Source: a virus (lineage: Duplodnaviria > Caudoviricetes). From it: a stretch of 64,000 nucleotides of DNA. This document shows positions 1 through 64,000 of the stretch, piece by piece (positions within the stretch are counted from its first letter, which is position 1; each line of letters starts with the position of its first letter). The position numbers and the translations under genes are program-made. Location: the IMG/VR virus record IMGVR_UViG_3300022917_000008, positions 91,658-155,657 of that record. One strand, given 5' to 3'. Below the pieces are notes generated by a model. That model was not told where the DNA came from, did no database searches, and was given only the letters and a program-made list of their open reading frames with translations.

Positions 1-2
1 AG

Positions 3-2651
3 GATGAGGATTGGAAGAAATGGAACCTGGATTGGCTTGAAAGAGCAGGTATAAGACAGTTAATGAGGGAAAGTAGGAGACTGATCAAGAATTACCACCT
101 TGCAAATGGTATCATAGACAAGTTTGACTACATGATAGGTCCAAACAATGATATGAGTGATCATATTGCAGTGATAGCTGAGGAGAATCAGAACACTATT
201 CCTATCAGATTCTATCCCCTAATACCCAATGTAATCAACACAATGGTGTCTGAGCATGCAAAGAGGGACAATAGGATCATTGCTAAGCAAGTGGATGAGC
301 AATACTACAATGAGATGAATGAGCAGAAGATGGGTGATCTAACTCAAATCCTTGTAGCTAGAGCTGAACAGAAGCAAATAGAGAGATTCCAGGAGATGGG
401 CATTGACCTAAGTGATCCTGAGATGCAACAACAGGTTCAGCAACAGCTGGATACTGCTAAGCAACTAGCTGAATTGGAGGTCAAATACAAGAACTACAGG
501 GGTATAGCAGAGCAATGGGCTAATCATATGATAGCATATGATGATGCTAGGTTTGACATGTACAATCTTGACAACTTGGGCTTTAGAGATTCCCTGGTTT
601 GTGATAGAGAGTTCTGGCATATCAGGCTACTGGATGATGATTACAAGGTGGAACTATGGAATCCAGTTACTACATTCTATCACAAGAGTCCTGAGACCTA
701 TTACATCTCTGAAGGCAACTATGTAGGTAGAATACTACTAATGTCCATTCCAGATGTAATTGATCTATTTGGGGATAAGATGACTGAGGAACAGATAACA
801 GAGCTAAAGAATGGCTACAGGATCATTAATCACCTTCCCTTAGTTGATGACGCATATAGAGATCAGTACAACTTCTATACCAACTATGGACAGCCTTATC
901 CGAAGAACATACAGAATGTAACCTGGGGGCAATCCATTGATGGTAAGTTTGTTAAGAGTATGGGACAACCTACTACTCCTGATAACAATGCATTCAACAT
1001 GTCATGGCATGATCTAGGTAAGATCACTAGTGACTACTTTAGTACACTGGAAGGTCCAGGTATGGTAAGAGTGACTGAGGCCTATTGGAGGTCCCAGGTC
1101 AAGGTCTTTAAGTTGACTAGAATAACTAAGGAAGGGGACATCATAAAGACTATTGTGGATGAGAATTATATAGTCAGTGAACCACCTGTTTATGACAAGA
1201 GTATACACCAAGTAGAGAGTGCAGACAATCTCATTTCAGGAGAACATCTGGATGCCACATGGATTAACCAGACGAGGTATGGAGTAAAGATAAATAGTTC
1301 CTTAAGCACCTACTACACAAGAAACTACACTAACTTTGATCCAATATACATAGGAGGTGATCCTATTCCCTTTGAATTCAAGGGGCAGGGGAACCTCTAT
1401 GGGTGCAAGTTGCCAGTAGAAGGTAAGATATATAGTGAAAGGAACTCCTATTCCAGTAGTATGGTAGATAAGATGAAGAGCTACCAGATTCAATACAACA
1501 TCTTCAATAACCAAATACTGGAGATGACAGCTGATGAAGTAGGTAGTGTGTTCATGATAGACCAGAACATGATACCTCGTAACTCGCTGAATGGGGAATG
1601 GGGCAAGTACAACTACCCAATGTTCCATCAAGTGATGAAGGAGTACAACATTGCCCCAGTTGATACAAGTGTTATCAATACTGGTGTAGGTACTAACTTT
1701 CAGCACTTCCAGGTAGTGGACCTTACAAAGACACAACAAATACTTAGTAGGATACAGCTAGCTGAATGGGCTAAGACACAATGCTATGAAGTAGTAGGAA
1801 TAACTAAGGAGAGGCAGGGTAATATAGCTGCATCATCATCTGCAACTGGGGTACAACAAGCAGTGCAGAACAGTTATGCTCAGACAGAGATATACTTTGA
1901 TCAGCACATGAATGACCTGATGCCTAGAGTTAGACAGATGATGTTAGACGCTGCTCAATTCATTAGTGCTACTAAGCCTCAAAGTAAGATCACTTACCTG
2001 AATAGTGACGACCAGAATGTATTCTTTGAGATCGAAGGGTACAGACTACTTATGGCTGACTTCAGGGTGTATGCAAGGAGCACAGCTGATATTAAGGCTA
2101 CTGTAGAGCAACTAAGGAAACTGGCAGTGGAGAACAATACTGCAGGTGGTTCCCTATATGAGATAGCACAGATGTTAACTATGCAGAGTCCAGCTGAGAT
2201 CATGTCTAAACTGAAGGAAGCAGATGAGAAGAGACAACAACAGGCACAAGCTCAGAATGATCATGAGATGATGCTACAACAACAACAGCAACAGTTCCTT
2301 GAGAAAGAAGAAGAGAAGAAGGGTGCAAGACAGGATTACTGGGAAGCTAAGAAGCTTGAAACAGAGATACTTGTGGCTCAGATTAGGGCATCACAGAGTA
2401 AATCCAATGATGTCAATGGTAATGGTGTACCTGATCCTCTTGAGGCTCTGGATATACTTGAACAGCAGAAAGTCAATGCTGCAGCTATTCTGAACAACCA
2501 ACAGAAGTTGGACCTGGATGAGAAGCAACACAATGACAATATCAACCTTCAAAGGGAGAAGTTGCAGGTTGAAAGAGACAAGATGGCATCAGATCAGAAG
2601 ATTGAGGCCATGAAAGCCAAGGCACAGAAGAATAAGCCAAAGGCTAAATAA
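3..2651 (+). CDS. Portal protein (crAss-like), 5'-truncated
   Basis: The frame is open from base 3 (DEDWKKWNLDWLERAGIRQL precedes the ATG at 63), so the gene starts upstream of the window. Size, the YPLIPNVIN, WINQTRYGVKI and CKLPVEG motifs, the Q/K-rich coiled C-terminus and the position before scaffold and capsid genes match crAss-like portals. Confidence 0.9.
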   Translation, partial: DEDWKKWNLDWLERAGIRQLMRESRRLIKNYHLANGIIDKFDYMIGPNNDMSDHIAVIAEENQNTIPIRFYPLIPNVINTMVSEHAKRDNRIIAKQVDEQYYNEMNEQKMGDLTQILVARAEQKQIERFQEMGIDLSDPEMQQQVQQQLDTAKQLAELEVKYKNYRGIAEQWANHMIAYDDARFDMYNLDNLGFRDSLVCDREFWHIRLLDDDYKVELWNPVTTFYHKSPETYYISEGNYVGRILLMSIPDVIDLFGDKMTEEQITELKNGYRIINHLPLVDDAYRDQYNFYTNYGQPYPKNIQNVTWGQSIDGKFVKSMGQPTTPDNNAFNMSWHDLGKITSDYFSTLEGPGMVRVTEAYWRSQVKVFKLTRITKEGDIIKTIVDENYIVSEPPVYDKSIHQVESADNLISGEHLDATWINQTRYGVKINSSLSTYYTRNYTNFDPIYIGGDPIPFEFKGQGNLYGCKLPVEGKIYSERNSYSSSMVDKMKSYQIQYNIFNNQILEMTADEVGSVFMIDQNMIPRNSLNGEWGKYNYPMFHQVMKEYNIAPVDTSVINTGVGTNFQHFQVVDLTKTQQILSRIQLAEWAKTQCYEVVGITKERQGNIAASSSATGVQQAVQNSYAQTEIYFDQHMNDLMPRVRQMMLDAAQFISATKPQSKITYLNSDDQNVFFEIEGYRLLMADFRVYARSTADIKATVEQLRKLAVENNTAGGSLYEIAQMLTMQSPAEIMSKLKEADEKRQQQAQAQNDHEMMLQQQQQQFLEKEEEKKGARQDYWEAKKLETEILVAQIRASQSKSNDVNGNGVPDPLEALDILEQQKVNAAAILNNQQKLDLDEKQHNDNINLQREKLQVERDKMASDQKIEAMKAKAQKNKPKAK

Positions 2652-2720
2652 CTATGTGATCACCAGAATTAGGCCAAAATAACTTTACAGATTTGGAATT
2701 GATCTAACTATTCAATACAA

Positions 2721-2729
2721 TTATACTGT
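2721..2729 (+). promoter_or_regulatory. TTATAYTGT motif, candidate late-promoter element
   Basis: TTATACTGT in the portal-scaffold gap with TTTG at 2692-2695. The same core recurs at 9444-9452 and 51066-51074. Confidence 0.4.
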
Positions 2730-2752
2730 AGAACTCTAAAAACCAAATAGAT

Positions 2753-3979
2753 ATGCCAGAGATTTTAACTGACGAGCAGGCAGCTGCTATATGGTCAGGA
2801 CAAACAACGAGTCTACTAGGGCTTGAGCCAGAGAAGAAAGTGGATACTCCACCACCACCTGTTACAAAGCAAGAGGAGCCTCCTAAGGAACCTGTAACAA
2901 CAGTAGTAAAGGATGAAGACCTTGCTAATGTGTTCCATGAGGATGAAGAGGAAGAAGTGGAGGAACAAGAAACCCCACCTGCAACCCCTGCAAATGCTCC
3001 TCCTGCAGAGAAGAAGCCAGGGAGAAAGGCTTCAGATTTAGTAACTGGGGTTAACCAGATGATTGAAGAAGGCCTACTCCTTGCAGCAGATGATGGACAA
3101 GGGGGTATAGTAGAGATCAAAACTATTGAAGATGCCAAAAAGCTCATTAAGTCAAACCTGGAACACAGACAGGAACAGGATGAGGAACAGTGGTGGGAGT
3201 CAAAAAAGAAAGCCTACAGTCCACAAGTACAGGCAGTACTGCATTATGCAGACCAAGGTGCCCAGAGTGCTAGTGAAGTGATAGAGCTGCTAGGTGCAAT
3301 CAGGGAAGTAGAAGAAGCTGCTGAGATTGATATCAAGACCCCAGCTGGAGCTGAGAAGGCTGTCAGAGAGACATATAGGTCCAAAGGATTCAAGGATGCT
3401 TATATAGACAAGCAGATAAACATACTCAAGGACCTGGGAGGAAGTAGACTCCAGGAAGAAGCTGCAGATTTATATCCTGAGCTTTTAGCCTCAAAACAGG
3501 CCCTAGTTGAGAAGAGTATGACAGAAAAGGAACAGAGAAGACAAGAGGCTGAAGAAGCAAGTAAGGTCTATGTTTCTACAATAAGAAAGACCCTTGACAA
3601 AGATGTTATTGGGGCTGTAAAGCTAACCAGAGAGGACAAGGCTAAGTTGTATGAAGCAATCACATTGCCTAAATACCAGTCCCTTAATGGATCAAAGACC
3701 AATCTCTTTGTGAAGACACTGGAAGAACTCCAGTTTGGCAATAATGCCAACTATGATCATTACATGAATGTGGTACAGTTTGCTATAGACCCTCAAGGGT
3801 TCATAGATAAGTTGAAGACCTCAGTTACTAATACAGTGACTGAAGAGACCTTCAAGAAGCTGAAGACAGCTAAGGCAACATCTGCTACCACAAACAATGA
3901 TGATGCAAACAACAGAACACAAGTAGGCAGAACAAATAAAACACTCCCTAGTAAAGGATTTGTAAACCCCTACTCCTAA
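2753..3979 (+). CDS. Acidic scaffold-like head assembly protein (crAss 'gene 77' position)
   Basis: P/E-rich disordered N-terminus and coiled-coil body, located between portal and major capsid gene. Confidence 0.65.
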   Translation: MPEILTDEQAAAIWSGQTTSLLGLEPEKKVDTPPPPVTKQEEPPKEPVTTVVKDEDLANVFHEDEEEEVEEQETPPATPANAPPAEKKPGRKASDLVTGVNQMIEEGLLLAADDGQGGIVEIKTIEDAKKLIKSNLEHRQEQDEEQWWESKKKAYSPQVQAVLHYADQGAQSASEVIELLGAIREVEEAAEIDIKTPAGAEKAVRETYRSKGFKDAYIDKQINILKDLGGSRLQEEAADLYPELLASKQALVEKSMTEKEQRRQEAEEASKVYVSTIRKTLDKDVIGAVKLTREDKAKLYEAITLPKYQSLNGSKTNLFVKTLEELQFGNNANYDHYMNVVQFAIDPQGFIDKLKTSVTNTVTEETFKKLKTAKATSATTNNDDANNRTQVGRTNKTLPSKGFVNPYS

Positions 3980-4003
3980 TTAGATTAAATCCCCTTATAA
4001 GAT

Positions 4004-5638
4004 ATGAGTACACCAGTAATTAATAATGGTATATTCTACAGACAGACACAGTTCGACATGAGGTCCCACATGGCTAAGAACTATCTGCCATTCATGAATG
4101 TAGATAAGGTCACTGACCTTGGTCCTGTAGAGTATTGGGCAATGACTAGAAAGTCAGAGATGCCATTATATAAGATGTCTAGCTTTGGAGGTAAGAACAT
4201 TGTTGAGATTGATGGCAATGTAGCTAGATTCCAAGTCCCAGTGTCAATGGATGATACTGTTGAAATAGTAGCAGATATTACTACTGTTGACAAGCCTGGA
4301 CTTGATGGAATGAAGTTTGAAATCCTTGTGTCTACAGACAGATTTGGATATGGAGACATTCTGAAGTTCTCTCAGTTCTCCAACTTCCAGATGGTAGTAA
4401 CACCTGATCCAATCAGGCAGAAAGGTGAAGCCTTCATCTACACAGTTAAGATTCCTGACAATGGGTATGTTAAGTACCTAGACAAGAAGTATCTTGTTCC
4501 TGGAGTTAGAATTGGTAAGTATGGCTCTGTAATGTCCCCTGAGTTTGGACAGTACTATAGCTCATGGAAGTACAGTGGAGTAGGTGAAAGGGAGTACATC
4601 ATCAAGATTGGTGAAGCTGTAGCCCAGACCTCTTACTGGATTTCAAACAAGGCTAATGAACATGGCATCTCAGTAGACAATTACAGGAAAGTAATTGAAT
4701 ACGTACAGATTGATGGTACTGGTGATCCCACTGTACCTGAACTGACTAAGTACATGGAAAGTGTTGGCATGAGCCCACTTGACCTTAAGGCTAGGGTAGA
4801 CTCTGGTGAAGCCAGGATGAAGTTTGCCTTTGCTATGGATGATATCTCAATGAGAATCCTAGCTAGGGACTATGAGAATCAGCTTATGTGGGGTACTGGT
4901 GGTAGAATACTACTGGATGGACAGGATGAAGTTGATCTGCCTACAGGATTGTGGCAACAACTGAGTGCTGGTTACATTCACGTGTACAACTATGCCAACT
5001 TCTCTAAGTACATGTTTATCAATGCCTACCACAACTACTTCCTTGGTAAGAGAGACTATGTCACTCCTGGAAGTGAGCCTACTGTTGAAATTGAAACAGG
5101 ATGGGGTGGAATGGTACTGGTAAATGAGATGATTGCTAAGGAAACAAACAGCAACTCATTTGTACTGGATGGCCAGAAACTAGGGGTTGTTACAGGTAAT
5201 GCCTTCAATCTTGGATTTGGTCTATGGTACAATGAACTGACTCTGCCTGGTCTTGTAAGGCTGAAGTTCAGATACAACCCTGCTTTTGATGTTATCAACA
5301 AGAATGATGTGGACAATCCTAAGATTGCTACAGGTTACAACCTGTCTTCTTACTCCTTCATCATGTATGATGTTGATGACTTCTCTAACAACGTACAGTT
5401 GTTAAGGAACAACAAGGCTAAGGTTAAGATGATCATACAGAATGGTAGAGATACCCACCCTCTTGGTGAAATGGGTAATGGAGGAACTTCTAAGTTCTTT
5501 GCTCAGAGCAGAAAGTCAGGGTTTGGTGTAGCATTCGAAAGACCTTATGATGCTATTAGAGTTATTGACCCAACTAGAGTACTGAAGATTGTTATGAGGA
5601 ACCCCTTCACAGGATTGCCTTTTGGAGGCCTGGTGTAA
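4004..5638 (+). CDS. Major capsid protein
   Basis: 544 aa with DLGPVEYWAM, QLMWGTGG, GLWQQL, YNPAFD and DPTRVLKIVMRNP segments typical of crAss-like capsid proteins; followed by a strong terminator. Confidence 0.88.
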   Translation: MSTPVINNGIFYRQTQFDMRSHMAKNYLPFMNVDKVTDLGPVEYWAMTRKSEMPLYKMSSFGGKNIVEIDGNVARFQVPVSMDDTVEIVADITTVDKPGLDGMKFEILVSTDRFGYGDILKFSQFSNFQMVVTPDPIRQKGEAFIYTVKIPDNGYVKYLDKKYLVPGVRIGKYGSVMSPEFGQYYSSWKYSGVGEREYIIKIGEAVAQTSYWISNKANEHGISVDNYRKVIEYVQIDGTGDPTVPELTKYMESVGMSPLDLKARVDSGEARMKFAFAMDDISMRILARDYENQLMWGTGGRILLDGQDEVDLPTGLWQQLSAGYIHVYNYANFSKYMFINAYHNYFLGKRDYVTPGSEPTVEIETGWGGMVLVNEMIAKETNSNSFVLDGQKLGVVTGNAFNLGFGLWYNELTLPGLVRLKFRYNPAFDVINKNDVDNPKIATGYNLSSYSFIMYDVDDFSNNVQLLRNNKAKVKMIIQNGRDTHPLGEMGNGGTSKFFAQSRKSGFGVAFERPYDAIRVIDPTRVLKIVMRNPFTGLPFGGLV

Positions 5639-5652
5639 TAGTCTTATATTTG
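5621..5652 (+). promoter_or_regulatory. Bacteroidota sigmaA-type promoter match (TTTG-N20-TATATTTG)
   Basis: TTTG 5621-5624, 20-nt spacer, TATATTTG 5645-5652 matches the -33/-7 consensus TTTG-N19-21-TAnnTTTG. Confidence 0.45.
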
Positions 5653-5663
5653 ATACACATACA

Positions 5664-5692
5664 GGGGAGATGTGCAGAGTCTCCCCCTTTTT
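5664..5692 (+). terminator. Rho-independent terminator after the capsid gene
   Basis: GGGGAGAT-gtgcaga-GTCTCCCC stem-loop followed by CTTTTT. Confidence 0.8.
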
Positions 5693-5707
5693 CAAAAAAC
5701 CCACATT

Positions 5708-6634
5708 ATGAGTGATAGATCAATAAGCATTCAATACCTTCCATTCCAGGAGGAGAATGATCCAACTAAGCAGTTACAGGCAGGACTATTCCTGTTCCCT
5801 GGATTTGAGAGAAGATTAGAGCCTGCTACAAGGCCATCATCAGGAGGAAAAGTAAGGTTCATCACTGGGCTAGACCCCAATGATTATCCTGAATCAGAGA
5901 GAGAAGAGGTTGTACAAGTGAAGAAAGAGTTAGAGGACTACTTTGGTGCAGACCACATGGACCCCACTAACATTCAGTTTTGGACAGACAAATCTCTCGT
6001 CATAAACAAGAAGACTACATTCTTGAATATGAATAAGCCTGAAGACAAGCTTACATTCTACATGATCAAGGGGGGAGCCTTCAAAGAGATTGCTCCTTCA
6101 TATGAAAAAGCTACAGACAGTGCAGTACCTCTTAGATGGTACTTGATTGATGCTAAAGAGTATGCAGAGGTAGGTGTAGCTGATGACAGAAAGATTAACA
6201 AGGCAATTGCTGCACTTGAAGCTATTGATGAAGACAAGAGGTTAGAAGACATCTTCATTATCCACAAGGTACTAGTATCCTCAGATAGAGGAATCACACT
6301 AAGGACTCCAAGGGGGATGATGTACAAAGACCTATCAGACTTCATACATGGTAAGATAGTCAAGACTAATAAGAAGTTGACACCAAAGCAATTCCTTGAT
6401 GCAGTTGAATTATTGAAGAAGGACAAGAAGGCACTCTATATTTCAGCCTACTTGAAAGAAGGTAACTACTTCAACTTCCTTACTACAGCTGATGACAATC
6501 AGATAAAGAACATACAAACAGGAACCAAGTATGGTGGTTCCTTAGATAGGGCAGCCAGGTTCCTTGCAAGTCCAGCTAATCAAAGTGAGCTGGAAAACTT
6601 GAAGGAGCAGGTTGAGAAAAAATGGAACCAGTAA
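5708..6634 (+). CDS. Conserved crAss-like structural-module protein ('gene 75' position)
   Basis: Start placed at ATG 5708 (MSDRSISIQ) because the track's GTG 5672 lies inside the terminator. Contains RFITGLD, FW and IAPSYE motifs and ends VEKKWNQ. Confidence 0.7.
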   Translation: MSDRSISIQYLPFQEENDPTKQLQAGLFLFPGFERRLEPATRPSSGGKVRFITGLDPNDYPESEREEVVQVKKELEDYFGADHMDPTNIQFWTDKSLVINKKTTFLNMNKPEDKLTFYMIKGGAFKEIAPSYEKATDSAVPLRWYLIDAKEYAEVGVADDRKINKAIAALEAIDEDKRLEDIFIIHKVLVSSDRGITLRTPRGMMYKDLSDFIHGKIVKTNKKLTPKQFLDAVELLKKDKKALYISAYLKEGNYFNFLTTADDNQIKNIQTGTKYGGSLDRAARFLASPANQSELENLKEQVEKKWNQ

Positions 6635-6635
6635 A

Positions 6636-7331
6636 ATGACACCACAACTTGTCCTTATAAAGACCAGACTAAGGCTTAACAAACTGCATAGTAGTGACTA
6701 TGACAACATACCAGATTGGCAGGTCATGGAAGCAGTTAACAAAGCACAGCTAGAATGGTTTAGAAGACAAGTACATGGGTCAAATGTAAGGCAGGAAGGT
6801 GATGAAGAGAGTAGAGTGAGAGTGGATGACCTTCAGAAGTTCCTTGTAGAAAAGAGGGTAAATGGGGCAGACAAGAAGGGATACTTCGAGACTGACACAT
6901 TACCTACTAACTACCTCTGGTTTAAGAAAGTTCTTCCCTATGCTTCCAAAGACACTTGTCAGGGAATCCTCCTTGATAGTACACTGATAGAAGAGGCAAA
7001 TGTGCCTGTCTATCTGTTTGACTGGAGTCTCAGTCCTTCATTTGAGTGGAGACAAACATTCCACACCTTACTTGGCAACAAACTAAGGGTTTATACAAAT
7101 GATGACTTCCAGGTGGACTATGTGCAGTTGACCTATTACAGAGCCCCCAAAAAGGTGGATGTAGCTGGGTATACACATGAAGATGCTACAGCCTCCAAGG
7201 ATTCAGACCTTGAATTTAAGGATGATATAGCAGAGTTGATACTGGATGATGCAGTCTCCATACTGGCAGCAGACACTGAGTATTTAACTCAGATGCAAGC
7301 AGCAAAGCAAAGGGCTGAGGAAAACACCTAA
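6636..7331 (+). CDS. Head-tail ring/adaptor protein ('gene 74'-like)
   Basis: ATG 6636 follows the upstream TAA. RLNKLHSSDYDN, NKAQLEW, PSFEWRQTF, LTYYRAP and ELILDDAVSILAAD are typical of crAss ring proteins. Confidence 0.75.
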   Translation: MTPQLVLIKTRLRLNKLHSSDYDNIPDWQVMEAVNKAQLEWFRRQVHGSNVRQEGDEESRVRVDDLQKFLVEKRVNGADKKGYFETDTLPTNYLWFKKVLPYASKDTCQGILLDSTLIEEANVPVYLFDWSLSPSFEWRQTFHTLLGNKLRVYTNDDFQVDYVQLTYYRAPKKVDVAGYTHEDATASKDSDLEFKDDIAELILDDAVSILAADTEYLTQMQAAKQRAEENT

Positions 7332-7368
7332 GATTCGATTTTACATAACAACAAAACTTTAACAAGTT

Positions 7369-9339
7369 ATGAGTTTCTCACACGAGTATAACTTGCCCTA
7401 TTTTGTAGGGACAGGCGCTATACTAACCTCTGGAACAACAGACCAGCTTAAGAAAGGACAGCTTACAGTCTATAGGTCAAGCACTGGCCAGATTGTAAAT
7501 GGACCAGTTCCTGCTGCTGCCCACCTGCAAATTGCACAAGGTAGCTGGCATACTGTAGACCAGTTAGGAAGGTTCACTGGGGGTCTGACTCAATCAGATA
7601 AGACCATTGAATTTAATGTCAAAGGAATACATTCATTCCAAAGATCATACCCAAGAGCTGCTCAATCTGAGCAATGGGCTATTGGTTGGGATGGTATTAA
7701 TGATTGTAACAAGCTGGCATTCTTTGCTTCAACTAGTTACAGATTCAAGGTAAAGGTATGGGGTGAAGATGTCTATGGCACTTACACAAGGCCTATAGAG
7801 AGGGAGATCATGATCACAACAGGATGTCCTACTACCTCAGCTGATTGCCAAACAGGTAATTGCTTTGACCCTGTGGACACAAAGATTCAGGCATATGCCC
7901 TAAAGAAGGCAATTGAAGAAGACCCTGAGTTGAAGTGGTTTGTGAAGGCTGATGTAATCTCTTCTGATTATGCAGCTACTTCTCCAACCCACACACTGTA
8001 TAACCTGACTGTTCCTGACCTTGGAGATGTGCAAGCCCTGGCTGCAGTACAAACTGCCTATCCAACCCTGCAAATCTCTCTGCTAAGCAGAACAGGTATC
8101 AACTCCACTTACCAAGCCTGTATTCTAACTACAGCTGGTGCACCAGCTAACTACACTCCTGCTGGGTCTATTGCCCTAGCTGTTTGTGGAACATGTCCTG
8201 CTGGTTATACTTCAGTGCCTGCTTATGACACTTATGTAATAACTAAGGCAGTATCTGCAACTGATGCAATTGATACAACTGCTCACCAAGCAACTTATGC
8301 TGCTGCAGTAGTAACTGCATATTCTGCCATAAGTGGTAGTGGTAAGTTCCTTAGCCAAAATGGAGCTGTGGCTCAAGTACAGATCAATGTAACTGCTGGT
8401 ACAGCTGTAACTCCAACAAACAACACTTCTGATATTGTAACTAAGGTTGGTTCTACAGTAGCTCAGTGTACTCCTCCTGCTAACTCAGCAATTGCTTGGG
8501 TATCAGCTGGAACAAGGTACAAGACTACTCAGACCCTCTACTTCACTTTACAGAAGACTTGTGGTGGAACAAACAGACTGTCTGATGTTCAAGCATTCTA
8601 TGCTGGCAACCCAACAATTGTATCTAACTCAATTGCTGTATATGCAAGTGGAACTTGTTCTGACAAGTACACGCTGCAACAATGGAGCAATGATTGTGCA
8701 CTTGATGGTTGCTTAACTAAGCCAGTGCCTACTTTCACTCCTCTTCCTTGGTTTGAAGGTCAAAAGCCTGATGTTGATCCTTGTGCTGTAACTGGCCCTG
8801 TGGATACAACTATCAAGGTAGGTGTGATCTTAACAGCTGCTTATGTAGGAAATACCCAGTTTGGTAACCCAAGCTTCTTCCCAACAGATTACTACTCTGT
8901 AAGGCCTCTGAAGCTCGAAGTAACTCAACTGATGGGTATTGGTACTACCAACTACGATGGTGAAGGTAAGCCTTGTAATAACTTCGTAGCAACAAGAAGA
9001 ATCACTAACTCCTCAATGCCAACCCAAAGTGGTGAATTCATCATCAGGGAGTACATTAGAGCTAACAGGTACAGAGTACATGGAGAGTTCTACCATGATA
9101 CAAGGTTGAGAGAGGTGATGGACAACACAGCATTCAATGCTGTAGATAGAACAAAGAACTATATCACTTACCATCTAAAGGTAACACAAGATAGGTCTCT
9201 GTTCAACCATCAGGCTGATTTCTCTCCTGAAATCTATGAGTTTGTGTTTGCTTTCCCTGTAGGTACAGATACCTCAGCATTTGAGACTTACATAGAGAGC
9301 TTCACAGCGCAGAATGGAGTGTTCCTGACGAACAGATAA
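7369..9339 (+). CDS. Large Cys/Thr-rich structural protein (auxiliary capsid / 'gene 73'-like)
   Basis: 656 aa, syntenic after the ring gene, with a T/A/C-rich central insert, followed by a terminator as expected for a high-copy structural gene. Confidence 0.6.
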   Translation: MSFSHEYNLPYFVGTGAILTSGTTDQLKKGQLTVYRSSTGQIVNGPVPAAAHLQIAQGSWHTVDQLGRFTGGLTQSDKTIEFNVKGIHSFQRSYPRAAQSEQWAIGWDGINDCNKLAFFASTSYRFKVKVWGEDVYGTYTRPIEREIMITTGCPTTSADCQTGNCFDPVDTKIQAYALKKAIEEDPELKWFVKADVISSDYAATSPTHTLYNLTVPDLGDVQALAAVQTAYPTLQISLLSRTGINSTYQACILTTAGAPANYTPAGSIALAVCGTCPAGYTSVPAYDTYVITKAVSATDAIDTTAHQATYAAAVVTAYSAISGSGKFLSQNGAVAQVQINVTAGTAVTPTNNTSDIVTKVGSTVAQCTPPANSAIAWVSAGTRYKTTQTLYFTLQKTCGGTNRLSDVQAFYAGNPTIVSNSIAVYASGTCSDKYTLQQWSNDCALDGCLTKPVPTFTPLPWFEGQKPDVDPCAVTGPVDTTIKVGVILTAAYVGNTQFGNPSFFPTDYYSVRPLKLEVTQLMGIGTTNYDGEGKPCNNFVATRRITNSSMPTQSGEFIIREYIRANRYRVHGEFYHDTRLREVMDNTAFNAVDRTKNYITYHLKVTQDRSLFNHQADFSPEIYEFVFAFPVGTDTSAFETYIESFTAQNGVFLTNR

Positions 9340-9362
9340 TAATTCCCTCCTTGTTCTCTATA

Positions 9363-9401
9363 AAGGGGCTGCTGGCAATACTCACGCCTCAGCCCCTTCT
9401 T
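9363..9401 (+). terminator. Rho-independent terminator
   Basis: AAGGGGCTG...CAGCCCCTT outer stem with inner GGC/GCC pairing, then CTT. Confidence 0.7.
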
Positions 9402-9450
9402 AATATACAGCATTATTTGTCCCCTTCCCCCCATTTGATTATATTATATT

Positions 9451-9990
9451 GTGATAAGCAGACTTGAAATACAGGAGGTTGCAGGTAGCTGCAAGGTGCT
9501 AAAGCTAGTGGACTTGTCTACCTATAATGCAGACATTCCAGTAGCTAATGGCATTTTGGAAGTAACTCCTCCAGGATTCAGCTGTGCAGTGAGCTTTCCT
9601 GTGGATCAGAACTTCAGCATCACACTAAACTCTAGTACACTAAAGATAGCTCCAGCTGTAAGACAGGAAGACCTTATAGACCTTCCAGATGGTATCTATT
9701 ACTACAAGTACTCCATTAAACCCAATGACCAACTCTTTGTTGAATATGCAGCCCTAAGGGCCTGTAGCCTTCTCCAGAAGTATTATTATGCTGTTTGTGA
9801 GCTTTTCTCAGATAGGGTGAAGATTACCAGGAGAGAATTTGAAGAGAAGAGAAGGGCCTTAATTTGGATCAAGGAATTGGTTGATGGAGCTAAATACAAG
9901 GTAGAAGAGTGTGGACAGGAGAAGGAGGGCATAGAAATGTACAATGAAGCTTTGAGGCTTCTTGAAAGAAAAAACAGCTGTTATTGCTAA
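9451..9990 (+). CDS. Tail hub-like structural protein A
   Basis: GTG start; CKVLKLVDLSTY, TPPGF, LPDGIYYYKYSIKPN and AKYKVEEC; position matches crAss tail-hub genes. Confidence 0.6.
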   Translation: MISRLEIQEVAGSCKVLKLVDLSTYNADIPVANGILEVTPPGFSCAVSFPVDQNFSITLNSSTLKIAPAVRQEDLIDLPDGIYYYKYSIKPNDQLFVEYAALRACSLLQKYYYAVCELFSDRVKITRREFEEKRRALIWIKELVDGAKYKVEECGQEKEGIEMYNEALRLLERKNSCYC

Positions 9991-10220
9991 TGAAGCCTAA
10001 GGAAAGAAATATAATCAGGGACTTGCAATGCACTATGGCAGACCTTACATACCAGGAATACTTGGATAGGGTTTACAGCCTTAGTGCCTGCTCAAATGAT
10101 TATGATGAAGGCCTAATGGAGGAATACAAGCTAAGGCTAGGACTTGTGCAATCACAGGTAATGTGCCCCTCTAAACAACCCAAAGTACAACCTATAACAC
10201 ACCATGGCAGGCCCATATGA
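9990..10220 (+). CDS. Small Cys-containing structural protein (tail hub B position)
   Basis: TAATG coupling to the upstream gene; 76 aa from ATG 9990. Confidence 0.5.
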   Translation: MKPKERNIIRDLQCTMADLTYQEYLDRVYSLSACSNDYDEGLMEEYKLRLGLVQSQVMCPSKQPKVQPITHHGRPI

Positions 10221-11331
10221 CATAGCAGGTAACTTCCAGCCACTTAGTCCTAATTTTGCTAAGTTTCAAGTCCTTAGTGCTGCTCCACAAGCAGTGTCTG
10301 AGGGTAGGTCTTACTATGACCTAACACAAGGCATTGGTGTATACGCTAATGGACAATGGAACTACGCTTCTGGTGGAGGAGGTGGAGCAGTAAGTTCAGT
10401 GTTTACCAGAACTGGGGATGTTGTGGCGCAATCAGGAGACTATACATTTGCTCAGATAGGATCAACCCCTACGACTCTTAGTGGATATGGTATTACTGAT
10501 CCTGTTGCACTAACTAGTGGATCATACTCAAATCCTACTTGGATAACTGGGTTGGCCTGGTCTAAGATCACTGGAACTCCTACCACAATCTCAGGATATG
10601 GTATAACAGATGGAGTTACTGCATCCAGCGTTACTACATTTACTAATAAGACATTCAACACTGCAGGTGTTGGTAACTCCTTTAGTATTAATGGTACAGC
10701 TATAACAGCAGTAACAGGTACTGGCTCTGTAGTATTAGCTACATCTCCTACCCTAGTTACTCCCACATTAGGAGTAGCAACAGCTACTTCAGTTAACAAA
10801 GTAACTATAACAGCACCTACAACAAGTGCTACTTTAACCCTAGTTACAGGTTCAAGCCTTATAACAGCTGGGGCTTTTGCCATTACTCTAACCAGTACAG
10901 CTACTACAAATGTTACCTTACCAACATCTGGTACACTATATGGTACAGCTTCAGCCTCAATAACATCAGCTCAGCTGCTTGCATCTATGTCTGATGAAAC
11001 AGGCACAGGATCACTAGTATTTGCTACCTCCCCTACTCTTGTATCTCCAAAGCTTAAAACCAGTGTAGTTAGTGGAACTACACAGACCCTGGATGCTACA
11101 GCAACTACATGGGTATTTACAGGAGCAGTAGCAACCACATGGACACTTCCTGCAGTAACTGGTAATACTGACACTACCTACTTTATTAAGAATAGAGGGT
11201 CAGCTACAATAACTTTAACAAGAGCAGGATCAGATAATATATATACAACAACAACTGTAACCACGCTCACTATAAATCCAGGAGAAGGTTATACTGTCAT
11301 TAACGATGGTACCTACTGGATAATATTATAA
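10204..11331 (+). CDS. Tail/head fibre-like protein
   Basis: T/G/S-rich fibre repeats (VSSVFTRTGDVVAQSGDY; two copies of TPTT[LI]SGYGITD; TGTGS[VL]V[LF]ATSPTLV[TS]P) and a C-terminal WTLP...GSD...DGTYWII domain. Confidence 0.75.
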   Translation: MAGPYDIAGNFQPLSPNFAKFQVLSAAPQAVSEGRSYYDLTQGIGVYANGQWNYASGGGGGAVSSVFTRTGDVVAQSGDYTFAQIGSTPTTLSGYGITDPVALTSGSYSNPTWITGLAWSKITGTPTTISGYGITDGVTASSVTTFTNKTFNTAGVGNSFSINGTAITAVTGTGSVVLATSPTLVTPTLGVATATSVNKVTITAPTTSATLTLVTGSSLITAGAFAITLTSTATTNVTLPTSGTLYGTASASITSAQLLASMSDETGTGSLVFATSPTLVSPKLKTSVVSGTTQTLDATATTWVFTGAVATTWTLPAVTGNTDTTYFIKNRGSATITLTRAGSDNIYTTTTVTTLTINPGEGYTVINDGTYWIIL

Positions 11332-11335
11332 TACA

Positions 11336-11833
11336 ATGGCATATTTACCAAAGATACTAGCATCAGGTTCAGCAAGTGCAGCAGCCACTCTAGATATAAA
11401 CATGAGTGCTTACTATAATCTGTACGATGTTATACAAGTAACTCTCTACAATATACTACCTTCTACTAACGCAGTAGACTTGTATGTAAGGGTTAGTGTA
11501 GATGGTACAACCTATGATAGTGGTGCAAATAACTATCAATGGAGCTTCAACTATGGTTCTGGTGGTAATGGCAACACATTAGACACAGGTATCAAGCTAG
11601 GAGGTTCATATGGAACAGGATCATCCAGCCATGGAACAGTAACTATCTGGACACCTGGAAGTGCAACATACAATCCCAAGATTACTTGTCATTTAGTTGA
11701 AACAGATGGTTCTGGTAACAATGTACCAATAAATGGTGCAGGGGCTAGACTAACTGCACAACTAACTAAGGGCCTTAGGTTCTATTTTGGCTCAGGAAAT
11801 ATAACTGCAAACTACAAAGTAACAGGATACTAA
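11336..11833 (+). CDS. Small beta-rich fibre-tip / receptor-binding-like protein
   Basis: 165 aa, directly after the fibre gene, ending GLRFYFGSGNITANYKVTGY as in fibre-tip domains. Confidence 0.5.
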   Translation: MAYLPKILASGSASAAATLDINMSAYYNLYDVIQVTLYNILPSTNAVDLYVRVSVDGTTYDSGANNYQWSFNYGSGGNGNTLDTGIKLGGSYGTGSSSHGTVTIWTPGSATYNPKITCHLVETDGSGNNVPINGAGARLTAQLTKGLRFYFGSGNITANYKVTGY

Positions 11834-11835
11834 TA

Positions 11836-13560
11836 ATGACTCCCAAAAATTCAAACATATCAACTCCCTGCACAAGCGCAGTTAGTTCTACATGTGTTAC
11901 ATGGACTGGCCAATCTATACCTGCACTAGGTGTAGTATCAGGGCAATCTATGACTGATACTATGTACAAGGTTGCCTGTCAGGTTGTTGAGATAACTGAG
12001 GGATTAGACCTGTCAGATATGGACCTGAGCTGTCTTATTGAAAAGACCCCTCTTCTACCTGAAAATAAGACAGTTAGGCTAATCCTTCAGTTGCTTCTTG
12101 ATAACCAGTGCTCACTCAAGGCTCTTATAGACCAGGCAGGCAATACAACAGATGATTTGCCTCCTATTGTAGTGAACATGAAGTGTCTAAGAAGGTTTGA
12201 TGACTTTGGCAATGAACTACCACAGGACCTGAACCAAGCTCTACAATCACTTGTAAACCAGGTCTGTGCTAGTGCTACTGACATTGCATCCCTAAAGAAT
12301 ACTACAGCCAACCTGCAGGATCAGATTGACAATCTGCCAATCCCCCCTGCCTATGTTGAGCCTAATATAGTTACCTGTGTAACCCCCACTCCAAAACCTG
12401 CGAGTGTACAAGTGCCGTTGCTAGCTCAGGATTACTGTAATTACAAGGACGTAGTGGGACAGGTAACAGATGTACAACAAGCAGTTGCAAGGCAGCCACA
12501 GGGCTTAAATAAGCTCCTGGGGACTGTTGATGGATGGATATTGAACCCACAGAATCTTTCTCAATCTGAGAACAATCTGTGGCTCCTAGCTAAGAACTTA
12601 CTGGATAGGATTGACAACATTGAATCAAACTGTTGCAAATCTACCTGTAAGGACATCACTCTATCCATACTTGCAGAACCCAACTCAGATGGGGACGCTG
12701 TTTACATCACATTCTCAACCTACTTGGGTACTAACATACCCAATGGATTTCTTGATAGTGGTGATTCTGTGCTTACCATTACAGACAAGAATAACAAGTT
12801 TGCACAGTATCCAATTACTGTTAGTGAGGACACTAAGGAAGGACCATTCTCATTTGCAGGACTTGACTTATCAGGACCACTTACAGCCTCAGTTAGTGCC
12901 TCTCTAACAAGTGGTACCCTCAATTGTGAGAAGTGTGTAGGTAAGCAATTCATACCAAATAGTGCTTGTCCTGTATGTCTTGTTACAGGCGCTGGTACAA
13001 GTGGCTTAACAACCATTGTATACCAAGCCCCTGGGCAGAAACTAATACAAACACTGGTTGTTGCTCCTGGATCAACTGGTTACATACAGAAGGGTGCCAG
13101 CATTGTTGGTATTGACTCAACTGGTGACTCTAGTGTAACTTCAGACTGTATTAACCTTGGAGCACCTGCCTATGTATGTGCTAATGTGAAGTATGCAGTA
13201 TCTGGTAATGCAGGTTCAGCTACAACTTGGGAGAACTACAACAATGATACAGCTGCAATAGCAATTGGTATAGGTGGAACAGAGTACCCAATCAACACTA
13301 CATATAAGGGTGACCCTGTTGCAATCAGCAATGCAATTGCAGCTGCTACGCCTCCAGGACTAATAAAGATTGTAAATACAGCATCTACCAACCCTGTTGG
13401 TGTGAGGTACATAGGAAACATCTTCCTGAAGGTGCCTTCTACACTTGTGTCTACTCTGTATATCAAGTGGCAGGTACTTGACTACAATCCTGTTGAAGTG
13501 TTTGCAACAACCTGCCCAACTTGTTGTGGAGATAGTGGTAGTGGAGGACATGGACTTTAA
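11836..13560 (+). CDS. Cys-rich structural (fibre-like) protein
   Basis: PCTSAVSSTCVTWTG N-terminus, coiled-coil segments, and CC/CxxC clusters (NCCKSTC, CEKC, CPVC, CPTCC). Confidence 0.6.
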   Translation: MTPKNSNISTPCTSAVSSTCVTWTGQSIPALGVVSGQSMTDTMYKVACQVVEITEGLDLSDMDLSCLIEKTPLLPENKTVRLILQLLLDNQCSLKALIDQAGNTTDDLPPIVVNMKCLRRFDDFGNELPQDLNQALQSLVNQVCASATDIASLKNTTANLQDQIDNLPIPPAYVEPNIVTCVTPTPKPASVQVPLLAQDYCNYKDVVGQVTDVQQAVARQPQGLNKLLGTVDGWILNPQNLSQSENNLWLLAKNLLDRIDNIESNCCKSTCKDITLSILAEPNSDGDAVYITFSTYLGTNIPNGFLDSGDSVLTITDKNNKFAQYPITVSEDTKEGPFSFAGLDLSGPLTASVSASLTSGTLNCEKCVGKQFIPNSACPVCLVTGAGTSGLTTIVYQAPGQKLIQTLVVAPGSTGYIQKGASIVGIDSTGDSSVTSDCINLGAPAYVCANVKYAVSGNAGSATTWENYNNDTAAIAIGIGGTEYPINTTYKGDPVAISNAIAAATPPGLIKIVNTASTNPVGVRYIGNIFLKVPSTLVSTLYIKWQVLDYNPVEVFATTCPTCCGDSGSGGHGL

Positions 13561-13580
13561 TAATATAACAAACTAATCTA

Positions 13581-14924
13581 ATGTGCACTAACTGCAATCA
13601 GCCTTCTACAATGCCTTGTTCAGACCCTTGCAAAACCTGTGGGGGCTGTGTATGTACCTGTTCATCATTGTATGATAGTGTAGGCTGTATCAACATAACT
13701 TCTTCAGACTGTGTCAACTATACAGGACTGGATATATCTTGTGTTGGGATCAAGAGGAATGACAATTTCTCCAAGATCATCAACACTCTATCCACCTATA
13801 GCTCAGCTACACTAGGGAGAATCTCCTCATCATCTATGTCCCTGGTTTCAGTGGGATGTGATCAGTTGAAGTTGGAATTAATTCCTTCCAGCAACCCTGA
13901 TAATATACTGACCTATGGAACAGATGGGAGACCCTATGTTCCCAGAACTGACTTACAGCTAGTGGCTACAACTTGCCTTAGCTGGCAGAAGACAGTAAAT
14001 GGCTCTACAGTCATTTATGTGCCTATTATAGACTGGAACTGTGTATCCCAGCAGACTTGTCCTCTTTGTGACAACCCTGCTCCTTGTGACGCTCCTACAG
14101 GCCTTATAATCAATTCTGTTGGTCAAACAACAGTACAGCTTGGGTGGAATAGCACAAGTGGAACAACTTATGATGTTCTTGTCAATGGCGTAGTACAAGC
14201 TACTGCTGTTAACAGTCCATATACATTCAACTCACTGGTACCAAATACAACTTATTCTCTGACTGTCAGAGCTAAGTGTGCATCTGGTCTTACTGCTGAT
14301 ACTTCAGCCTCAGTTACAACAATGCCTATAACTAGCTGTACTCTACCAAGTGGTGTTACAGTTCTGATATCTGGTGGTACTGCTGCTCTTGGATGGACTC
14401 CAGGTGGATCAGATGGTACTCAGACAATAGAATACAAGTTGTCTACTGCTCCCACATACACTCAGTATGCAACACTGAATGCAGCAGCTTCTTCAGTTAA
14501 CATTCCTGGTCTGTCGCCAAATGTAGTGTACATATTCAGAATAACAAACAATTGTGGAAGTGGTTCTGCTAGTGCAGTGACTAAGACAGGAATTGAAATA
14601 ACTTGTACAACCATAACTTCAGTGACAACTGACACATCAATAGTAGCATCATTTGCTCCTCTGGGTGGAGACATAGACAGATATGTAGTGAACTTGTATG
14701 ATGCTGGTGGAGTGAACCTGTTACAAACACAGACATTCACTGGACCATTTGATACACAGATCAATGCTACATTCACTGGCTTGACACCATCCACAAGCTA
14801 TCTGGTAGAAGTACAACCTGCAGCTGGTTCTACAATCAGAACTAACTGTACCAAGATCACAGCTACAACAACAGCTGTACCTGGATGTCCTCTGCCTACA
14901 AACCTAACAGTAACAATATCATAA
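13581..14924 (+). CDS. Cys-rich protein with three fibronectin type III domains
   Basis: N-terminal Cys cluster; FN3 signatures LVPNTTYSLTVRAKC, LSPNVVYIFRITNNC and LTPSTSYLVEVQP. Confidence 0.75.
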   Translation: MCTNCNQPSTMPCSDPCKTCGGCVCTCSSLYDSVGCINITSSDCVNYTGLDISCVGIKRNDNFSKIINTLSTYSSATLGRISSSSMSLVSVGCDQLKLELIPSSNPDNILTYGTDGRPYVPRTDLQLVATTCLSWQKTVNGSTVIYVPIIDWNCVSQQTCPLCDNPAPCDAPTGLIINSVGQTTVQLGWNSTSGTTYDVLVNGVVQATAVNSPYTFNSLVPNTTYSLTVRAKCASGLTADTSASVTTMPITSCTLPSGVTVLISGGTAALGWTPGGSDGTQTIEYKLSTAPTYTQYATLNAAASSVNIPGLSPNVVYIFRITNNCGSGSASAVTKTGIEITCTTITSVTTDTSIVASFAPLGGDIDRYVVNLYDAGGVNLLQTQTFTGPFDTQINATFTGLTPSTSYLVEVQPAAGSTIRTNCTKITATTTAVPGCPLPTNLTVTIS

Positions 14925-14925
14925 T

Positions 14926-16152
14926 ATGTCTGCAACAGCAACAATAAGTTGGCAAAATCAGGCTTCAGGAACTACACAAGAGCTATACTATGGAAAGGAC
15001 CTACTAGCCACTGGCTTACCAGGTTCAGGTTCTGGTTGGTTACCATCTGACCAGAACCCCCTTCCATCAGCAGCTGGTAGTGCAACTATCTCCAATCTGG
15101 ATGATAATGTAAAGTACAAGTTCCTAGTCAAGTCTGATTGCACCAACTCTCAAAACATCTACTCCTCTTCCACAGCAGTTAAGTGGATATGTGGGGCTCT
15201 GCAAACAAGTGGTCCTCAATCAGGTACCCTTGTATACACACTGCAGGTTGACCCTAGTGTCTCTAATGCTGGGTCAGGGATCACATCCATTGAAGTACAA
15301 CTAATAGGTGTGGATAGAGTTAACTTTGGTAACCTCTACCAAGTAAAGACCTACTCTGCTCCCTATTCAGGATCATATACAGACCAGTTCAATGGTGTAA
15401 ATGGTGACGTAGATTGGACTATCAGAGTCATATACAAGACTGGAGCCTATCCATCTACAGAGATACATGAGTGTTCTTCACAAGCATACTCTACTACTTC
15501 TATACCTGGAGTATCATATCTCCAAGTGAGAAATGCCTTAGTTGATGGCGTACTAACTCAGCTATCACTGAACAATGCTCCTCAGTTAGCGCAGACATTG
15601 ACTCCTGGATATGCTTCTAAGACTGATGTAACTGCTCTGCTATCAGGAGGTACACCACTACAACCCACAGTGAATCTAACTGGGGTAGTATCTGGTACCC
15701 AACTATATGCAAGACAGATCAGGAACAATGCTCAACTGACTGGTGGACTATTCACATATGCAGGCTCAAACAGTCCTATATCCTCAGTCCCCTGGAACAT
15801 ACAGAATGGAGACATCATTGAAATTACTCCTGCATTCACTAATGCTTATGTGTTCAAACAAACAATAGTTGCAAAGAACACAGATGGCTATGATCTCAAT
15901 GTAAAGATTGATGTGCCTCTAGGTGCACCTTCTACTTACAATATATCCTTCACTGGATATGATTATTCCAGTGGAGAGAGTGAACATCTCACAGGAACAG
16001 TTACTATAGCACAAGGAGATACTGAAGGCACTCTAGTCCATATACAGAGCACCTTACCTACTCCAGAGTACACTAGGGCCACTGTCACTTCTGTCTGTTT
16101 TACCACAGACGCTGGGATAGCATACCCACACATATACGACTGTCTATCATAA
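14926..16152 (+). CDS. FN3/Ig-like structural protein
   Basis: N-terminal ATISW...LDDNVKYKFLVKSDC FN3-like unit and a beta-rich remainder. Confidence 0.55.
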   Translation: MSATATISWQNQASGTTQELYYGKDLLATGLPGSGSGWLPSDQNPLPSAAGSATISNLDDNVKYKFLVKSDCTNSQNIYSSSTAVKWICGALQTSGPQSGTLVYTLQVDPSVSNAGSGITSIEVQLIGVDRVNFGNLYQVKTYSAPYSGSYTDQFNGVNGDVDWTIRVIYKTGAYPSTEIHECSSQAYSTTSIPGVSYLQVRNALVDGVLTQLSLNNAPQLAQTLTPGYASKTDVTALLSGGTPLQPTVNLTGVVSGTQLYARQIRNNAQLTGGLFTYAGSNSPISSVPWNIQNGDIIEITPAFTNAYVFKQTIVAKNTDGYDLNVKIDVPLGAPSTYNISFTGYDYSSGESEHLTGTVTIAQGDTEGTLVHIQSTLPTPEYTRATVTSVCFTTDAGIAYPHIYDCLS

Positions 16153-16190
16153 CATTATACACCTGGGTTTGTTGGTTTTCCCAGAATTGT

Positions 16191-16222
16191 AGCCCTGCTT
16201 ATTCCTAAGTGGGGCTTTTTTT
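16191..16222 (+). terminator. Rho-independent terminator
   Basis: AGCCCTGCTTA-ttcc-TAAGTGGGGCT followed by a T-run. Confidence 0.8.
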
Positions 16223-16232
16223 CCTCTTAATA

Positions 16233-16264
16233 TTTGGAAGTTAGCTATATTTTGTGTAAGTTTG
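16233..16264 (+). promoter_or_regulatory. Bacteroidota sigmaA-type promoter (TTTG-N20-TAAGTTTG)
   Basis: Exact -33/-7 consensus immediately after a terminator and 18 nt before ATG 16283. Confidence 0.75.
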
Positions 16265-16282
16265 GCTTATCAACAATCAATT

Positions 16283-17638
16283 ATGAGTAACAAAGAAAAT
16301 TTAATAGCCTATCTAATCAGGAATGGTAAGGACCTATCTTGGCACGAACTGGCTAAAGCATTTGGGTATGACAGAGCAGACTCTGCTAGGAATGCTTGGC
16401 TAAGATATAGGCAAGACAATCCAGGCACACCTACTTACCTAACCAAACCAGCTCAACCTGTTAACAACATAGTAGGGAGCATGATACCTGGTGTTGCTGA
16501 AAGACTAAGAAGTAGAGAGCAATACATGATGGACCTTGAGGATAAGATCACTAAGTTTGAGGAAGACCTAACTAAGGGCACTGCACAAGTAGAAGCCTTA
16601 GTTGGACAGGAGATCAAGACACTGGAAGAACTAGTAGAGAAGTGTAAGATTGATCTCACCAAATGGCAAATTACTAAATGGGTACAGAACTTCTGGAATA
16701 ACAAGTACCAAGTAAAGGCCTTCCTTGCTCCCAAGGAAGAGAAGAATAAGTTCCAGGAGAACTTCATGAAGTACTTGGAGACATGGGACAAATCTGCTCC
16801 CATAACTCTCACATCTTCAGGTATGTGTAATACTCCTGTAGAATGTTGGGTTGAGGGTGTGGCTAGTGATGTAGAGGCATTGAAGCCTAATGGGTGCCTC
16901 ATCATCAACAAACAGGACTTACACTTCGACAAATATGATATAAAGGGTAATAATGATATACGTGCAAGGTTTGCGCAGTACAAAGGTGCTGTTGAGAGAA
17001 TAGTGAAAAAGGCTAACCTTAGTTACCACATAGCCAAACTAGTATATGTGATAGGTTCTGACGAGTTCAATAGTGAGTGGACAGGAATGACAACTAAGGG
17101 AACCCCACAGAAGAATATGGTTGACTACCACCAAGGATTTGATAGTATATGCAGACACGAAGTAGAGATAATAACTGAGCTGGCAAAGGCTTGTCCTTCA
17201 TTAGAAGTGATATACATGCCTGGGAATCATGACGAGTATGTAGGTTGGCACCTAATAACATGGCTACAGGCTTACTTCAAGGGGCACAAGATACTATTTG
17301 ATGCCAGAACAGACTACAGAAAGTATGGAGCATTTGGCAATTCCTTAATGATGTTCAATCATGGAGACATCATCAAACCTGAGAAGCTTGCTGCTATATT
17401 CCCACAGGAGGCTAAGGAATCATGGTCAAATAGTAACTATCAGTACATCTTCACTGGTGATAAGCATCATGAGAAGACATTGGATATGGATGGTATCATG
17501 TTCTACCAGTTGACTCAAGGATCAAATGCCACATCCAAATGGGACTCCAAACAGGGATATCTTGCCAGGGGATTCCTCACAGCTTTTGTAATATCTGAGA
17601 ACTGGGGTATGGCTGATATATACAAAGAGAAGCTCTAA
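16283..17638 (+). CDS. Calcineurin-like metallophosphoesterase with N-terminal HTH-like segment
   Basis: Metal-binding motifs DLH, GSDEFN, GNHD, HGD and GDKHH; N-terminal SWHELAKAFGY...ARNAW resembles an HTH. Start moved to ATG 16283 because the track's TTG lies inside the -7 box. Confidence 0.8.
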   Translation: MSNKENLIAYLIRNGKDLSWHELAKAFGYDRADSARNAWLRYRQDNPGTPTYLTKPAQPVNNIVGSMIPGVAERLRSREQYMMDLEDKITKFEEDLTKGTAQVEALVGQEIKTLEELVEKCKIDLTKWQITKWVQNFWNNKYQVKAFLAPKEEKNKFQENFMKYLETWDKSAPITLTSSGMCNTPVECWVEGVASDVEALKPNGCLIINKQDLHFDKYDIKGNNDIRARFAQYKGAVERIVKKANLSYHIAKLVYVIGSDEFNSEWTGMTTKGTPQKNMVDYHQGFDSICRHEVEIITELAKACPSLEVIYMPGNHDEYVGWHLITWLQAYFKGHKILFDARTDYRKYGAFGNSLMMFNHGDIIKPEKLAAIFPQEAKESWSNSNYQYIFTGDKHHEKTLDMDGIMFYQLTQGSNATSKWDSKQGYLARGFLTAFVISENWGMADIYKEKL

Positions 17639-17657
17639 GTTAGATTGTTGATATACA

Positions 17658-17685
17658 AGACCCTGCCACAAGGTGGGGCCTTTCT
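17658..17685 (+). terminator. Probable terminator (imperfect stem)
   Basis: AGACCCTGCC-acaa-GGTGGGGCCT followed by TTCT. Confidence 0.5.
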
Positions 17686-17687
17686 CA

Positions 17688-17731
17688 TTTGGAGAGTTAA
17701 TTGGTAAACTTAATAGATTTGATTAAATTGT
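17688..17731 (+). promoter_or_regulatory. Possible Bacteroidota promoter for the tail operon
   Basis: TTTG 17688-17691 with TAGATTTG 17714-17721 (22-nt spacer), or TTG 17701 with TAAATTGT 17724. Confidence 0.4.
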
Positions 17732-17737
17732 AGTAGC

Positions 17738-18295
17738 ATGGCAAGGATCATGGAAGGGCCACCTAGGTTTGCAGACCTCAAAGGTCCTAGATTCAACACA
17801 AGGAAGTTTCGCAAGAAGATAGTAACCAAGGAGTTGTTCAAAGAATGGAAGAAGACTAATCCAGGTATAACCTTTGACCAGTTCAAGCACATATGGAAGA
17901 TGATAGCACAGGAGATTCAGAATACTGTCATCACTGAGCCTGATGGTGTAATGCTTCCCAATGGAATAGGGAAGGTGTACACAGCCTATGTGAAGATGAA
18001 GGAGCCTGGAATTGATTGGAAGACTTCCAAAGAACATGATGTGCTGGTTACCTATGAGAACTACCATTCATATGGCAAGCCAGGCAAGATAGTCTACAAT
18101 CCCTGTTCCAAATACAAATTGAGTACCTGTACTATGTGGAACTTCAAAGCAATAACCCCATTCAAGGAAAAGGTATCTCAGGCATTTAGAGAGAGGCCTG
18201 AGATATACAAGAACACAGCACAAAAGCAATATCATGGACATCCCAGTAGTAGGACATCTGATCTCACAACTAATGAATCAAGTAAGGCTGACTAA
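17738..18295 (+). CDS. IHF/HU-like DNA-binding protein of the crAss tail module
   Basis: Basic protein with a DGVMLPNGIGKVY HU-like turn, located just before the tail ring genes as in crAss-like phages. Confidence 0.65.
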   Translation: MARIMEGPPRFADLKGPRFNTRKFRKKIVTKELFKEWKKTNPGITFDQFKHIWKMIAQEIQNTVITEPDGVMLPNGIGKVYTAYVKMKEPGIDWKTSKEHDVLVTYENYHSYGKPGKIVYNPCSKYKLSTCTMWNFKAITPFKEKVSQAFRERPEIYKNTAQKQYHGHPSSRTSDLTTNESSKAD

Positions 18296-18911
18296 TGCAG
18301 ATAGTCGTCTTACAAGGAAATTCATTTGGTCAATCATTGATAAGCATGCAAGATGGCTTATTAAGAGGGAAGCATCCAAGCTGAGGATCATGAAGTTGGA
18401 CTATTTGTTCCAGACACTTAAGTGTGTTGATGTAATAGAGGTACCAGCTGCAGATGAATGTTGTGGTATTAAGACTAAGTGCAAAGTGTGGAGAACAAGG
18501 GAGAAGATTCCAGACCTATACACAGATGAAGACGGTGTAATACTTAAGGCAGTATATAGCATAGATGGTTCTGAGGAGTTTAGTCCTATCAAGTTACAAG
18601 AGTTGATGAGGAAACTAGAGAACCCACATACCAAGTATGACAAAGCAAGGTACTACTACTATCATAATGGCTACCTCTACTTCCCTATAAAGGGCATCAA
18701 GATGGTACAGGTCAAGGGGTTCTTTGTAGATGAGGTCATAAATGAGTGCATGCCTGGTAGTGACAAGAGGAAGTGTGTAGCACATATGGATAAGAAGCTA
18801 AGGGTACCAGACTATGTACTGGGAGAATTGATGGACCATGCACTTAATGATCTGATCAACACTAAGAAGATACCTGTAGACCCCAAAGTAAATAAGGAGG
18901 AGAATAGATAA
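18234..18911 (+). CDS. Tail ring protein
   Basis: DSRLTRKFIWS, TLKCVDVIEV, VYSIDGSEE and YYYYHNGYLYFP motifs; syntenic position. Confidence 0.7.
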   Translation: MDIPVVGHLISQLMNQVRLTNADSRLTRKFIWSIIDKHARWLIKREASKLRIMKLDYLFQTLKCVDVIEVPAADECCGIKTKCKVWRTREKIPDLYTDEDGVILKAVYSIDGSEEFSPIKLQELMRKLENPHTKYDKARYYYYHNGYLYFPIKGIKMVQVKGFFVDEVINECMPGSDKRKCVAHMDKKLRVPDYVLGELMDHALNDLINTKKIPVDPKVNKEENR

Positions 18912-19483
18912 TGTCAGCAGTACTAAGGACAAGTGATGTTAGGTTTAATCTCAGTCAGAAGAGTAACCTTACCAGGAGCTGTATCTATAGGATAGTAGAT
19001 ATGGAGAATGGTAAGGTGTACATAGGTAAAGCTAAGAACCTTCTTAAGAGATATAATGATCATAAGCATGCCTTATACAAAGGAAGGCATCCAAATATTA
19101 TACTACAGAGAGTGTTCGACAAGGGTAGAGAACTAAGGATGGATGTAATAGAGTTTGTAGATGAGCCTCTTCTATTTGAGAAAGAGAAGTTCTACATAGA
19201 TTCTCTACAAGCCCTGGATAGGAACTTCGGATATAACATGGCTAGGGAGGTAAGGGGTGGGCACTCTCCATCTAAAGTAGATGTATATGACAGGGAGTAT
19301 AGGCTCGTAGAGACATTAGACTCAGTTCAGGAGGCTAAATCCAAGTATTCCACAAGTGTTAGTCAGATACTAAGGAAGACTCCTGGATACAGATTCACAA
19401 TGGAAGGATTTACTTTTGCTTACCATGGGGAAGAGGTTGACAAAACCCCATACAAACATAAATGGAGGAGGATACATGGCTAA
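18911..19483 (+). mobile_element. Free-standing GIY-YIG homing endonuclease gene
   Basis: CIYRI...KVYIG...R...E...GYN catalytic pattern with a C-terminal NUMOD1-like segment (VDVYD...DSVQEA); inserted between two intact ring genes. Confidence 0.88.
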
Positions 19484-20396
19484 TATTTCGTATATCACTT
19501 TGGACCAATTAATGGCCTCAGTTGAAAGTGATCTGGATTCCTTTGCAGATGAAGGTATGATCAACAGGGGTAAGGTCATCAAGGTGGTTAGAAGGGTTAA
19601 TGAGGACTTAGGTCTAAAGATAAACAGGGAGAAGCAGGCCATTATTGAGGTTAAGAACCACAAGGCTGATCTACCTGCAGACTTCATGTATCTGCAGTTA
19701 GCCTTCATGTGTGGTAGAAAAGTGGAGTACCATAGCAATGCAGGAGAGACACTAGGGAATCTAACTGAGGAATGGGATCATCCCAAAGGCATTAGCCCTG
19801 TGGTAGCTCTATGTGATCCACTAAGGGCAGGAGAGCAGGTCAATGATTGTGGTGGACACTTCTATGTAACACAGAGATGGCAGGAGAAAATAGTACAGTA
19901 CAATGATCCCAGGCCTATCAGATTAACAGCTGGGGCTCTCAAACATTGTACAGATGAGTCTTGGCATCACTGGGGTACAAGAGGAGCAGCTGAATATGAG
20001 CTGGATATAGATGAAGGTACAATCACCACTACCTTTGAAGAAGGTACCTTATACCTCAACTATCTTAGTGACATGGTGGATGATGACAACAATGTACTAA
20101 TCCTTGATCATCCTCTACTAACAGAGTATTATGAGTATGCAGTGAAGAAGCATCTGCTGGAGAACTGGTTACTCAATAGTAATGCAGATGTAGCTCAAAG
20201 GTTAGGATATGTTAAGCAGGAGCTAAGGGATGCAAGGCTCACAGCACTAAACTTTGTGAACACAATTGAATATAGTCAGATAAGGGATTTCTACAGACAG
20301 AATAGGTTGCAGTTTGCTAAGAAGTACTACAGGATGTTTAGCGACTACAATGATTCTCATGGCAGATATCCCACCTATCCATCAGCTTATGCCTAA
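19476..20396 (+). CDS. Tail tubular / ring protein (crAss Ttub-like)
   Basis: ATG 19476; ITLDQL, KADLPADF, LYLNYLSDMVDD..VLILDHP and YYEYAVK motifs. Confidence 0.78.
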   Translation: MANISYITLDQLMASVESDLDSFADEGMINRGKVIKVVRRVNEDLGLKINREKQAIIEVKNHKADLPADFMYLQLAFMCGRKVEYHSNAGETLGNLTEEWDHPKGISPVVALCDPLRAGEQVNDCGGHFYVTQRWQEKIVQYNDPRPIRLTAGALKHCTDESWHHWGTRGAAEYELDIDEGTITTTFEEGTLYLNYLSDMVDDDNNVLILDHPLLTEYYEYAVKKHLLENWLLNSNADVAQRLGYVKQELRDARLTALNFVNTIEYSQIRDFYRQNRLQFAKKYYRMFSDYNDSHGRYPTYPSAYA

Positions 20397-20772
20397 GAGA
20401 GTAATAAAGAGAGGAGTTTTCACTGTTGATCTGTACAAAGTAGTCATAGAAGTGACTGTACTTGCTACAGCAAAGGATGTTTCATACAAGGCAAGACAAC
20501 TGTTCAGGAAGTATGGATGGGACCCTAGTGAGGTTGCTAAAGAGTGTTATGGGTATGCTCTCAACTTCTCCCAGCATCCTGCTGATTTCTACATACTACT
20601 TACCACTGAGAATCTCACAGTGAACACAATCACACATGAGGTAGACCATGTAAGGCAACATATTATGAACTTCCTAAGTCTAACTGGGGAAGAAGAATCA
20701 GCAAACCTAAGTGGATATATCAATGAGAAAGTATTTGGCTTTCTTCAAAAGAACAACTTACAGATAACCTAA
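20389..20772 (+). CDS. Small zincin-like metallopeptidase
   Basis: THEVDH (HExxH) with a downstream EESA third-ligand helix; ATG 20389 overlaps the upstream stop. Confidence 0.65.
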   Translation: MPKRVIKRGVFTVDLYKVVIEVTVLATAKDVSYKARQLFRKYGWDPSEVAKECYGYALNFSQHPADFYILLTTENLTVNTITHEVDHVRQHIMNFLSLTGEEESANLSGYINEKVFGFLQKNNLQIT

Positions 20773-23700
20773 TGGCTGACAACTCACCACTGGATGTAAA
20801 GACTAATGTCCCCCAAAAGGGGCTGGTTACAGACCTACTGGAAAACACAGTTCCAGGGGAGCTGTGGACCTATGCTAGAAATGTAACCCTCAATAGCCAG
20901 ATAGGGCAGATTGGATTCATGCAGAATGAACCTTCCAATATCCTGTGTGCTGAGGTGCCATATCCTCCTATAGGCTTCATAAGATTGCTTAGTGATAGAT
21001 GGGCTGTATTTAGCACAGATGAGTCAAATAGTGAGATTGGGATATTTGATTCCAAGAACTGTTCTTACACTAAGCTGGTAAATGATTCTTGTTTGGGCTT
21101 CAGCAAGTTCTATCCCATTCAGGGCTCATCTAAGGAGCTATCTGATTGTACTGAGGCAATCTACTGGACAGACAAGAAGAACCCAAGAAGGTACCTCAAA
21201 TTGGCTCAGGTGCCCTATAAATACACCTTGGACACTGATGCCTGCCAAACCAAGTTATTTACCAATGAATTGGATTGTGATGCTTTACTTATAGACAAGC
21301 ATTTCTCCTTACCCCTAATTAACTCAACACTAGGGCCTGGAGGCAATCTGAAGAATGGTACCTACGAGTTTGCCATAGCCTATACCATAAACAGGGAGAG
21401 AGTAACTGATTTCTATGGAATGACAAACCCACAGCCAATCTGGTCTCACCAGAACTATGGGCAGTCTATTAACTTGAATATTGCAGGACTTGATACCCAG
21501 TTTGCTGAGTATCAGTTGATTGTAGCTTATGAAATTGATCTGGTGGTCAGATACAAATCACTGGGCTATTTCCCTATTGCTACAACTCAACACAATGTCT
21601 CAACCACAGACAGACCTGAATACACAGAACTGTCACTGGATGAAATAATAGTGAAGAGACCAAAGTATCCCTATGCAGATGGGGTTACAAGTAATGATCA
21701 ATATCTACTATGGTATGGAATGACCAGTACTCCTGAGCTTAACTACCAGTTGCAGGCAATGGGTATACTATCCAGATATGTGGTGTATCAGGCCCCAGCT
21801 GATTATTATGCTAAGGGTGGTAGCATAGTTGGTAATTGTAGGGATGAGAATATGGCGTTTGGTATACAATGGCTACTACCAACAGGAGAATGGAGTTCTG
21901 CTTTCCATATACCTGGTCCCAAACCCAGTGCAAATGATCTTGGTTTAGCTAGTGGACCTAATGTCTATGAGGCTGATCTTGATCCAAAAGCAGTAGTGAG
22001 GAACTGGCAAGTAACCAATACTGCTGGTCCCTTAGTTAAGTCAAAGCTTAGTGATCCACAGGTGTTAGGAGAAGGTACAGTTGGTGTATACCTGAGTGCA
22101 GAAACATATCCAGATAACAGGACAATGTTTGGAGATGATGCATGTACTCCCATAAGACACCATAGAATGCCTGACTCTACTAAGGTGCATATACATGCAA
22201 ATAGTGGACAGTCCATCAACATCCTGGGAATGAGGTTCGAGAACATTGAACACCCCAAGGATGCTCAAGGTAAGTACATTACAGGTATTACTGCATATAG
22301 GATTGTAAGAGCAGATAGAAGAGGCAACAAGACTGTAATTGCTAATGGACTAGTGAGTAATGTAAGAGCATACAATGAGACAAATAGGGAAGTGATGTAT
22401 GCTAACTATGGTTACAATGACCTAAGAGCAGATAGCTTCCTTGGCACTAAGCAGGTTAGTAATGGAGACGGTGGGTATGTGCCTCTTACAAAGTACTACA
22501 ACAGTAGGTTCAACTTCTATGGTCCACACACACAGTTCAATCATATAGGCCTTGGTACTGAGATACAATTCTACACTGAGGAGATAGCACAGGTGGAAGG
22601 CTTCTTTGAGTATGCATATAGACATCCTAAAGCTAAACTGTTGACACAGTTTGATATGTACTTTGCTCTGATCATAGGAGCACTAGATGGATATTATGCT
22701 GCTAGCGGAAAGAGAGGGGTAGTAACCACACATGTTAACAATTCACAGACTAGCATAGAACTGGGTACTGGGGTACTAACAAGTCCAAGTGGTCCTGTAA
22801 CTGCAACACCAGGTTCTATTGCTGTAACCAATGCACAAACAACCAGTGCAGTTAATGACGCACTACAGTTTGTGTCTGGTACAAGTGTAGGTGGAGGAGG
22901 TGTAGCAGGCACTGCTTCATCATTTGGTGAAAGAGTGATTAGAGCACTAGCAGAAGTAGGTGTGTTTGCATACTTTGCTTTACAGACTGCTAACAGGGTA
23001 CTGGACATAATAAGTGAGGCTTCTCCTTACCAACAGTATGCAATGCAGTACAATTCCCATGGGTTCTTCAATGACTATAGGAATGTACCTGTTGATAATA
23101 GAAGAAGATATCTTCCCTTCTACCAGTACTTGTATGATGGATTGAATACAGTGGAAGACCAGGTATTCAATAACTTCAAGAGGGAGAACTCAGTGTATCT
23201 GAGAATAGCTAAGGACATAGATGAACCAGTTACAATTGATGACACAAGAAAGACGCTGGTTGAGTTTGGACTTTGTAAGAATCCCCTAGCTCAGGTTAAC
23301 TCTACTGCATCCATGTTCTATGTAGGGATAAAGAGAAACAATCCCAACCAGTATGGAGCTATAGATAGTGTGCAATACCTAGATACAGGGTACCTTGATA
23401 CTACTCTACTCAACCAGGCTGCAGTAGGAAGTAAGGAGATGCAATACGCAACTGGACCTGTGTTTGGAGGGGATACCTACATTAATAGGATGACTACAAG
23501 AAGGAGTCACCATTTCTTCTCCACATTCTTGCATGATGTAGCAGACACTTTCATAATAGACTACAGATTGTATAGGAATGTGGCTTATCCTAGGTACTGG
23601 ATAAATAGCACTCCCTATGATATGAGTGAGTTTGTATCTCTGAACCCTACTAAGTCCCACACACCAGCTTCACATCACAACTTGAACTGTGAAGGTAACA

Positions 23701-25409
23701 GTGGATTTGGTAGTATTACAGTAGTGAAGGATCAATTCTTCTACCTATTCAATAGTGGAGTAATTGACTTCTTCTGTGAAAGTGATTACAACTTGGATTA
23801 CAGGGACTGGACTACTGACTTCCCAACGTTCTACTCAAGGTTCAATAGTGATCTTAGTAGTATATTCAGGACAGACAGGATTGAACTAAGGGAAGAATAC
23901 AAGTATGATCTTAGCTACTCCAAGTTATTGACAGAGAATTACATAGTGCAGCAAAGGGTAGACTACAATCCAACCACTGATAGCACATGCTTCCAGTATG
24001 TAAAGAATAGAGTAGTATACTCCCTACCTGCATTTAAGGATCAAAGAGCAGACAATTGGTTGGTGTATCTTGCAGAGAACTATTGGGACTTCCCAATGAC
24101 TGAGTTTGGTGCATTAACAGCTGTGCACCCAATAGACAATCAGCAACTGATGTTCCTGTTTGATAAGGCAGGACCTTATGTATCAATAGGTAGAGATGAA
24201 TTACAGTTGGATGGAAGTGGTAAGAAGATAACATTGGGAGATGGAGGACTATTCTCAAGACCACCCAGACCCATAGCATTTAGTGATTACTACTATGCTA
24301 ACTGCCAATCAAGATGGGCATTTGTTAACACACCATTTGGCTCATACTATCCATCAGAAAGACAAGGGAACCTATTCAAGTATTTCCCAATAGCATACAG
24401 AAACCCAATAACAGAGGTAACAGCTGGGGTAATGGATTATTGGTTCAACCAGTACCTACCATCAAACCTGGAAGTGCAGTTCCCTAACTACAAACACTTG
24501 GACAAACCTTCACTAGGTACTGCAATAGTATCTGCATTTGATGGCTCATCTGGTGTGTATTATTTAACAAAGAGAGATTATAGACTAAAAGATGTTTATG
24601 TAGACAGAGTTACTTATGACCCCACTACAGACAGATTTAAAGTGGATGGGCATAATGGTCCAACACTTGGGGACCCTGAATACTTTGAAGATGCTTCATG
24701 GACTGTATCCTATGATGCCAGGTCAGGCCAATTCATTAGTTGGCATGACTGGCACCCAGAATGGATGCTGCAAACAGAGAAACACTTCATCACAGCAAAA
24801 GGGTTAGGCCTATGGAAACACAATGAGAACTGTACCAGTTTTTGTAATTTCTATGGGAGTGACTATCCTTTTGAGGTAGAGTTCGTGGTCAATAATGGTC
24901 AGAATGTGGAGATACTCAAGTCCATAGAGTACCAAATGGAAATAGGCCAGTACTACTCTGATTGTAGGAACTTCCATACAGTACTGGATGACAACTTTGA
25001 CTATCTAATAGTCTATAACACAGAGCAGTGTAGTGGTCTGCTGCACCTGAACTTACAGTCCAAGAAGGATATGGCTCAGTTACTAGGATATCCTTACTTC
25101 AATCCTGGATTACAGGGTATGGAAATCCTTTATGCAAAGGAAGAACAGAAGCACAGGATAAACATGTTTAGTGATCTGATCAATGATAGAGGAGAGTTTG
25201 ATAAGAAGAACTTCCCTATCTGGCTAACAGATGCTAATGGCTACACGAGAACAATGCCTCCAGTTACAATCAATTACTCTAAGCCTGTGCAATTACAGAA
25301 GAAGTTCAGAAGCACATGGCACAAGATATTCCTTAGTAAGAGTAAGAGTGGTAACAGGAAATACATATTCAAATTCCTAAATGGTAAGGAAAACTATTCA
25401 CCAAGATAA
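20772..25409 (+). CDS. Muzzle / tail stabilisation protein (crAss Tstab-like)
   Basis: 1545 aa with WTYARN, IYWTD, WSSAFHIPG, PIRHHRMPD, FGGDTYI, WTVSYD..ISWHDWHP and CNFYG motifs. Confidence 0.85.
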   Translation: MADNSPLDVKTNVPQKGLVTDLLENTVPGELWTYARNVTLNSQIGQIGFMQNEPSNILCAEVPYPPIGFIRLLSDRWAVFSTDESNSEIGIFDSKNCSYTKLVNDSCLGFSKFYPIQGSSKELSDCTEAIYWTDKKNPRRYLKLAQVPYKYTLDTDACQTKLFTNELDCDALLIDKHFSLPLINSTLGPGGNLKNGTYEFAIAYTINRERVTDFYGMTNPQPIWSHQNYGQSINLNIAGLDTQFAEYQLIVAYEIDLVVRYKSLGYFPIATTQHNVSTTDRPEYTELSLDEIIVKRPKYPYADGVTSNDQYLLWYGMTSTPELNYQLQAMGILSRYVVYQAPADYYAKGGSIVGNCRDENMAFGIQWLLPTGEWSSAFHIPGPKPSANDLGLASGPNVYEADLDPKAVVRNWQVTNTAGPLVKSKLSDPQVLGEGTVGVYLSAETYPDNRTMFGDDACTPIRHHRMPDSTKVHIHANSGQSINILGMRFENIEHPKDAQGKYITGITAYRIVRADRRGNKTVIANGLVSNVRAYNETNREVMYANYGYNDLRADSFLGTKQVSNGDGGYVPLTKYYNSRFNFYGPHTQFNHIGLGTEIQFYTEEIAQVEGFFEYAYRHPKAKLLTQFDMYFALIIGALDGYYAASGKRGVVTTHVNNSQTSIELGTGVLTSPSGPVTATPGSIAVTNAQTTSAVNDALQFVSGTSVGGGGVAGTASSFGERVIRALAEVGVFAYFALQTANRVLDIISEASPYQQYAMQYNSHGFFNDYRNVPVDNRRRYLPFYQYLYDGLNTVEDQVFNNFKRENSVYLRIAKDIDEPVTIDDTRKTLVEFGLCKNPLAQVNSTASMFYVGIKRNNPNQYGAIDSVQYLDTGYLDTTLLNQAAVGSKEMQYATGPVFGGDTYINRMTTRRSHHFFSTFLHDVADTFIIDYRLYRNVAYPRYWINSTPYDMSEFVSLNPTKSHTPASHHNLNCEGNSGFGSITVVKDQFFYLFNSGVIDFFCESDYNLDYRDWTTDFPTFYSRFNSDLSSIFRTDRIELREEYKYDLSYSKLLTENYIVQQRVDYNPTTDSTCFQYVKNRVVYSLPAFKDQRADNWLVYLAENYWDFPMTEFGALTAVHPIDNQQLMFLFDKAGPYVSIGRDELQLDGSGKKITLGDGGLFSRPPRPIAFSDYYYANCQSRWAFVNTPFGSYYPSERQGNLFKYFPIAYRNPITEVTAGVMDYWFNQYLPSNLEVQFPNYKHLDKPSLGTAIVSAFDGSSGVYYLTKRDYRLKDVYVDRVTYDPTTDRFKVDGHNGPTLGDPEYFEDASWTVSYDARSGQFISWHDWHPEWMLQTEKHFITAKGLGLWKHNENCTSFCNFYGSDYPFEVEFVVNNGQNVEILKSIEYQMEIGQYYSDCRNFHTVLDDNFDYLIVYNTEQCSGLLHLNLQSKKDMAQLLGYPYFNPGLQGMEILYAKEEQKHRINMFSDLINDRGEFDKKNFPIWLTDANGYTRTMPPVTINYSKPVQLQKKFRSTWHKIFLSKSKSGNRKYIFKFLNGKENYSPR

Positions 25410-26218
25410 TGAAACTCAAAGTAAAGGCCACAGGGGGTCCTACAATAGGAACAGGCCAACAGATCAATTGGGATCATGCACTAGCATCCTATGTTGCACA
25501 GAACCTAGCTTCTGGACTGATCTCTAGGCTATCCCCTAATAGCCAGCAGAACACAGTGCAGGAGTTCAATAAGCAACAATACAATCCAATGAACTTCTTG
25601 CCCTACACTTCCAATGTGTCTCAACAAGCACAGTTTGGGTATAGAAGAGGAGGAGCAATAGGTGGATTGGGATACTGGCCACCTAAGAAGATGGAACAAG
25701 GTGGTGAGTTTGATATGACTGATGCTATGAGAAAGTGGATAATGGATGATGCTGAGCAGACTCCACAGCCACAGGAACAGCAGATGCAGGCAGACCAACA
25801 GCAGATGGACCCTAGTATGTATGATGCCTTGCAATATGCACAATTCTCCCAGATGATGGGTGGAGATGAGGATCAACAAGGACCTGTAACTGATGATGAA
25901 CTGTACACCATACTGGGAGATGAGGCAGATGATGGTAGAATGGATCAACTGAAGAAGGGTGGATGGATTCAATCTGCTAATGCCAGTATTAAAAGAAGAG
26001 GAACAAAGGGTGTATGCACAGGTAGTAAGTTTGGTGGACCTAGCTGTAGACCAGGTACAAGAAGATATGCCCTTGCTAAAACATTCAAGAAGATGGCTAG
26101 GAATAGGAAGAGGCATGAAATGGGTGGCCTTGTGAACTTCCAGGAAGGTGGTGAGTATGACCTTCAACCAGAACAAATTATAGGCCTTATAGGTCAGGGA
26201 TATAACATAGAAGTATAA
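25409..26218 (+). CDS. Putative ejected cargo protein with repeated xxxGG motifs
   Basis: Low-complexity protein with YRRGG, MEQGG, LKKGG, HEMGG and FQEGG; follows the muzzle gene. Confidence 0.55.
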   Translation: MKLKVKATGGPTIGTGQQINWDHALASYVAQNLASGLISRLSPNSQQNTVQEFNKQQYNPMNFLPYTSNVSQQAQFGYRRGGAIGGLGYWPPKKMEQGGEFDMTDAMRKWIMDDAEQTPQPQEQQMQADQQQMDPSMYDALQYAQFSQMMGGDEDQQGPVTDDELYTILGDEADDGRMDQLKKGGWIQSANASIKRRGTKGVCTGSKFGGPSCRPGTRRYALAKTFKKMARNRKRHEMGGLVNFQEGGEYDLQPEQIIGLIGQGYNIEV

Positions 26219-26625
26219 TGGACTTTAATCTAGTACAAGCAAAAAGACAAAAGGTTACACTAGGCCCTAGTGGACCCGCAGAGTTCTTTGGCAAACTTAT
26301 GCAAATAAGGGACATTGCCCATCTAACTCACCTTAGGCAGCCTGATCTAAAGTATTCTACACACAAGGCTCTGAACACCTTGTATGATGAAGTGTTAGAC
26401 CTAGTAGATACACTGATAGAATCTTGGCAAGGTATCCATGGGCTGGTAGATGTGGTTATACCAGAGTCAAGATATAGAGATGATCCAGCTACATGGGTAC
26501 AAGAACTGTACTCTTATATAGCATCTAACAGGACACTATTCTCAGAAAGCTGGGTACAGAACCAATTAGATGAAGTAGCAACTCTACTAGCCCAAACATT
26601 ATACAGACTAAAGTATGTACAATAA
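26218..26625 (+). CDS. Dps/ferritin-like four-helix protein (DUF5856-like)
   Basis: AHLTH...HKALNTLYDE..DLVDTLIESWQG...QNQLDE...TLYRL ferroxidase-like pattern. Confidence 0.8.
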   Translation: MDFNLVQAKRQKVTLGPSGPAEFFGKLMQIRDIAHLTHLRQPDLKYSTHKALNTLYDEVLDLVDTLIESWQGIHGLVDVVIPESRYRDDPATWVQELYSYIASNRTLFSESWVQNQLDEVATLLAQTLYRLKYVQ

Positions 26626-28676
26626 TGAAAATCAAAGTAAATAAACTACCAAAGAAGGGATCAGGTGGGCCAATAAACAATATTGCCAACCCCATTCCAT
26701 TCCCATCACTATTCAACATCAATCCTTTTGGGCTGATAAGTACTAACAATACAAACACAAGTGATGATTCCATTACTACTACCCTTCGTCCTATTGATAG
26801 GGATCATGCTAATGTGGAGGCTGAGAAAGGGGAAATGCTAGTCAAAGGAGATATGACTGGTCTATACAAGATAGGAGGTAAGAAGCACTCAAGTGGTGGA
26901 ACCCCTCTACATGTACAGCAAGGAGCATTCATATTCTCTGATGATAAAGGGTTAGCCTTTACCAAAGATGAGAAGGATGTGTTTAACTTCAAGAAGGGTA
27001 CCAGTGAATCTAAGAGGAATAATACTCCAGCTAAGGTACTGAAGAGGGAAGTTGATCCTGAACACTACAATAGGATGGTGACTATTATGCAGGACCCTAA
27101 GAGTAATGACATAGCAAAGCAAACAGCTGCTATAATGTTACAAAAGCATCAGCAAAAGATTGGTCAGGTTGCTCTTGTACAAGAGGCCAAAAAGACTAGA
27201 GCCACACTTCCTCCATTTGCTACAGGTCCTAGTGAACTATCTGTAGGACAGAGGGAAGCAGTAGAAGCTGGTGCAGAGAAGATGTATGCAGCTTTAGGTG
27301 GATTTGTACCACAGATGGATGAAGGAGGGTATCCTCCTGACAAGACTGGTAAATGGGCTGGTGACTTTAGGAGGAGCAAGAACCCAAAGAGTGGGCTTGT
27401 GTCTAACACTTGGAATGCAATGACTGATTTTGCTTCTCCACAAGACTATGCTAATGCAGTAGGATACACTGGTAAGCTAGATGCTAAGGACCCTAATAGT
27501 ATTAAGGGTCTACAGCAGTGGGTAATGCAGAAATACCCTGATCTTGTTAACAAGTACCATGGACCTACACAATATGGCATGCCTGCTACAGGCTCACCAG
27601 ATGATGGTAAGTTGGGTGTAAGGTGGAATGCTATTGGATTGGATATACAGAGGCAGAGAGACCCTAATCCATCTCCTATCCAACCTATTGGACCAACTGG
27701 GGCCACACCTGCTAATCCCATCACAGCTGCTCCACTTGTATCCAAACCCACTACAGGTGGGAACATAGTCCAGGATCAATGGCAAGGCTACAAGTTTGGT
27801 ATGAATGCACAGGAGAAGTTGACTACTGTAGCTCCATTCCTGGCTGCTCTTACACAGAAACCTTACTATGACATGTTGTTGCAAAGGAGTAGTCCTACAG
27901 TAAGACTAGATAGAATGGACCCTACGCAGGAAGTGGCTAATATACAACAGGCAACTTCAGTTACACAAAGGGAAGCAGGACAGAATCTGCCTGGTAGAAT
28001 GGGTGTAGCAGTAGGTGCTAATGCACAGGCTAGGGCTACAAGTGCAATAGACAATGTGTTCCACCAGGTCAATGAAAGAAACCAACAGATTGGTAACCAG
28101 GAAACTGGTATCAACCTACAGAACAAGATGAGAGATCAGGACTTTAATCTGAGCCAGATTCAACAAACCTATAGGAACAATCTGCTAACCCAACAAAGAA
28201 GGGATGAACAGTTAGCCAATGGAGCTACTGCCTCATTGAACAATGGTGTACAGATAGCTAACAGATTGGATGCTATGGGGCTTGCAGCTACACAAGCTGC
28301 TCTTCCTTATATGACAGGAGCTAAGGATGCTAATGGTAATCCCTTGTACTACACTGGAAATGATGGACAGATTCATCAGCAGATTGGTGTGCCTATTGGA
28401 TTCAATGGTGACAGAAGGCCTCTGTTCAATCCTACATTTGGAGGACTGGAGAGTGTTGGTGTGCAACAGGCAGGGCAAAATGCTACAGGGAGAAGTCTTA
28501 ATAACATGCTAATGACTCAGATAAATGAGGCTATGAATGATAGGAGTCCTGAAGGAACCAAGAGGTTATACACTCTACTACTAGGACTTGATAGAACTAA
28601 CAAGCCTAACACTAAGGGAGATACTCCTCTGGAGAATATTATACAAGCTGCAAGGTCTTCATACTATGGTCAGTAA
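26625..28676 (+). CDS. Putative ejected cargo protein
   Basis: ANVEAEKGE...IGGKKHSSGGT motif and Q/N-rich coiled C-terminal half typical of crAss cargo proteins. Confidence 0.65.
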   Translation: MKIKVNKLPKKGSGGPINNIANPIPFPSLFNINPFGLISTNNTNTSDDSITTTLRPIDRDHANVEAEKGEMLVKGDMTGLYKIGGKKHSSGGTPLHVQQGAFIFSDDKGLAFTKDEKDVFNFKKGTSESKRNNTPAKVLKREVDPEHYNRMVTIMQDPKSNDIAKQTAAIMLQKHQQKIGQVALVQEAKKTRATLPPFATGPSELSVGQREAVEAGAEKMYAALGGFVPQMDEGGYPPDKTGKWAGDFRRSKNPKSGLVSNTWNAMTDFASPQDYANAVGYTGKLDAKDPNSIKGLQQWVMQKYPDLVNKYHGPTQYGMPATGSPDDGKLGVRWNAIGLDIQRQRDPNPSPIQPIGPTGATPANPITAAPLVSKPTTGGNIVQDQWQGYKFGMNAQEKLTTVAPFLAALTQKPYYDMLLQRSSPTVRLDRMDPTQEVANIQQATSVTQREAGQNLPGRMGVAVGANAQARATSAIDNVFHQVNERNQQIGNQETGINLQNKMRDQDFNLSQIQQTYRNNLLTQQRRDEQLANGATASLNNGVQIANRLDAMGLAATQAALPYMTGAKDANGNPLYYTGNDGQIHQQIGVPIGFNGDRRPLFNPTFGGLESVGVQQAGQNATGRSLNNMLMTQINEAMNDRSPEGTKRLYTLLLGLDRTNKPNTKGDTPLENIIQAARSSYYGQ

Positions 28677-28690
28677 ACCTAAAGTATTAT

Positions 28691-28721
28691 TTTGCAGTAA
28701 AGAAGAACAGAACTAAATTGC
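28691..28721 (+). promoter_or_regulatory. Bacteroidota-type promoter variant (TTTG-N19-TAAATTGC)
   Basis: Fills the only sizeable gap in the cargo region, directly before ATG 28728. Confidence 0.5.
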
Positions 28722-28727
28722 AACCAA

Positions 28728-31601
28728 ATGCCTTCATTTTTAGAAAGAGAGCAACTATTACCAGTAGCACCTTCAATAGCTCCTGCAGACCAAGTGCTTG
28801 GTGCCTTTGGCACTAGGCAGTCCTTATTTGGTATAGGGGCTTCTCAACTTAAGAGTGCATACAACAGTTATAGCACTATGCCTCTTACCAACCAACAGAA
28901 CCAAATGCAGTTGGATGGACTGCTTAAGGAAGCAGGCACAAACATAAAGAAAGCCTCAGTTAGTGACCTTAGTGTTGGTGATAATCAATCAGCTGCTATG
29001 AGTGCCTTTGATCCCATTATAAAGGACCCAGATATAATGGCTGATGCTGCTTTAACTAAGGGATGGAATGCTGGTAGGAGCAGAGCAGATGCTGATAGAA
29101 TAAGTAGTGGAGGAAAGAGATTCAACTCTGCTTCCCTTGATGCTATCAACTATCAACAGCAGCTGTATGCCAAGTCCAGCAAGGATTCATGGAGAGCCTT
29201 CTATAACAATAGGGAATCTTACAGTCCTTACTATGACACCACAGATGAGATGGGCAAACTACAGAAGATGTTCAAGACTGATGTCATTGAGAAGGACCAA
29301 CAGAATGGAGCCTATATCACTACAACTAAGGACTCATCTTGGTACAAAGACAAGTGGCAACAGTTTGTAGAGGCTAATGCCTCACCACAATTGAAGGCAC
29401 AGATTAGTACTCAATCCAGAGCTGAATACTATAGGGACATGCTGACTATGCCTAAGGATGCTATCATAGCCAAATACACTGGTCTAAGGAATGAATTACT
29501 GAAGAAACAGATGAGAGTAGATGCACAGAACATGATGAACATAGGTGCATCACTTGCTATGTTTCATGATAGTAAAGATAACTCTCCTCTTAGATCACAG
29601 CTACTTGCACAAGCCTCATATCTGAATGATCAATATAGTAAGAAGAAGCAGGCCTTTGATAGTCCTCTTGAAGGAGCAGATGCACTTGGTGATGTTAACA
29701 ATCTTGCAATAGGTTCTAGGATTGCAGAAGGTCTTGGGCAGCATTCCTACTTTGATAAGGTAGGTGATGCCTTTGCTCACAAAGAAGAAAAGATCAGTAT
29801 CAAACCTGACTATGCTTACCTGTCTCTGAAGAAGCTACAAGAACAATCCAGGGAATTTGGCATCAGGCAAAGTGAGATTGGTAGACACAATAGAGCACTT
29901 GAACAGCATGCTTCTAACATGGAGCAGATTGACCTAATTAAAGCTCAGGCTGCTATTATGAGAGCTAAAGGTAGTGGTAAGAAGGGTATAGGTGATGATG
30001 AAGAAGACAACAATCCTTCTAATAGTACAAGTACTGGATTACAGAACACTAACAGTGTTAGCCCGGCTGGCAATAGTGAGAAGGCACAAACACAAGGACA
30101 GTCAATTCTGGATCACCTAGGAAACACACAGAAGCAGTACAATGATGTATATGATAATGTGTCTAGTGCTGTATTCTCCCCTCAGTTGATGAATAGCATA
30201 AGTGGCCTAGCAAATGATCCATCAAAAGCTGGCCTCAAACTAACAGATGTACCTGATCCCACTACAGCCACAGATGGTACAGGTGGTAATAGATCAAGAC
30301 TACTAAAATTCATAGTAGCTGCAGGAGCACTTGATCAGGATGCAGGTGGACAGATACTAGGTAATCTAACTGGGGACAAGTATGATCCTGAGACTGCTGC
30401 TAAAGATTTGACTGTGGCAGATGCAAGACAATTACTTAGGACAATATTCTCTGATCCCAAGATGTTACAGAAGGGCATAGCAGCTATTAAGGGTAATGAT
30501 CCCTCAATAAACTCCTATGCAATAGCAGCTGAGATTGAAAAGAGAAAACAAAGGATAGATGGAGAGCATACTGACATTATTAGTCAGGCTATTCCATTAG
30601 TCAAGACTAACCTGGAAAGGTACAGTTCACTATTTGAGTCTGACTTCTTCTCTAAGGGCAAAATACCTACTAAGGATGAAGTAAGAAAGATCATGCAGAC
30701 TGTCCCACTAAGTGTACTAAAGGATCAAACACCTAATCCAGGAGTATTCAAGTCCCCACAGTTCAAGTCTCAGGAAGACTATTACAGGGACCTTGCTACT
30801 GATAATGTGATGAAGACTATCCTTGGTACATTGGGTAACAATAGGACTGCTTACAATACACAATACCAGGATTATTTCCCTGCTAAGGGTAATGCCCAGG
30901 CAGATAATGCTTTCAAGAATAACCTGCAGACCCTGATTGAAGGAGCACAAACTCAAACTAAGGGATTACCTAGTGGAGTGTTAAGTACCCTAGACTATGC
31001 TAGGCATCACCCAAGTGCAGTAGAGTATGTAAGAATGAATTCAGTAGATGAAGCCCATGACACTCCCTGGATGCAGATTTATTTCAAGACTCCATCTAGT
31101 GCAGCTGAAAGAGCACTTGTGCCTGAATCTGGGATTGGTATTCCCACTACTAATGCTAATGACAAGTTTAGACAGGTACCACTAGATGACAGGACCACCC
31201 TGCTGAATAACAAGGCATTGAAGTTCCAAGTTACCTACAATGATGGAAAGAAGTCTAACCTATCCATCTATAATAGCAGTGGAGACAAGTCTAATCCAAT
31301 GTTTGATATTAACCCTGATTTCTCTTACCAAACACTAGACATAGACAGGAGAACAGGTGACATCAAAGGTATAGTTACTGTACACAAGGCAGATGAGGTT
31401 AACAACTTGACACAAGGTAGACCTCAGTTGTTCTCACAGGCAATAGGCCTTGACCCAACTCAGGTATACAACACACTTGCTAACAAACTAATAAAGAATA
31501 GAGATGCAGTTGATGAGTATATGAAGGCTAATGGTAGGATCAAGAACATCAATGACCTACCAGAATACATAAAGACTGCTCTCAAAAACAATTCATTCTA
31601 A
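28728..31601 (+). CDS. Large cargo / RNAP-associated virion protein
   Basis: 957 aa, helical N-terminus (DLSVGDNQSAAMSAFDPI, YSPYYD), TAATG-coupled to the RNA polymerase gene. Confidence 0.6.
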   Translation: MPSFLEREQLLPVAPSIAPADQVLGAFGTRQSLFGIGASQLKSAYNSYSTMPLTNQQNQMQLDGLLKEAGTNIKKASVSDLSVGDNQSAAMSAFDPIIKDPDIMADAALTKGWNAGRSRADADRISSGGKRFNSASLDAINYQQQLYAKSSKDSWRAFYNNRESYSPYYDTTDEMGKLQKMFKTDVIEKDQQNGAYITTTKDSSWYKDKWQQFVEANASPQLKAQISTQSRAEYYRDMLTMPKDAIIAKYTGLRNELLKKQMRVDAQNMMNIGASLAMFHDSKDNSPLRSQLLAQASYLNDQYSKKKQAFDSPLEGADALGDVNNLAIGSRIAEGLGQHSYFDKVGDAFAHKEEKISIKPDYAYLSLKKLQEQSREFGIRQSEIGRHNRALEQHASNMEQIDLIKAQAAIMRAKGSGKKGIGDDEEDNNPSNSTSTGLQNTNSVSPAGNSEKAQTQGQSILDHLGNTQKQYNDVYDNVSSAVFSPQLMNSISGLANDPSKAGLKLTDVPDPTTATDGTGGNRSRLLKFIVAAGALDQDAGGQILGNLTGDKYDPETAAKDLTVADARQLLRTIFSDPKMLQKGIAAIKGNDPSINSYAIAAEIEKRKQRIDGEHTDIISQAIPLVKTNLERYSSLFESDFFSKGKIPTKDEVRKIMQTVPLSVLKDQTPNPGVFKSPQFKSQEDYYRDLATDNVMKTILGTLGNNRTAYNTQYQDYFPAKGNAQADNAFKNNLQTLIEGAQTQTKGLPSGVLSTLDYARHHPSAVEYVRMNSVDEAHDTPWMQIYFKTPSSAAERALVPESGIGIPTTNANDKFRQVPLDDRTTLLNNKALKFQVTYNDGKKSNLSIYNSSGDKSNPMFDINPDFSYQTLDIDRRTGDIKGIVTVHKADEVNNLTQGRPQLFSQAIGLDPTQVYNTLANKLIKNRDAVDEYMKANGRIKNINDLPEYIKTALKNNSF

Positions 31602-34600
31602 TGCCAGATTTCTCTTATCTTGATGCTTCAGGAATTGGACAGATAGAAACTCCAACTCAACAACCTAATACATTGCAGGTTGAGGCCCCCCATATTGGTT
31701 ATGGTCCTGCCAAACCTACTCTGGACTTTGGTAACATATGGAAGGAAGGTGCACCAGATACTGGTACTACTCCTCTTTTCAATGATACACTGGACATGAG
31801 CAAGTTCAAAGGAAAGACTCCTCCTAGATCATTTGATGCTGATAGGTTAATACCCTATAAGCAATCAGGTGCCTATAAGGATTTGGGGTACAATCCTGGT
31901 ATGCCTGAGGATAAGATTCAAGCTCAATACGACTATGATCAGTCTAATTGGGAGGCAATGAAGTCTTCCGTTAGTGACTTCTTCCATATCACTGGACAAT
32001 CATTCACTAACTACTTCAAGACTTATGGGGATAGCATTAAGTGGCTGACTAACAGGAACCAGGAAGGCATCATGTATAATGACCTGATCCCACAAGTGGA
32101 AGCAGATAACGAGGCACAAAGGTCCAACCTAAGGTTCAAGGGAGATGTGCCAACACACTGGTACAACTATATTCCATTCCCAGGATTACTGAAGGGGGAT
32201 GTGGCTGAGGAACTATTACCTCAGTTAGGATTTACTGTAGGTACAGGAGCAGCAGCTATCATTGAGAACCTTGGTGTATCCCTGATGACTGCAGGTACAG
32301 GTGAGGCAGCAGAGATTCCCAATACAGCCACAAAAATGTACAAGCTGATCTCAGAGTTCAATACCTTAGCTAGGGGAACACAACTTGTTAAGAGTGGTGT
32401 TTCTGGCACTGTAGAGGGCCTAAGAGCAGGTTTAGATATGTGGAGGCTTACAAATGCTACACTTTCAGAAACAAGCCTAGAAGCAGCTACAAACCTTGTA
32501 CAACACAAGCAGAAACTAATCCAGGATTACATAGACAAGAATGGTCATGCTCCACTAGAAGGTAGTGATGACATGAAGAAAATAGAAAACTCTGCCCATG
32601 ATGTAGCTAGAGAGACTATGTGGGGGGAGTTCCCCGTCTTATTTGCAAGTAACTGGATACAATACAGGAACCTGCTTGCTCCCAATCTAGCTAAGAAATT
32701 GGCTGAGAATGAGGTGATGAAGGGTATGAAGATTGTCAATACTGCTGAGAATGGAATCACATCACAATTTGCTGTTTCAGAAGCTGCAAAGGCCACTCTT
32801 GGACAAAGGGTAGCAGGTGGAGCATCTCATTTCCTTAAGAATGCAGTGACAGAAGGTCTGGAGGAAAGTGGACAGAGATTAGTAAGTACTGCTGCATCTG
32901 ACTATGAGGAAAAGCTGTACCAAGGTAAGGAGCATTCAATGGCCAATAGTATCTTCCAGGTAGGTGTACCTGACATACTGAGTGATAGTGGACTACAGGA
33001 GTTCATGGGTGGATTTGTAACTGGTGGACTATTCCATGCATTTGGTATGGCTGGTAACAAGCTAGCCACACTCAAGGGTGTATTCAATGAAGATGGCACA
33101 CTAAGTGGAAAGGGAAATCTGTTAACAAGGATGGGCTTTGGTACTGAAGAAATAGCTAGGGCCAAAGTAAAGGGCCAATTACAGTCTGTAGCTAATCTAC
33201 TTAATACCGAGGACCTGAAGGATATATTCAAGGAAGAAGGTCTGGCCAATTTCATAAAGGCTACACAGACCTCACAAGCTATGAATGCAGCCCTATTTGA
33301 GAATGACCTATTCAATGTAGGCAATCTCAAATCTAATGCCCTAGTTAGGTTCCTATATACAGGAATGGAGACTGGTAAGCTTGACCTAAGGCTTGCTCAG
33401 TTGGATGCATTTAGAGGGCTATCACAAGAGGAGCTGAACAAGTTCCTTGATATAGACACAGGTGCACTGGACAAGAACACCACTGGAGCTGTCATAGATC
33501 ATATCATTGAGAAAGCCGGACAAGTAGAAGAAATATTTGATGAAGAGAAGGATAGGTTCAAGGACAAGGAGATAAGTGCAATCAAAGCCTTTAATACACA
33601 GAATACCTCTCATGAAGGACTAGAGCAAACACTAAGGACCAAGTATGGTATTGATCCTAATGAGAAGGATATAAGGGGACCATTGATACAAAAGCTGGCT
33701 GAAGACCCTGAGAATGAGGAATTGAAGACTGATCTTGCTAGTGCATATGATAGTAATATCAATAGGAACCTATCCTATATGAACCTTGTTGCAGTAAGAG
33801 AAGGTAGGAAAGCAGCTGTGTTTGCTGCAGCCCAAATGCAGATAGATTCAGATAGAAGTAAGGAAGCTATTGGGACTATGCAGGACTATGATCTTGCATA
33901 CTCAGACCTCAACAACACACTGAATCTCACTGAATTACAGCAACAGCAGAAGGAATTACAGGAGCAAGCTAAGGTATTCCAAGGTGTGGATAGCCAGAAG
34001 ATGTTAGAGATTGATGACAAACTGAGAAGGCTGGATAGAATCTTGCATCATCTTTCACTATTCTACAGGGAGAATATTGATGGTTCCCCTTATGGGCATG
34101 GTATGCCCATCAGTGAAGCTGACCACTATGATGAAGGTGCTAAAGCATTGGTGGCAGCAGGTGCTCTATATGACTATCTGCATGATGAACTTGATCCACA
34201 GAAGCTAAGAACTAAGGGCAAAGAGACAAGAATGCTTGCTATGATCCTTAGACTGGAGAAAAGAAATAGGGATAACCTATCGCTGTATAACAGACTGACT
34301 ACATCTGATCAAGGGTTTGATGAGTACAGCAAGCAAGAGACACAAAAGACAGCTGCTACAATTGGTAGATGGACTAATGAGTACCTGAAACAACATGCAG
34401 ATGAACCTGAGAGTGAACCTATACAACAACCTACTGAACAGGAAGAACAAGTGGTAGAGCATGTTGAGCCAGTACAACCTGTACAGACTCAACAACAACA
34501 GGACTTTGATGCAATCAAATCTAAGGTTGCAAAGGGAGAACCTTTGTCTGATGAGGAAAAACAATTCTTAGCACAGGGGGCCCTAGTTAATCCTGATATA

Positions 34601-37600
34601 GCTGAGTTCAGAGCTGCTTATCTTGCAAAACAACCCAAGCCCACACAACCAGCCGCTGCTGCCACACCTACAGCACCAACAACACAAACTGTATACACTA
34701 GTCCCAAGACTGAACAGGCTGGATATAGACCAGATGTAGATAAAGGACAGAAGCCTGATGAGGTTGCAGAGAAGAGTAGATTACAGGAACATAATGGTCA
34801 AGTGATTGGAAACCCCAATAGGACCATTGTCAATGAAGTGCCTAAGGCTGAATTTGATAAGATACAGCCTAAACTTGAAGGTGGTTACACTGAGTGGAAA
34901 CAAGGCTTCTTCAATCACATAGCACAGAATGACCTTGTAGATAGATTCCAGGGTAGACTTGCCATTGATGAAGCTGCAAACTATCCTAAAGGCACTGTAC
35001 AAAGAGACTTCCTTGAGAAGAATCCTGATAAGGCTGGACTTGTGCTGATGATCACAGACAAGGCTGGTAACACTAACTTCACTAGGGAATATGTCCCTAG
35101 GAAGAATGGTTCCATGAGAATAGTGCATTCAATGCCAAATTCTCCTGGTAAAGCTGCCCTGCTTACTAAGATGAAGGCTATGGGCATTACACACATTGAT
35201 GGGATACAGTTCTCTAATCTATCTCAGGGTATATTTGATGAGCTGGAAAACCCTAGACATACAGCTGAATTACTAGAGGGGATAAGTGCACAGGACTATC
35301 AATTCATCATAGCACAAGGAGCTTCTGGTGAAGACATCTACTATGACAATGGAATGGCAATGAAGAATGGTGGTCTTTACATTAAGACTGCAGGTTCTTA
35401 CATTAAGCTGTTACCTGAATATGCTGGTAATCTTGTAATAGGAACTGACTCAAATCCAGACGTGTATGGACTACTGGGTAGAAACTATGCTACCTATGAA
35501 GATGCTAAGACTATAGCTGAGTTCTTGCAAAAACTGTTCTACACTAATAAAGAGAAAGGTGGACTACAGTTCTCTATTGATAAGAATGGAGATCAGTACC
35601 AGGTTAATGCTAGTATCATGCAGGTGGGTGCACCTCTACAACTAACTCCAGTAGAGCTAGCAGGTACACTGAAAGGACAGAGGATCAACATTGACATGAA
35701 CTCTCTTGGTACTACCCTCAAGTTCTACCATGTAGAGCAAGGGAAGGTTGTGTCTACTGATGTAGATTACAATGAGTTCCTGAGAAACAATACACTGACT
35801 AACAAGAAGGCTTATGAGAACTCAGATGGTAGAAAGGTAATAAAGCCTGTAAATAGGTACCTGACACTGGCAGCTGATCTGCAACAAATGGCAGATACAC
35901 TTGAACCACAAGTAGCTCTAACCTTACCACAGGAAACACAGAACATTGTATCCAGGATTACTGACAACCAGAAGAAGGTACAAGGTAAGACTGATGATGG
36001 ACAGTTCTATATCATAGATGGGGAACAGTACAAGAGGGTAACCAATGTAATACCCAATGACTTTGATGGTGATACCACCCTATATGAGAATAGTAGAATA
36101 GCAGGTTCAACTGTAGATGGTATTGTGAGAGCCTTCTTTACAACTGGGGACATTACCAAACCTGAGAACATTAGCCAAGCAGCCTTTGATCATATCATAG
36201 ATGCTCTGGCTGACATCAAGAAGACCATTGAGAGTAGGGGAGAAATGTTCCTTACTAACAATCTTGTTATGTTTGATACTCAGCTAAAGATAGCTGGGGA
36301 GGTAGACATTCTCAGTGTTGATAGTAAAGGGCAGTTCAGAATCTATGACATTAAGACTGCCAAGGACTTTGGTAAGTATGACTCTTCCTACAAGGGTAAA
36401 TTAACAAAGAGACAACAACATACCAACCAACTCAGTGCATACCACAACCTATTCACTAGTCAGTATGGAGTATCCCCTATTTCTATGGGTATACTACCAT
36501 TCCAGATATCCTATGATAAAGCGGGCAACATACAAACAGCTGAGAAGCTTAAGGGTATACCTATCATATATGACCCAAACATCAACACCCTAGTTCCTAT
36601 CACTGGACAAAGGATTCAATCAACTGAGGAACAAAAGCCTGACACACTAGCACAACCTTCCACAAGAAGGAATAGAAAGAAGATTGATCCCAATGATGAA
36701 AGTGGATTCAAGGATACAGAAAGACTATTCAAGCAGAAAAGTGGCGTGCAGGAACCTACTGTTCCTATGCAGGAGGAAGCACAGTGGATCAATCAGAGAT
36801 TTGGTTCTGATGTTGCACAGTTATCTGATATTGTAGATGCAGGTGCATGGGCTACATGGACACAAGGCGGTATTACCTTACTTAAGGAAGCACCACAAGG
36901 GACTGGATACCATGAAGCATGGCACCATTTCTCACAACTGTACCTAACCCCAGAACAAAGGAAATCACTATATGATGAAGTTAGAGACAAGGCTAACCTG
37001 GCTAAGGCATCTGATAGGGAACTGGAAGAACATGTGGCTGAGGACTTTAGGCAATATGTTCTGTCAGGTGGGCAGAACATTCTTGGCACTAGTCCCAGAA
37101 GGAACACACTATTCAGAAGAATATTTGACTTCCTCAAGAAGTTCTTCCAGGACATTACTGGAAGAAGGGACTTGGACAGGCTCTACAGAGACCTTTACAG
37201 GGGCAATCTGAAGAGCTACAGGCCTGATATTGCCAATGCACAGTTTGGTAAGCTTAACTCCAAGATAACAGATGCTGAGGGTAATGAGCTACTAAATAAC
37301 CAGAAGTCTTACAGATTCATGAACCACATGGAGGCTGTAGCTGGACAAGTACTAGCTAATGCTAATGTGAGTGTTTCTCAATTCATGACTGGGGACAAGG
37401 AGCTATCAAGACAAAGAGCACTTGAACTGGGAAGGGAAATGAGGAAGCAACTAATCAATCAGTTCAATGACCTGGATGAAGAGTTGGCTGAATTTGAGGA
37501 TAAGTATCCTGGTCAGTCTTCTCCTCTATTTGAGACATGGCAGGACCTTGAAAAGATCATTGAGAACTTCCCTAGTGTATTCAGACAATTCTATGCACAG

Positions 37601-40600
37601 TCTGCCTACAATAGTGGAATACTATCTACTGCAGACCAAGATGCACTTGACATTGATATTGAAGAAGCTGAGAAGACTGAAGCATCATTTGGTGGTAAGC
37701 AATGGGATGTTACTGGTAATGAAGAGAGTGTACTGGATAGTGCTACAGCAGAAACTAAGGCACTTATCTGGTCATTATCAAGAGTACTGGTGGATAAAGA
37801 TGGGACCCCAGTTAGACAAGATGGTAAAGTCCAACTGTTTAGGAATGAGTTTGGGCTGAATGAGCCTGTAAACTTCATTAGAACTATCAATAACATTGGT
37901 AACTTACTGGAAGGTTCATTCTCCTATGAAGAGATGCTAGACAAGTTGAAGGATAGTGGTAACCAGAAAAGGTTCCCAGAGTTGGCATTGCTGGTAGAGA
38001 GATTACCTGACTATACACAGCCACTGAAGTATCCAGATGTGAAGATGCTCTCCTCATTCCTGAAGTCATTCTCAAAGACTTACGTACCTGTATACACACT
38101 TGTAAGACTGAGGGATGGTAACTTCTTATTCAGAGAAGAAACAAGAAGAAGCCAGGACATTATTGAGAGAGAATGGGCTAACAAATTTAGTACTACCTCC
38201 AAGGATAGTCCCCTTGTAAAGTCTGGTGTAATACAGTTTGATGCCAATGACAGACCCTTCATTGCACAGACAGCAGTCCTAGATTATGATCTTTCCTCAG
38301 TTGGGGGAAGAAAGAACTTCCTTGCATTACTGGGTGTGGATATCAATGCAAGAGCAGAAGGCACAAAGGATTACAATGATGCTGTCAATCCAGCTAAGCT
38401 TGGATATGTACTACAAAGCATCAGAACTAGATTGAAGGCAGGACAAAAGATAAGCAATCCTATTAGTGATCTTAGGAAGGAATACAGAACGCCTAATGGT
38501 GGTGCTATTAAGTCAGAGAAGAGTACTATCAATGACATCATAAAGCTAGAATCCAAGTACACAGACACTAATCCTTCAATGGCATTCAGGAATGCAGAAG
38601 GTAAAGTGCAGCATGGACTTAGTGAGAATAACTGGATAACCAATAACAACTACTGGTTAAGCAGAACAGATAACTATTCTCAAATAACTTCTAACCCAAA
38701 TACACAACACCTTAATATCGGTAACAATCCATACATTGCCCATTCTCTGTTCCTGAATAAGCTGTTTAATCTTGATCCTACTTCTCAATCTTATGGACAA
38801 AGAAGAAGGATCAATGGTTCTCCTGTTGTCTTAACACTAGGGAACTACAATGGCTATGAACAAGAGCAGGAAGAAGGCAAGAACAATAAGGGGGCTAGTA
38901 CTGCCAAACTTAGTCCTAAGGATAAGCTGATTATGGATGTGAACTCATTACTACTTGCAGGCGCAGTGGAGATAATGAGAACAGAGTCTTCATCCTCAGC
39001 CTTCTTTGTGAAGCTGAGTGACTATGCAGACCAGGAAGGCAGAGTGAAAGACTTGCCATTTACAGCACAAGAGATTGATGCTGATCCTAGGAACCCAGCT
39101 GTTATCAACTACTTCCTTGGAGCATTCCAAGATGAGATAGCCACCATTGCTAATAAGTTCAATAGTAACCTGCCTGACTACAAGAAGAATATAGGTAGGT
39201 TCACTATGTTTGATGGTATACTCAGCAAGGACACTAAGGATGCTATCCTTAAGGACATTAGTTCAGATAAGAAGCTATCCCCAGAGAAGAAACAAGACGG
39301 ACTTGATAATGTCTACAGAATATACCAGGCACAAGTAGCTAGAGAGATAGGAAACTTCCTTGAGAATGAGGTGAAGGACTTTGAGAATCTACTCAAGGAA
39401 CAAGGAGTAACTAAGGATGATATATCCAAGACTTTGACACAACCCACAGGGCAAAATCTGGGCATGCCTTCTATTACTACAGCCTTTGTAATCAATGACT
39501 TCATACTTAACTCAGAGTTTGCAAAGCTATTTGATGGTAATGTGGGGTTCTTCAAGGCTTATCACAAGAGAGCAAAGGGTAATACATCCACAGGTACAAG
39601 AGCCTTTACTGATGGATTCCTGAAGAGCTACTTGGACCAATCTAAGCAGAATACTCTGGCAGGAGCATTGGGTGATACCAGTGATGTGAACCTCAATGAA
39701 ACTAGGACCTTAGTGTTTAGAGATGACACTAGGGCCTCAGTTTATACCTCTGGCAGAGATGCTTTATACAGAAAAGCACTTAGAGCATTAGGACAGGAAG
39801 ATGATGCCACTAACAAGCTACTAGACAAGGCCTATGGCAACATGAATGTGGCTGATGGACAGGGGCAGGCCACCCTTGATTTCTATAGGGAAATGAGGAT
39901 GAGAGTGTCTAACTGGTCATATGCAGATGAGGTACAGTTTCAAAAAGAGGTGATATGGTTTAGGCAAGAATACAACTTATACAAGGATGATACGCAGAGG
40001 GCTAGAGATGAACAATTCCTAGAGACATTCAAGGATACTTCATCTACATTCCCTCCTATGAAGATGCAGTACAATGGTGCACTTAAGGAGAAGGGGGTGT
40101 TTGCTCCTATACTTGATAAGTTCTCTGTTGCTCCTCTGATCCCAAGAGTGATCAAGGGAACTGTATGGGAAAGTGTTAACCAACAACTATTGAAGGAAGG
40201 TATAGGATACACTAAGTTTGAGTCTGGTACTAAGAAGTACAAATGGACTCCAACTGAATTCTACGCTGCTACAGACAAGTACACAACAAGTCTTGCTGAA
40301 CAACCTGAGAAGTATAATGCTGCTACTCACCTTAGCGAAGGATTGAAGGAACAATTGAAGACTTCATCTGAACCTAAGGATGAAGCTACATGGGGTACAC
40401 AGATGAGGAAGCTATTCCTAGCCAACTTATTCAACTCAGGTATAGCACCTGATAAGTTCAAGCAAGTACTGAATAACTACGTTGATCTATTGAATAAGGT
40501 GGAGGATCAACAAAGAAAGAACTTGTACAAAGAATTTGGTATAACTGAGGACAACAACAACCTGGTGATCAGGGATGTAAAGAACTTTGTTAAGACACTA

Positions 40601-43600
40601 CAAAGACAAGTCAACAGTAGAGCACTCAATGATAACATCAAGAACTTCATTCAATATGATCAGGCTAGCAAGTCATTTGTATACCCACTAGAAGTCTCAT
40701 TGAATAAGGTGCAAGTTCAGGACCTTATAAGTGGTATGATATTCAATAGGTTAACAAGACTAAAGGTCAATGGAGACATGTTAATCCAAGTAGCCAGCAG
40801 TGGATTTGAGAATACTGGATTCCAGTACACCAATGCAACTGAGGAAGACAACCTGAAGTATGGATCAAATGGACTTCCATTCTACACACCTACTTTCAAT
40901 GCTGATGGTACACTTGGTACAACTAAGGCCATGAGAGTGAAGGTTGCTCTGATCAAGGAATGGGCTAAACTTCTCAATGCCACACACATGGATGGAGAGA
41001 AGATGGGCACAATAGAAAGATTGAATGAAGCACTAAGAGATGATAAGTGGAGAGATGAGAACAGAAGGAAGATCACTATGGTGGGATATAGGATTCCTAC
41101 ACAAGGTCCTAACTCTATGGAATTCATGGAGGTACATGAATTCCTTCCCCCAGTTGCTGGTTCTATAGTTATCCTACCTGCAGAGATAGTAGCTAAGGCA
41201 GGTTCTGACTATGACATTGACAAACTCCCAATCATAAGACCTTCCTTCACAGATGAAGGAGAATTAGCTGATGAAGCTCCTGAGATTTATGAGAAGAGAA
41301 TGGAGGAGATTAGAAAGAAGCTTGAAGGGCTATTCACAAAGGAGAAGGAGGTCAATTCAACAAGAACAAGCCATGACTACAATGATGTAAATAGGTTCAT
41401 GGACAAAGTTCTATATGGATATGATGCTGAGGAACTTGAACAAGAGATTGACTCACTGATCCTTGACAACGATGATATACAGGAACTATTAGGCAAGTAC
41501 CAAAGACTAGCTTCCAACAGGTATGGTTCCATTACTAACAAGGTTATAGACCTGTACAAGGATGTATTATCCAGTCCTGAGATGTTCAAACAATTGATAA
41601 CCCCTAACAATGTGGATATGATCAAGCCTGTAGCACAAGAAATTGCTAAGGCTACACATATGGCAGGGTTTGATAGTAAGGGGGACACACAAGAATTCTC
41701 CAACACTGATGTATTAAAGTACAGATCAAATCTTGTTAAGTTCCAACAGCTGCTTTCAGGTAAAAGGGATGTGGGTATATTTGCTAAGGCCAATACCAAT
41801 TCACAACTGTTACAGCAAAGTGGTATGGTACTAAACAAGAAGTATGTGCTGAAGGATAATACTGGGGATTATAACAGAGAACTAACCCTTACACTATTCT
41901 CTCCTGCAGAAAGGGAAACATTGGGAGCATCTAAGGCTAACAAGGAAGGTGAGATAACAGACATGATAGACTACTCATCTAATGTGGATATCAATGGTAT
42001 CTACAAGCAGGAGTACTTCTCACAGATGATCAATGGTACTGTTGACGTGGCTGGTGATCCATGGTACATGGGTCTACTACTGAATGACTATGTGAAGAGT
42101 GCCTATGTTCACATGATCAACTTGGGAGTACCTGCAAGAAGGGCCTTGTTCTTCTTGGCACATCCAGCTGTACAAAGACTAACTAAGGTACTAGCATCTA
42201 GTGATCCTACTGAGAAGTGGAGGATCATAGGTAGTGCACTTGGAATGGGTAATAAGGCAAAGAAGGGAGCTGTGCTGCAAGCAATAGAAAGTATTGATAC
42301 TGGTAAGAACTACCAGACTGGATTCTACTTCAGGGAAGAAGAATTGTTACAGCATATAAAGAATCCTAAGTCAGCTAAGGACTGGTATGATAGGCAAGTC
42401 ATTGCACACTTCCTTAAGTTGGATGAACAGGGTAGAATGCTAAGAGACCTGCAGACTATTACGTCCTTTGACACTACCAAGTACATATCTCCTATATCCA
42501 TACAGGCTAACCTTGACCTTAGGGAAAAGGTTAGAGCTAGTTCATTGTTTGATTGGGATGGTGTACAGAAGATCATGCAGCATTCAATGATCTCTGCTTT
42601 CAATAACCTGGACAAGAGTATAGAGATATTTGAGAGGTTGATGCCTATTGGTATGCACAGAGCAATCATTAGAGAGTCTGCTGATATAATGAGGAACTTC
42701 AGGGGGGATAACCTTGGACAATGGGTTAGACTGGAAAGAACCCTGAATAATGACTGGATTGAATTCATCATCAAGAACTTTGGTGAGATTGAAGGGTTCA
42801 ACTGGGAAGACTATGCCAGGGAACTGCTTATATTCAATGGTGGTAATGAAGTACTGGCAACCAAGTTAGTAGAGATGAAGAACAGGATGCCTCAGTTGAA
42901 TTACTATGAATCATTCAGAAGACTCTATAATGACTCCTCTGAAAGAAGTGCAGGTTGGAGAAACATTAAGCTGGAAAGAGGCTTAGACAATAGCTCTGAT
43001 TACCAGAATGTACTCATTGAAGAAATGACACAACTGTCTAATTTCCAAGGTAATGAGATAGCTGGAGCCACATTTACTCCTGAACAGGTACTTGAAGTAA
43101 GGGACTTCTTCAGAAATCTCTCTTACCTTGCATTTATGCAGTCTGGGTTCAATAAGAGTAGGCTATATTTCACTGACATCATTCCCACAGACAATCTTGT
43201 TCCTGGCTTTAGACAGGCTCTAAGTGCCTTTAATGAGTTCACAAAGCAACACCCTGAGACACTACGCCAAATAATTAAGGACTTTAGGTACAAGTTTAAG
43301 GAGCAAAACCCTAACTTTGTGATAGACAATGATGAAATGCCTCCGAGAGAAGCATGGAGAGGTAAGCTATACAGGATATTTGGGGATGACTCAGGTCAAC
43401 AACAACCAACTGGGGAAACTGATCCTGGTGGACCTGTGCAAGAACAGGGAGTTAATCCAGAACCTGATGGCTATGTTCCCTCCATTGATAGCCTGATGGG
43501 AAATATTCCTTCAGGTGACAGTACAAAGGACCAACTAATAGCTCAGGCATTACAACATGCTGGGGATATAAAGGGGATATACAAAATGTCCTTCAATAAG

Positions 43601-43798
43601 GACCCTGAAAGGTTCTTGTTTGAAATAGCTCAACAAGCTAATTCCTCTGAAGCTGAGATGAGAGGTGCATATGAGGCAGTAGGTGGAGAGGTGTTTGATG
43701 CAGCTACCAAGCTATTCCCCAATGCTAAACCTGGTGACACATTTGATAAAGCCTCTGATGATCAAGTAGATAGAGGATTAAAAGACTGTAATATATAA
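31601..43798 (+). CDS. Virion RNA polymerase polyprotein (two-barrel, crAss type) with PD-(D/E)xK nuclease and zincin domains
   Basis: Catalytic GSDYDIDK at 41201-41224 preceded by RIPTQG; ADGQG (39851) and KFSVAPLIP beta-like motifs; IAGEVD...IYDIKT...QLSAY nuclease motifs (about 36000-36600); HEAWH...EE..AE zincin (36911). Confidence 0.92.
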   Translation: MPDFSYLDASGIGQIETPTQQPNTLQVEAPHIGYGPAKPTLDFGNIWKEGAPDTGTTPLFNDTLDMSKFKGKTPPRSFDADRLIPYKQSGAYKDLGYNPGMPEDKIQAQYDYDQSNWEAMKSSVSDFFHITGQSFTNYFKTYGDSIKWLTNRNQEGIMYNDLIPQVEADNEAQRSNLRFKGDVPTHWYNYIPFPGLLKGDVAEELLPQLGFTVGTGAAAIIENLGVSLMTAGTGEAAEIPNTATKMYKLISEFNTLARGTQLVKSGVSGTVEGLRAGLDMWRLTNATLSETSLEAATNLVQHKQKLIQDYIDKNGHAPLEGSDDMKKIENSAHDVARETMWGEFPVLFASNWIQYRNLLAPNLAKKLAENEVMKGMKIVNTAENGITSQFAVSEAAKATLGQRVAGGASHFLKNAVTEGLEESGQRLVSTAASDYEEKLYQGKEHSMANSIFQVGVPDILSDSGLQEFMGGFVTGGLFHAFGMAGNKLATLKGVFNEDGTLSGKGNLLTRMGFGTEEIARAKVKGQLQSVANLLNTEDLKDIFKEEGLANFIKATQTSQAMNAALFENDLFNVGNLKSNALVRFLYTGMETGKLDLRLAQLDAFRGLSQEELNKFLDIDTGALDKNTTGAVIDHIIEKAGQVEEIFDEEKDRFKDKEISAIKAFNTQNTSHEGLEQTLRTKYGIDPNEKDIRGPLIQKLAEDPENEELKTDLASAYDSNINRNLSYMNLVAVREGRKAAVFAAAQMQIDSDRSKEAIGTMQDYDLAYSDLNNTLNLTELQQQQKELQEQAKVFQGVDSQKMLEIDDKLRRLDRILHHLSLFYRENIDGSPYGHGMPISEADHYDEGAKALVAAGALYDYLHDELDPQKLRTKGKETRMLAMILRLEKRNRDNLSLYNRLTTSDQGFDEYSKQETQKTAATIGRWTNEYLKQHADEPESEPIQQPTEQEEQVVEHVEPVQPVQTQQQQDFDAIKSKVAKGEPLSDEEKQFLAQGALVNPDIAEFRAAYLAKQPKPTQPAAAATPTAPTTQTVYTSPKTEQAGYRPDVDKGQKPDEVAEKSRLQEHNGQVIGNPNRTIVNEVPKAEFDKIQPKLEGGYTEWKQGFFNHIAQNDLVDRFQGRLAIDEAANYPKGTVQRDFLEKNPDKAGLVLMITDKAGNTNFTREYVPRKNGSMRIVHSMPNSPGKAALLTKMKAMGITHIDGIQFSNLSQGIFDELENPRHTAELLEGISAQDYQFIIAQGASGEDIYYDNGMAMKNGGLYIKTAGSYIKLLPEYAGNLVIGTDSNPDVYGLLGRNYATYEDAKTIAEFLQKLFYTNKEKGGLQFSIDKNGDQYQVNASIMQVGAPLQLTPVELAGTLKGQRINIDMNSLGTTLKFYHVEQGKVVSTDVDYNEFLRNNTLTNKKAYENSDGRKVIKPVNRYLTLAADLQQMADTLEPQVALTLPQETQNIVSRITDNQKKVQGKTDDGQFYIIDGEQYKRVTNVIPNDFDGDTTLYENSRIAGSTVDGIVRAFFTTGDITKPENISQAAFDHIIDALADIKKTIESRGEMFLTNNLVMFDTQLKIAGEVDILSVDSKGQFRIYDIKTAKDFGKYDSSYKGKLTKRQQHTNQLSAYHNLFTSQYGVSPISMGILPFQISYDKAGNIQTAEKLKGIPIIYDPNINTLVPITGQRIQSTEEQKPDTLAQPSTRRNRKKIDPNDESGFKDTERLFKQKSGVQEPTVPMQEEAQWINQRFGSDVAQLSDIVDAGAWATWTQGGITLLKEAPQGTGYHEAWHHFSQLYLTPEQRKSLYDEVRDKANLAKASDRELEEHVAEDFRQYVLSGGQNILGTSPRRNTLFRRIFDFLKKFFQDITGRRDLDRLYRDLYRGNLKSYRPDIANAQFGKLNSKITDAEGNELLNNQKSYRFMNHMEAVAGQVLANANVSVSQFMTGDKELSRQRALELGREMRKQLINQFNDLDEELAEFEDKYPGQSSPLFETWQDLEKIIENFPSVFRQFYAQSAYNSGILSTADQDALDIDIEEAEKTEASFGGKQWDVTGNEESVLDSATAETKALIWSLSRVLVDKDGTPVRQDGKVQLFRNEFGLNEPVNFIRTINNIGNLLEGSFSYEEMLDKLKDSGNQKRFPELALLVERLPDYTQPLKYPDVKMLSSFLKSFSKTYVPVYTLVRLRDGNFLFREETRRSQDIIEREWANKFSTTSKDSPLVKSGVIQFDANDRPFIAQTAVLDYDLSSVGGRKNFLALLGVDINARAEGTKDYNDAVNPAKLGYVLQSIRTRLKAGQKISNPISDLRKEYRTPNGGAIKSEKSTINDIIKLESKYTDTNPSMAFRNAEGKVQHGLSENNWITNNNYWLSRTDNYSQITSNPNTQHLNIGNNPYIAHSLFLNKLFNLDPTSQSYGQRRRINGSPVVLTLGNYNGYEQEQEEGKNNKGASTAKLSPKDKLIMDVNSLLLAGAVEIMRTESSSSAFFVKLSDYADQEGRVKDLPFTAQEIDADPRNPAVINYFLGAFQDEIATIANKFNSNLPDYKKNIGRFTMFDGILSKDTKDAILKDISSDKKLSPEKKQDGLDNVYRIYQAQVAREIGNFLENEVKDFENLLKEQGVTKDDISKTLTQPTGQNLGMPSITTAFVINDFILNSEFAKLFDGNVGFFKAYHKRAKGNTSTGTRAFTDGFLKSYLDQSKQNTLAGALGDTSDVNLNETRTLVFRDDTRASVYTSGRDALYRKALRALGQEDDATNKLLDKAYGNMNVADGQGQATLDFYREMRMRVSNWSYADEVQFQKEVIWFRQEYNLYKDDTQRARDEQFLETFKDTSSTFPPMKMQYNGALKEKGVFAPILDKFSVAPLIPRVIKGTVWESVNQQLLKEGIGYTKFESGTKKYKWTPTEFYAATDKYTTSLAEQPEKYNAATHLSEGLKEQLKTSSEPKDEATWGTQMRKLFLANLFNSGIAPDKFKQVLNNYVDLLNKVEDQQRKNLYKEFGITEDNNNLVIRDVKNFVKTLQRQVNSRALNDNIKNFIQYDQASKSFVYPLEVSLNKVQVQDLISGMIFNRLTRLKVNGDMLIQVASSGFENTGFQYTNATEEDNLKYGSNGLPFYTPTFNADGTLGTTKAMRVKVALIKEWAKLLNATHMDGEKMGTIERLNEALRDDKWRDENRRKITMVGYRIPTQGPNSMEFMEVHEFLPPVAGSIVILPAEIVAKAGSDYDIDKLPIIRPSFTDEGELADEAPEIYEKRMEEIRKKLEGLFTKEKEVNSTRTSHDYNDVNRFMDKVLYGYDAEELEQEIDSLILDNDDIQELLGKYQRLASNRYGSITNKVIDLYKDVLSSPEMFKQLITPNNVDMIKPVAQEIAKATHMAGFDSKGDTQEFSNTDVLKYRSNLVKFQQLLSGKRDVGIFAKANTNSQLLQQSGMVLNKKYVLKDNTGDYNRELTLTLFSPAERETLGASKANKEGEITDMIDYSSNVDINGIYKQEYFSQMINGTVDVAGDPWYMGLLLNDYVKSAYVHMINLGVPARRALFFLAHPAVQRLTKVLASSDPTEKWRIIGSALGMGNKAKKGAVLQAIESIDTGKNYQTGFYFREEELLQHIKNPKSAKDWYDRQVIAHFLKLDEQGRMLRDLQTITSFDTTKYISPISIQANLDLREKVRASSLFDWDGVQKIMQHSMISAFNNLDKSIEIFERLMPIGMHRAIIRESADIMRNFRGDNLGQWVRLERTLNNDWIEFIIKNFGEIEGFNWEDYARELLIFNGGNEVLATKLVEMKNRMPQLNYYESFRRLYNDSSERSAGWRNIKLERGLDNSSDYQNVLIEEMTQLSNFQGNEIAGATFTPEQVLEVRDFFRNLSYLAFMQSGFNKSRLYFTDIIPTDNLVPGFRQALSAFNEFTKQHPETLRQIIKDFRYKFKEQNPNFVIDNDEMPPREAWRGKLYRIFGDDSGQQQPTGETDPGGPVQEQGVNPEPDGYVPSIDSLMGNIPSGDSTKDQLIAQALQHAGDIKGIYKMSFNKDPERFLFEIAQQANSSEAEMRGAYEAVGGEVFDAATKLFPNAKPGDTFDKASDDQVDRGLKDCNI

Positions 43799-43801
43799 TA
43801 C

Positions 43802-46800
43802 ATGGCCTGTCCAAACATAAACTCACAACAGTGGAAAGACCTAGTGAGTGCAATAGGTGTAAGAGAAGCTTACAGAGAGTTCCTGAAGTATGGTGAAATA
43901 CCAAATGCAGGTGCTTACCCTCAGTCATTTGCTGGGGTTAATGCTACACTAAAGGTAGTAGGAGCACTCAATACTCCTAAGATGCAACAGGTGTACACTA
44001 AGTTCTATGAGTCTAACCCAGACAAGTTCTATGCTGAGCTCCAGAACAATGGAGCAACTAAGGCTCAGATACAATTGTTGAGGGAATGGAATACTAAGAA
44101 CCAGCCTCAATCACTGGAAGCAATGGTAACAGGTATAGCTGCAGAGATGAGTTATACCGTGGAGATTAATGAGGCTACTGAAAGCAAGACCTATACTCAA
44201 CACACAAATGAATTATGGGAGTTGGGTATACAGAGTGATATGGATGATGCTGAAGGAATGGAAGAATCATGGAATATGGCTAACAGTTTAAGTGGCCCTA
44301 CACCAACTTCTCATTACTCTAGTCTAACAGTCCCTGGAGGTACTAACTACAGAGAGAATGAAATAAGAACTCCTGCTATTACTGCTGCGATCAAAGGGCA
44401 TGCAGGCTTTGCTACTGAAAAGGGAATAGGTTGGTTTAGAAGTGATGATAGAACAGAGCAGGTTACAATGATGACTGCTCCTAACAATGAGAGGCCAGAC
44501 GAGCAAGTTGAAACCATATTCAACCTTCCAGCTGTAATAAGAACTCGCAGAATACTAGAAGTACAGTCTGATCTATTTCAGAGAGGAAGGGATTATGAGT
44601 TCCTAACACAAATAGATGATAAGAAGGAGATAAAGTTTTCTACCAAGTTTGCGGACTACACCATACACCCAGCAGGCAATGTCACTGTGAAGCATGAGAA
44701 TGGATATGTAGAGCATATTGATCCAAGAGCTATAGGTGGGAGGGATGATGAAAATCTTATAAAGCAGGCTGTAGAAGATTATAAGAGAACTCTGTTAGGT
44801 CCTAAGGAAAGCTTTCTCAAACTTCTATCTAAAGACAATAACTGGGTAACTTTCTTTGTAAAATCTATTATACAGGATAGTACAAGGAAGGGTTACGAGC
44901 AAGTACTATTCCCTGCTGGGGATACTGCTAACAAGATTGAAGGACAAGGTACAATAGAAGATTACATAAAGTATAGGGAGGCAAACATAAAGCATCTGAG
45001 AGCCCTACAAGAAGATGCGCCTACTAGCAAAAGTGTTCATGCAGAGGGATGGAGAGAACTCAACTATAGTATACCTGCTAGTGAGGATAATTCAGGAGGC
45101 ACACTTAGAATACTAGAGTATAATGGTGAAATAACCAGTAAGGAATATGCTAGTAATGATGATGGGCAGTGGGACGATCTTGGTAACACTTTTGATGTTA
45201 CTGACATGATAGCTACAGCTGGTCAGCCCACTATTAAGACTACAAATATTAGAGGAGTTCATACTAAGAATGTCAGGACAAAGGAAGATATTGAAAGGGA
45301 AATACAACAGTATGAGAAGGAAATTGCTGATGCAAAGGAAGGCAGAAGCAAGTTTGCAGCTATCAATAGGTTCTATGAGAATGATATACAGAACATTCTC
45401 AAGAAGCAAGGTTATTCCCCAGTTAGAATAACAGATGAGTATGGTAATGATTGGTTCCAAGTAGACACAAAAGAACAATACAAAGATACAGTCTACTTCA
45501 ACAAAGACACTGATAGAGCTGTACTTAGATCATTACATGCTAAGGGATTGATAGATGAGCAAGGTAACATCATAGCAGGAAATAGTACTATATCTGAGAA
45601 TACTAGGATACTTCTTGACATTGCAAAGGGGTTGTTTGACCAATATGGGTATGACGTTATTAATGTAGGGGATGGTAAGGTTAGTGTTAATAGTAGTAGG
45701 AAAGCATTTGACACTGATACTGAAAATGTGGATAGGGTGAAGGAAGCTACCTCACAGATACTAGCTAAGCTGAAAGCAAACACAGGAGTAGACTATGAGG
45801 TAGTTACAGATGAGAAGGCACAGGAACTACTTGGTGATCTATACACTCCAGATTCACTGGCATTCTTCAAGGACGGTAAGGTCTACATAATAGACACTAA
45901 CATATCTCCTAATGTAGCATTCCATGAGTATGCTCACCCATTTGTTTATGCTATCTACAGCCACAATCCTGCACTGTACAACTCATTGATAGAGCAGCTT
46001 AAGAATAGTCCTGAAGGCTCTAAACTAATTGCTCAACTAAAGCCCTATTACTCGTATCATACAAATGAGGAGGCCTTAGTTAGAGCAATAGAAGCAGCTG
46101 CATTTGGTGACCTTAAGTTTGAATCACCAGAGGGTAAGAGCTTCTGGAGTAAGTTATGGTTCACTATCAAGCAACTATTTAGAAGAGTATTTGGACAACA
46201 TATCAACTTAGAGACACTAGGGCCTAATACCACACTACAGGAACTATCAAGTATACTCCTGAATGAGAAGATTGATCTAAGAGATGAATATGAGAAGTTA
46301 GACTACTATGTACTATTCAATAGAGACATAGCTCAGGAGATGACTAACATACCTGAGCATGAAGCTATGAAGAGTATTGAATCATTCCACAGAATAGCAC
46401 AAGACCACTTGACTAAACTAAGGGAGAACAAGAACTATGCTCAGTTGAGAGAAGTGCTGAAGAACCAAGCAGATGGTTCCATACTCAATGATATCAGCAA
46501 ACTACTCAATCTATCTAAGGAGAAAGAACAGGAGTTGGATGATAACTTCAAGCAGCTCAATAACTTTGCCAGAGCAGTAGTAGGTGCAGGTATCCTTAGT
46601 GATAAGATGAAGGCTCACGTGGTTGAGATGAGTAAAGCAGACATGGATGAAAGGGACAAGCTTAGAACCATGAGGTACTACTCTTTCATATCCAATGACT
46701 GGTTACAAGCATTTGAGCAACTAAGGGAAATAAACAAGGATGACCTTCCACTCCTGGGTACAGAGATACAAAAAGCCAAGAACAACTTCCAAAGAATAAA

Positions 46801-49800
46801 TGACCTCATAGCCAAGGCTTTCAAGGGAGGCCTTGTAGCCACATTTAGAGACAATCTGAGCCTCATCAATGAGAACATGGATAAAGAGCTTACCCCAGAA
46901 ATAGACAGGGTTAAAGCCCTTGTGGATGCTGGTAATGCAAAGCTACAGAGCAGACTGGATTACCTGCAGAAGATGAAAGCCCATGGAACATTTGATGATG
47001 AGAAAATACTCAAACTATTACAAGGAGAACTGGGTGACACTAACTTCTTCTCTGCACTCCTGGAATCATACACATCCTCACCTGATCCAATTGTGGGTGG
47101 GTTTGCTGCATTTGTGAACAAAGAGCTGTACAAAGTAGAAGCTGGTATACAGGAGTTCAACACCAAACTAGGGAATGATCTAGCCCCTCTATACAAACAG
47201 TATGGAGTAGACACAAGCAAGCCTGAAGAGTTAGGACAACAACTGGTGTTCAAAGAAGTAGCTTTCACCAAAGATGGTGAAAGCAATCCCAAAGGCCATG
47301 AAGTATACACATACCTCCATGAGTTTGGTAATGGTTACCAGTATGATTACCAACTGTTGCAACACAAGATAGATGAAGCTAAGGAGGCTGGTAACAGGGA
47401 AGAAGCAATCAAGTTGCAGAAGGAATTTGACCAGCTAAAGAAGGACTACTTCCATAGAGAGTACTTGGATGAGGTGTATGCAGTTAGGGAGTTTTGGAAT
47501 GAGTCTGATATCAATAGGATTGCACAGCAAAGAAGGAAGGAAATCACTGACCAACTAGCCTCCTATGAAGCTGAGTCTAACTTCAAAGACTTGGAAGACA
47601 CTGATAGAGAACACATTGATGAGTTACTTAGACAGCTAAGGGTACTGTCTTCTACCAAGAACATGGATGGTAGTGATAAGGAAGGTGAGGACCTTGCTGT
47701 AGCCCAGGCTATCCAGGAATACAACAGTAGGATGTGGAAGTACAGGGAGGAAATGCCTATGAAGGGAGCTTTTGAAAGGGACCTTCAGACAGCAAAGGAT
47801 GATCTATTAGACAAAGGCTTTGCAGAGGGTTCCCCTGAATACAAGGCTGGACTTAATGCATGGCTAGAGGAGAACCTCAGGATCAGGCTATCAGAACAAT
47901 TCTATACAGATAGAGACAAGATCACTGATGAGATAGCTGCTATTGTTAATCAACTTCCAAAGGATGAGGCTAGACAGTTGGATGTCAGCAAGGCATGGAA
48001 GGAAATGTTTGAACAAGTTAAGGGCTTTAGGGATCAGGATAACCAACCAATTGGTTCTGCTCTTAGTACAGATAAGATAAGAGAGGTGAAGAAAGTACAG
48101 GAGCATATCAATGAAGTCACTGCTGAGCTAAGAAGATTAAGTGGACTAACAGGTGCAGAGTCTGAAAGGTACTCTGAGTTATGGGGTAAATTGAAGGCAG
48201 GACAAAGGCTTGATGGTAGTGAGAGTGCAGAGTTTGATCAGCTGAATAAGACAAAGGATATAATGGGTCTTAATGCTGATGGTAAGAATAGACTCATGGC
48301 ACTATTCGAGGAACTAAAGGAGTTTCAATCCAAGATACCCACTGAGTATTATATAGAAGCATTCAACCAAAAGCTGAATGAGAGTGGTATGGATGAGACT
48401 ATGAGCTATGAAACTGCAGAGGAATTCCTTGCACAGATGCCCCAGTTGATAGTGGATTTACAGGGAACTCCTATAGGTAAATGGTTTGAACAGAACCATA
48501 TACTTAGGTCAAAGTGGAATTCAACTACAGGGCAACATGAGAACTCTTATGAAAGGTTGTATGTTTGGAACAGGATTGTACCTAATGATGAAGTGTTCAA
48601 GAATGCACTTGCTAATAATGACTATCAGACACTACTGAAGATCAAGAATAAATATGTAGACATAAGGCCTGCACAGAAGTACTTCTTCTATAGGATCAAG
48701 AATGAGTTCAGAACAAGGAGGATTGTTGGTCAAACCATTGACAACAAGGGCAACTGGCTACCCAAGACTGTAGCAAAGGGTGCTAAGGATGACAAGTATG
48801 CCAACAAGAGATATTTTGAACTGAGGAACTCTAAGGACCCCAAGCAACAAGCTCTGTACCAAATACTTGAGACTTACAAGAAGTACCACCTACAAGTACA
48901 GGAAGAAGCTCCTAAGTACACAAGGTTATGGTATGAATTACCAAGGATAAGGAAAGAAAAGATTGAGAACATTGAGGCCCTAGCTAGTCAACCTCTTAGA
49001 ACAGGTAAGAATGTGATATCATGGGTAGGCTCTAAGTTAGGATGGAAGTCAAAGCCTGATGCATTTGATAATAGTCTTGCAAGTAAGAAAGACCTGCAGG
49101 ATGAAACAAAGATGTATGTGGCTACTGACCTATTTGGTAATGAGATCAATAGCATACCAATGAGGTACATGTCCAGGCTGGATACTGATACTGTGTCTCT
49201 AGATATTGGCAGAAGTACAATCAAGTATGCACTTGCTCTGCAGATCAATAAGACACTGCATGAGATCAATCCTTTTGCTCAGGCCTTAAAACAAACTCTT
49301 GCACAAGAAGGTATTAAGAGTGTCAACAAGGTGTCTAAGCAAAACTGGCTTAGTAAGTTCAGTAACATACCTGTGCTTGATAGGGACAATAAGAGACTCA
49401 AAGCCATCAATAATATGGTGGAAAGAGACATTGAAGGTGTGGAGAATAAGATGGAACTAGGTCTGTTTGGATCAAAGGTTGCTCAACACTTAATGGGTGT
49501 AGCTGCATTTGGTTCCCTGGCTATGAACTTACCTGCAGGTGTTAAGAACGTTGTAGTGGCTAAATTCCAGAACTTAACTGAGAGTGTTAGCAATGAGTTC
49601 TTTAGTGCTAAAAACTTAAAGCAGGCAGACCAAGTATTCATGAACAGATTCATGCCCAAGTTGATCAAGGATTACAATAGCTTCTCAGGTAGGAGTCTTG
49701 AAACACAAATGTTTGAATTGTTTGACTTTGTTCAAGGTAAGTTTGAGGAGCATGTAGGAGAGTCATTCTCAGCCTCATGGAAGAAGGATATTGCCAAGTT

Positions 49801-50761
49801 AAGGTTCACTAGGTCATTCCAGTCATTAGGTGAATTACAAGCCCAAGGACAGGCAGGACTTGCTATGCTTATTAAGCAGCAGGTTCCCTGGACACATAAT
49901 GGAACTACCACTATGATCAAATACCTTGATGCATGGGAAATGAAAGAAGGTGTTATCCAACTAAAGGAAGGTGTGGACCAGAGCTGGGGTAAGAATGGTT
50001 CCAATTTTGCTTCATTCAAACTCAAGATGCACAAGATCAATGAGTTGATGCAAGGTGCCTATGCTAAGATGAATCAATCTGAAGCAACAAGGTACACTGC
50101 ATTCAAGATGATCAACTTCATGAGAAGGTACTTAGTTCCTGGAATCACTAACAGATTCACTGTGAACAGGAACAACTTTGCTCTAGGTACACAAAGAGAA
50201 GGTTACTATGTAACTCCTTTCAGGTTAGGTGCAGATATGGCAAAGAATGGAATAAAGAATTGGCACCATTATTCAGATAAGGAGAAGAGGAATGTCTACA
50301 AGACCCTAACTGAGATGGGCTACTCTCTTGGATTCCTTATGCTAATGGGGTTAATGGGTTACAATAGTGATGATCCAGATAAGAACAAGAAGCTAAAAGA
50401 TAACTCATGGGCATTCAACATGGCTCTATATGAAGTAGTTATGATCAAAGGTGAACTGGAGAACTTCATTCCATTCCCTGGTATGGGCATGAATGAAATC
50501 CTAAGAATGAAAGACCAGCCTTCAATTGCATTCCCACTGCTGAATAAATACTACAAGATCATCTCTCACCTGATTGACCTGATAGAGCAACCCTTCTCAG
50601 ACTATGATATGATACATTACAAAAGAAACACTGGTATATACCAGAAGGGGGACCTTAAGATATGGTCTGACCTTCTCAAAGCTATAGGATACACTGGGGC
50701 AACAATGCATCCAGATGTGGCTATAAAGAATTACATGGCAACTACAAACAGATACAACTAA
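43802..50761 (+). CDS. Large polyvalent virion (cargo) protein with zincin domain
   Basis: 2319 aa; MACPNINSQQWKDLV N-terminus; HEYAH (45923-45937) with EEAL; long helical body; hydrophobic C-terminal segment (MGYSLGFLMLMGLMG). Confidence 0.75.
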   Translation: MACPNINSQQWKDLVSAIGVREAYREFLKYGEIPNAGAYPQSFAGVNATLKVVGALNTPKMQQVYTKFYESNPDKFYAELQNNGATKAQIQLLREWNTKNQPQSLEAMVTGIAAEMSYTVEINEATESKTYTQHTNELWELGIQSDMDDAEGMEESWNMANSLSGPTPTSHYSSLTVPGGTNYRENEIRTPAITAAIKGHAGFATEKGIGWFRSDDRTEQVTMMTAPNNERPDEQVETIFNLPAVIRTRRILEVQSDLFQRGRDYEFLTQIDDKKEIKFSTKFADYTIHPAGNVTVKHENGYVEHIDPRAIGGRDDENLIKQAVEDYKRTLLGPKESFLKLLSKDNNWVTFFVKSIIQDSTRKGYEQVLFPAGDTANKIEGQGTIEDYIKYREANIKHLRALQEDAPTSKSVHAEGWRELNYSIPASEDNSGGTLRILEYNGEITSKEYASNDDGQWDDLGNTFDVTDMIATAGQPTIKTTNIRGVHTKNVRTKEDIEREIQQYEKEIADAKEGRSKFAAINRFYENDIQNILKKQGYSPVRITDEYGNDWFQVDTKEQYKDTVYFNKDTDRAVLRSLHAKGLIDEQGNIIAGNSTISENTRILLDIAKGLFDQYGYDVINVGDGKVSVNSSRKAFDTDTENVDRVKEATSQILAKLKANTGVDYEVVTDEKAQELLGDLYTPDSLAFFKDGKVYIIDTNISPNVAFHEYAHPFVYAIYSHNPALYNSLIEQLKNSPEGSKLIAQLKPYYSYHTNEEALVRAIEAAAFGDLKFESPEGKSFWSKLWFTIKQLFRRVFGQHINLETLGPNTTLQELSSILLNEKIDLRDEYEKLDYYVLFNRDIAQEMTNIPEHEAMKSIESFHRIAQDHLTKLRENKNYAQLREVLKNQADGSILNDISKLLNLSKEKEQELDDNFKQLNNFARAVVGAGILSDKMKAHVVEMSKADMDERDKLRTMRYYSFISNDWLQAFEQLREINKDDLPLLGTEIQKAKNNFQRINDLIAKAFKGGLVATFRDNLSLINENMDKELTPEIDRVKALVDAGNAKLQSRLDYLQKMKAHGTFDDEKILKLLQGELGDTNFFSALLESYTSSPDPIVGGFAAFVNKELYKVEAGIQEFNTKLGNDLAPLYKQYGVDTSKPEELGQQLVFKEVAFTKDGESNPKGHEVYTYLHEFGNGYQYDYQLLQHKIDEAKEAGNREEAIKLQKEFDQLKKDYFHREYLDEVYAVREFWNESDINRIAQQRRKEITDQLASYEAESNFKDLEDTDREHIDELLRQLRVLSSTKNMDGSDKEGEDLAVAQAIQEYNSRMWKYREEMPMKGAFERDLQTAKDDLLDKGFAEGSPEYKAGLNAWLEENLRIRLSEQFYTDRDKITDEIAAIVNQLPKDEARQLDVSKAWKEMFEQVKGFRDQDNQPIGSALSTDKIREVKKVQEHINEVTAELRRLSGLTGAESERYSELWGKLKAGQRLDGSESAEFDQLNKTKDIMGLNADGKNRLMALFEELKEFQSKIPTEYYIEAFNQKLNESGMDETMSYETAEEFLAQMPQLIVDLQGTPIGKWFEQNHILRSKWNSTTGQHENSYERLYVWNRIVPNDEVFKNALANNDYQTLLKIKNKYVDIRPAQKYFFYRIKNEFRTRRIVGQTIDNKGNWLPKTVAKGAKDDKYANKRYFELRNSKDPKQQALYQILETYKKYHLQVQEEAPKYTRLWYELPRIRKEKIENIEALASQPLRTGKNVISWVGSKLGWKSKPDAFDNSLASKKDLQDETKMYVATDLFGNEINSIPMRYMSRLDTDTVSLDIGRSTIKYALALQINKTLHEINPFAQALKQTLAQEGIKSVNKVSKQNWLSKFSNIPVLDRDNKRLKAINNMVERDIEGVENKMELGLFGSKVAQHLMGVAAFGSLAMNLPAGVKNVVVAKFQNLTESVSNEFFSAKNLKQADQVFMNRFMPKLIKDYNSFSGRSLETQMFELFDFVQGKFEEHVGESFSASWKKDIAKLRFTRSFQSLGELQAQGQAGLAMLIKQQVPWTHNGTTTMIKYLDAWEMKEGVIQLKEGVDQSWGKNGSNFASFKLKMHKINELMQGAYAKMNQSEATRYTAFKMINFMRRYLVPGITNRFTVNRNNFALGTQREGYYVTPFRLGADMAKNGIKNWHHYSDKEKRNVYKTLTEMGYSLGFLMLMGLMGYNSDDPDKNKKLKDNSWAFNMALYEVVMIKGELENFIPFPGMGMNEILRMKDQPSIAFPLLNKYYKIISHLIDLIEQPFSDYDMIHYKRNTGIYQKGDLKIWSDLLKAIGYTGATMHPDVAIKNYMATTNRYN

Positions 50762-51003
50762 TGTTAGTTAACTTAAGAAATGGCTCCACCATTAGAATAC
50801 CTGTGGAGAGATACCTAGACATGTCTGATGAAGACTTAGAGAAGCTTGAACTGTACTACAGGGGAGCTGAGATAAATGATCCCTTCTTTGCTAGTGTGCT
50901 TGTTGGCAAGCCTAAGGATGAAGAGGAGGAGGATTTATCAATTGATTCCCTTGATGTTCCTGCTGATGATGTAGTGAGTGATGATGACCCAGACGAGGAA
51001 TAG
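50761..51003 (+). CDS. Small acidic hypothetical protein
   Basis: TAATG-coupled; 80 aa with YLDMSDEDL...INDPF and a D/E-rich tail. Confidence 0.7.
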   Translation: MLVNLRNGSTIRIPVERYLDMSDEDLEKLELYYRGAEINDPFFASVLVGKPKDEEEEDLSIDSLDVPADDVVSDDDPDEE

Positions 51004-51065
51004 ATAGTTATATATTAGGGTCAAAGAGTGTTCCTACAGGGAATAATCACCTAATTTGCTTATAC

Positions 51066-51074
51066 TTATATTGT
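51066..51074 (+). promoter_or_regulatory. TTATAYTGT motif, candidate late-promoter element
   Basis: TTATATTGT 21 nt before ATG 51096 at the head of the fibre block. Confidence 0.4.
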
Positions 51075-51095
51075 ACTCTCTTAACTTGATTGATT

Positions 51096-52673
51096 ATGAG
51101 CTTGATAAGTTCTGATGGCAGCATACTAATCCTGGCAAAGGACTGTGTGACTGACTTGAAGGTGAATAACCCTAATAGGTTCTCCCTTTCAACAGCACCT
51201 TCCTCTTCATTTCTGTTCTCAGGAACAGGAACAACTACTCCTTTGACTGGAAGTGTAAGAATTTCAGGTCAATCAGGGAATGTTATTATATTGAGGCCAG
51301 ATGGACTGTATGTTACCTTTCCTTCCTACACTGAGACTTTGCTAACTGCAATAGACTCTCCAACTATAAACCTAACTACAACTGGCTTATCTTCCCATAC
51401 ATTGAAGGCTGATGTCAAAGTGTCAGCTGCTGCAGGTAATGCATTGATTGTCAAGCCTGATGGGCTATACACTACAGCACCAACTGGGGGAACTTACACA
51501 GATGCACAGGCTAGGAATGCTATCTCAGCACTAACTCCATTACAGTATAACAATACAACTGGGGTTCTGTCTATTCTAAAAGCCACTGCATTACAGGCTG
51601 GTTATCTTTCAGCCCTTGACTGGGTAACATTCAACTCCAAGGAACCTGCCATTACGGGTGGAAACACTTCCCAGTACTGGAGAGGAGATAAGACTTGGCA
51701 AACATTGAATACCAGTGTAGTACCTGAGTTAGGGAATCTGTACTTCACTACAGTAAGAGCAAGAAATGCTCTATCTGCACTAGCTCCAATATCCTACAAT
51801 AACATTACTGGTGTCATATCAATGGTACCTGCTGGTGGAGGACAAGATGGATACCTTAGTTCTATAGACTGGAATACATTCAACTCTAAGATAGGAGATG
51901 GATTGTCTCTTGCCTCAGTTAATGCCCAGAGTGTCTACAAGGACAAGGTGAGTGGAGTACTTAGGTTCAGGGGTATAAGAGGTGATGGAGCTACTATCAC
52001 TGCATCCCTTATTGGAGATGACATAGTACTTACTGGAAGTGGTTCAGTGCCTGTAGTTAATGCAGGTGCAGACAAGTCAGTTGTGCTTCCAACTACTTCA
52101 GTTGCAATGACTGGAGGTGCAAGCACATCACAAGGAACAATGGTATCCACTACCTGGTTATTTATATCAGGCCCTAGTGGATGGTCTATTTCAGATGCTT
52201 CCTCTCCAACTACACTGGTAACTGGACTAAGTGCAGGTACCTTTGTATTTAGACTGTTAGGCATCAACAGCTTTGGCCTATCTAACACAGATGATGTGGC
52301 CATAGTTGTAAGTGGTAGTGTAGTAGTACTTGATACAATATATGTAGGTGCTAAGGCTACAGGCTCTACACCAACAGAAGCTGAGATACTTGCATCCATA
52401 TCTTCTACACAGAATGGTGCACTCAATGTCAATGCAGATTGGACTTCATTCAACAGTGTTCCTCAATTCACATTCTTTGCAATACCAGATGGTGGTGCAG
52501 CTTATGAGAAGAACAAGTGGTATGTTGATCCTCTGAACAATGGTAACATTGGATCACCTAGTGATGCATTTGGTGCTCTGTCTGTGGTAACAGTCAATGG
52601 AAATGCATACTCTGTAGGTATCTCAAACTATGCTACTCAGTGGACAGCAGTTGTTTCACTTCAAAAGGTATAA
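51096..52673 (+). CDS. Fibre-like protein with a PKD domain
   Basis: Two GN..I..PDGLY repeats, two GYLS..DW.TFNSK repeats, a QYWRGDKTWQTLNT module and a PKD unit (PVVNAGADKSVVLP...GLSAGTFVFRL). Confidence 0.7.
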   Translation: MSLISSDGSILILAKDCVTDLKVNNPNRFSLSTAPSSSFLFSGTGTTTPLTGSVRISGQSGNVIILRPDGLYVTFPSYTETLLTAIDSPTINLTTTGLSSHTLKADVKVSAAAGNALIVKPDGLYTTAPTGGTYTDAQARNAISALTPLQYNNTTGVLSILKATALQAGYLSALDWVTFNSKEPAITGGNTSQYWRGDKTWQTLNTSVVPELGNLYFTTVRARNALSALAPISYNNITGVISMVPAGGGQDGYLSSIDWNTFNSKIGDGLSLASVNAQSVYKDKVSGVLRFRGIRGDGATITASLIGDDIVLTGSGSVPVVNAGADKSVVLPTTSVAMTGGASTSQGTMVSTTWLFISGPSGWSISDASSPTTLVTGLSAGTFVFRLLGINSFGLSNTDDVAIVVSGSVVVLDTIYVGAKATGSTPTEAEILASISSTQNGALNVNADWTSFNSVPQFTFFAIPDGGAAYEKNKWYVDPLNNGNIGSPSDAFGALSVVTVNGNAYSVGISNYATQWTAVVSLQKV

Positions 52674-52677
52674 TTAG

Positions 52678-55398
52678 ATGGCAATAACAGTTAATGATAG
52701 CATACAAAATAACAGTCCCAAGAGTATAGATAACAAGTATCTAAACCTGGGGATAGTGACCTATGTTGATAAAGCAGAGGTCAACTCTGTCATTCCATTT
52801 GCCTATAGAAGTAGAGGACTGACTGTGAACATTGCTGGATCAGAGTTCTGGTACAAGGATGGACTGGAAGATGCTGCCCTTGTATCAAAGGGTATTACAA
52901 GTGTATTAGGTCCACTTTCCCTGGACTTTACTACTGGTATTATGTCCATAACACCTGCCTCTAATAGTGTCAATGGATATCTTACAAGTGGAGATTGGAC
53001 TTCCTTCAATAACAAACTGGGAAGTGTTCTTACAGCCATGTCAGTGACTAACACTGGGGTATCTGGCAATCCAATTACACTGGTCAATGACCAACCTACA
53101 CCTGGTGCCACAATGTACTATGGTACCAACAGTGGAGGTGTGAAGGGATTCTATCCTGTTCCTGTAGCAAGTGGGGGTGGCCCTGCAGCTGTATGGGGAG
53201 GCATTACAGGCACTCTTAGTGATCAGACAGATGTATACAATCTGATACAAGGAAAGGAACCTGCCTTATCTGCTGGCACAACAGCACAATATTACAGGGG
53301 GGATAAGACCTGGCAGACACTCAACACAAGTGCTGTACCTGAAGGCTCCAATCCTTACTTTACTACAGCTAGGGCAAGGACTTCTCTAAGTGCAGGAGCA
53401 GGCATAAATTACAATAGTACAACTGGTGTAATTGCATCAACAATCACCCAAGCAGATGGTACAGAAACAAAGCTAACTGCAGGGTCTAACATAACAATCA
53501 CTGGAACTGGTTCATCTACAACACCTTATACAATCAGTACTACAGGTGGAGGTACAGTTACTAGTGTAGGTCTATCAAGCACAGACCTGACTGTATCTGG
53601 AACACCAGTTACAGGGGCAGGCACTATTACAGCTAACCTTAGTACAACTGGGGTAACAGCTGGATCATATACATTCCCCAGTATAACTGTGGATGGCAAG
53701 GGAAGGCTTACTGCTGCAGCCAATGGAACACTTCCAGTTGCTACAACAGGAGTAGCTGGTATTGTGAGAATTGGCACAAACATTAACGTGTCAGCAGGTG
53801 TAATTAGTGTTACATTCCCTTCTCTGCCAATAGCTTCCAGTACAATACTAGGAGGTGTGAAGATTGGATCAGGTGTGAGTGTGGCAGGTGATGGAACTAT
53901 TAGTGTTACTGGGTACACTCTCCCTATTGCCTCAAGTACAATACTTGGTGGTGTTAAGGTGGGTAGTGGCCTTGCTATAGATGTGAATGGTGTTCTATCC
54001 TCAACAGCAGGTGGTGGTAGTGTTACAAGTGTAGCATTCTCCTCTACTGACCTTAGTGTGTCTGGTTCACCAATCACAGGAGCAGGAACTATAACTGCAA
54101 ACCTTACTGCTACTGGAGTGTCTGCAGGCACATATAATAATGTGAGTGTGGATGTGAAGGGTAGAGTGACAGCTGCCTCAGTTGTTTCCTATCTAACTGG
54201 TAATCAGACTATTACACTTAGTGGAGATGTGACAGGTAGTGGCACAACAGCTATTACTACTGCACTCTCAGCTACAGGTGTAACAGCTGGAACCTACACT
54301 AGGGCCACAATAACTGTGGATGCAAAGGGTAGGATCACAGCAGCTTCAACAAATGCAGCTGGGGTTACTTCTGTAGGGCTGAGTTCCTCAGATATGGTTG
54401 TTACAGGCTCTCCTATAACCTCCACAGGATCATTTACACTGACTCTAAATACAGTCAATGCAAATGTAGGAACATTCAACAATGTGACTGTAAACGCCAA
54501 GGGATTGGTTACAGCTGCATCCAATGCTTCCTACATAACAGCCAACCAAAATATTACTCTGTCAGGAGATGTAGCTGGATCAGGTACAACTGCAATTACA
54601 GCAACAATCCAACCTGCTGCTGTAACTTACACTAAGATACAGAATGTAACTGCAGCCAGGTTACTTGGTAGATACACTGCATCTGTAGGCTCAGTACAGG
54701 AAGTAACAATAGGAAGTGGATTGTCTCTGGACAGTACAACAGGCGTACTTAGTGCAGCAGGAGGTGGAAGTGGTACTGTAACTAACTTTAGTGCAGGTAC
54801 CCTATCTCCAGTATTCACTACCTCTGTAGCTAATGCATCAACTAATCCTGCTCTTACATTTGCTCTAAGCAATGCAGGTGCTCATCAATTCCTTGGTAAT
54901 AACACAGGGTCTTCAGCTGCTCCTACTTATGTGCAGCCAGCCTTTACAGACCTGAGTGGTAATATCAATGTCAACCAGATGAACAGTGGTACAAATGCTT
55001 CATCCTCAACAGTTTGGAGAGGTGATGGCACTTGGACTATAGTGACTAGTGGCACATATACTCCTACTGTAAATGGTATCAGTAATGTTACTTCTCCATC
55101 AGGTCAGCCATGTGCGTGGACTAGAATAGGCAATACAGTAACAGTATCTGGAGAAGTAGACCTAACTAACAGTGGTACAGGTAGAGTAGCATTTACCATA
55201 ACTCTACCCATCAATATAACCTCAGGTAGCCTGATGGGAGGAGCTGGAGCAGCCATACCCTTTGGTACTCCTACACAAGGCTTTGGTCCTGTGGCAATTG
55301 AAGCCTCATCTACAACCACAGCACTATTCACTCTATTTATGTCTAGCACCCCCTTCACCTTCAGGGTATTATTCACCTTCTCTTATAACATTGCATAA
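52678..55398 (+). CDS. Long tail fibre protein
   Basis: 906 aa, T/G/S-rich; repeats TGV[TS]AG[ST]Y..[IV][TS]VD.KGR[LVI]TAA, LPIASSTILGGVK[IV]GSG and QTITLSGDVTGSGTTAIT; C-terminal GTYTPT...WTRIGNTVTV tip domain. Confidence 0.82.
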   Translation: MAITVNDSIQNNSPKSIDNKYLNLGIVTYVDKAEVNSVIPFAYRSRGLTVNIAGSEFWYKDGLEDAALVSKGITSVLGPLSLDFTTGIMSITPASNSVNGYLTSGDWTSFNNKLGSVLTAMSVTNTGVSGNPITLVNDQPTPGATMYYGTNSGGVKGFYPVPVASGGGPAAVWGGITGTLSDQTDVYNLIQGKEPALSAGTTAQYYRGDKTWQTLNTSAVPEGSNPYFTTARARTSLSAGAGINYNSTTGVIASTITQADGTETKLTAGSNITITGTGSSTTPYTISTTGGGTVTSVGLSSTDLTVSGTPVTGAGTITANLSTTGVTAGSYTFPSITVDGKGRLTAAANGTLPVATTGVAGIVRIGTNINVSAGVISVTFPSLPIASSTILGGVKIGSGVSVAGDGTISVTGYTLPIASSTILGGVKVGSGLAIDVNGVLSSTAGGGSVTSVAFSSTDLSVSGSPITGAGTITANLTATGVSAGTYNNVSVDVKGRVTAASVVSYLTGNQTITLSGDVTGSGTTAITTALSATGVTAGTYTRATITVDAKGRITAASTNAAGVTSVGLSSSDMVVTGSPITSTGSFTLTLNTVNANVGTFNNVTVNAKGLVTAASNASYITANQNITLSGDVAGSGTTAITATIQPAAVTYTKIQNVTAARLLGRYTASVGSVQEVTIGSGLSLDSTTGVLSAAGGGSGTVTNFSAGTLSPVFTTSVANASTNPALTFALSNAGAHQFLGNNTGSSAAPTYVQPAFTDLSGNINVNQMNSGTNASSSTVWRGDGTWTIVTSGTYTPTVNGISNVTSPSGQPCAWTRIGNTVTVSGEVDLTNSGTGRVAFTITLPINITSGSLMGGAGAAIPFGTPTQGFGPVAIEASSTTTALFTLFMSSTPFTFRVLFTFSYNIA
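53761..54010 (+). repeat. Coding repeat LPIASSTILGGVK[IV]GSG in the fibre gene
   Basis: Two near-identical peptide copies plus a degenerate third; diverged at synonymous positions. Confidence 0.6.
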
Positions 55399-56393
55399 TG
55401 GCACTAATAGTTAATGACTCCATACAGAACAATAGTCCCAAGCCTGTGGACAATAAGTACGGGGTATTCTCAGCAGGCTCCTTCAGACCATATAACAATG
55501 TGACTGAGGCTAACAGCCTTATACCAGCTGCTTATAGGTCTATTGGTCTGACCACACTAATAAACACTGGTAGTGGTAATACTGAATACTGGTATCAAGC
55601 TGGTATTGCAGATGGGAATCTTGTGCCTAAAATATCCACTACTTCAGTATCAGTTCCTATTACTCTCACAGGTGGAGTGATAGGCATACAGATAGCTAAC
55701 ACATCACAGGCAGGTTATCTAAGCTCAGCAGACTGGAATACTTTCAATAGCAAGATTAGTGGTGCAACCAGTGTAGGAGCTGGTACTTCCATCATTAATA
55801 CGGTGGGTAGTGGTACAATAAGCGTCAAGTCTATTACTGGAAGTGGTGGTGTTACTGTGACAGACAATACTACCTCAATCAACATTGCAACCACTGTATC
55901 TACTGGTTCCAATGTAGGATCAGGAGCAGGGATATATGCTAGTAACACTGGGGCTCAGTTAAATCTGAGAAGCATCATAGGTACTGGCAACATCTCAGTT
56001 ACACAGAACACTAATGATGTTACCTTAAGTCTTGTTGGTACTACAATACCAGCACCAGTTACTACATCCAATGCTACTCCTAGTGCTTTGACCTCAGTTA
56101 CAATTGAGAATAATAGTGCAGGTATACTTGAGATTACATTGATAGGTATTGTTGTAGGTACTCCCACTACCTACACAATGGCTAAGAGATACGCCAAATA
56201 CTACAAGATAGGTGGAGTTGTAAATGTGATTGAGGTGGGAGATATTATCTCAGAATCTCTGGGTACACTTACAACAGCTACTTGGACAATTGTAGCCAAT
56301 GGTACAACCAACAACATAGATGTGACTATCACTGGGCAAGCTTCCACAAACATTAAGTGGACAGCTACAGTACAGAAGTACTTCACAACATAA
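55398..56393 (+). CDS. Short fibre protein, N-terminal paralogue of 52678
   Basis: MALIVNDSIQNNSPKPVDNKY versus MAITVNDSIQNNSPKSIDNKY; also contains GYLSSADWNTFNSK. Confidence 0.75.
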   Translation: MALIVNDSIQNNSPKPVDNKYGVFSAGSFRPYNNVTEANSLIPAAYRSIGLTTLINTGSGNTEYWYQAGIADGNLVPKISTTSVSVPITLTGGVIGIQIANTSQAGYLSSADWNTFNSKISGATSVGAGTSIINTVGSGTISVKSITGSGGVTVTDNTTSINIATTVSTGSNVGSGAGIYASNTGAQLNLRSIIGTGNISVTQNTNDVTLSLVGTTIPAPVTTSNATPSALTSVTIENNSAGILEITLIGIVVGTPTTYTMAKRYAKYYKIGGVVNVIEVGDIISESLGTLTTATWTIVANGTTNNIDVTITGQASTNIKWTATVQKYFTT

Positions 56394-58525
56394 TGATTAT
56401 GAAGAGATTATTAGGACTTATTGGATTACTGATCATGTCCTTAGTATCACAAGCACAGGTAACTATTGCTTCTGATGTAAGGATAAGGTCTGCAGCAGGT
56501 ACAGCTCCTAATGTGGTGATACCAGTTAATGGAGGTATTCTATATGCAGATGGGAATGGACTAGTCAAGAAGACATCAGCCCTTATGGGGATTGGATGGG
56601 TTCCTGTAGACACTACTTCCCTAAGAACATATACAACTGGGGTAACTGGCATTGTGTATCACATGACTACTCCTGGTAGGGAAGGTGACTACAAGTATGA
56701 TGCTAGTGACCTTTCCTCTACAGATAATGGCTCTACTGTAATAGTAGCAGGTACAGCTAGGTACAAAAGGATTATAGAAGGTAGTGTGGATGTGAGATGG
56801 TTTGGTGCAGTAGGAGATGGTTCTACCAATTGTACAGTACCTATACAAAGGGCCATAGATTGGTGTGCTAGCCAAGGACAGAGCAGTAAGGTTGTATTCA
56901 TCCCACAAGGAAATTACCTTGTAGACTCACTAAGGCTGAGGAATGGAGCAAGTATAATGGGGGACAACAAGAGAACAACCATAACTGCCAGAGCATCAAG
57001 TGCTTCTGGTTTATTTGTTCTAGTGGATGCCCCAACACAAAAGATTAGTATAAGCAACCTGACTATAGTGGGAAACGCAGCTAATGCTGGGCAACACTGT
57101 TTCAACATCACAGCTATCCCCCAGTTAGTCCCAGCTTATACAGGAGGGCTTTGGTATTCAGAGTTCTCATTTATGGACATAACTGGATTTAGGGGGCATA
57201 CATTCCATTTCTATTGTAGTGATGGACTAGGAGATATGGCCAACCAATTCATTGACATATACAAGGTTATAGTGCATAGCACAGCAGATGCAGGATCAAG
57301 AGGGCTATATGTGGAAGGACAGATGGGGCAGTTGAAGGTGCAGAGTTGTGAGTTTGATGGGCTTGCAGCATCCAATGTAGGAACAGTAGGAGTTGAGCTT
57401 AAGAGTATAACTCCCAGTACAAATGACTTTGCATGGGGGATTAGCTTTGACAACACAACAATACAGAATGTTTGGAAGGCTATGTACACCTCATTTGCTC
57501 AGAATGTTGTGTTCCAGAATGGTTGGTTAGAGGATGACAGCTCTGGTGTTCATGGTACAAATGCATCCAGGCTAAGGATTCTGGATAATCACATAGCCAA
57601 TGTGGCTGAGGTAGCAGGTACTGCCATTATTATCAATGATGACAATAGTGTTATTGACCTGGTGGGTAATGGGCTATATGGAGCATTAGGTGGTAGAGTT
57701 TATACCTCAAGTAGCCAATCAAGTGGTAGTGGGGATATAAGAGACAACTACTTCCAGAACTTGGGTGCTATTACAACTGTGTTTGTTGCAGGCAATATAA
57801 ATGTATCTTCTGGTACACTAAACAGTGCTTACTTCAGAGACATAGTTACAACTGCAACTACTAACAAGAGTACCTATGTTGTAAACATCAACAGTAGCTT
57901 AGGGCCTGGTGAATTCCTTACAGTGAGATGTGATGCCAGATTTGTACCTGGTGGATTCGTAGCATTCAAGCCTGGACTTGGTAACATCAGTTACCCAGGT
58001 GAGGTAGATAGTGGATTCATAGTCCTTAGGGACAAGGAGACAGCCATATTCAGAAGAACAGACTTGTTTGGGGATTGGGCACTCATTGCACTAAGTAAGC
58101 CAGAAAGGTACTCAGACACAATTCCCACTGTAGGCTCGTACTATAGTGGAGAGAAGATTTGGAATAATAACCCAGCAAATGGAACCTTATACTGGTATTG
58201 CAAGCTGGGAAGTATTCCTGCAGTATGGGATAGTGTTACAACAGTTCCAAAAGCAAACATAATTGAGACGTCTGCCTCTACACTATCAATCACAGCACCA
58301 GGCAACTACATATTTCTGGGATCAAGTGCTACTTGGACATTACCTCCTCTAGCTAGTAGCTATGGTAAGAGGTACTACCTCAACAATAGTACAGCAGGAA
58401 CAGTCACACTAAATGCAAATGGCTCTGATGATATAATGATTGGATCAAGCCCTTCTACTACATTCCCACTAACAACTGGAACTATAAGGCTTGTAGGAGG
58501 TACTGCCCATTGGTACTTAGAATAA
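56393..58525 (+). CDS. Signal-peptide-bearing beta-helix (pectate lyase 3-like) depolymerase / tailspike-like protein
   Basis: Start at 56393 (TAATG) or 56399; MKRLLGLIGLLIMSLVSQA|Q; VDVRWFGAVGDG...IQRAID...VFIPQGNY beta-helix cap; C-terminal WTLP domain. Confidence 0.8.
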   Translation: MIMKRLLGLIGLLIMSLVSQAQVTIASDVRIRSAAGTAPNVVIPVNGGILYADGNGLVKKTSALMGIGWVPVDTTSLRTYTTGVTGIVYHMTTPGREGDYKYDASDLSSTDNGSTVIVAGTARYKRIIEGSVDVRWFGAVGDGSTNCTVPIQRAIDWCASQGQSSKVVFIPQGNYLVDSLRLRNGASIMGDNKRTTITARASSASGLFVLVDAPTQKISISNLTIVGNAANAGQHCFNITAIPQLVPAYTGGLWYSEFSFMDITGFRGHTFHFYCSDGLGDMANQFIDIYKVIVHSTADAGSRGLYVEGQMGQLKVQSCEFDGLAASNVGTVGVELKSITPSTNDFAWGISFDNTTIQNVWKAMYTSFAQNVVFQNGWLEDDSSGVHGTNASRLRILDNHIANVAEVAGTAIIINDDNSVIDLVGNGLYGALGGRVYTSSSQSSGSGDIRDNYFQNLGAITTVFVAGNINVSSGTLNSAYFRDIVTTATTNKSTYVVNINSSLGPGEFLTVRCDARFVPGGFVAFKPGLGNISYPGEVDSGFIVLRDKETAIFRRTDLFGDWALIALSKPERYSDTIPTVGSYYSGEKIWNNNPANGTLYWYCKLGSIPAVWDSVTTVPKANIIETSASTLSITAPGNYIFLGSSATWTLPPLASSYGKRYYLNNSTAGTVTLNANGSDDIMIGSSPSTTFPLTTGTIRLVGGTAHWYLE

Positions 58526-58535
58526 AATAACAAAC

Positions 58536-59639
58536 ATGAAGAAACTACTAGGGCTTGTCACACTTCTGATAATATATGTGACAGCACAATCCCAAACTAC
58601 AGTGGCTAACTCATTGCAGGTCAATACTGCAAAAGGTACTGCACCTTCACAGGCTATTCCTGTGAATGGTGGTATAGCCTATTTTGATGCAAATGGTATA
58701 CTAAAGAAGACTACAGCCCTAGCTGGTTTGGGAGCAAAGGTTACCAGTGTAACTGCAACTAATGACTCCACTCTATCTATTGTTACAGATGCAGGAACTA
58801 CTCCTGTACTTGTAAGAGGGTTGTTTACACCCACAAGGCAGAAATGGTTTGACTCCCTAAAGGCTGGCCAGATATTTGATACCATTAGGGTACAGCAGGT
58901 TGGTGCAGGGATCAACCCAATCTATTCCAATGCTGCTGGTACAATACTACTAGGCAAGGCACTAAGGGGATCAGGCACAATTGAAATACAGAGGGCTACA
59001 GATAGTTCTCTGGTGTTCAATAGTTTATATGCCTTCCCTCAATCAGTTATAGCTACAGGAACAAATGGTAATAACATTGGGCTTGTGGGTGACAATGCTT
59101 CTCCCCCCAATGGTTCTGTATATAGCATACAGGGGGGTAGCAAGGGGTGGTACCTGGCTAACACATTTGCAGTGGCAACAAGTACTGCTAATGGCTTACT
59201 GGACTTCAGATTGAAGAACAGGATAGATAGTATTGTAACTTTCACTAACTTTACAGTTGGAGGAACTTATGATAGTATTGCTGTTGCTTCTCCTACTCTG
59301 GATAGTGTCATATTGAAAGGACAGAAGTTTAGAGGAGCAGCTGGTTCTTCCCTTAGTGTGACAAATCAGGGGAATGTATTTACCAATGACTATGTATTTG
59401 ACATAGGAATAAGGGTTGCACAAGCATCAGCAACTGCTGATGGAACCTCTACAGTCTACAATATTGCACATGGACTAACTGGGGTAACAACAAGTTCCCC
59501 AGCTATAGTAAGCCCAAGAAATGCCTTGGCTAATAGTCAGCCTTATATTGTGACAGTCACATCAACAAATATTGTAATAACTTATTCATCCCCACCTAGT
59601 GCAGGATCAATGCTCTACTCATACATAATAAGACCATAA
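58536..59639 (+). CDS. Signal-peptide-bearing fibre-like protein
   Basis: MKKLLGLVTLLIIYVTAQS|Q; mature N-terminus paralogous to 56393; C-terminal ADGTSTVYNIAHGL lectin/fibre-like domain. Confidence 0.72.
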   Translation: MKKLLGLVTLLIIYVTAQSQTTVANSLQVNTAKGTAPSQAIPVNGGIAYFDANGILKKTTALAGLGAKVTSVTATNDSTLSIVTDAGTTPVLVRGLFTPTRQKWFDSLKAGQIFDTIRVQQVGAGINPIYSNAAGTILLGKALRGSGTIEIQRATDSSLVFNSLYAFPQSVIATGTNGNNIGLVGDNASPPNGSVYSIQGGSKGWYLANTFAVATSTANGLLDFRLKNRIDSIVTFTNFTVGGTYDSIAVASPTLDSVILKGQKFRGAAGSSLSVTNQGNVFTNDYVFDIGIRVAQASATADGTSTVYNIAHGLTGVTTSSPAIVSPRNALANSQPYIVTVTSTNIVITYSSPPSAGSMLYSYIIRP

Positions 59640-61012
59640 TGAAAAGACTACTTGCAACCATCTCATGTCTACTAGTATACTTCCTTTGCCAATCACAGGT
59701 AGTGAGGATAGGTACCATGGTATACCCTACAGGAGTGGGGCCTAACCTCATTACACTTAGTACATCCTCACTTACAGGGTTCTCTACACCACAAGGTACA
59801 CCTTCAACTGCTCAGACATTTACTGCTAGTGCAGTTTCTCTGACTGCAGGTGTAACTATCACAGCACCAACGGGATATGAAGTATCTACAGACAACTCTA
59901 CATTTACAGGATCACTAACCCTGGGACAATCTGGGGGTACACTTGTAGGGCAACCTGTTACGGTATATGTGAGAATAACCAGTGCAGCATCTGCTGGTAG
60001 TGCTAATGGAACATTGACAGCCTCTTCAACTGGGGCTACAACAAAGTCTATAACATTAACTGGGACAGTCACTTCTACATCCCCTAGCATATCAGTGAGC
60101 ACCAACTCCCTTAGTGCCTTTTCAACTACTGCGGGTAGTGCAAGTGCCTCACAATCATTCACTGTAAGTGGAGCAAACCTAACAGCAAATGGATTGGTTA
60201 CTCCCCCTAGTGGTTTTGAAGTGTCTGGAGACAATACAACCTTCCAATCTACTTTCACCTTAACACAAGGTGGAGGAGTATTTAGTGGGCAGCCTGTTCC
60301 TCTGTATATAAGAGTAGCTGCTTCTACAGCTGCTGGTACATACTCTGGTAACGTATCTATATCATCTACTGGTGCTACTACTAAGAATGTAGCAGTGAAT
60401 GCAACAGTCAATAGTGCTGGTGGTGGTTCAGTTGCTAAGTTCAATTTCACATTTGATAACTCTGGGCAAACAGCAGCTGGATGGACTAAGTTCTATGGTA
60501 GTAACCAAACTAACCTTTCATTCACTGATGCAGGTACAGGTTGGACTCTACAAACAACTGGGGCTAATTGGGCAGGGTTTGCAGGAACAGGATATGGTTC
60601 TAACACTGAAGGAGCAACTACAGGAACCTTTGGATCAACATTCCCTGCAGCAGTAATAGCAGGTGTGTACTACAATGTAAACAGGACTTACAGTGGCTCC
60701 AACTATGGCTTCCACATAGATAACCTACCAACAGGTAACTACACAATCCAGATAGTAGGGTCTATCAAGTCTTCTGTCAACAATCAGGTAACATTCCCTG
60801 AGTATCATGTGAAGTTTGGATCAAATGCAGATCAGGAAGCACACACAATGAACAATCAGGATAATACTGGTAATCCTAATGACAATACACACGTACTAAG
60901 CTTCACTAACAACATAACAGCTGGACAATCACTATCCTTTGGTGTATTTGCTCCTAGCTCTCTTGTACCTGGAGCTGGATGTATCAATGCAGTGATCATT
61001 ACAAAAAACTAA
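59639..61012 (+). CDS. Signal-peptide-bearing Ig-repeat protein with C-terminal carbohydrate-binding-like domain
   Basis: MKRLLATISCLLVYFLCQS|Q; two ~115-aa repeats (Q[TS]FT...LTA...P[TS]G[YF]EVS.DN...GQPV..Y[VI]R...SSTGATTK). Confidence 0.72.
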   Translation: MKRLLATISCLLVYFLCQSQVVRIGTMVYPTGVGPNLITLSTSSLTGFSTPQGTPSTAQTFTASAVSLTAGVTITAPTGYEVSTDNSTFTGSLTLGQSGGTLVGQPVTVYVRITSAASAGSANGTLTASSTGATTKSITLTGTVTSTSPSISVSTNSLSAFSTTAGSASASQSFTVSGANLTANGLVTPPSGFEVSGDNTTFQSTFTLTQGGGVFSGQPVPLYIRVAASTAAGTYSGNVSISSTGATTKNVAVNATVNSAGGGSVAKFNFTFDNSGQTAAGWTKFYGSNQTNLSFTDAGTGWTLQTTGANWAGFAGTGYGSNTEGATTGTFGSTFPAAVIAGVYYNVNRTYSGSNYGFHIDNLPTGNYTIQIVGSIKSSVNNQVTFPEYHVKFGSNADQEAHTMNNQDNTGNPNDNTHVLSFTNNITAGQSLSFGVFAPSSLVPGAGCINAVIITKN

Positions 61013-61013
61013 T

Positions 61014-64000
61014 ATGAAAAGAATACTTCAAACACTGGCTCTACTACTGATCTATGTAGTAGGCCAGTCTCAGAACACAACTCCAACCTATACTCAGCCA
61101 ATAGGCACCACTTTTGGTAACATGACTGTTATCAACATGGCGTATAATGCCCCTGGGTTTGCCTATGGGCAGGCTATGGTTTATTTGCCCCCTGGTTACA
61201 ATGACCCTGCTAATGCTACAAAGAAGTACCCTCTATACTTCTTTAGCCCTGGTAGTGGTGAAACTTCTCAGAACAACATCATTGAAGTACAGACCACTTC
61301 TTTACCCCAGCTGATAGCCCAGGGATTCAATCCCTATTCTATAGACACACTAACTGGGGATACAGTGAGATGGATAGTCATTGTACAGCATGCTGTAGGT
61401 GGAGCAGCAAATGCCTACCCTCAGCTGAAATACACTTTCCCCTATCTACTAGCAGACACTTTATACAGAATAGATCACAATTGTGTATGGGCTGGTGGTC
61501 TCTCTAATGGGTGTAGAGCCTCTGTATCCATTATAGTAGGACAAGTGGTAGGAGACACTGCTCTTGGAAAGATGATCACAGGCATCATGCCAATATCAGG
61601 CGCAGGATATGATGACTACCAGAACACTACTGGATTCAGGAACCTTGACACCTTCATGGTTAGAGGTGGAGGAGTCTTGTATACAATAGGATCACAGGAT
61701 CAGAACTTTAATGCTCTGGGTTATGTGGCATTTGATAACAAGTACACTCAGTTTGCAAGGCCAAACAAGTACAGGAGGTATGTGGCTCTAAACCAGGGAC
61801 ACACAGCTAGTGTATGGACTCCTTGTTTCCAGTTGAATTTCAAGCAATTTGATAGTACTCAATTCAAATGGAATGCCTGGGACCTGATGTGGGCTATGAG
61901 AAAGAATGCTGCTGTAGCTTCCCTTAGTGCCAATGCAGGTACCAACCAGACTATAACAACTCCTGCATCTACCACTACTCTTAATGGTAGTGGTCAGACT
62001 CCTAGTGGTACCACTATTACTGGATATGCCTGGACTAGAATTAGTGGTCCTAACACTCCTACAATTGTATCACCAAGTAGTGCAACTACCAATATAACAG
62101 GGTTAGTACTAGGGACATATGTGTTCCAACTACAGGTAACCAACTCAGCTTCAAACACTGCTACTTCACAAGTTACTGTGACTGTACAAAGTCAACCAGC
62201 TAACCCTCCAATTGTTTCAGCAGGTGGAGCACAGAGCATACAACAACCTACTTCCTCAGCTACATTGAATGGTAGTGTAACTCCACAAGGATCAAACACT
62301 ATCACTAGCATTACATGGACACAAACAAGTGGCCCTGTAACAGCTAACATTGTATCTCCTTCATTTGCAAGCACTAACATAACAGGTCTTACTACCTTGG
62401 GTACCTATGTATTCAAGATAACTGCTGTAGATAGTAGGGGACAATCAGCCAACTCCAATGTGAATGTGGTAGTTAGTCCTAATCCAGGATCAGCTAATGT
62501 AGTACTTAAGCCAGTAATTACTGAGTATGCAGTTGCATTTATCTATAAGGGAGACTCTCTTACAAGGAAATTCACCTACAACCAGACTACAGGCCACGTG
62601 CAGTTTGATCCATTTGTAATGGGTAGCAGGAAGACTATAGATGGTGCTCCTTTGTTCAACACATTTGTGCTACTGGATGATCAACACTACATGTGGAGGA
62701 CAACTACAGGTACTTCCAATGCAGTTAGAATGGACACAGACACACTGGGAAATCCTCTCAATGATGTACAATCTGTGTATGGATACTTCTTCACTGGAGC
62801 TTGTATCAGAACAGATGGTTCTATCTGGTACTTTGGACAAGATGACTACCACTTCTATAGTGCAGGTGGTATCACCATGAACAAGCCTATCAAGCTGAAT
62901 CAGCCTCCTGGTGTACAGTTCAAGGCACTGGCTATGGGTGTAGACTTACTAGGGCTAACAACAACTGGGGATGTTTACTACTGGGCACTGGGTGATCCTA
63001 CCTATCATCAGGTAACACTTCCAGGACCTGCCTTATTCATAGGTTCTTCCCACTACAACTACAAGGTTATAGTGGTGGATGATGGTGCTGGTAGTGGAAT
63101 GGGATACCCCTATGTATTTGGTAGTGAATTTGGATTCTGGGGTGGTAATGCACAGGCTCCATATACAGCTCCTCTCCCAATGAAGACATTGTGGGGCATG
63201 ACCCAGCCAATCAAGTCTCTGGCTGTATCCAATAACACAATTCACTATGTTGACTCACTGGGGAGAATGTATGGAATTGGAGATGGTCCCAATGGAGAAA
63301 TTGGGGATGGAAGGCATCTGGTGAATCATGCAGAGTTGTATCCTAGTCCATTTGCATGGTCCTGGGTCAAAGGGGAGCTATTTACAGGGGCTCCTGCAGT
63401 TCAGGTAGCTCCAGGTATTGTTTGGAAAGAGGTCTTTGCTGGGCCTGCATTTGCTTATTACAACTATGCCAAGGATGTCAATGACTCCCTATACTTCTGG
63501 GGAAGAAACAAATCCTTTGTGGGTGGAGATGGGGTAGCAAACAACCAAGAAGTTACCTATCCCAATGGATTGGATGTGGATACTCCTAGTATGAGGACAC
63601 CCTTAGCTGTTACACCAACACAGACACAATACTATAATTTTAGCCTACCAACTGCAAATGTTGGAGCTAACCAGAACATTAACACAACTTCAACTACTCT
63701 TAGTGTGACTGCTACTCCACCTTTACTGGTGGCTAGTGGTAAGCCTAACTATGGGTACACAATAGCTAGTTACTTATGGACTAAGTTAAGTGGCCCTAGC
63801 TGTACAATAACAAGTCCAAGTACTGCCACAACTACAGTAACAGGAATGGGATCAGGTACTTACTCTTTCAAAGTACTGATGACAGATAACAACAGAAGCA
63901 CTTGGGCTGATACTTTACAGGTGGTAGTAAATACCTCTCTTCCAATAGTGAGTGCAGGTTCTAACCAGGTGGTGACTCTGCCTACTACACTAACACTTAA
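61014..64000 (+). CDS. Signal-peptide-bearing alpha/beta-hydrolase + PKD repeats + RCC1-like propeller protein (3'-truncated; not in ORF track)
   Basis: Translated by hand and open to the window end: MKRILQTLALLLIYVVGQS|Q; YLPPGY...KKYPL; nucleophile G-L-S-N-G (61497-61511); candidate acid and His in GSQD and QGH; PKD units (ANAGTNQTI, VSAGGAQSI, ANVGANQNI, VSAGSNQVV); RCC1-like DGSIWYFG, GDVYYW and GRMYGIGDGPNGEIG. Confidence 0.85.
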   Translation, partial: MKRILQTLALLLIYVVGQSQNTTPTYTQPIGTTFGNMTVINMAYNAPGFAYGQAMVYLPPGYNDPANATKKYPLYFFSPGSGETSQNNIIEVQTTSLPQLIAQGFNPYSIDTLTGDTVRWIVIVQHAVGGAANAYPQLKYTFPYLLADTLYRIDHNCVWAGGLSNGCRASVSIIVGQVVGDTALGKMITGIMPISGAGYDDYQNTTGFRNLDTFMVRGGGVLYTIGSQDQNFNALGYVAFDNKYTQFARPNKYRRYVALNQGHTASVWTPCFQLNFKQFDSTQFKWNAWDLMWAMRKNAAVASLSANAGTNQTITTPASTTTLNGSGQTPSGTTITGYAWTRISGPNTPTIVSPSSATTNITGLVLGTYVFQLQVTNSASNTATSQVTVTVQSQPANPPIVSAGGAQSIQQPTSSATLNGSVTPQGSNTITSITWTQTSGPVTANIVSPSFASTNITGLTTLGTYVFKITAVDSRGQSANSNVNVVVSPNPGSANVVLKPVITEYAVAFIYKGDSLTRKFTYNQTTGHVQFDPFVMGSRKTIDGAPLFNTFVLLDDQHYMWRTTTGTSNAVRMDTDTLGNPLNDVQSVYGYFFTGACIRTDGSIWYFGQDDYHFYSAGGITMNKPIKLNQPPGVQFKALAMGVDLLGLTTTGDVYYWALGDPTYHQVTLPGPALFIGSSHYNYKVIVVDDGAGSGMGYPYVFGSEFGFWGGNAQAPYTAPLPMKTLWGMTQPIKSLAVSNNTIHYVDSLGRMYGIGDGPNGEIGDGRHLVNHAELYPSPFAWSWVKGELFTGAPAVQVAPGIVWKEVFAGPAFAYYNYAKDVNDSLYFWGRNKSFVGGDGVANNQEVTYPNGLDVDTPSMRTPLAVTPTQTQYYNFSLPTANVGANQNINTTSTTLSVTATPPLLVASGKPNYGYTIASYLWTKLSGPSCTITSPSTATTTVTGMGSGTYSFKVLMTDNNRSTWADTLQVVVNTSLPIVSAGSNQVVTLPTTLTL

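Follow-up and report, generated by a model that had tools for sequence, protein, structure and literature searches.

A run of six genes with Bacteroidota-type export signals between the fibre and lysis genes of a crAss-like phage

Introduction

Tailed-phage particles are held to be assembled wholly in the cytoplasm. In the 64,000-nucleotide stretch of viral DNA analysed here (the window), genes for fibre-like and enzyme-like proteins nevertheless begin with what look like secretion leaders. Are these leaders genuine export signals and, if so, would the exported proteins become part of the virion or act on their own? A preliminary description had noted four such genes; we followed it up using family, structure and homologue comparisons, together with compositional marks of the compartment in which the proteins would mature.

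Genomic setting of the block

The source is a crAss-like phage of Bacteroidota with a complete genome on a circular contig. Its portal, which shares 22-25% identity with crAss-like portals, matches phrog_6547 in the PHROG search (E = 2e-76), and phrog_11589 is the match of its major head protein. A crAss-type portal together with a crAss-type major capsid protein indicates a Crassvirales-like phage. The window ends where the contig ends, and its last gene, sp1085, runs on in frame at the contig start, which closes the circle. Once the 13-nt end overlap is trimmed, the product is 1085 aa long and identical to P0009, which comes from an independent assembly.

The block comprises six consecutive leader-bearing genes between the tail/fibre genes and the lysis cassette (Table 1), so that the four genes first described were too few. 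The claim that they continue the fibre operon by coupled junctions holds: the starts at 56393 and 59639 overlap the preceding stop codon as TAATG, and those at 58536 and 61014 follow gaps of 10 nt and 1 nt. A scan of 50-64 kb for sigma-70 promoters and terminators, which does not cover Bacteroidota promoters, found none above the shuffled background. The block gene order recurs in L003, L088 and L091, where it is followed by phage lysis genes. The CpG observed/expected ratio is 0.00-0.08 throughout the window, block included, and this value, the closed circle and the shared gene order bear out the phage origin claimed earlier, as opposed to host DNA or a chimera.

Table 1. Positions of the block genes and of the leader-less fibre genes upstream (window coordinates unless stated).
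Feature	Position	Strand	Remarks
f527	51090..52673	+	Fibre-like; no signal peptide; one PKD domain (Pfam PF22352); 1 Cys
f906	52678..55398	+	Fibre protein; no signal peptide; DUF5907 repeats (Pfam PF19264); 1 Cys
f331	55398..56393	+	Short, fibre-like; no signal peptide; 0 Cys; conserved neighbour upstream of the first exported gene
sp710 signal peptide	56393..56455	+	21 aa (ATG 56393) or 19 aa (ATG 56399); predicted cleavage SQA/Q
sp710	56393..58525	+	Leader, N-module of about 45 aa, pectate-lyase-like beta-helix, C-terminal domain; 7 Cys
sp367	58536..59639	+	Leader (58536-58592), N-module, low-confidence shaft, C-terminal beta-sandwich knob
sp457	59639..61012	+	Leader (59639-59695), two Ig-like repeats, lectin/CBM-like C-domain
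sp1085	61014..64000	+	Window part, first 995 of 1085 aa; leader 61014-61070; continues at contig start
Fifth and sixth leader-bearing genes	contig 286-690 and 707-958		Small proteins; after sp1085

Sequence and conservation of the leaders

The N-termini of the four window genes read exactly as quoted in the preliminary description. In each, a K/R n-region precedes a hydrophobic core free of charges, the residues at -3 and -1 are small (S..A, A..S, C..S and G..S), and Gln stands at both -2 and +1. The start of sp710 is either ATG 56393 (MIMKR..., 21-aa leader) or ATG 56399 (MKR..., 19 aa). Across the block, the cleavage contexts are SQA/Q, AQS/Q, CQS/Q, GQS/Q, TRA/Q and AFG/Q (the slash marks the predicted cut). 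All six leaders pass a simple rule-based scan (positive n-region, hydrophobic core of about 10-15 residues, small -3 and -1), and the calls are based on this heuristic and on conservation in homologues. Gln at +1 is present in all six proteins, is invariant across 18 aligned N-module proteins and occurs in most complete homologues of the other three families. All complete homologues retain a leader, including those in L003 and L088, which are syntenic, and those with as little as about 37% identity, even though the leader sequence itself drifts.

Genome-wide, about 11 of about 170 ORFs carry such a leader with Gln at +1. About five of these are found elsewhere in the genome, so the expectation that four ORFs alone would have Sec/SPI signals did not hold. 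A chance run of at least six leaders has P below 3e-6, and one of at least four has P below 2e-3, both being upper bounds. The rule-based scan and the retention in homologues support the initial reading of the leaders as genuine-looking Sec/SPI signals that obey the Q-rule, and export of the block products appears well supported. Because six consecutive proteins carry a host-type secretion signal, this outer gear of the phage would almost certainly mature in the periplasm rather than in the cytoplasm.

Domain composition of the block proteins

sp710 scores 51.9 bits against PF12708 (cut-off 27) in Pfam, matches EPS depolymerase and tail spike families in PHROGs, and has PDB profile matches to a beta-1,3-glucanase and a phage tail fibre. 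It is therefore a predicted beta-helix glycan depolymerase, in line with the depolymerase announced for this locus. Close relatives have swapped C-terminal domains. Against 50,697 cultured phage records, the matches of sp710 are generic beta-helix regions in phages of other phyla only, and tblastn/blastn searches of the same records with sp367, sp1085 and the block DNA gave no match. Most of the beta-helix homologues examined (69 of 80) have no leader; leader-bearing beta-helix genes occupy the tail-fibre slot in the unrelated low-GC phage contigs L009, L010, L029, L036, L037 and L038.

The N-module is common to sp710 and sp367 (55% identity over 66 aa), and leader plus N-module head at least 18 proteins of 168-1108 aa with differing distal domains. 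The knob of sp367 resembles the C-domains of tailspikes and pyocin fibres in its predicted structure; the monomer model has a mean pLDDT of 65 and is poor outside the knob. In related phages, the proteins P0203 and P0156 carry the entire sp457 body fused behind a leader and N-module. Fourteen of the 16 listed sp457 homologues are complete, the other two starting inside the gene; all 14 have a leader and most have Gln at the predicted +1. A comparison of sp457 with the Protein Atlas gave a weak lead alone (score 0.77) to Ig-like domain clusters. None of sp367, sp457, sp83 (a further block protein) and f331 has a family match in Pfam, PHROGs or NCBIfam.

In sp1085, the leader is followed by a CE1-like serine esterase, two PKD domains, an RCC1-like propeller, two further PKD domains and a CxC tail, with Pfam matches to PF22352 and PF25390. 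Residues 20-310 have no Pfam match even at E = 5, and some bacterial homologues are annotated PF02230/PF00756. The esterase model is an alpha/beta-hydrolase (pTM 0.87) with Ser-Asp-His in canonical order, and Foldseek finds carboxyl, feruloyl and acetyl-xylan esterases with E values down to 1e-11. The GLSxG Ser145, Asp210 and His244 are invariant across 14 homologues. The N-terminal domain of sp1085 is thus modelled as a CE1-type esterase-like alpha/beta hydrolase, and its fold and invariant triad agree with the esterase claimed at first. The adhesin-like products claimed with it also find their counterparts, since the block holds fibre- or lectin-like proteins.

Two other assignments were considered. 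No Por_Secre_tail or CHU_C sorting domain was found in any of the six block proteins with Pfam and NCBIfam, and T9SS cargo status was rejected for want of a C-terminal sorting domain. The only lipobox-like motif in the block is that of sp83 (VSAC); its Cys is not conserved in L003 and L088, and a lipoprotein of the Llp/Cor superinfection-exclusion type was rejected on these grounds.

As for the leader-less genes upstream, f527 has a non-hydrophobic N-terminus and modules in common with both f906 and the sp1085 PKD domains, and the first 120 aa of f906 are common to f331 (47% identity). In this phage, as in L003, L088, L091 and L090, the gene directly upstream of the first N-module gene is leader-less and f331-like. 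A complex prediction that combined f331 residues 100-331 with the mature N-module, three copies of each, scored 0.00 with an uncertain partner fold and weighs on neither side of the docking question.

Marks of the compartment

In Bacteroidota, Gln occupies +1 after SPase I cleavage, and the O-glycosylation sequon D-(S/T)-(A/I/L/V/M/T) acts in extracytoplasmic proteins only (PMC5837995, PMC10653852, PMC8550257, PMC12871550). The nine upstream tail/fibre proteins contain four Cys in 10,003 aa, compared with 20 in 2,848 aa of the block. The block contains 2.5 times as many sequons as expected (z 5.0) and the phage's other Q-rule proteins 5.9 times as many (z 7.2), compared with an observed/expected ratio of 0.90 for the remaining proteome; by family, this ratio is 3.2 for the N-module family, 2.7 for the sp1085 phage clade and 0.64 for the leader-less fibres of relatives. 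Four of the six block proteins are individually enriched (p 0.001-0.03), with six sequons observed in sp367 against 1.5 expected; per-protein counts show no enrichment in sp710 and sp457, nor is f906 enriched. The Cys and sequon contrasts both set in exactly at the first leader-bearing gene. These two independent marks point to periplasmic maturation, and the block proteins, as sequon-bearing and apparently extracytoplasmic, resemble Bacteroidota O-glycoproteins, glycosylation itself being predicted. The signals, their conservation, the domain identities and these compositional marks of periplasmic life are direct observations.

Discussion

We propose, with about an even chance of being right, that the products of the six genes are the outermost gear of the phage, recognising and cutting glycans, and that they would be exported and then dock on the virion at lysis. 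Late expression would place the genes on a single transcript that also covers tail genes and lysis cassette. The products would be exported via Sec and cleaved by signal peptidase I before the invariant Gln, which is cyclised to pyroglutamate in Bacteroidota; they would mature in the periplasm by forming disulfides and by host O-glycosylation at D-S/T-x sequons, and meet the cytoplasm-built particles only once holin/endolysin lysis merges both compartments. At that point the N-module proteins sp710 and sp367 would most likely attach to the particle, serving as accessory receptor-binding proteins or depolymerases, probably with sp457 alongside, and sp1085 and the two small proteins may dock too or be set free as stable factors that act on the exopolysaccharide of the host. 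Docking above all, but also export itself and glycosylation, is what we infer here.

Counted in favour of docking is a modularity like that of receptor-binding proteins (one N-module ahead of many distal domains, swapped C-terminal domains, the sp457 fusion and the sp367 knob), and in favour of a virion role the placement of the block beside an f331-like gene and the recurrence of leader-bearing beta-helix genes. Virion association has an experimental precedent, by analogy, in phage phi10:1 (see below). Counted against docking are the leader-less f527, f906 and f331, which could suffice as receptor-binding proteins, and the virion fibres gp21-26 of crAss001, which have no leaders. It also counts against the proposal that export, cleavage and docking are deduced for an uncultured phage, and that the sequon is not enriched in sp710, sp457 or phi10:1 gp091-095. 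We know of no described mechanism for assembly within seconds of lysis.

The proteins may instead be exported yet never become virion parts, acting on polysaccharide in transit in the periplasm or, after lysis, as stable free enzymes and lectins. By stripping, deacetylating or binding host exopolysaccharide or capsule, they would favour progeny release and diffusion, destroy receptors on debris or exclude superinfection. We regard this as a serious but rather less probable account. All of the export evidence applies to it equally, the phage already owns leader-less fibres, and the host-type EPS-locus ancestry of sp1085 is as compatible with a free enzyme as with a virion part. Indeed, the sp1085 homologue P0013 lies in an EPS-type locus and has a T9SS domain that is absent from the phage copies; without this sorting domain, phage sp1085 would therefore stay periplasmic until lysis. 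Moreover, bacteria export tailspike-like EPS depolymerases such as Pantoea stewartii WceF (PMC7949094), and Q-rule proteins of P. gingivalis phages have been proposed as host-envelope modifiers (PMC10367356). On the other hand, a conserved N-module on many distal domains and the constant f331-like adjacency resemble docking receptor-binding proteins, the phi10:1 analogues are annotated in virions and their run has no leader-less candidate, and the free depolymerase that other phages release at lysis needs no export.

It is very unlikely that the hydrophobic N-termini are not working signals, but wrong starts, fossil leaders or helices with another role on proteins that fold and assemble in the cytoplasm. 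The leader calls come from a rule-based scan rather than a trained predictor, the crAss001 fibres assemble leader-less, and the public gene call P0005 starts sp710 at Met15, inside the leader, which hides it. However, the sp710 homologues P0006-P0008 each have a leader and Gln at +1, the TAATG-coupled starts are kept in L003, and three of the four window genes have no internal Met within or just after the leader. Leader properties and Gln at +1 are kept across families despite sequence drift, and the Cys and sequon contrasts begin exactly with the first leader. Finally, the location of the block at the contig end and the bacterial relatives of sp1085 and of the Ig-like repeats could suggest host chromosome, a recent moron or a chimeric join, but this can hardly be correct given the in-frame closure of the circle by sp1085, the identical protein from an independent assembly, the gene order shared with three relatives up to phage lysis genes, the CpG ratio matching the rest of the window, and a search through 185,579 genomes of bacteria and archaea with patterns derived from sp1085 alone, able to detect close relatives only, that gave no confirmed match.

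If our proposal of export followed by docking is extended to many Bacteroidota phages of different morphotypes, whose fibres and depolymerases would be Sec-exported, pyroGlu-capped, disulfide-bonded, host-O-glycosylated and clipped on via an N-module at or after lysis, its chances fall a little short of even. Such signals are found again and again in Bacteroidota phages of the crAss-like, sipho- and P2-like kinds and, being conserved and selected on fibre-like and depolymerase proteins, they challenge the cytoplasm-only rule for a whole host phylum. Gene callers that trim leaders, as with sp710, hide the signal. Two-compartment assembly, if true, would have no described precedent among tailed phages, and host glycans would cover part of the virion surface. 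Were the route real, depolymerases of this kind may have to fold in a periplasm when produced recombinantly, the host range of these phages and their visibility to immune systems may hinge on host glycosylation, and lysis would serve assembly as well as release. A literature search, with most subscription journals outside its range, found no paper on signal peptides of tailed-phage tail fibres.

Comparison with known systems

Bacteroides phage crAss001, the model crassvirus, belongs to the same broad virus group, as judged by portal similarity, and its fibre/spike genes also lie just upstream of the lysis genes. None of its fibres gp21-gp26 has a leader, and it is the textbook cytoplasm-assembled case.

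The bacterial proteins P0013, P0016 and P0019, T9SS cargo of the esterase-PKD-RCC1-PKD type from EPS loci, are about 50% identical to sp1085 along its full length, with the same domain order and a leader. The bacterial homologues end in PF18962 (Por_Secre_tail), whereas the phage clade has lost this domain and ends in a short CxC tail; T9SS is therefore not usable in the known way. P0013, the closest full-length bacterial homologue (50%), sits among glycosyltransferase, Wzx-type flippase and exosortase genes, and sp1085 is, as these relationships indicate, a descendant of a host-type secreted enzyme of an EPS locus. WceF, an exported trimeric beta-helix with a tailspike fold, cuts the cell's own exopolysaccharide (PMC7949094); it is a host gene, its product is exported folded via Tat rather than Sec, and it is not linked to a virion.

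The descriptions of the Q-rule and of O-glycosylation in Bacteroidota concern host proteins; the block bears both marks too, here on receptor-binding-like proteins of a lytic-type tailed phage. Substrates of SPase I that follow the Q-rule, with Gln at +1, are also encoded by Porphyromonas gingivalis phages and have been taken to mean that phages exploit the secretion pathway of Bacteroidota (Matrishin et al., 2023; PMC10367356). Those are five prophage genes of unknown function, not recognised as fibre, spike or enzyme, and unlike here they form no block inside a tail operon.

The nearest parallel is Cellulophaga phage phi10:1 (NC_021802), a siphovirus of a marine flavobacterium. Its tail-end run gp091-gp095 includes two pectate lyases and a tail fibre, and all five proteins have a leader and Gln at +1, as in this block. 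The run lies upstream of the lysis genes, with four small genes between gp095 and the endolysin gp102. It has no sequence homology to the block, and is thus an analogue rather than a homologue; unlike the block its sequon is not enriched, and it has no leader-less fibre candidate, whereas the present phage has three leader-less fibres. gp091-gp094, pectate lyase and tail fibre included, are annotated as structural by virion MS/MS, a method that may pick up proteins co-purifying with virions. As phi10:1 is in culture, it makes the idea directly testable.

Phage genome and origin of the DNA

The window covers the final 64 kb of a viral contig of 155,657 bp. This contig closes into a circle, as its last 12 bases recur at its start. 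The sp1085 gene runs past the contig end and resumes in frame at the start, the break falling within a PKD repeat; once a 13-nt overlap is removed it encodes 1085 aa, identical to P0009, a protein from an independent assembly. The CpG observed/expected ratio is 0.00–0.08 throughout the window, including each of the four genes first described as carrying signal peptides, and the gene order is matched in three related contigs (L003, L088 and L091). Closure of the circle in frame, identity to P0009, uniform CpG depletion and shared gene order together allow host DNA and a chimeric assembly to be discounted as the source of these genes, as the preliminary description had argued from CpG depletion and TAATG coupling. 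GpC is normal (0.8–1.07) in all segments tested across window positions 1–64000, against the near-total avoidance of CpG, which suggests strong selection against CG-containing restriction/modification targets.

The phage encodes a crAss-type portal (match to phrog_6547, E = 2e-76) and a crAss-type head protein. The nearest cultured relative by portal is the cyanophage Lbo-JY46 of Leptolyngbya (33% identity), well above the gut crAss-like portals (22–25%). Judging by the names attached to partial bacterial matches, the host may be a Chitinophagaceae-like member of the Bacteroidota. A DNA-repair exonuclease gene lies within the structural operon, and three head/neck-region proteins are rich in cysteine, with sharply poorer neighbours (see table).

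A block of six leader-bearing proteins

Four consecutive genes had been described as encoding proteins with a leader (a predicted Sec/signal peptidase I signal) followed by Gln at +1, the Bacteroidota Q-rule. The quoted N-termini agree with the sequence and all four leaders stand, but the block actually comprises six genes, as two more lie past the contig end; its products are sp710, sp367, sp457, sp1085, sp134 and sp83. The tight coupling of the first four also holds, with a TAATG stop/start overlap at genes 1 and 3 and intergenic spacers of 10 and 1 nt ahead of genes 2 and 4, respectively. Judged by the flanking genes and the position of the terminator, the block belongs to a single late operon, with the tail/fibre genes on one side of it and the lysis cassette on the other. 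Contrary to the earlier expectation, leaders are not restricted to these genes: a rule-based scan of some 170 ORFs found about 11 leaders followed by Gln at +1, those outside the block belonging to small early-region proteins. A run of six has a chance probability of P < 3e-6. Five such early-region proteins, encoded outside the window, are candidates for exported factors of host takeover or exclusion.

Coordinates of the features discussed in the text
Feature	Coordinates	Remarks
Portal gene	window 63–2651	
Head/neck-region proteins	window 7369–9339, 11836–13560, 13581–14924	2.1%, 3.7% and 5.2% Cys, respectively
DNA-repair exonuclease gene	window 16262–17638	phrog_704, E = 6e-38
Nine consecutive tail/fibre proteins	window 26218–56393	upstream of the block
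Start of sp710	window 56393–56440	public call P0005 (696 aa) begins at Met15
sp1085 tail	L004 (contig-start piece) 1–270	
sp134	contig 286–690	134-aa PKD protein; leader end TRA/Q, then conserved C-x5-C
sp83	contig 707–958	83-aa protein; leader end AFG/Q
Membrane-anchored 224-aa protein	L004 1754–2428 (outside window)	small gene downstream of block
Phage lysozyme		small gene downstream of block; PF00959
Strong terminator	contig 3801–3829	
Early-region leader + Gln+1 proteins	G000 (contig) minus strand 32439–32801, 61517–61963, 63154–63516, 69499–69888, 71171–71887	
Homing-endonuclease-like gene	L091 3294–4040	GIY-YIG/NUMOD3

The leaders are retained while their sequences drift. The sp710 homologues at 47–52% identity all have a leader and Gln at +1, with divergent leader sequences, and so do the members of the sp1085 phage clade. 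For sp457, all 14 complete homologues listed have a leader, down to 37% identity, and most have Gln at the predicted +1 position. Among proteins with the N-terminal module described below, 18 of the 18 aligned have a leader, and the +1 Gln is an invariant column. Automatic annotation can hide such signals: the public call for sp710 begins within the leader and so removes the signal peptide, and for the sp1085 homologue in L003 the public call uses an internal Met, whereas a TAATG-coupled start upstream of it restores the leader.

Domain composition of the block proteins

The protein sp710 is a pectate-lyase-type β-helix (PF12708 above cut-off), with matches to PHROG EPS depolymerase and tail spike families; its close relatives have another C-terminal domain. 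It has the leader and an N-terminal module of about 45 residues in common with sp367. The C-terminal 75 residues of sp367 are modelled as a β-sandwich (pLDDT above 90) with structural similarity to the C-terminal domains found in phage tailspikes, in pyocin fibres and in other receptor-binding proteins of phages, at modest scores (Foldseek probability up to 1.0 and E about 0.02; Z 5–6.5). The body of sp457 consists of two Ig-like repeats followed by a lectin-like C-terminus. In related phages this entire body follows the leader and N-terminal module in a single fusion protein (P0203, 40% identity over 430 aa, and P0156), which makes sp457 and the N-module proteins one system; the fused genes lie immediately 3′ of a gene like that of f331, a leader-less fibre-like protein.

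The N-terminal domain of sp1085 is a predicted esterase (model pTM 0.87) whose best matches are a carboxylesterase and CE1 feruloyl or acetyl-xylan esterases; the GLSxG Ser, the Asp and the His are invariant among 14 homologues. Beyond it, an RCC1-like propeller is flanked by a pair of PKD domains on either side. Bacterial homologues that match over the full length (about 50% identity) carry a T9SS sorting domain at the C-terminus; one is encoded in a neighbourhood of glycosyltransferase, flippase and exosortase genes. In the phage clade this host-type enzyme has lost that domain and has a short CxC tail instead, and protein-family searches found a T9SS domain in none of the six block proteins. 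Among sp1085 and its homologues P0010–P0025, the conserved CxC of the phage copies (e.g. CGCL, CNCL or CQCL) is followed by about 12–15 residues.

Cysteine and O-glycosylation sequons

The nine tail/fibre proteins upstream contain four Cys in 10,003 aa, with one apiece in the giants of 4065 and 2319 aa, and the six-gene block contains 20 in 2,848 aa. L091 shows the same contrast. The Bacteroidota O-glycosylation motif is D-(S/T)-(A/I/L/V/M/T) (PMC8550257, PMC12871550). With the expectation taken from composition-preserving shuffles, the block has an observed/expected ratio of 2.5 (z = 5.0) and the Q-rule proteins encoded elsewhere in the genome one of 5.9 (z = 7.2), whereas the rest of the proteome, 42,963 aa, has 0.90. 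Individually, sp367, sp1085, sp134 and sp83 are enriched; sp710 and sp457 are not. By family, the ratio is 3.2 for N-module proteins, 2.7 for the sp1085 phage clade and 0.64 for leader-less fibres of relatives, although the family-level z-values overstate significance because homologues are not independent. The leader-bearing β-helix proteins of other phages, and phage φ10:1, lack this enrichment. Cysteine content and sequon content each independently point to another compartment for the folding of the block proteins.

The highest excess in the genome (eight sequons versus 0.9 expected) is in the 224-aa protein of the lysis cassette, which has an N-terminal membrane anchor and whose gene adjoins the lysozyme gene on the upstream side; it could be a spanin-like protein that carries glycans.

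Export, docking or free action

Export and periplasmic maturation of the block proteins are well supported, and we hold them to be highly probable. Whether the mature proteins then dock on the virion is an evenly balanced question. Docking, at least for sp710, sp367 and sp457, is favoured by the modularity of the N-terminal domain, by the f331-like gene that is always a neighbour, by the fusions and by the φ10:1 precedent. Alternatively, the proteins might act free on exopolysaccharide, with which the ancestry of sp1085 in a host EPS locus and the existence of three fibres that lack leaders are compatible; for the block as a whole we consider this a possible but rather doubtful reading. A mixture of docking and free action is likely.

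Comparison with other phages

Most β-helix homologues on viral contigs (69 of the 80 examined) have ordinary leader-less tailspike N-termini. Six low-GC contigs (L009, L010, L038, L029, L036 and L037) encode a leader with Gln at or near the predicted cleavage site, in a gene at the tail-fibre slot beside holin/lysis genes, both in small phages and in P2-like baseplate modules. The leader-bearing L010 protein has a C-terminal fibre-tip domain that also occurs in fibres, themselves leader-less, of cultured Flavobacterium and Olleya phages. In L091, a leader-bearing β-helix gene upstream of leader-less fibres shows both kinds of gene interleaved, and a homing-endonuclease-like gene lies between fibre genes.

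No paper on exported tail fibres was found in the literature searched; five Q-rule proteins of unknown function have been described in P. gingivalis phages (Matrishin et al., PMC10367356). Unlike the block, fibres gp21–gp26 of crAss001 are without leaders. The last tail genes of Cellulophaga phage φ10:1, gp091–gp095, all encode a leader with Gln at +1, as in the block; from MS/MS evidence, the phage's record assigns a structural role to gp091–gp094, a tail-fibre protein and a pectate lyase among them. The φ10:1 proteins are analogues and not homologues of those described here.

Follow-up and report, generated by a model that had tools for sequence, protein, structure and literature searches.

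Enrichment of a Bacteroidota-type O-glycosylation sequon in predicted Sec-exported proteins of a tailed phage

Bacteroidota are dominant in the gut, in soil and in the sea, and among the viruses that infect them crAss-like phages are the most abundant. In the 64 000-nucleotide stretch of phage DNA analysed here (the window), ORFs 56393, 58536, 59639 and 61014 each begin with a predicted signal peptide (SP), which raises the question of what would happen to their products outside the host cytoplasm, and in particular whether the general O-glycosylation system of Bacteroidota would act on them. About half of the non-cytoplasmic proteins of these bacteria carry the motif D-(S/T)-(A/I/L/V/M/T), with near-complete occupancy, and engineered motifs become glycosylated, also across species; by the same account, what the system is for is still mostly unknown (PMC12871550). 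An original prediction made from the sequence held that such sequons are concentrated in the exported proteins, and that export may serve to have them glycosylated.

The export signals themselves are of host type. All four ORFs have a predicted K/R n-region, hydrophobic core and small-x-small/Q cleavage region, which are kept in their homologues. On the + strand, the signal peptides span about 56393-56455 (MIMKRLLGLIGLLIMSLVSQA followed by Q at the cleavage site), 58536-58592 (VTAQS↓QTT), 59639-59695 (YFLCQS↓QVV) and 61014-61070 (VVGQS↓QNT). Cleavage exposing a glutamine is known as the Q-rule and is Bacteroidetes-specific (PMC5837995), and all 11 cleavable signal peptides of the phage obey it, with Q at the predicted +1 position. 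No lipobox is present in the four ORFs (SQA↓Q, AQS↓Q, CQS↓Q and GQS↓Q); they are not lipoproteins (signal peptidase II substrates), since Cys never occupies predicted +1. Searches of Pfam and NCBIfam gave no T9SS sorting domain (PF18962/TIGR04183 type A, PF13585 type B) in 56393, 58536, 59639 or the complete 61014, whereas one is present in many of the bacterial homologues of 61014 and 59639. For the endolysin, the seven top-ranking bacterial matches all come from Bacteroidota, and among homologues of 61014 and 59639 the named ones are mostly from Chitinophagaceae, Cytophagales, Sphingobacteriales and Bacteroidia. Q-rule signal peptides, endolysin matches and sequon enrichment thus point, indirectly, to a Bacteroidota host.

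The sequon was scored as D-[ST]-[AILVMT] against an expectation from each protein's own composition (composition-shuffled), and SP and membrane-anchor calls were made by an automatic in-house heuristic for all 171 ORFs of the ~156 kb (155.7 kb) genome. The hand counts behind the prediction were exact: six in 58536 (DST, DSL, DTI, DSI, DSI and DSV, among 14 Asp residues), ten in the visible part of 61014, four in 56393, two in the signal-less fibre 52678 and none in 59639. Pooled, the four SP-bearing ORFs hold 20 sequons versus 8.8 expected (Poisson p = 8e-4). The enrichment is uneven because it is carried by 58536 (6 versus 1.4) and 61014 (10 versus 3.3) alone, each with p = 0.0015 against shuffled composition; the proposed concentration in exported proteins therefore holds for these two, but 56393 is at chance and 59639 has no sequon. 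Two individually significant ORFs out of four, borderline after correction for 33 proteins, might by themselves be put down to chance or to Ser/Thr composition. This explanation can be counted as already refuted. The expectation is built on each protein's own composition, and equally Ser/Thr-rich signal-less fibres lie below it: 52678 (906 aa) and 55398 (331 aa), which occupy 52678..56393 on the + strand and serve as internal negative controls, have 2 versus 3.6 and 1 versus 1.1, and nine signal-less fibre/tail proteins in the window together have 12 versus 19.5. The signal also extends to the whole phage, where 18 SP/anchor proteins hold 45 sequons versus 13.1 expected (3.4-fold, p = 5e-12); the 14 outside the four ORFs, an independent set, hold 25 versus 4.4 (p = 1e-11), and the remaining 153 proteins hold 97 versus 116 (0.83-fold). 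The top five proteins by enrichment genome-wide are all SP or anchor proteins, the small exported proteins reach 5.7-fold, and no fewer than eight other proteins of the phage, small or membrane-anchored, show the same behaviour. The result recurs in relatives, with p = 1e-17 to 1e-28, in family-level counts that pool related homologues and with p-values that ignore kinship.

The excess is specific to the sequon, because all decoy motifs (E/N/Q/G/K at position one, the motif read backwards, D[ST] with a non-permitted third residue, and D[AG]X) are flat in the phage SP/anchor proteins. The DNA behind 44 sequons comprises 39 different 9-mers, with both codons used for Asp and eight for Ser/Thr; the pattern is therefore not a DNA-repeat or DNA-motif artefact. 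Internal repeats as the source of the sequons were likewise ruled out, as every sequon context is distinct. Ser is used 26 times and Thr 18 times, and the third position follows L>V>I>T>A=M, preferences that agree with published glycoproteomes.

ORF 58536 (367 aa; 58536..59639, +) comprises the signal peptide, a conserved N-terminal module and a C-terminal domain common to fibre-like proteins. Its sequons lie at residues 77, 106, 115, 231, 246 and 256 (nucleotides 58764, 58851, 58878, 59226, 59271 and 59301). All three full-length homologues (50-66% identity) retain five of these six, and among proteins that share the N-terminal module site 77 is kept in 17/17 and site 106 in 16/17. Part of this would fit a structural motif conserved for folding, such as an Asx/ST turn or a helix N-cap that precedes a hydrophobic strand: even distant homologues retain several of the sites unchanged, close homologues share 12 of the 14 Asp residues whether in or outside a sequon, and a structure model, poor overall (pLDDT 49.9), places site 77 in a β-hairpin turn and site 106 in a predicted helix. 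We nevertheless regard a folding role as improbable. At kept sites, those of the module included, Ser/Thr swaps and third-residue changes stay inside the motif, with DST/DTT/DTL/DTV in one column and DT[LMIV] in another; because substitutions remain within exactly the permitted classes, what is conserved at these sites fits the motif and not the individual residues. There are also many lineage-specific gains, with 29 single-sequence columns in this family. Moreover, the enriched set unites unrelated proteins (a PKD/RCC1 protein, the N-terminal module family, seven small proteins and a lysis-cassette protein) whose sole common feature is an SP or anchor, and the enrichment is found neither in SP-less homologues nor in exported proteins of other phyla. 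Relatives of 58536 with an SP total 142 sequons versus 47.4 expected, but SP-less ones have 20 versus 19.1 (1.05-fold), and the SP-bearing members have less D[ST] before a non-permitted residue than expected (15 versus 36). This restriction, together with site conservation, gives the independent support for functional signal peptides that had been claimed for the enrichment. ORF 58536 has no DNA or protein match among cultured phages and, by pattern search, no relative in 185,579 bacterial genomes; close relatives of both 58536 and 61014 are nearly absent from IMG/VR.

ORF 61014 (61014..64000, +) has 995 aa visible and 1085 aa when complete: it runs over the circular junction into contig bases 3-284, the contig ends overlapping by 12 nt, and a complete 1085-aa copy is P0108. 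The signal peptide is followed by an N-terminal domain, K319L-like PKD repeats (Pfam PF22352, three matches) and an RCC1-like part. Its sequons are at residues 111, 116, 148, 181, 280, 514, 576, 747, 824 and 966 (nucleotides 61344, 61359, 61455, 61554, 61851, 62553, 62739, 63252, 63483 and 63909). Nine close, SP-bearing homologues hold 94 sequons versus 33.8 expected (p = 2e-17), and at five columns the sequon is retained by 80% or more of the sequences, against 0-1 such columns for decoys. Its bacterial homologues, from Chitinophagaceae, Cytophagales and Sphingobacteriales, are T9SS proteins with the sorting domain PF18962, which the phage form lacks.

These homologues, full length at about 50% identity, give some substance to the view that the sites are inherited baggage, the genes having come from sequon-rich secreted proteins of Bacteroidota with no selection in the phage. 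Some homologues with T9SS domains are themselves enriched (for instance P0116, 13 versus 4.6; P0117, 9 versus 4.2; P0120, 11 versus 4.6; P0122, 9 versus 3.3), and host SP proteins reach 2.2-fold in some lineages. Against such an origin, the sites are maintained in phage-type homologues down to 44% identity, and the small exported proteins and the 58536 family lack bacterial counterparts (185,579 genomes, pattern search) and yet are the most enriched (5.7-fold). The same pipeline gave 1.4-2.2-fold for SP proteins of three Bacteroidota genomes, about 1.05-fold for other phyla and 0.76-fold for exported proteins of a Chryseobacterium genome; with these four host baselines at 0.76-2.2-fold, the phage, at 3.4-fold overall, is at or above host level, and its values exceed all four. 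Inheritance without selection thus seems to us a poor prospect, and it would alter the origin of the sites only, since the proteins would be glycosylated all the same. The Chryseobacterium value also rules out the notion that every Bacteroidota exported proteome looks like this, and Chryseobacterium endolysin neighbourhoods show no sequon enrichment.

The other two ORFs behave differently. ORF 56393 (710 aa; 56393..58525, +) encodes, after its signal peptide, a pectate-lyase-like β-helix spike or depolymerase, with matches to Pfam PF12708 (1e-13) and to PHROGs tailspike and EPS depolymerase families. Its four sequons, at residues 73, 178, 575 and 613 (nucleotides 56609, 56924, 58115 and 58229), are not significant against the 3.0 expected, and with 5 versus 2.5 and 4 versus 2.6 in homologues P0019 and P0032 the family reaches about 1.6-fold at most. 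ORF 59639 (457 aa; 59639..61012, +) is a predicted exported protein with zero sequons, a point that the original prediction did not stress. Its 0 versus 1.0 expected is not significant on its own; it contains no D[ST] dipeptide anywhere, and all eight Asp residues precede N, A or Q. Twelve full-length homologues (37-83% identity) have 2 sequons versus 13.9 (p = 1e-4) and 2 versus 17.6 for D[ST] plus any other residue. Partial matches without an SP are also low (0.45-fold), and part of the depletion is therefore intrinsic to the domain. The best explanation of these counts is that the 59639 family avoids the sequon, with selection probably keeping sites out.

Enrichment beyond this phage was found in the syntenic relative L004, whose SP-like proteins have 24 sequons versus 10.6 and the rest 7 versus 12.0. 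Generality across Bacteroidota phages is unsupported. Cellulophaga phage phi17:2 has 5 sequons versus 4.2 expected, and gp085-087 of Cellulophaga phage phi18:3, which are SP-bearing virion proteins, have 3 versus 9.8, so that export and sequon load are separable. In crAss001 there are no cleavable-SP proteins, and the anchored gp27 alone is sequon-rich; homology of the lysis-cassette anchored protein to gp27 was rejected, at E = 0.013 over just 20 residues, and the two are treated as analogous.

A sequon enrichment that is specific, restricted to SP-bearing proteins, conserved and replicated in relatives is thus observed, and we put at roughly three in four the probability that the Sec-exported proteins are adapted substrates of the general O-glycosylation system of the host. 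A course of events can be proposed, in which export, glycan attachment and the role of the glycan are inferred. The four ORFs would be late genes of a ~156 kb crAss-like phage with a Bacteroidota host, synthesized with host-type Sec signal peptides whose predicted cleavage exposes glutamine. The proteins would be translocated into the periplasm, where the host system would attach its glycan to Ser/Thr in D-(S/T)-(A/I/L/V/M/T). Selection would have raised and kept sites strongly in 58536 and 61014, weakly in the spike, and in the small exported proteins. The likeliest benefit, as proposed for host glycoproteins, would be stability, solubility and protease resistance outside the cytoplasm; surface masking may be a second. 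The sequence itself is equally compatible with each of the roles first put forward, camouflage, stability and adhesion. The phage genome has no oligosaccharyltransferase and no Wzy_C/PglL-type transferase; a GT2-like ORF (genome 80675-81652; 21 bits, cut-off 23.3) and a GT1-like ORF (genome 34403-35446; 21 bits, cut-off 27) are sub-threshold and far from the locus. Export in order to be glycosylated, as first proposed, is unsupported. Published work indicates that in these bacteria any accessible sequon on an exported protein is modified. On the simpler reading, the phage proteins leave the cytoplasm because their own function requires it, and they have adapted to the modification or make use of it.

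A more far-reaching idea is that the sequon-rich exported proteins are true virion appendages, Sec-routed, O-glycosylated by the host and docked onto particles at or after lysis. The spike, 58536 and the PKD enzyme would then be host-recognition gear; particles built in the cytoplasm would receive them through the shared N-terminal module, and released virions would bear host-type glycans. The phi18:3 record (NC_021794) annotates gp085-087 as virion structural/tail proteins from MS/MS proteomics, which shows that SP-bearing appendage proteins can end up in virions. We hold the appendage model to be possible but rather doubtful. We know of no description of Sec-routed appendage assembly with such host glycosylation for tailed phages.

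If host glycosylation of these exported proteins is real, phage enzymes or appendages would bear host-like sugars, with consequences for stability in gut and soil, immune recognition and self/non-self discrimination. Sequon load would be a cheap sequence marker of a functional phage signal peptide, and would also mark a sequon-using Bacteroidota host, which could help host prediction for uncultured phages. Neighbours of opposite behaviour, enriched 58536 and 61014 beside sequon-free 59639, would constitute a natural experiment on glycan function.

Comparison with known systems places these proteins close to the cellular substrates of Bacteroidota O-glycosylation in B. fragilis, T. forsythia, P. 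gingivalis and F. johnsoniae, which are likewise Sec-exported or membrane-anchored and carry the same motif (PMC12871550, PMC8729774). The same statistic, with the motif above composition expectation in non-cytoplasmic proteins, is given in Fig. 2A of the review PMC12871550, which does not mention phages. Motif avoidance by some exported proteins is also shared, in gingipains of P. gingivalis and in the 59639 family of the phage. The differences are that here the genes are of a lytic-type phage, that glycan attachment is predicted from sequence, and that enrichment is higher than in the four host baselines (3.4-fold overall and 5.7-fold in the small proteins). In the phage literature we found no published description of sequon-enriched, host-glycosylated exported phage proteins. 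Phages of P. gingivalis likewise have host-type Q-rule signal peptides on their genes, which the authors interpreted as adaptation to the host secretion pathway (Matrishin et al., 2023; PMC10367356). That report concerns temperate phages and five small genes whose function is unknown, with glycosylation unmentioned, whereas here they are large spike/fibre/enzyme-type late genes with the sequon as a second host-specific mark. In phi18:3, a cultured Bacteroidota phage, gp085, gp086 and gp087 are also three consecutive late genes with Q-rule signal peptides, but they are sequon-poor and have no detectable sequence relation to the four ORFs.

Freeman et al. 2023 reportedly found mycobacteriophage virions to be glycosylated by phage-encoded glycosyltransferases. 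There, too, glycans are on tailed-phage proteins, with proposed effects on recognition and stability. The mycobacteriophages use their own cytoplasmic glycosyltransferases on capsid and tail-tube targets, whereas here a defined sequon on exported proteins would be the target of the general periplasmic system of the host.

Sequons, D-(S/T)-(A/I/L/V/M/T), were counted in the four signal-peptide (SP) ORFs, which are named by their window start, against an expectation from each protein's own composition, computed analytically and from 2000 shuffles. ORF 58536 (6 observed, 1.4 expected; p = 0.0015) and the PKD/RCC1-like 61014 (10 observed, 3.3 expected; p = 0.0015) clearly exceed chance, whereas the spike-like 56393 (4 observed, 3.0 expected) and 59639 (0 observed, 1.0 expected) show no significant excess. 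Pooled, the four carry 20 sequons versus 8.8 expected (p = 8e-4), and nine signal-less fibre or tail proteins carry 12 versus 19.5. Every manual count in the original prediction was reproduced on recounting. The proposed concentration of sequons in exported proteins thus holds, among the four, only for 58536 and 61014; 56393 is at chance and 59639 has none. Ten decoy motifs (E, N, Q, G or K in the first position, the reversed motif, D[ST] followed by a non-permitted residue, D[AG]X and D[NQ]X) were flat in the same proteins. All sequon contexts in the four ORFs are distinct, which rules out internal repeats as the source of the counts.

The whole genome was then laid out, and proteins with an SP or an N-terminal anchor were flagged automatically. 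The 18 flagged proteins hold 45 sequons versus 13.1 expected (p = 5e-12), 25 of these being in the 14 proteins outside the four ORFs (4.4 expected; p = 1e-11), and the remaining 153 proteins hold 97 versus 116. All of the top five proteins by enrichment belong to the flagged set. The most enriched, with 8 sequons versus 0.83 expected, is a 224-aa protein outside the window (G000:C1:1754-2428; L008:1754-2428), which has an N-terminal membrane anchor and lies two genes upstream of a PF00959 endolysin; every one of its eight D[ST] dipeptides completes the sequon. In the 12 proteins with the clearest export features, 44 sequons are encoded by 39 different 9-mers; Ser (26) is used more often than Thr (18), and the third position ranks L>V>I>T>A=M, the order published for real glycosites (PMC12871550). 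Separately, the 155 non-SP proteins of the genome contain fewer E[ST][AILVMT] tripeptides than their composition predicts (76 versus 114 expected; p = 1e-4).

The IMG/VR record comprises 155,657 bp, of which the window is the final 64 kb, and its large genes, encoding proteins that include ones of 4065 and 2319 aa, are all on the same strand. Its closest cultured relatives, 145-kb Cellulophaga phages and a cyanophage, reach only ~24% identity, in a single structural protein. The two ends of the contig share a 12-nt overlap (CACTAACACTTA; window 63986-64000 and G000:C1:1-285), and the record represents a complete genome in circularly permuted form. Upon collapsing the overlap, ORF 61014 crosses the junction into the contig start, is complete at 1085 aa and gains a fourth PKD-like domain. 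A separately assembled copy (P0108; listed at 100% identity) matches its first 317 residues exactly and shares the C-terminal tail and all ten sequon positions. The four SP ORFs are closely packed downstream of the signal-less fibre genes 52678 and 55398 and upstream of the lysis cassette. In the syntenic relative L004, the order is fibres, four SP genes, a small SP gene, a holin-like gene and endolysin; the SP-like proteins of L004 hold 24 sequons versus 10.6 expected and the other proteins 7 versus 12.0.

With 58536 as the query, an exhaustive HMMER search recovered 38 relatives. In this and the other family counts, which come from related sequences and are not phylogenetically independent, relatives with the same SP and N-terminal module carry 142 sequons versus 47.4 expected (60 versus 28.4 from residue 201 to the end alone), other SP-bearing matches 31 versus 9.5, and SP-less matches 20 versus 19.1. 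Past residue 200 of the module sharers, D[ST] followed by a non-permitted residue is depleted (15 versus 36). Nine close full-length homologues of 61014 carry 94 versus 33.8 expected (p = 2e-17), and distant PKD-only matches are near 1.1x. In the 61014 family, five sequon columns are each retained by at least 80% of sequences, compared with 0-1 for any decoy; the kept sites change only inside the motif definition (e.g. DT[V/I], DT[A/L/I], DT[L/M/I/V] and DST/DTT/DTL/DTV), and lineage-specific sites are also numerous in a site-by-site comparison. That a degenerate motif is conserved, and is absent from SP-less relatives, is what selection on a modification site would predict. The module following the SP, Q-T-T-[VI]-x-N-x-[LI]-Q-[VI]...NGG...ND-S-T...D-S-L... 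(window 58536-59100 and 56393-56700; P0006-P0022), stands at the start of proteins 168 to 1108 aa long that differ in their C-terminal parts, and bears two to three near-invariant sequons; it resembles an exchangeable adaptor or docking domain.

A Bacteroidota host is indicated by three lines of evidence. Predicted cleavage leaves an exposed Q for every cleavable signal peptide, a rule specific to this phylum (PMC5837995). Among bacterial matches of the endolysin, the best seven come from one Bacteroidales MAG and six Chryseobacterium, and the named homologues of 61014 are type IX secretion system (T9SS) proteins of Chitinophagaceae, Cytophagales, Cyclobacteriaceae and Sphingobacteriales; neither a T9SS sorting domain nor a lipobox was found in the phage SP proteins. 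The same pipeline was applied to four Bacteroidota genomes, each sampled over 200-400 kb. The ratio for their SP-like proteins was 0.76x in Chryseobacterium (L038-L057), 1.68x in the Bacteroidales MAG (L058-L077), and 1.41x and 2.20x in two further Bacteroidota (L085-L104); putatively cytoplasmic proteins of the four gave 0.97-1.26x, and SP-like proteins of other phyla 1.05x. The pipeline thus reproduces the enrichment published for hosts (Fig. 2A of PMC12871550), which is lineage-dependent, and the phage value of 3.4x equals or exceeds the upper end of the host values. Both Flavobacteriales-associated data sets, host and phage, lack sequon enrichment.

Roughly half of the non-cytoplasmic proteins contain the motif, nearly all motif sites are occupied, motifs introduced by engineering are glycosylated and glycosylation works across species (PMC12871550); phage proteins, if exported in a sequon-using host, would therefore be glycosylated by default. 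Since a search of the phage detected no transferase of the PglL/Wzy_C type and, elsewhere in the genome, just two ORFs with sub-threshold similarity to glycosyltransferases (GT2, 21 bits, G000:C1:80675-81652; GT1-type PF13692, 21 bits, G000:C1:34403-35446; L078 and L079), the host machinery is the likely glycosylating agent, and these two ORFs could in principle alter a host glycan. Our literature search found no paper linking phage proteins to the Bacteroidota O-glycosylation system; the nearest published remark notes that the Q-rule holds for proteins of P. gingivalis phages (PMC10367356).

The SP proteins may be virion appendages or, alternatively, soluble exported enzymes. Their location in the late operon, the N-terminal module common to the spike and the 58536 family, and the occurrence of the 58536 C-terminal domain in fibre-like proteins of jumbo phages would all suit an appendage, although particle assembly is cytoplasmic. 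Cellulophaga phage phi18:3 (NC_021794; L084:2892-8584) offers a precedent: its consecutive genes gp085-gp087 encode three proteins whose signal peptides follow the Q-rule and whose annotation as virion or tail proteins comes from MS/MS proteomics, so SP-bearing appendage proteins can occur in particles.

These phi18:3 proteins are sequon-poor (3 versus 9.8 expected), and the cultured Cellulophaga phage phi17:2 showed no enrichment (5 versus 4.2). In crAss001, no cleavable-SP proteins were found; its gp27, an anchored 'lysis regulatory protein' of the lysis cassette, carries 4 sequons versus 0.35 expected. It shares position and architecture with the 224-aa anchored protein but only marginal sequence similarity, and the two appear analogous, not demonstrably homologous. 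Between two strongly enriched neighbours, 59639 (window 59639-61012) belongs to a family nearly without D[ST] dipeptides of any sort, with 2 sequons versus 13.9 expected in 12 full-length homologues (among P0043-P0059; p = 1e-4). Partial matches without an SP are likewise low, so part of this avoidance reflects domain type. As the phi18:3 proteins and 59639 are exported-type yet sequon-poor, export and sequon load are separable, and the suggestion that export serves glycosylation is unsupported. Gingipains entirely lack the motif, which their authors read as selection against glycosylation (PMC8729774); the 59639 family, predicted to be exported yet sequon-avoiding, is similar, and its avoidance may reflect such selection or a property of the domain.
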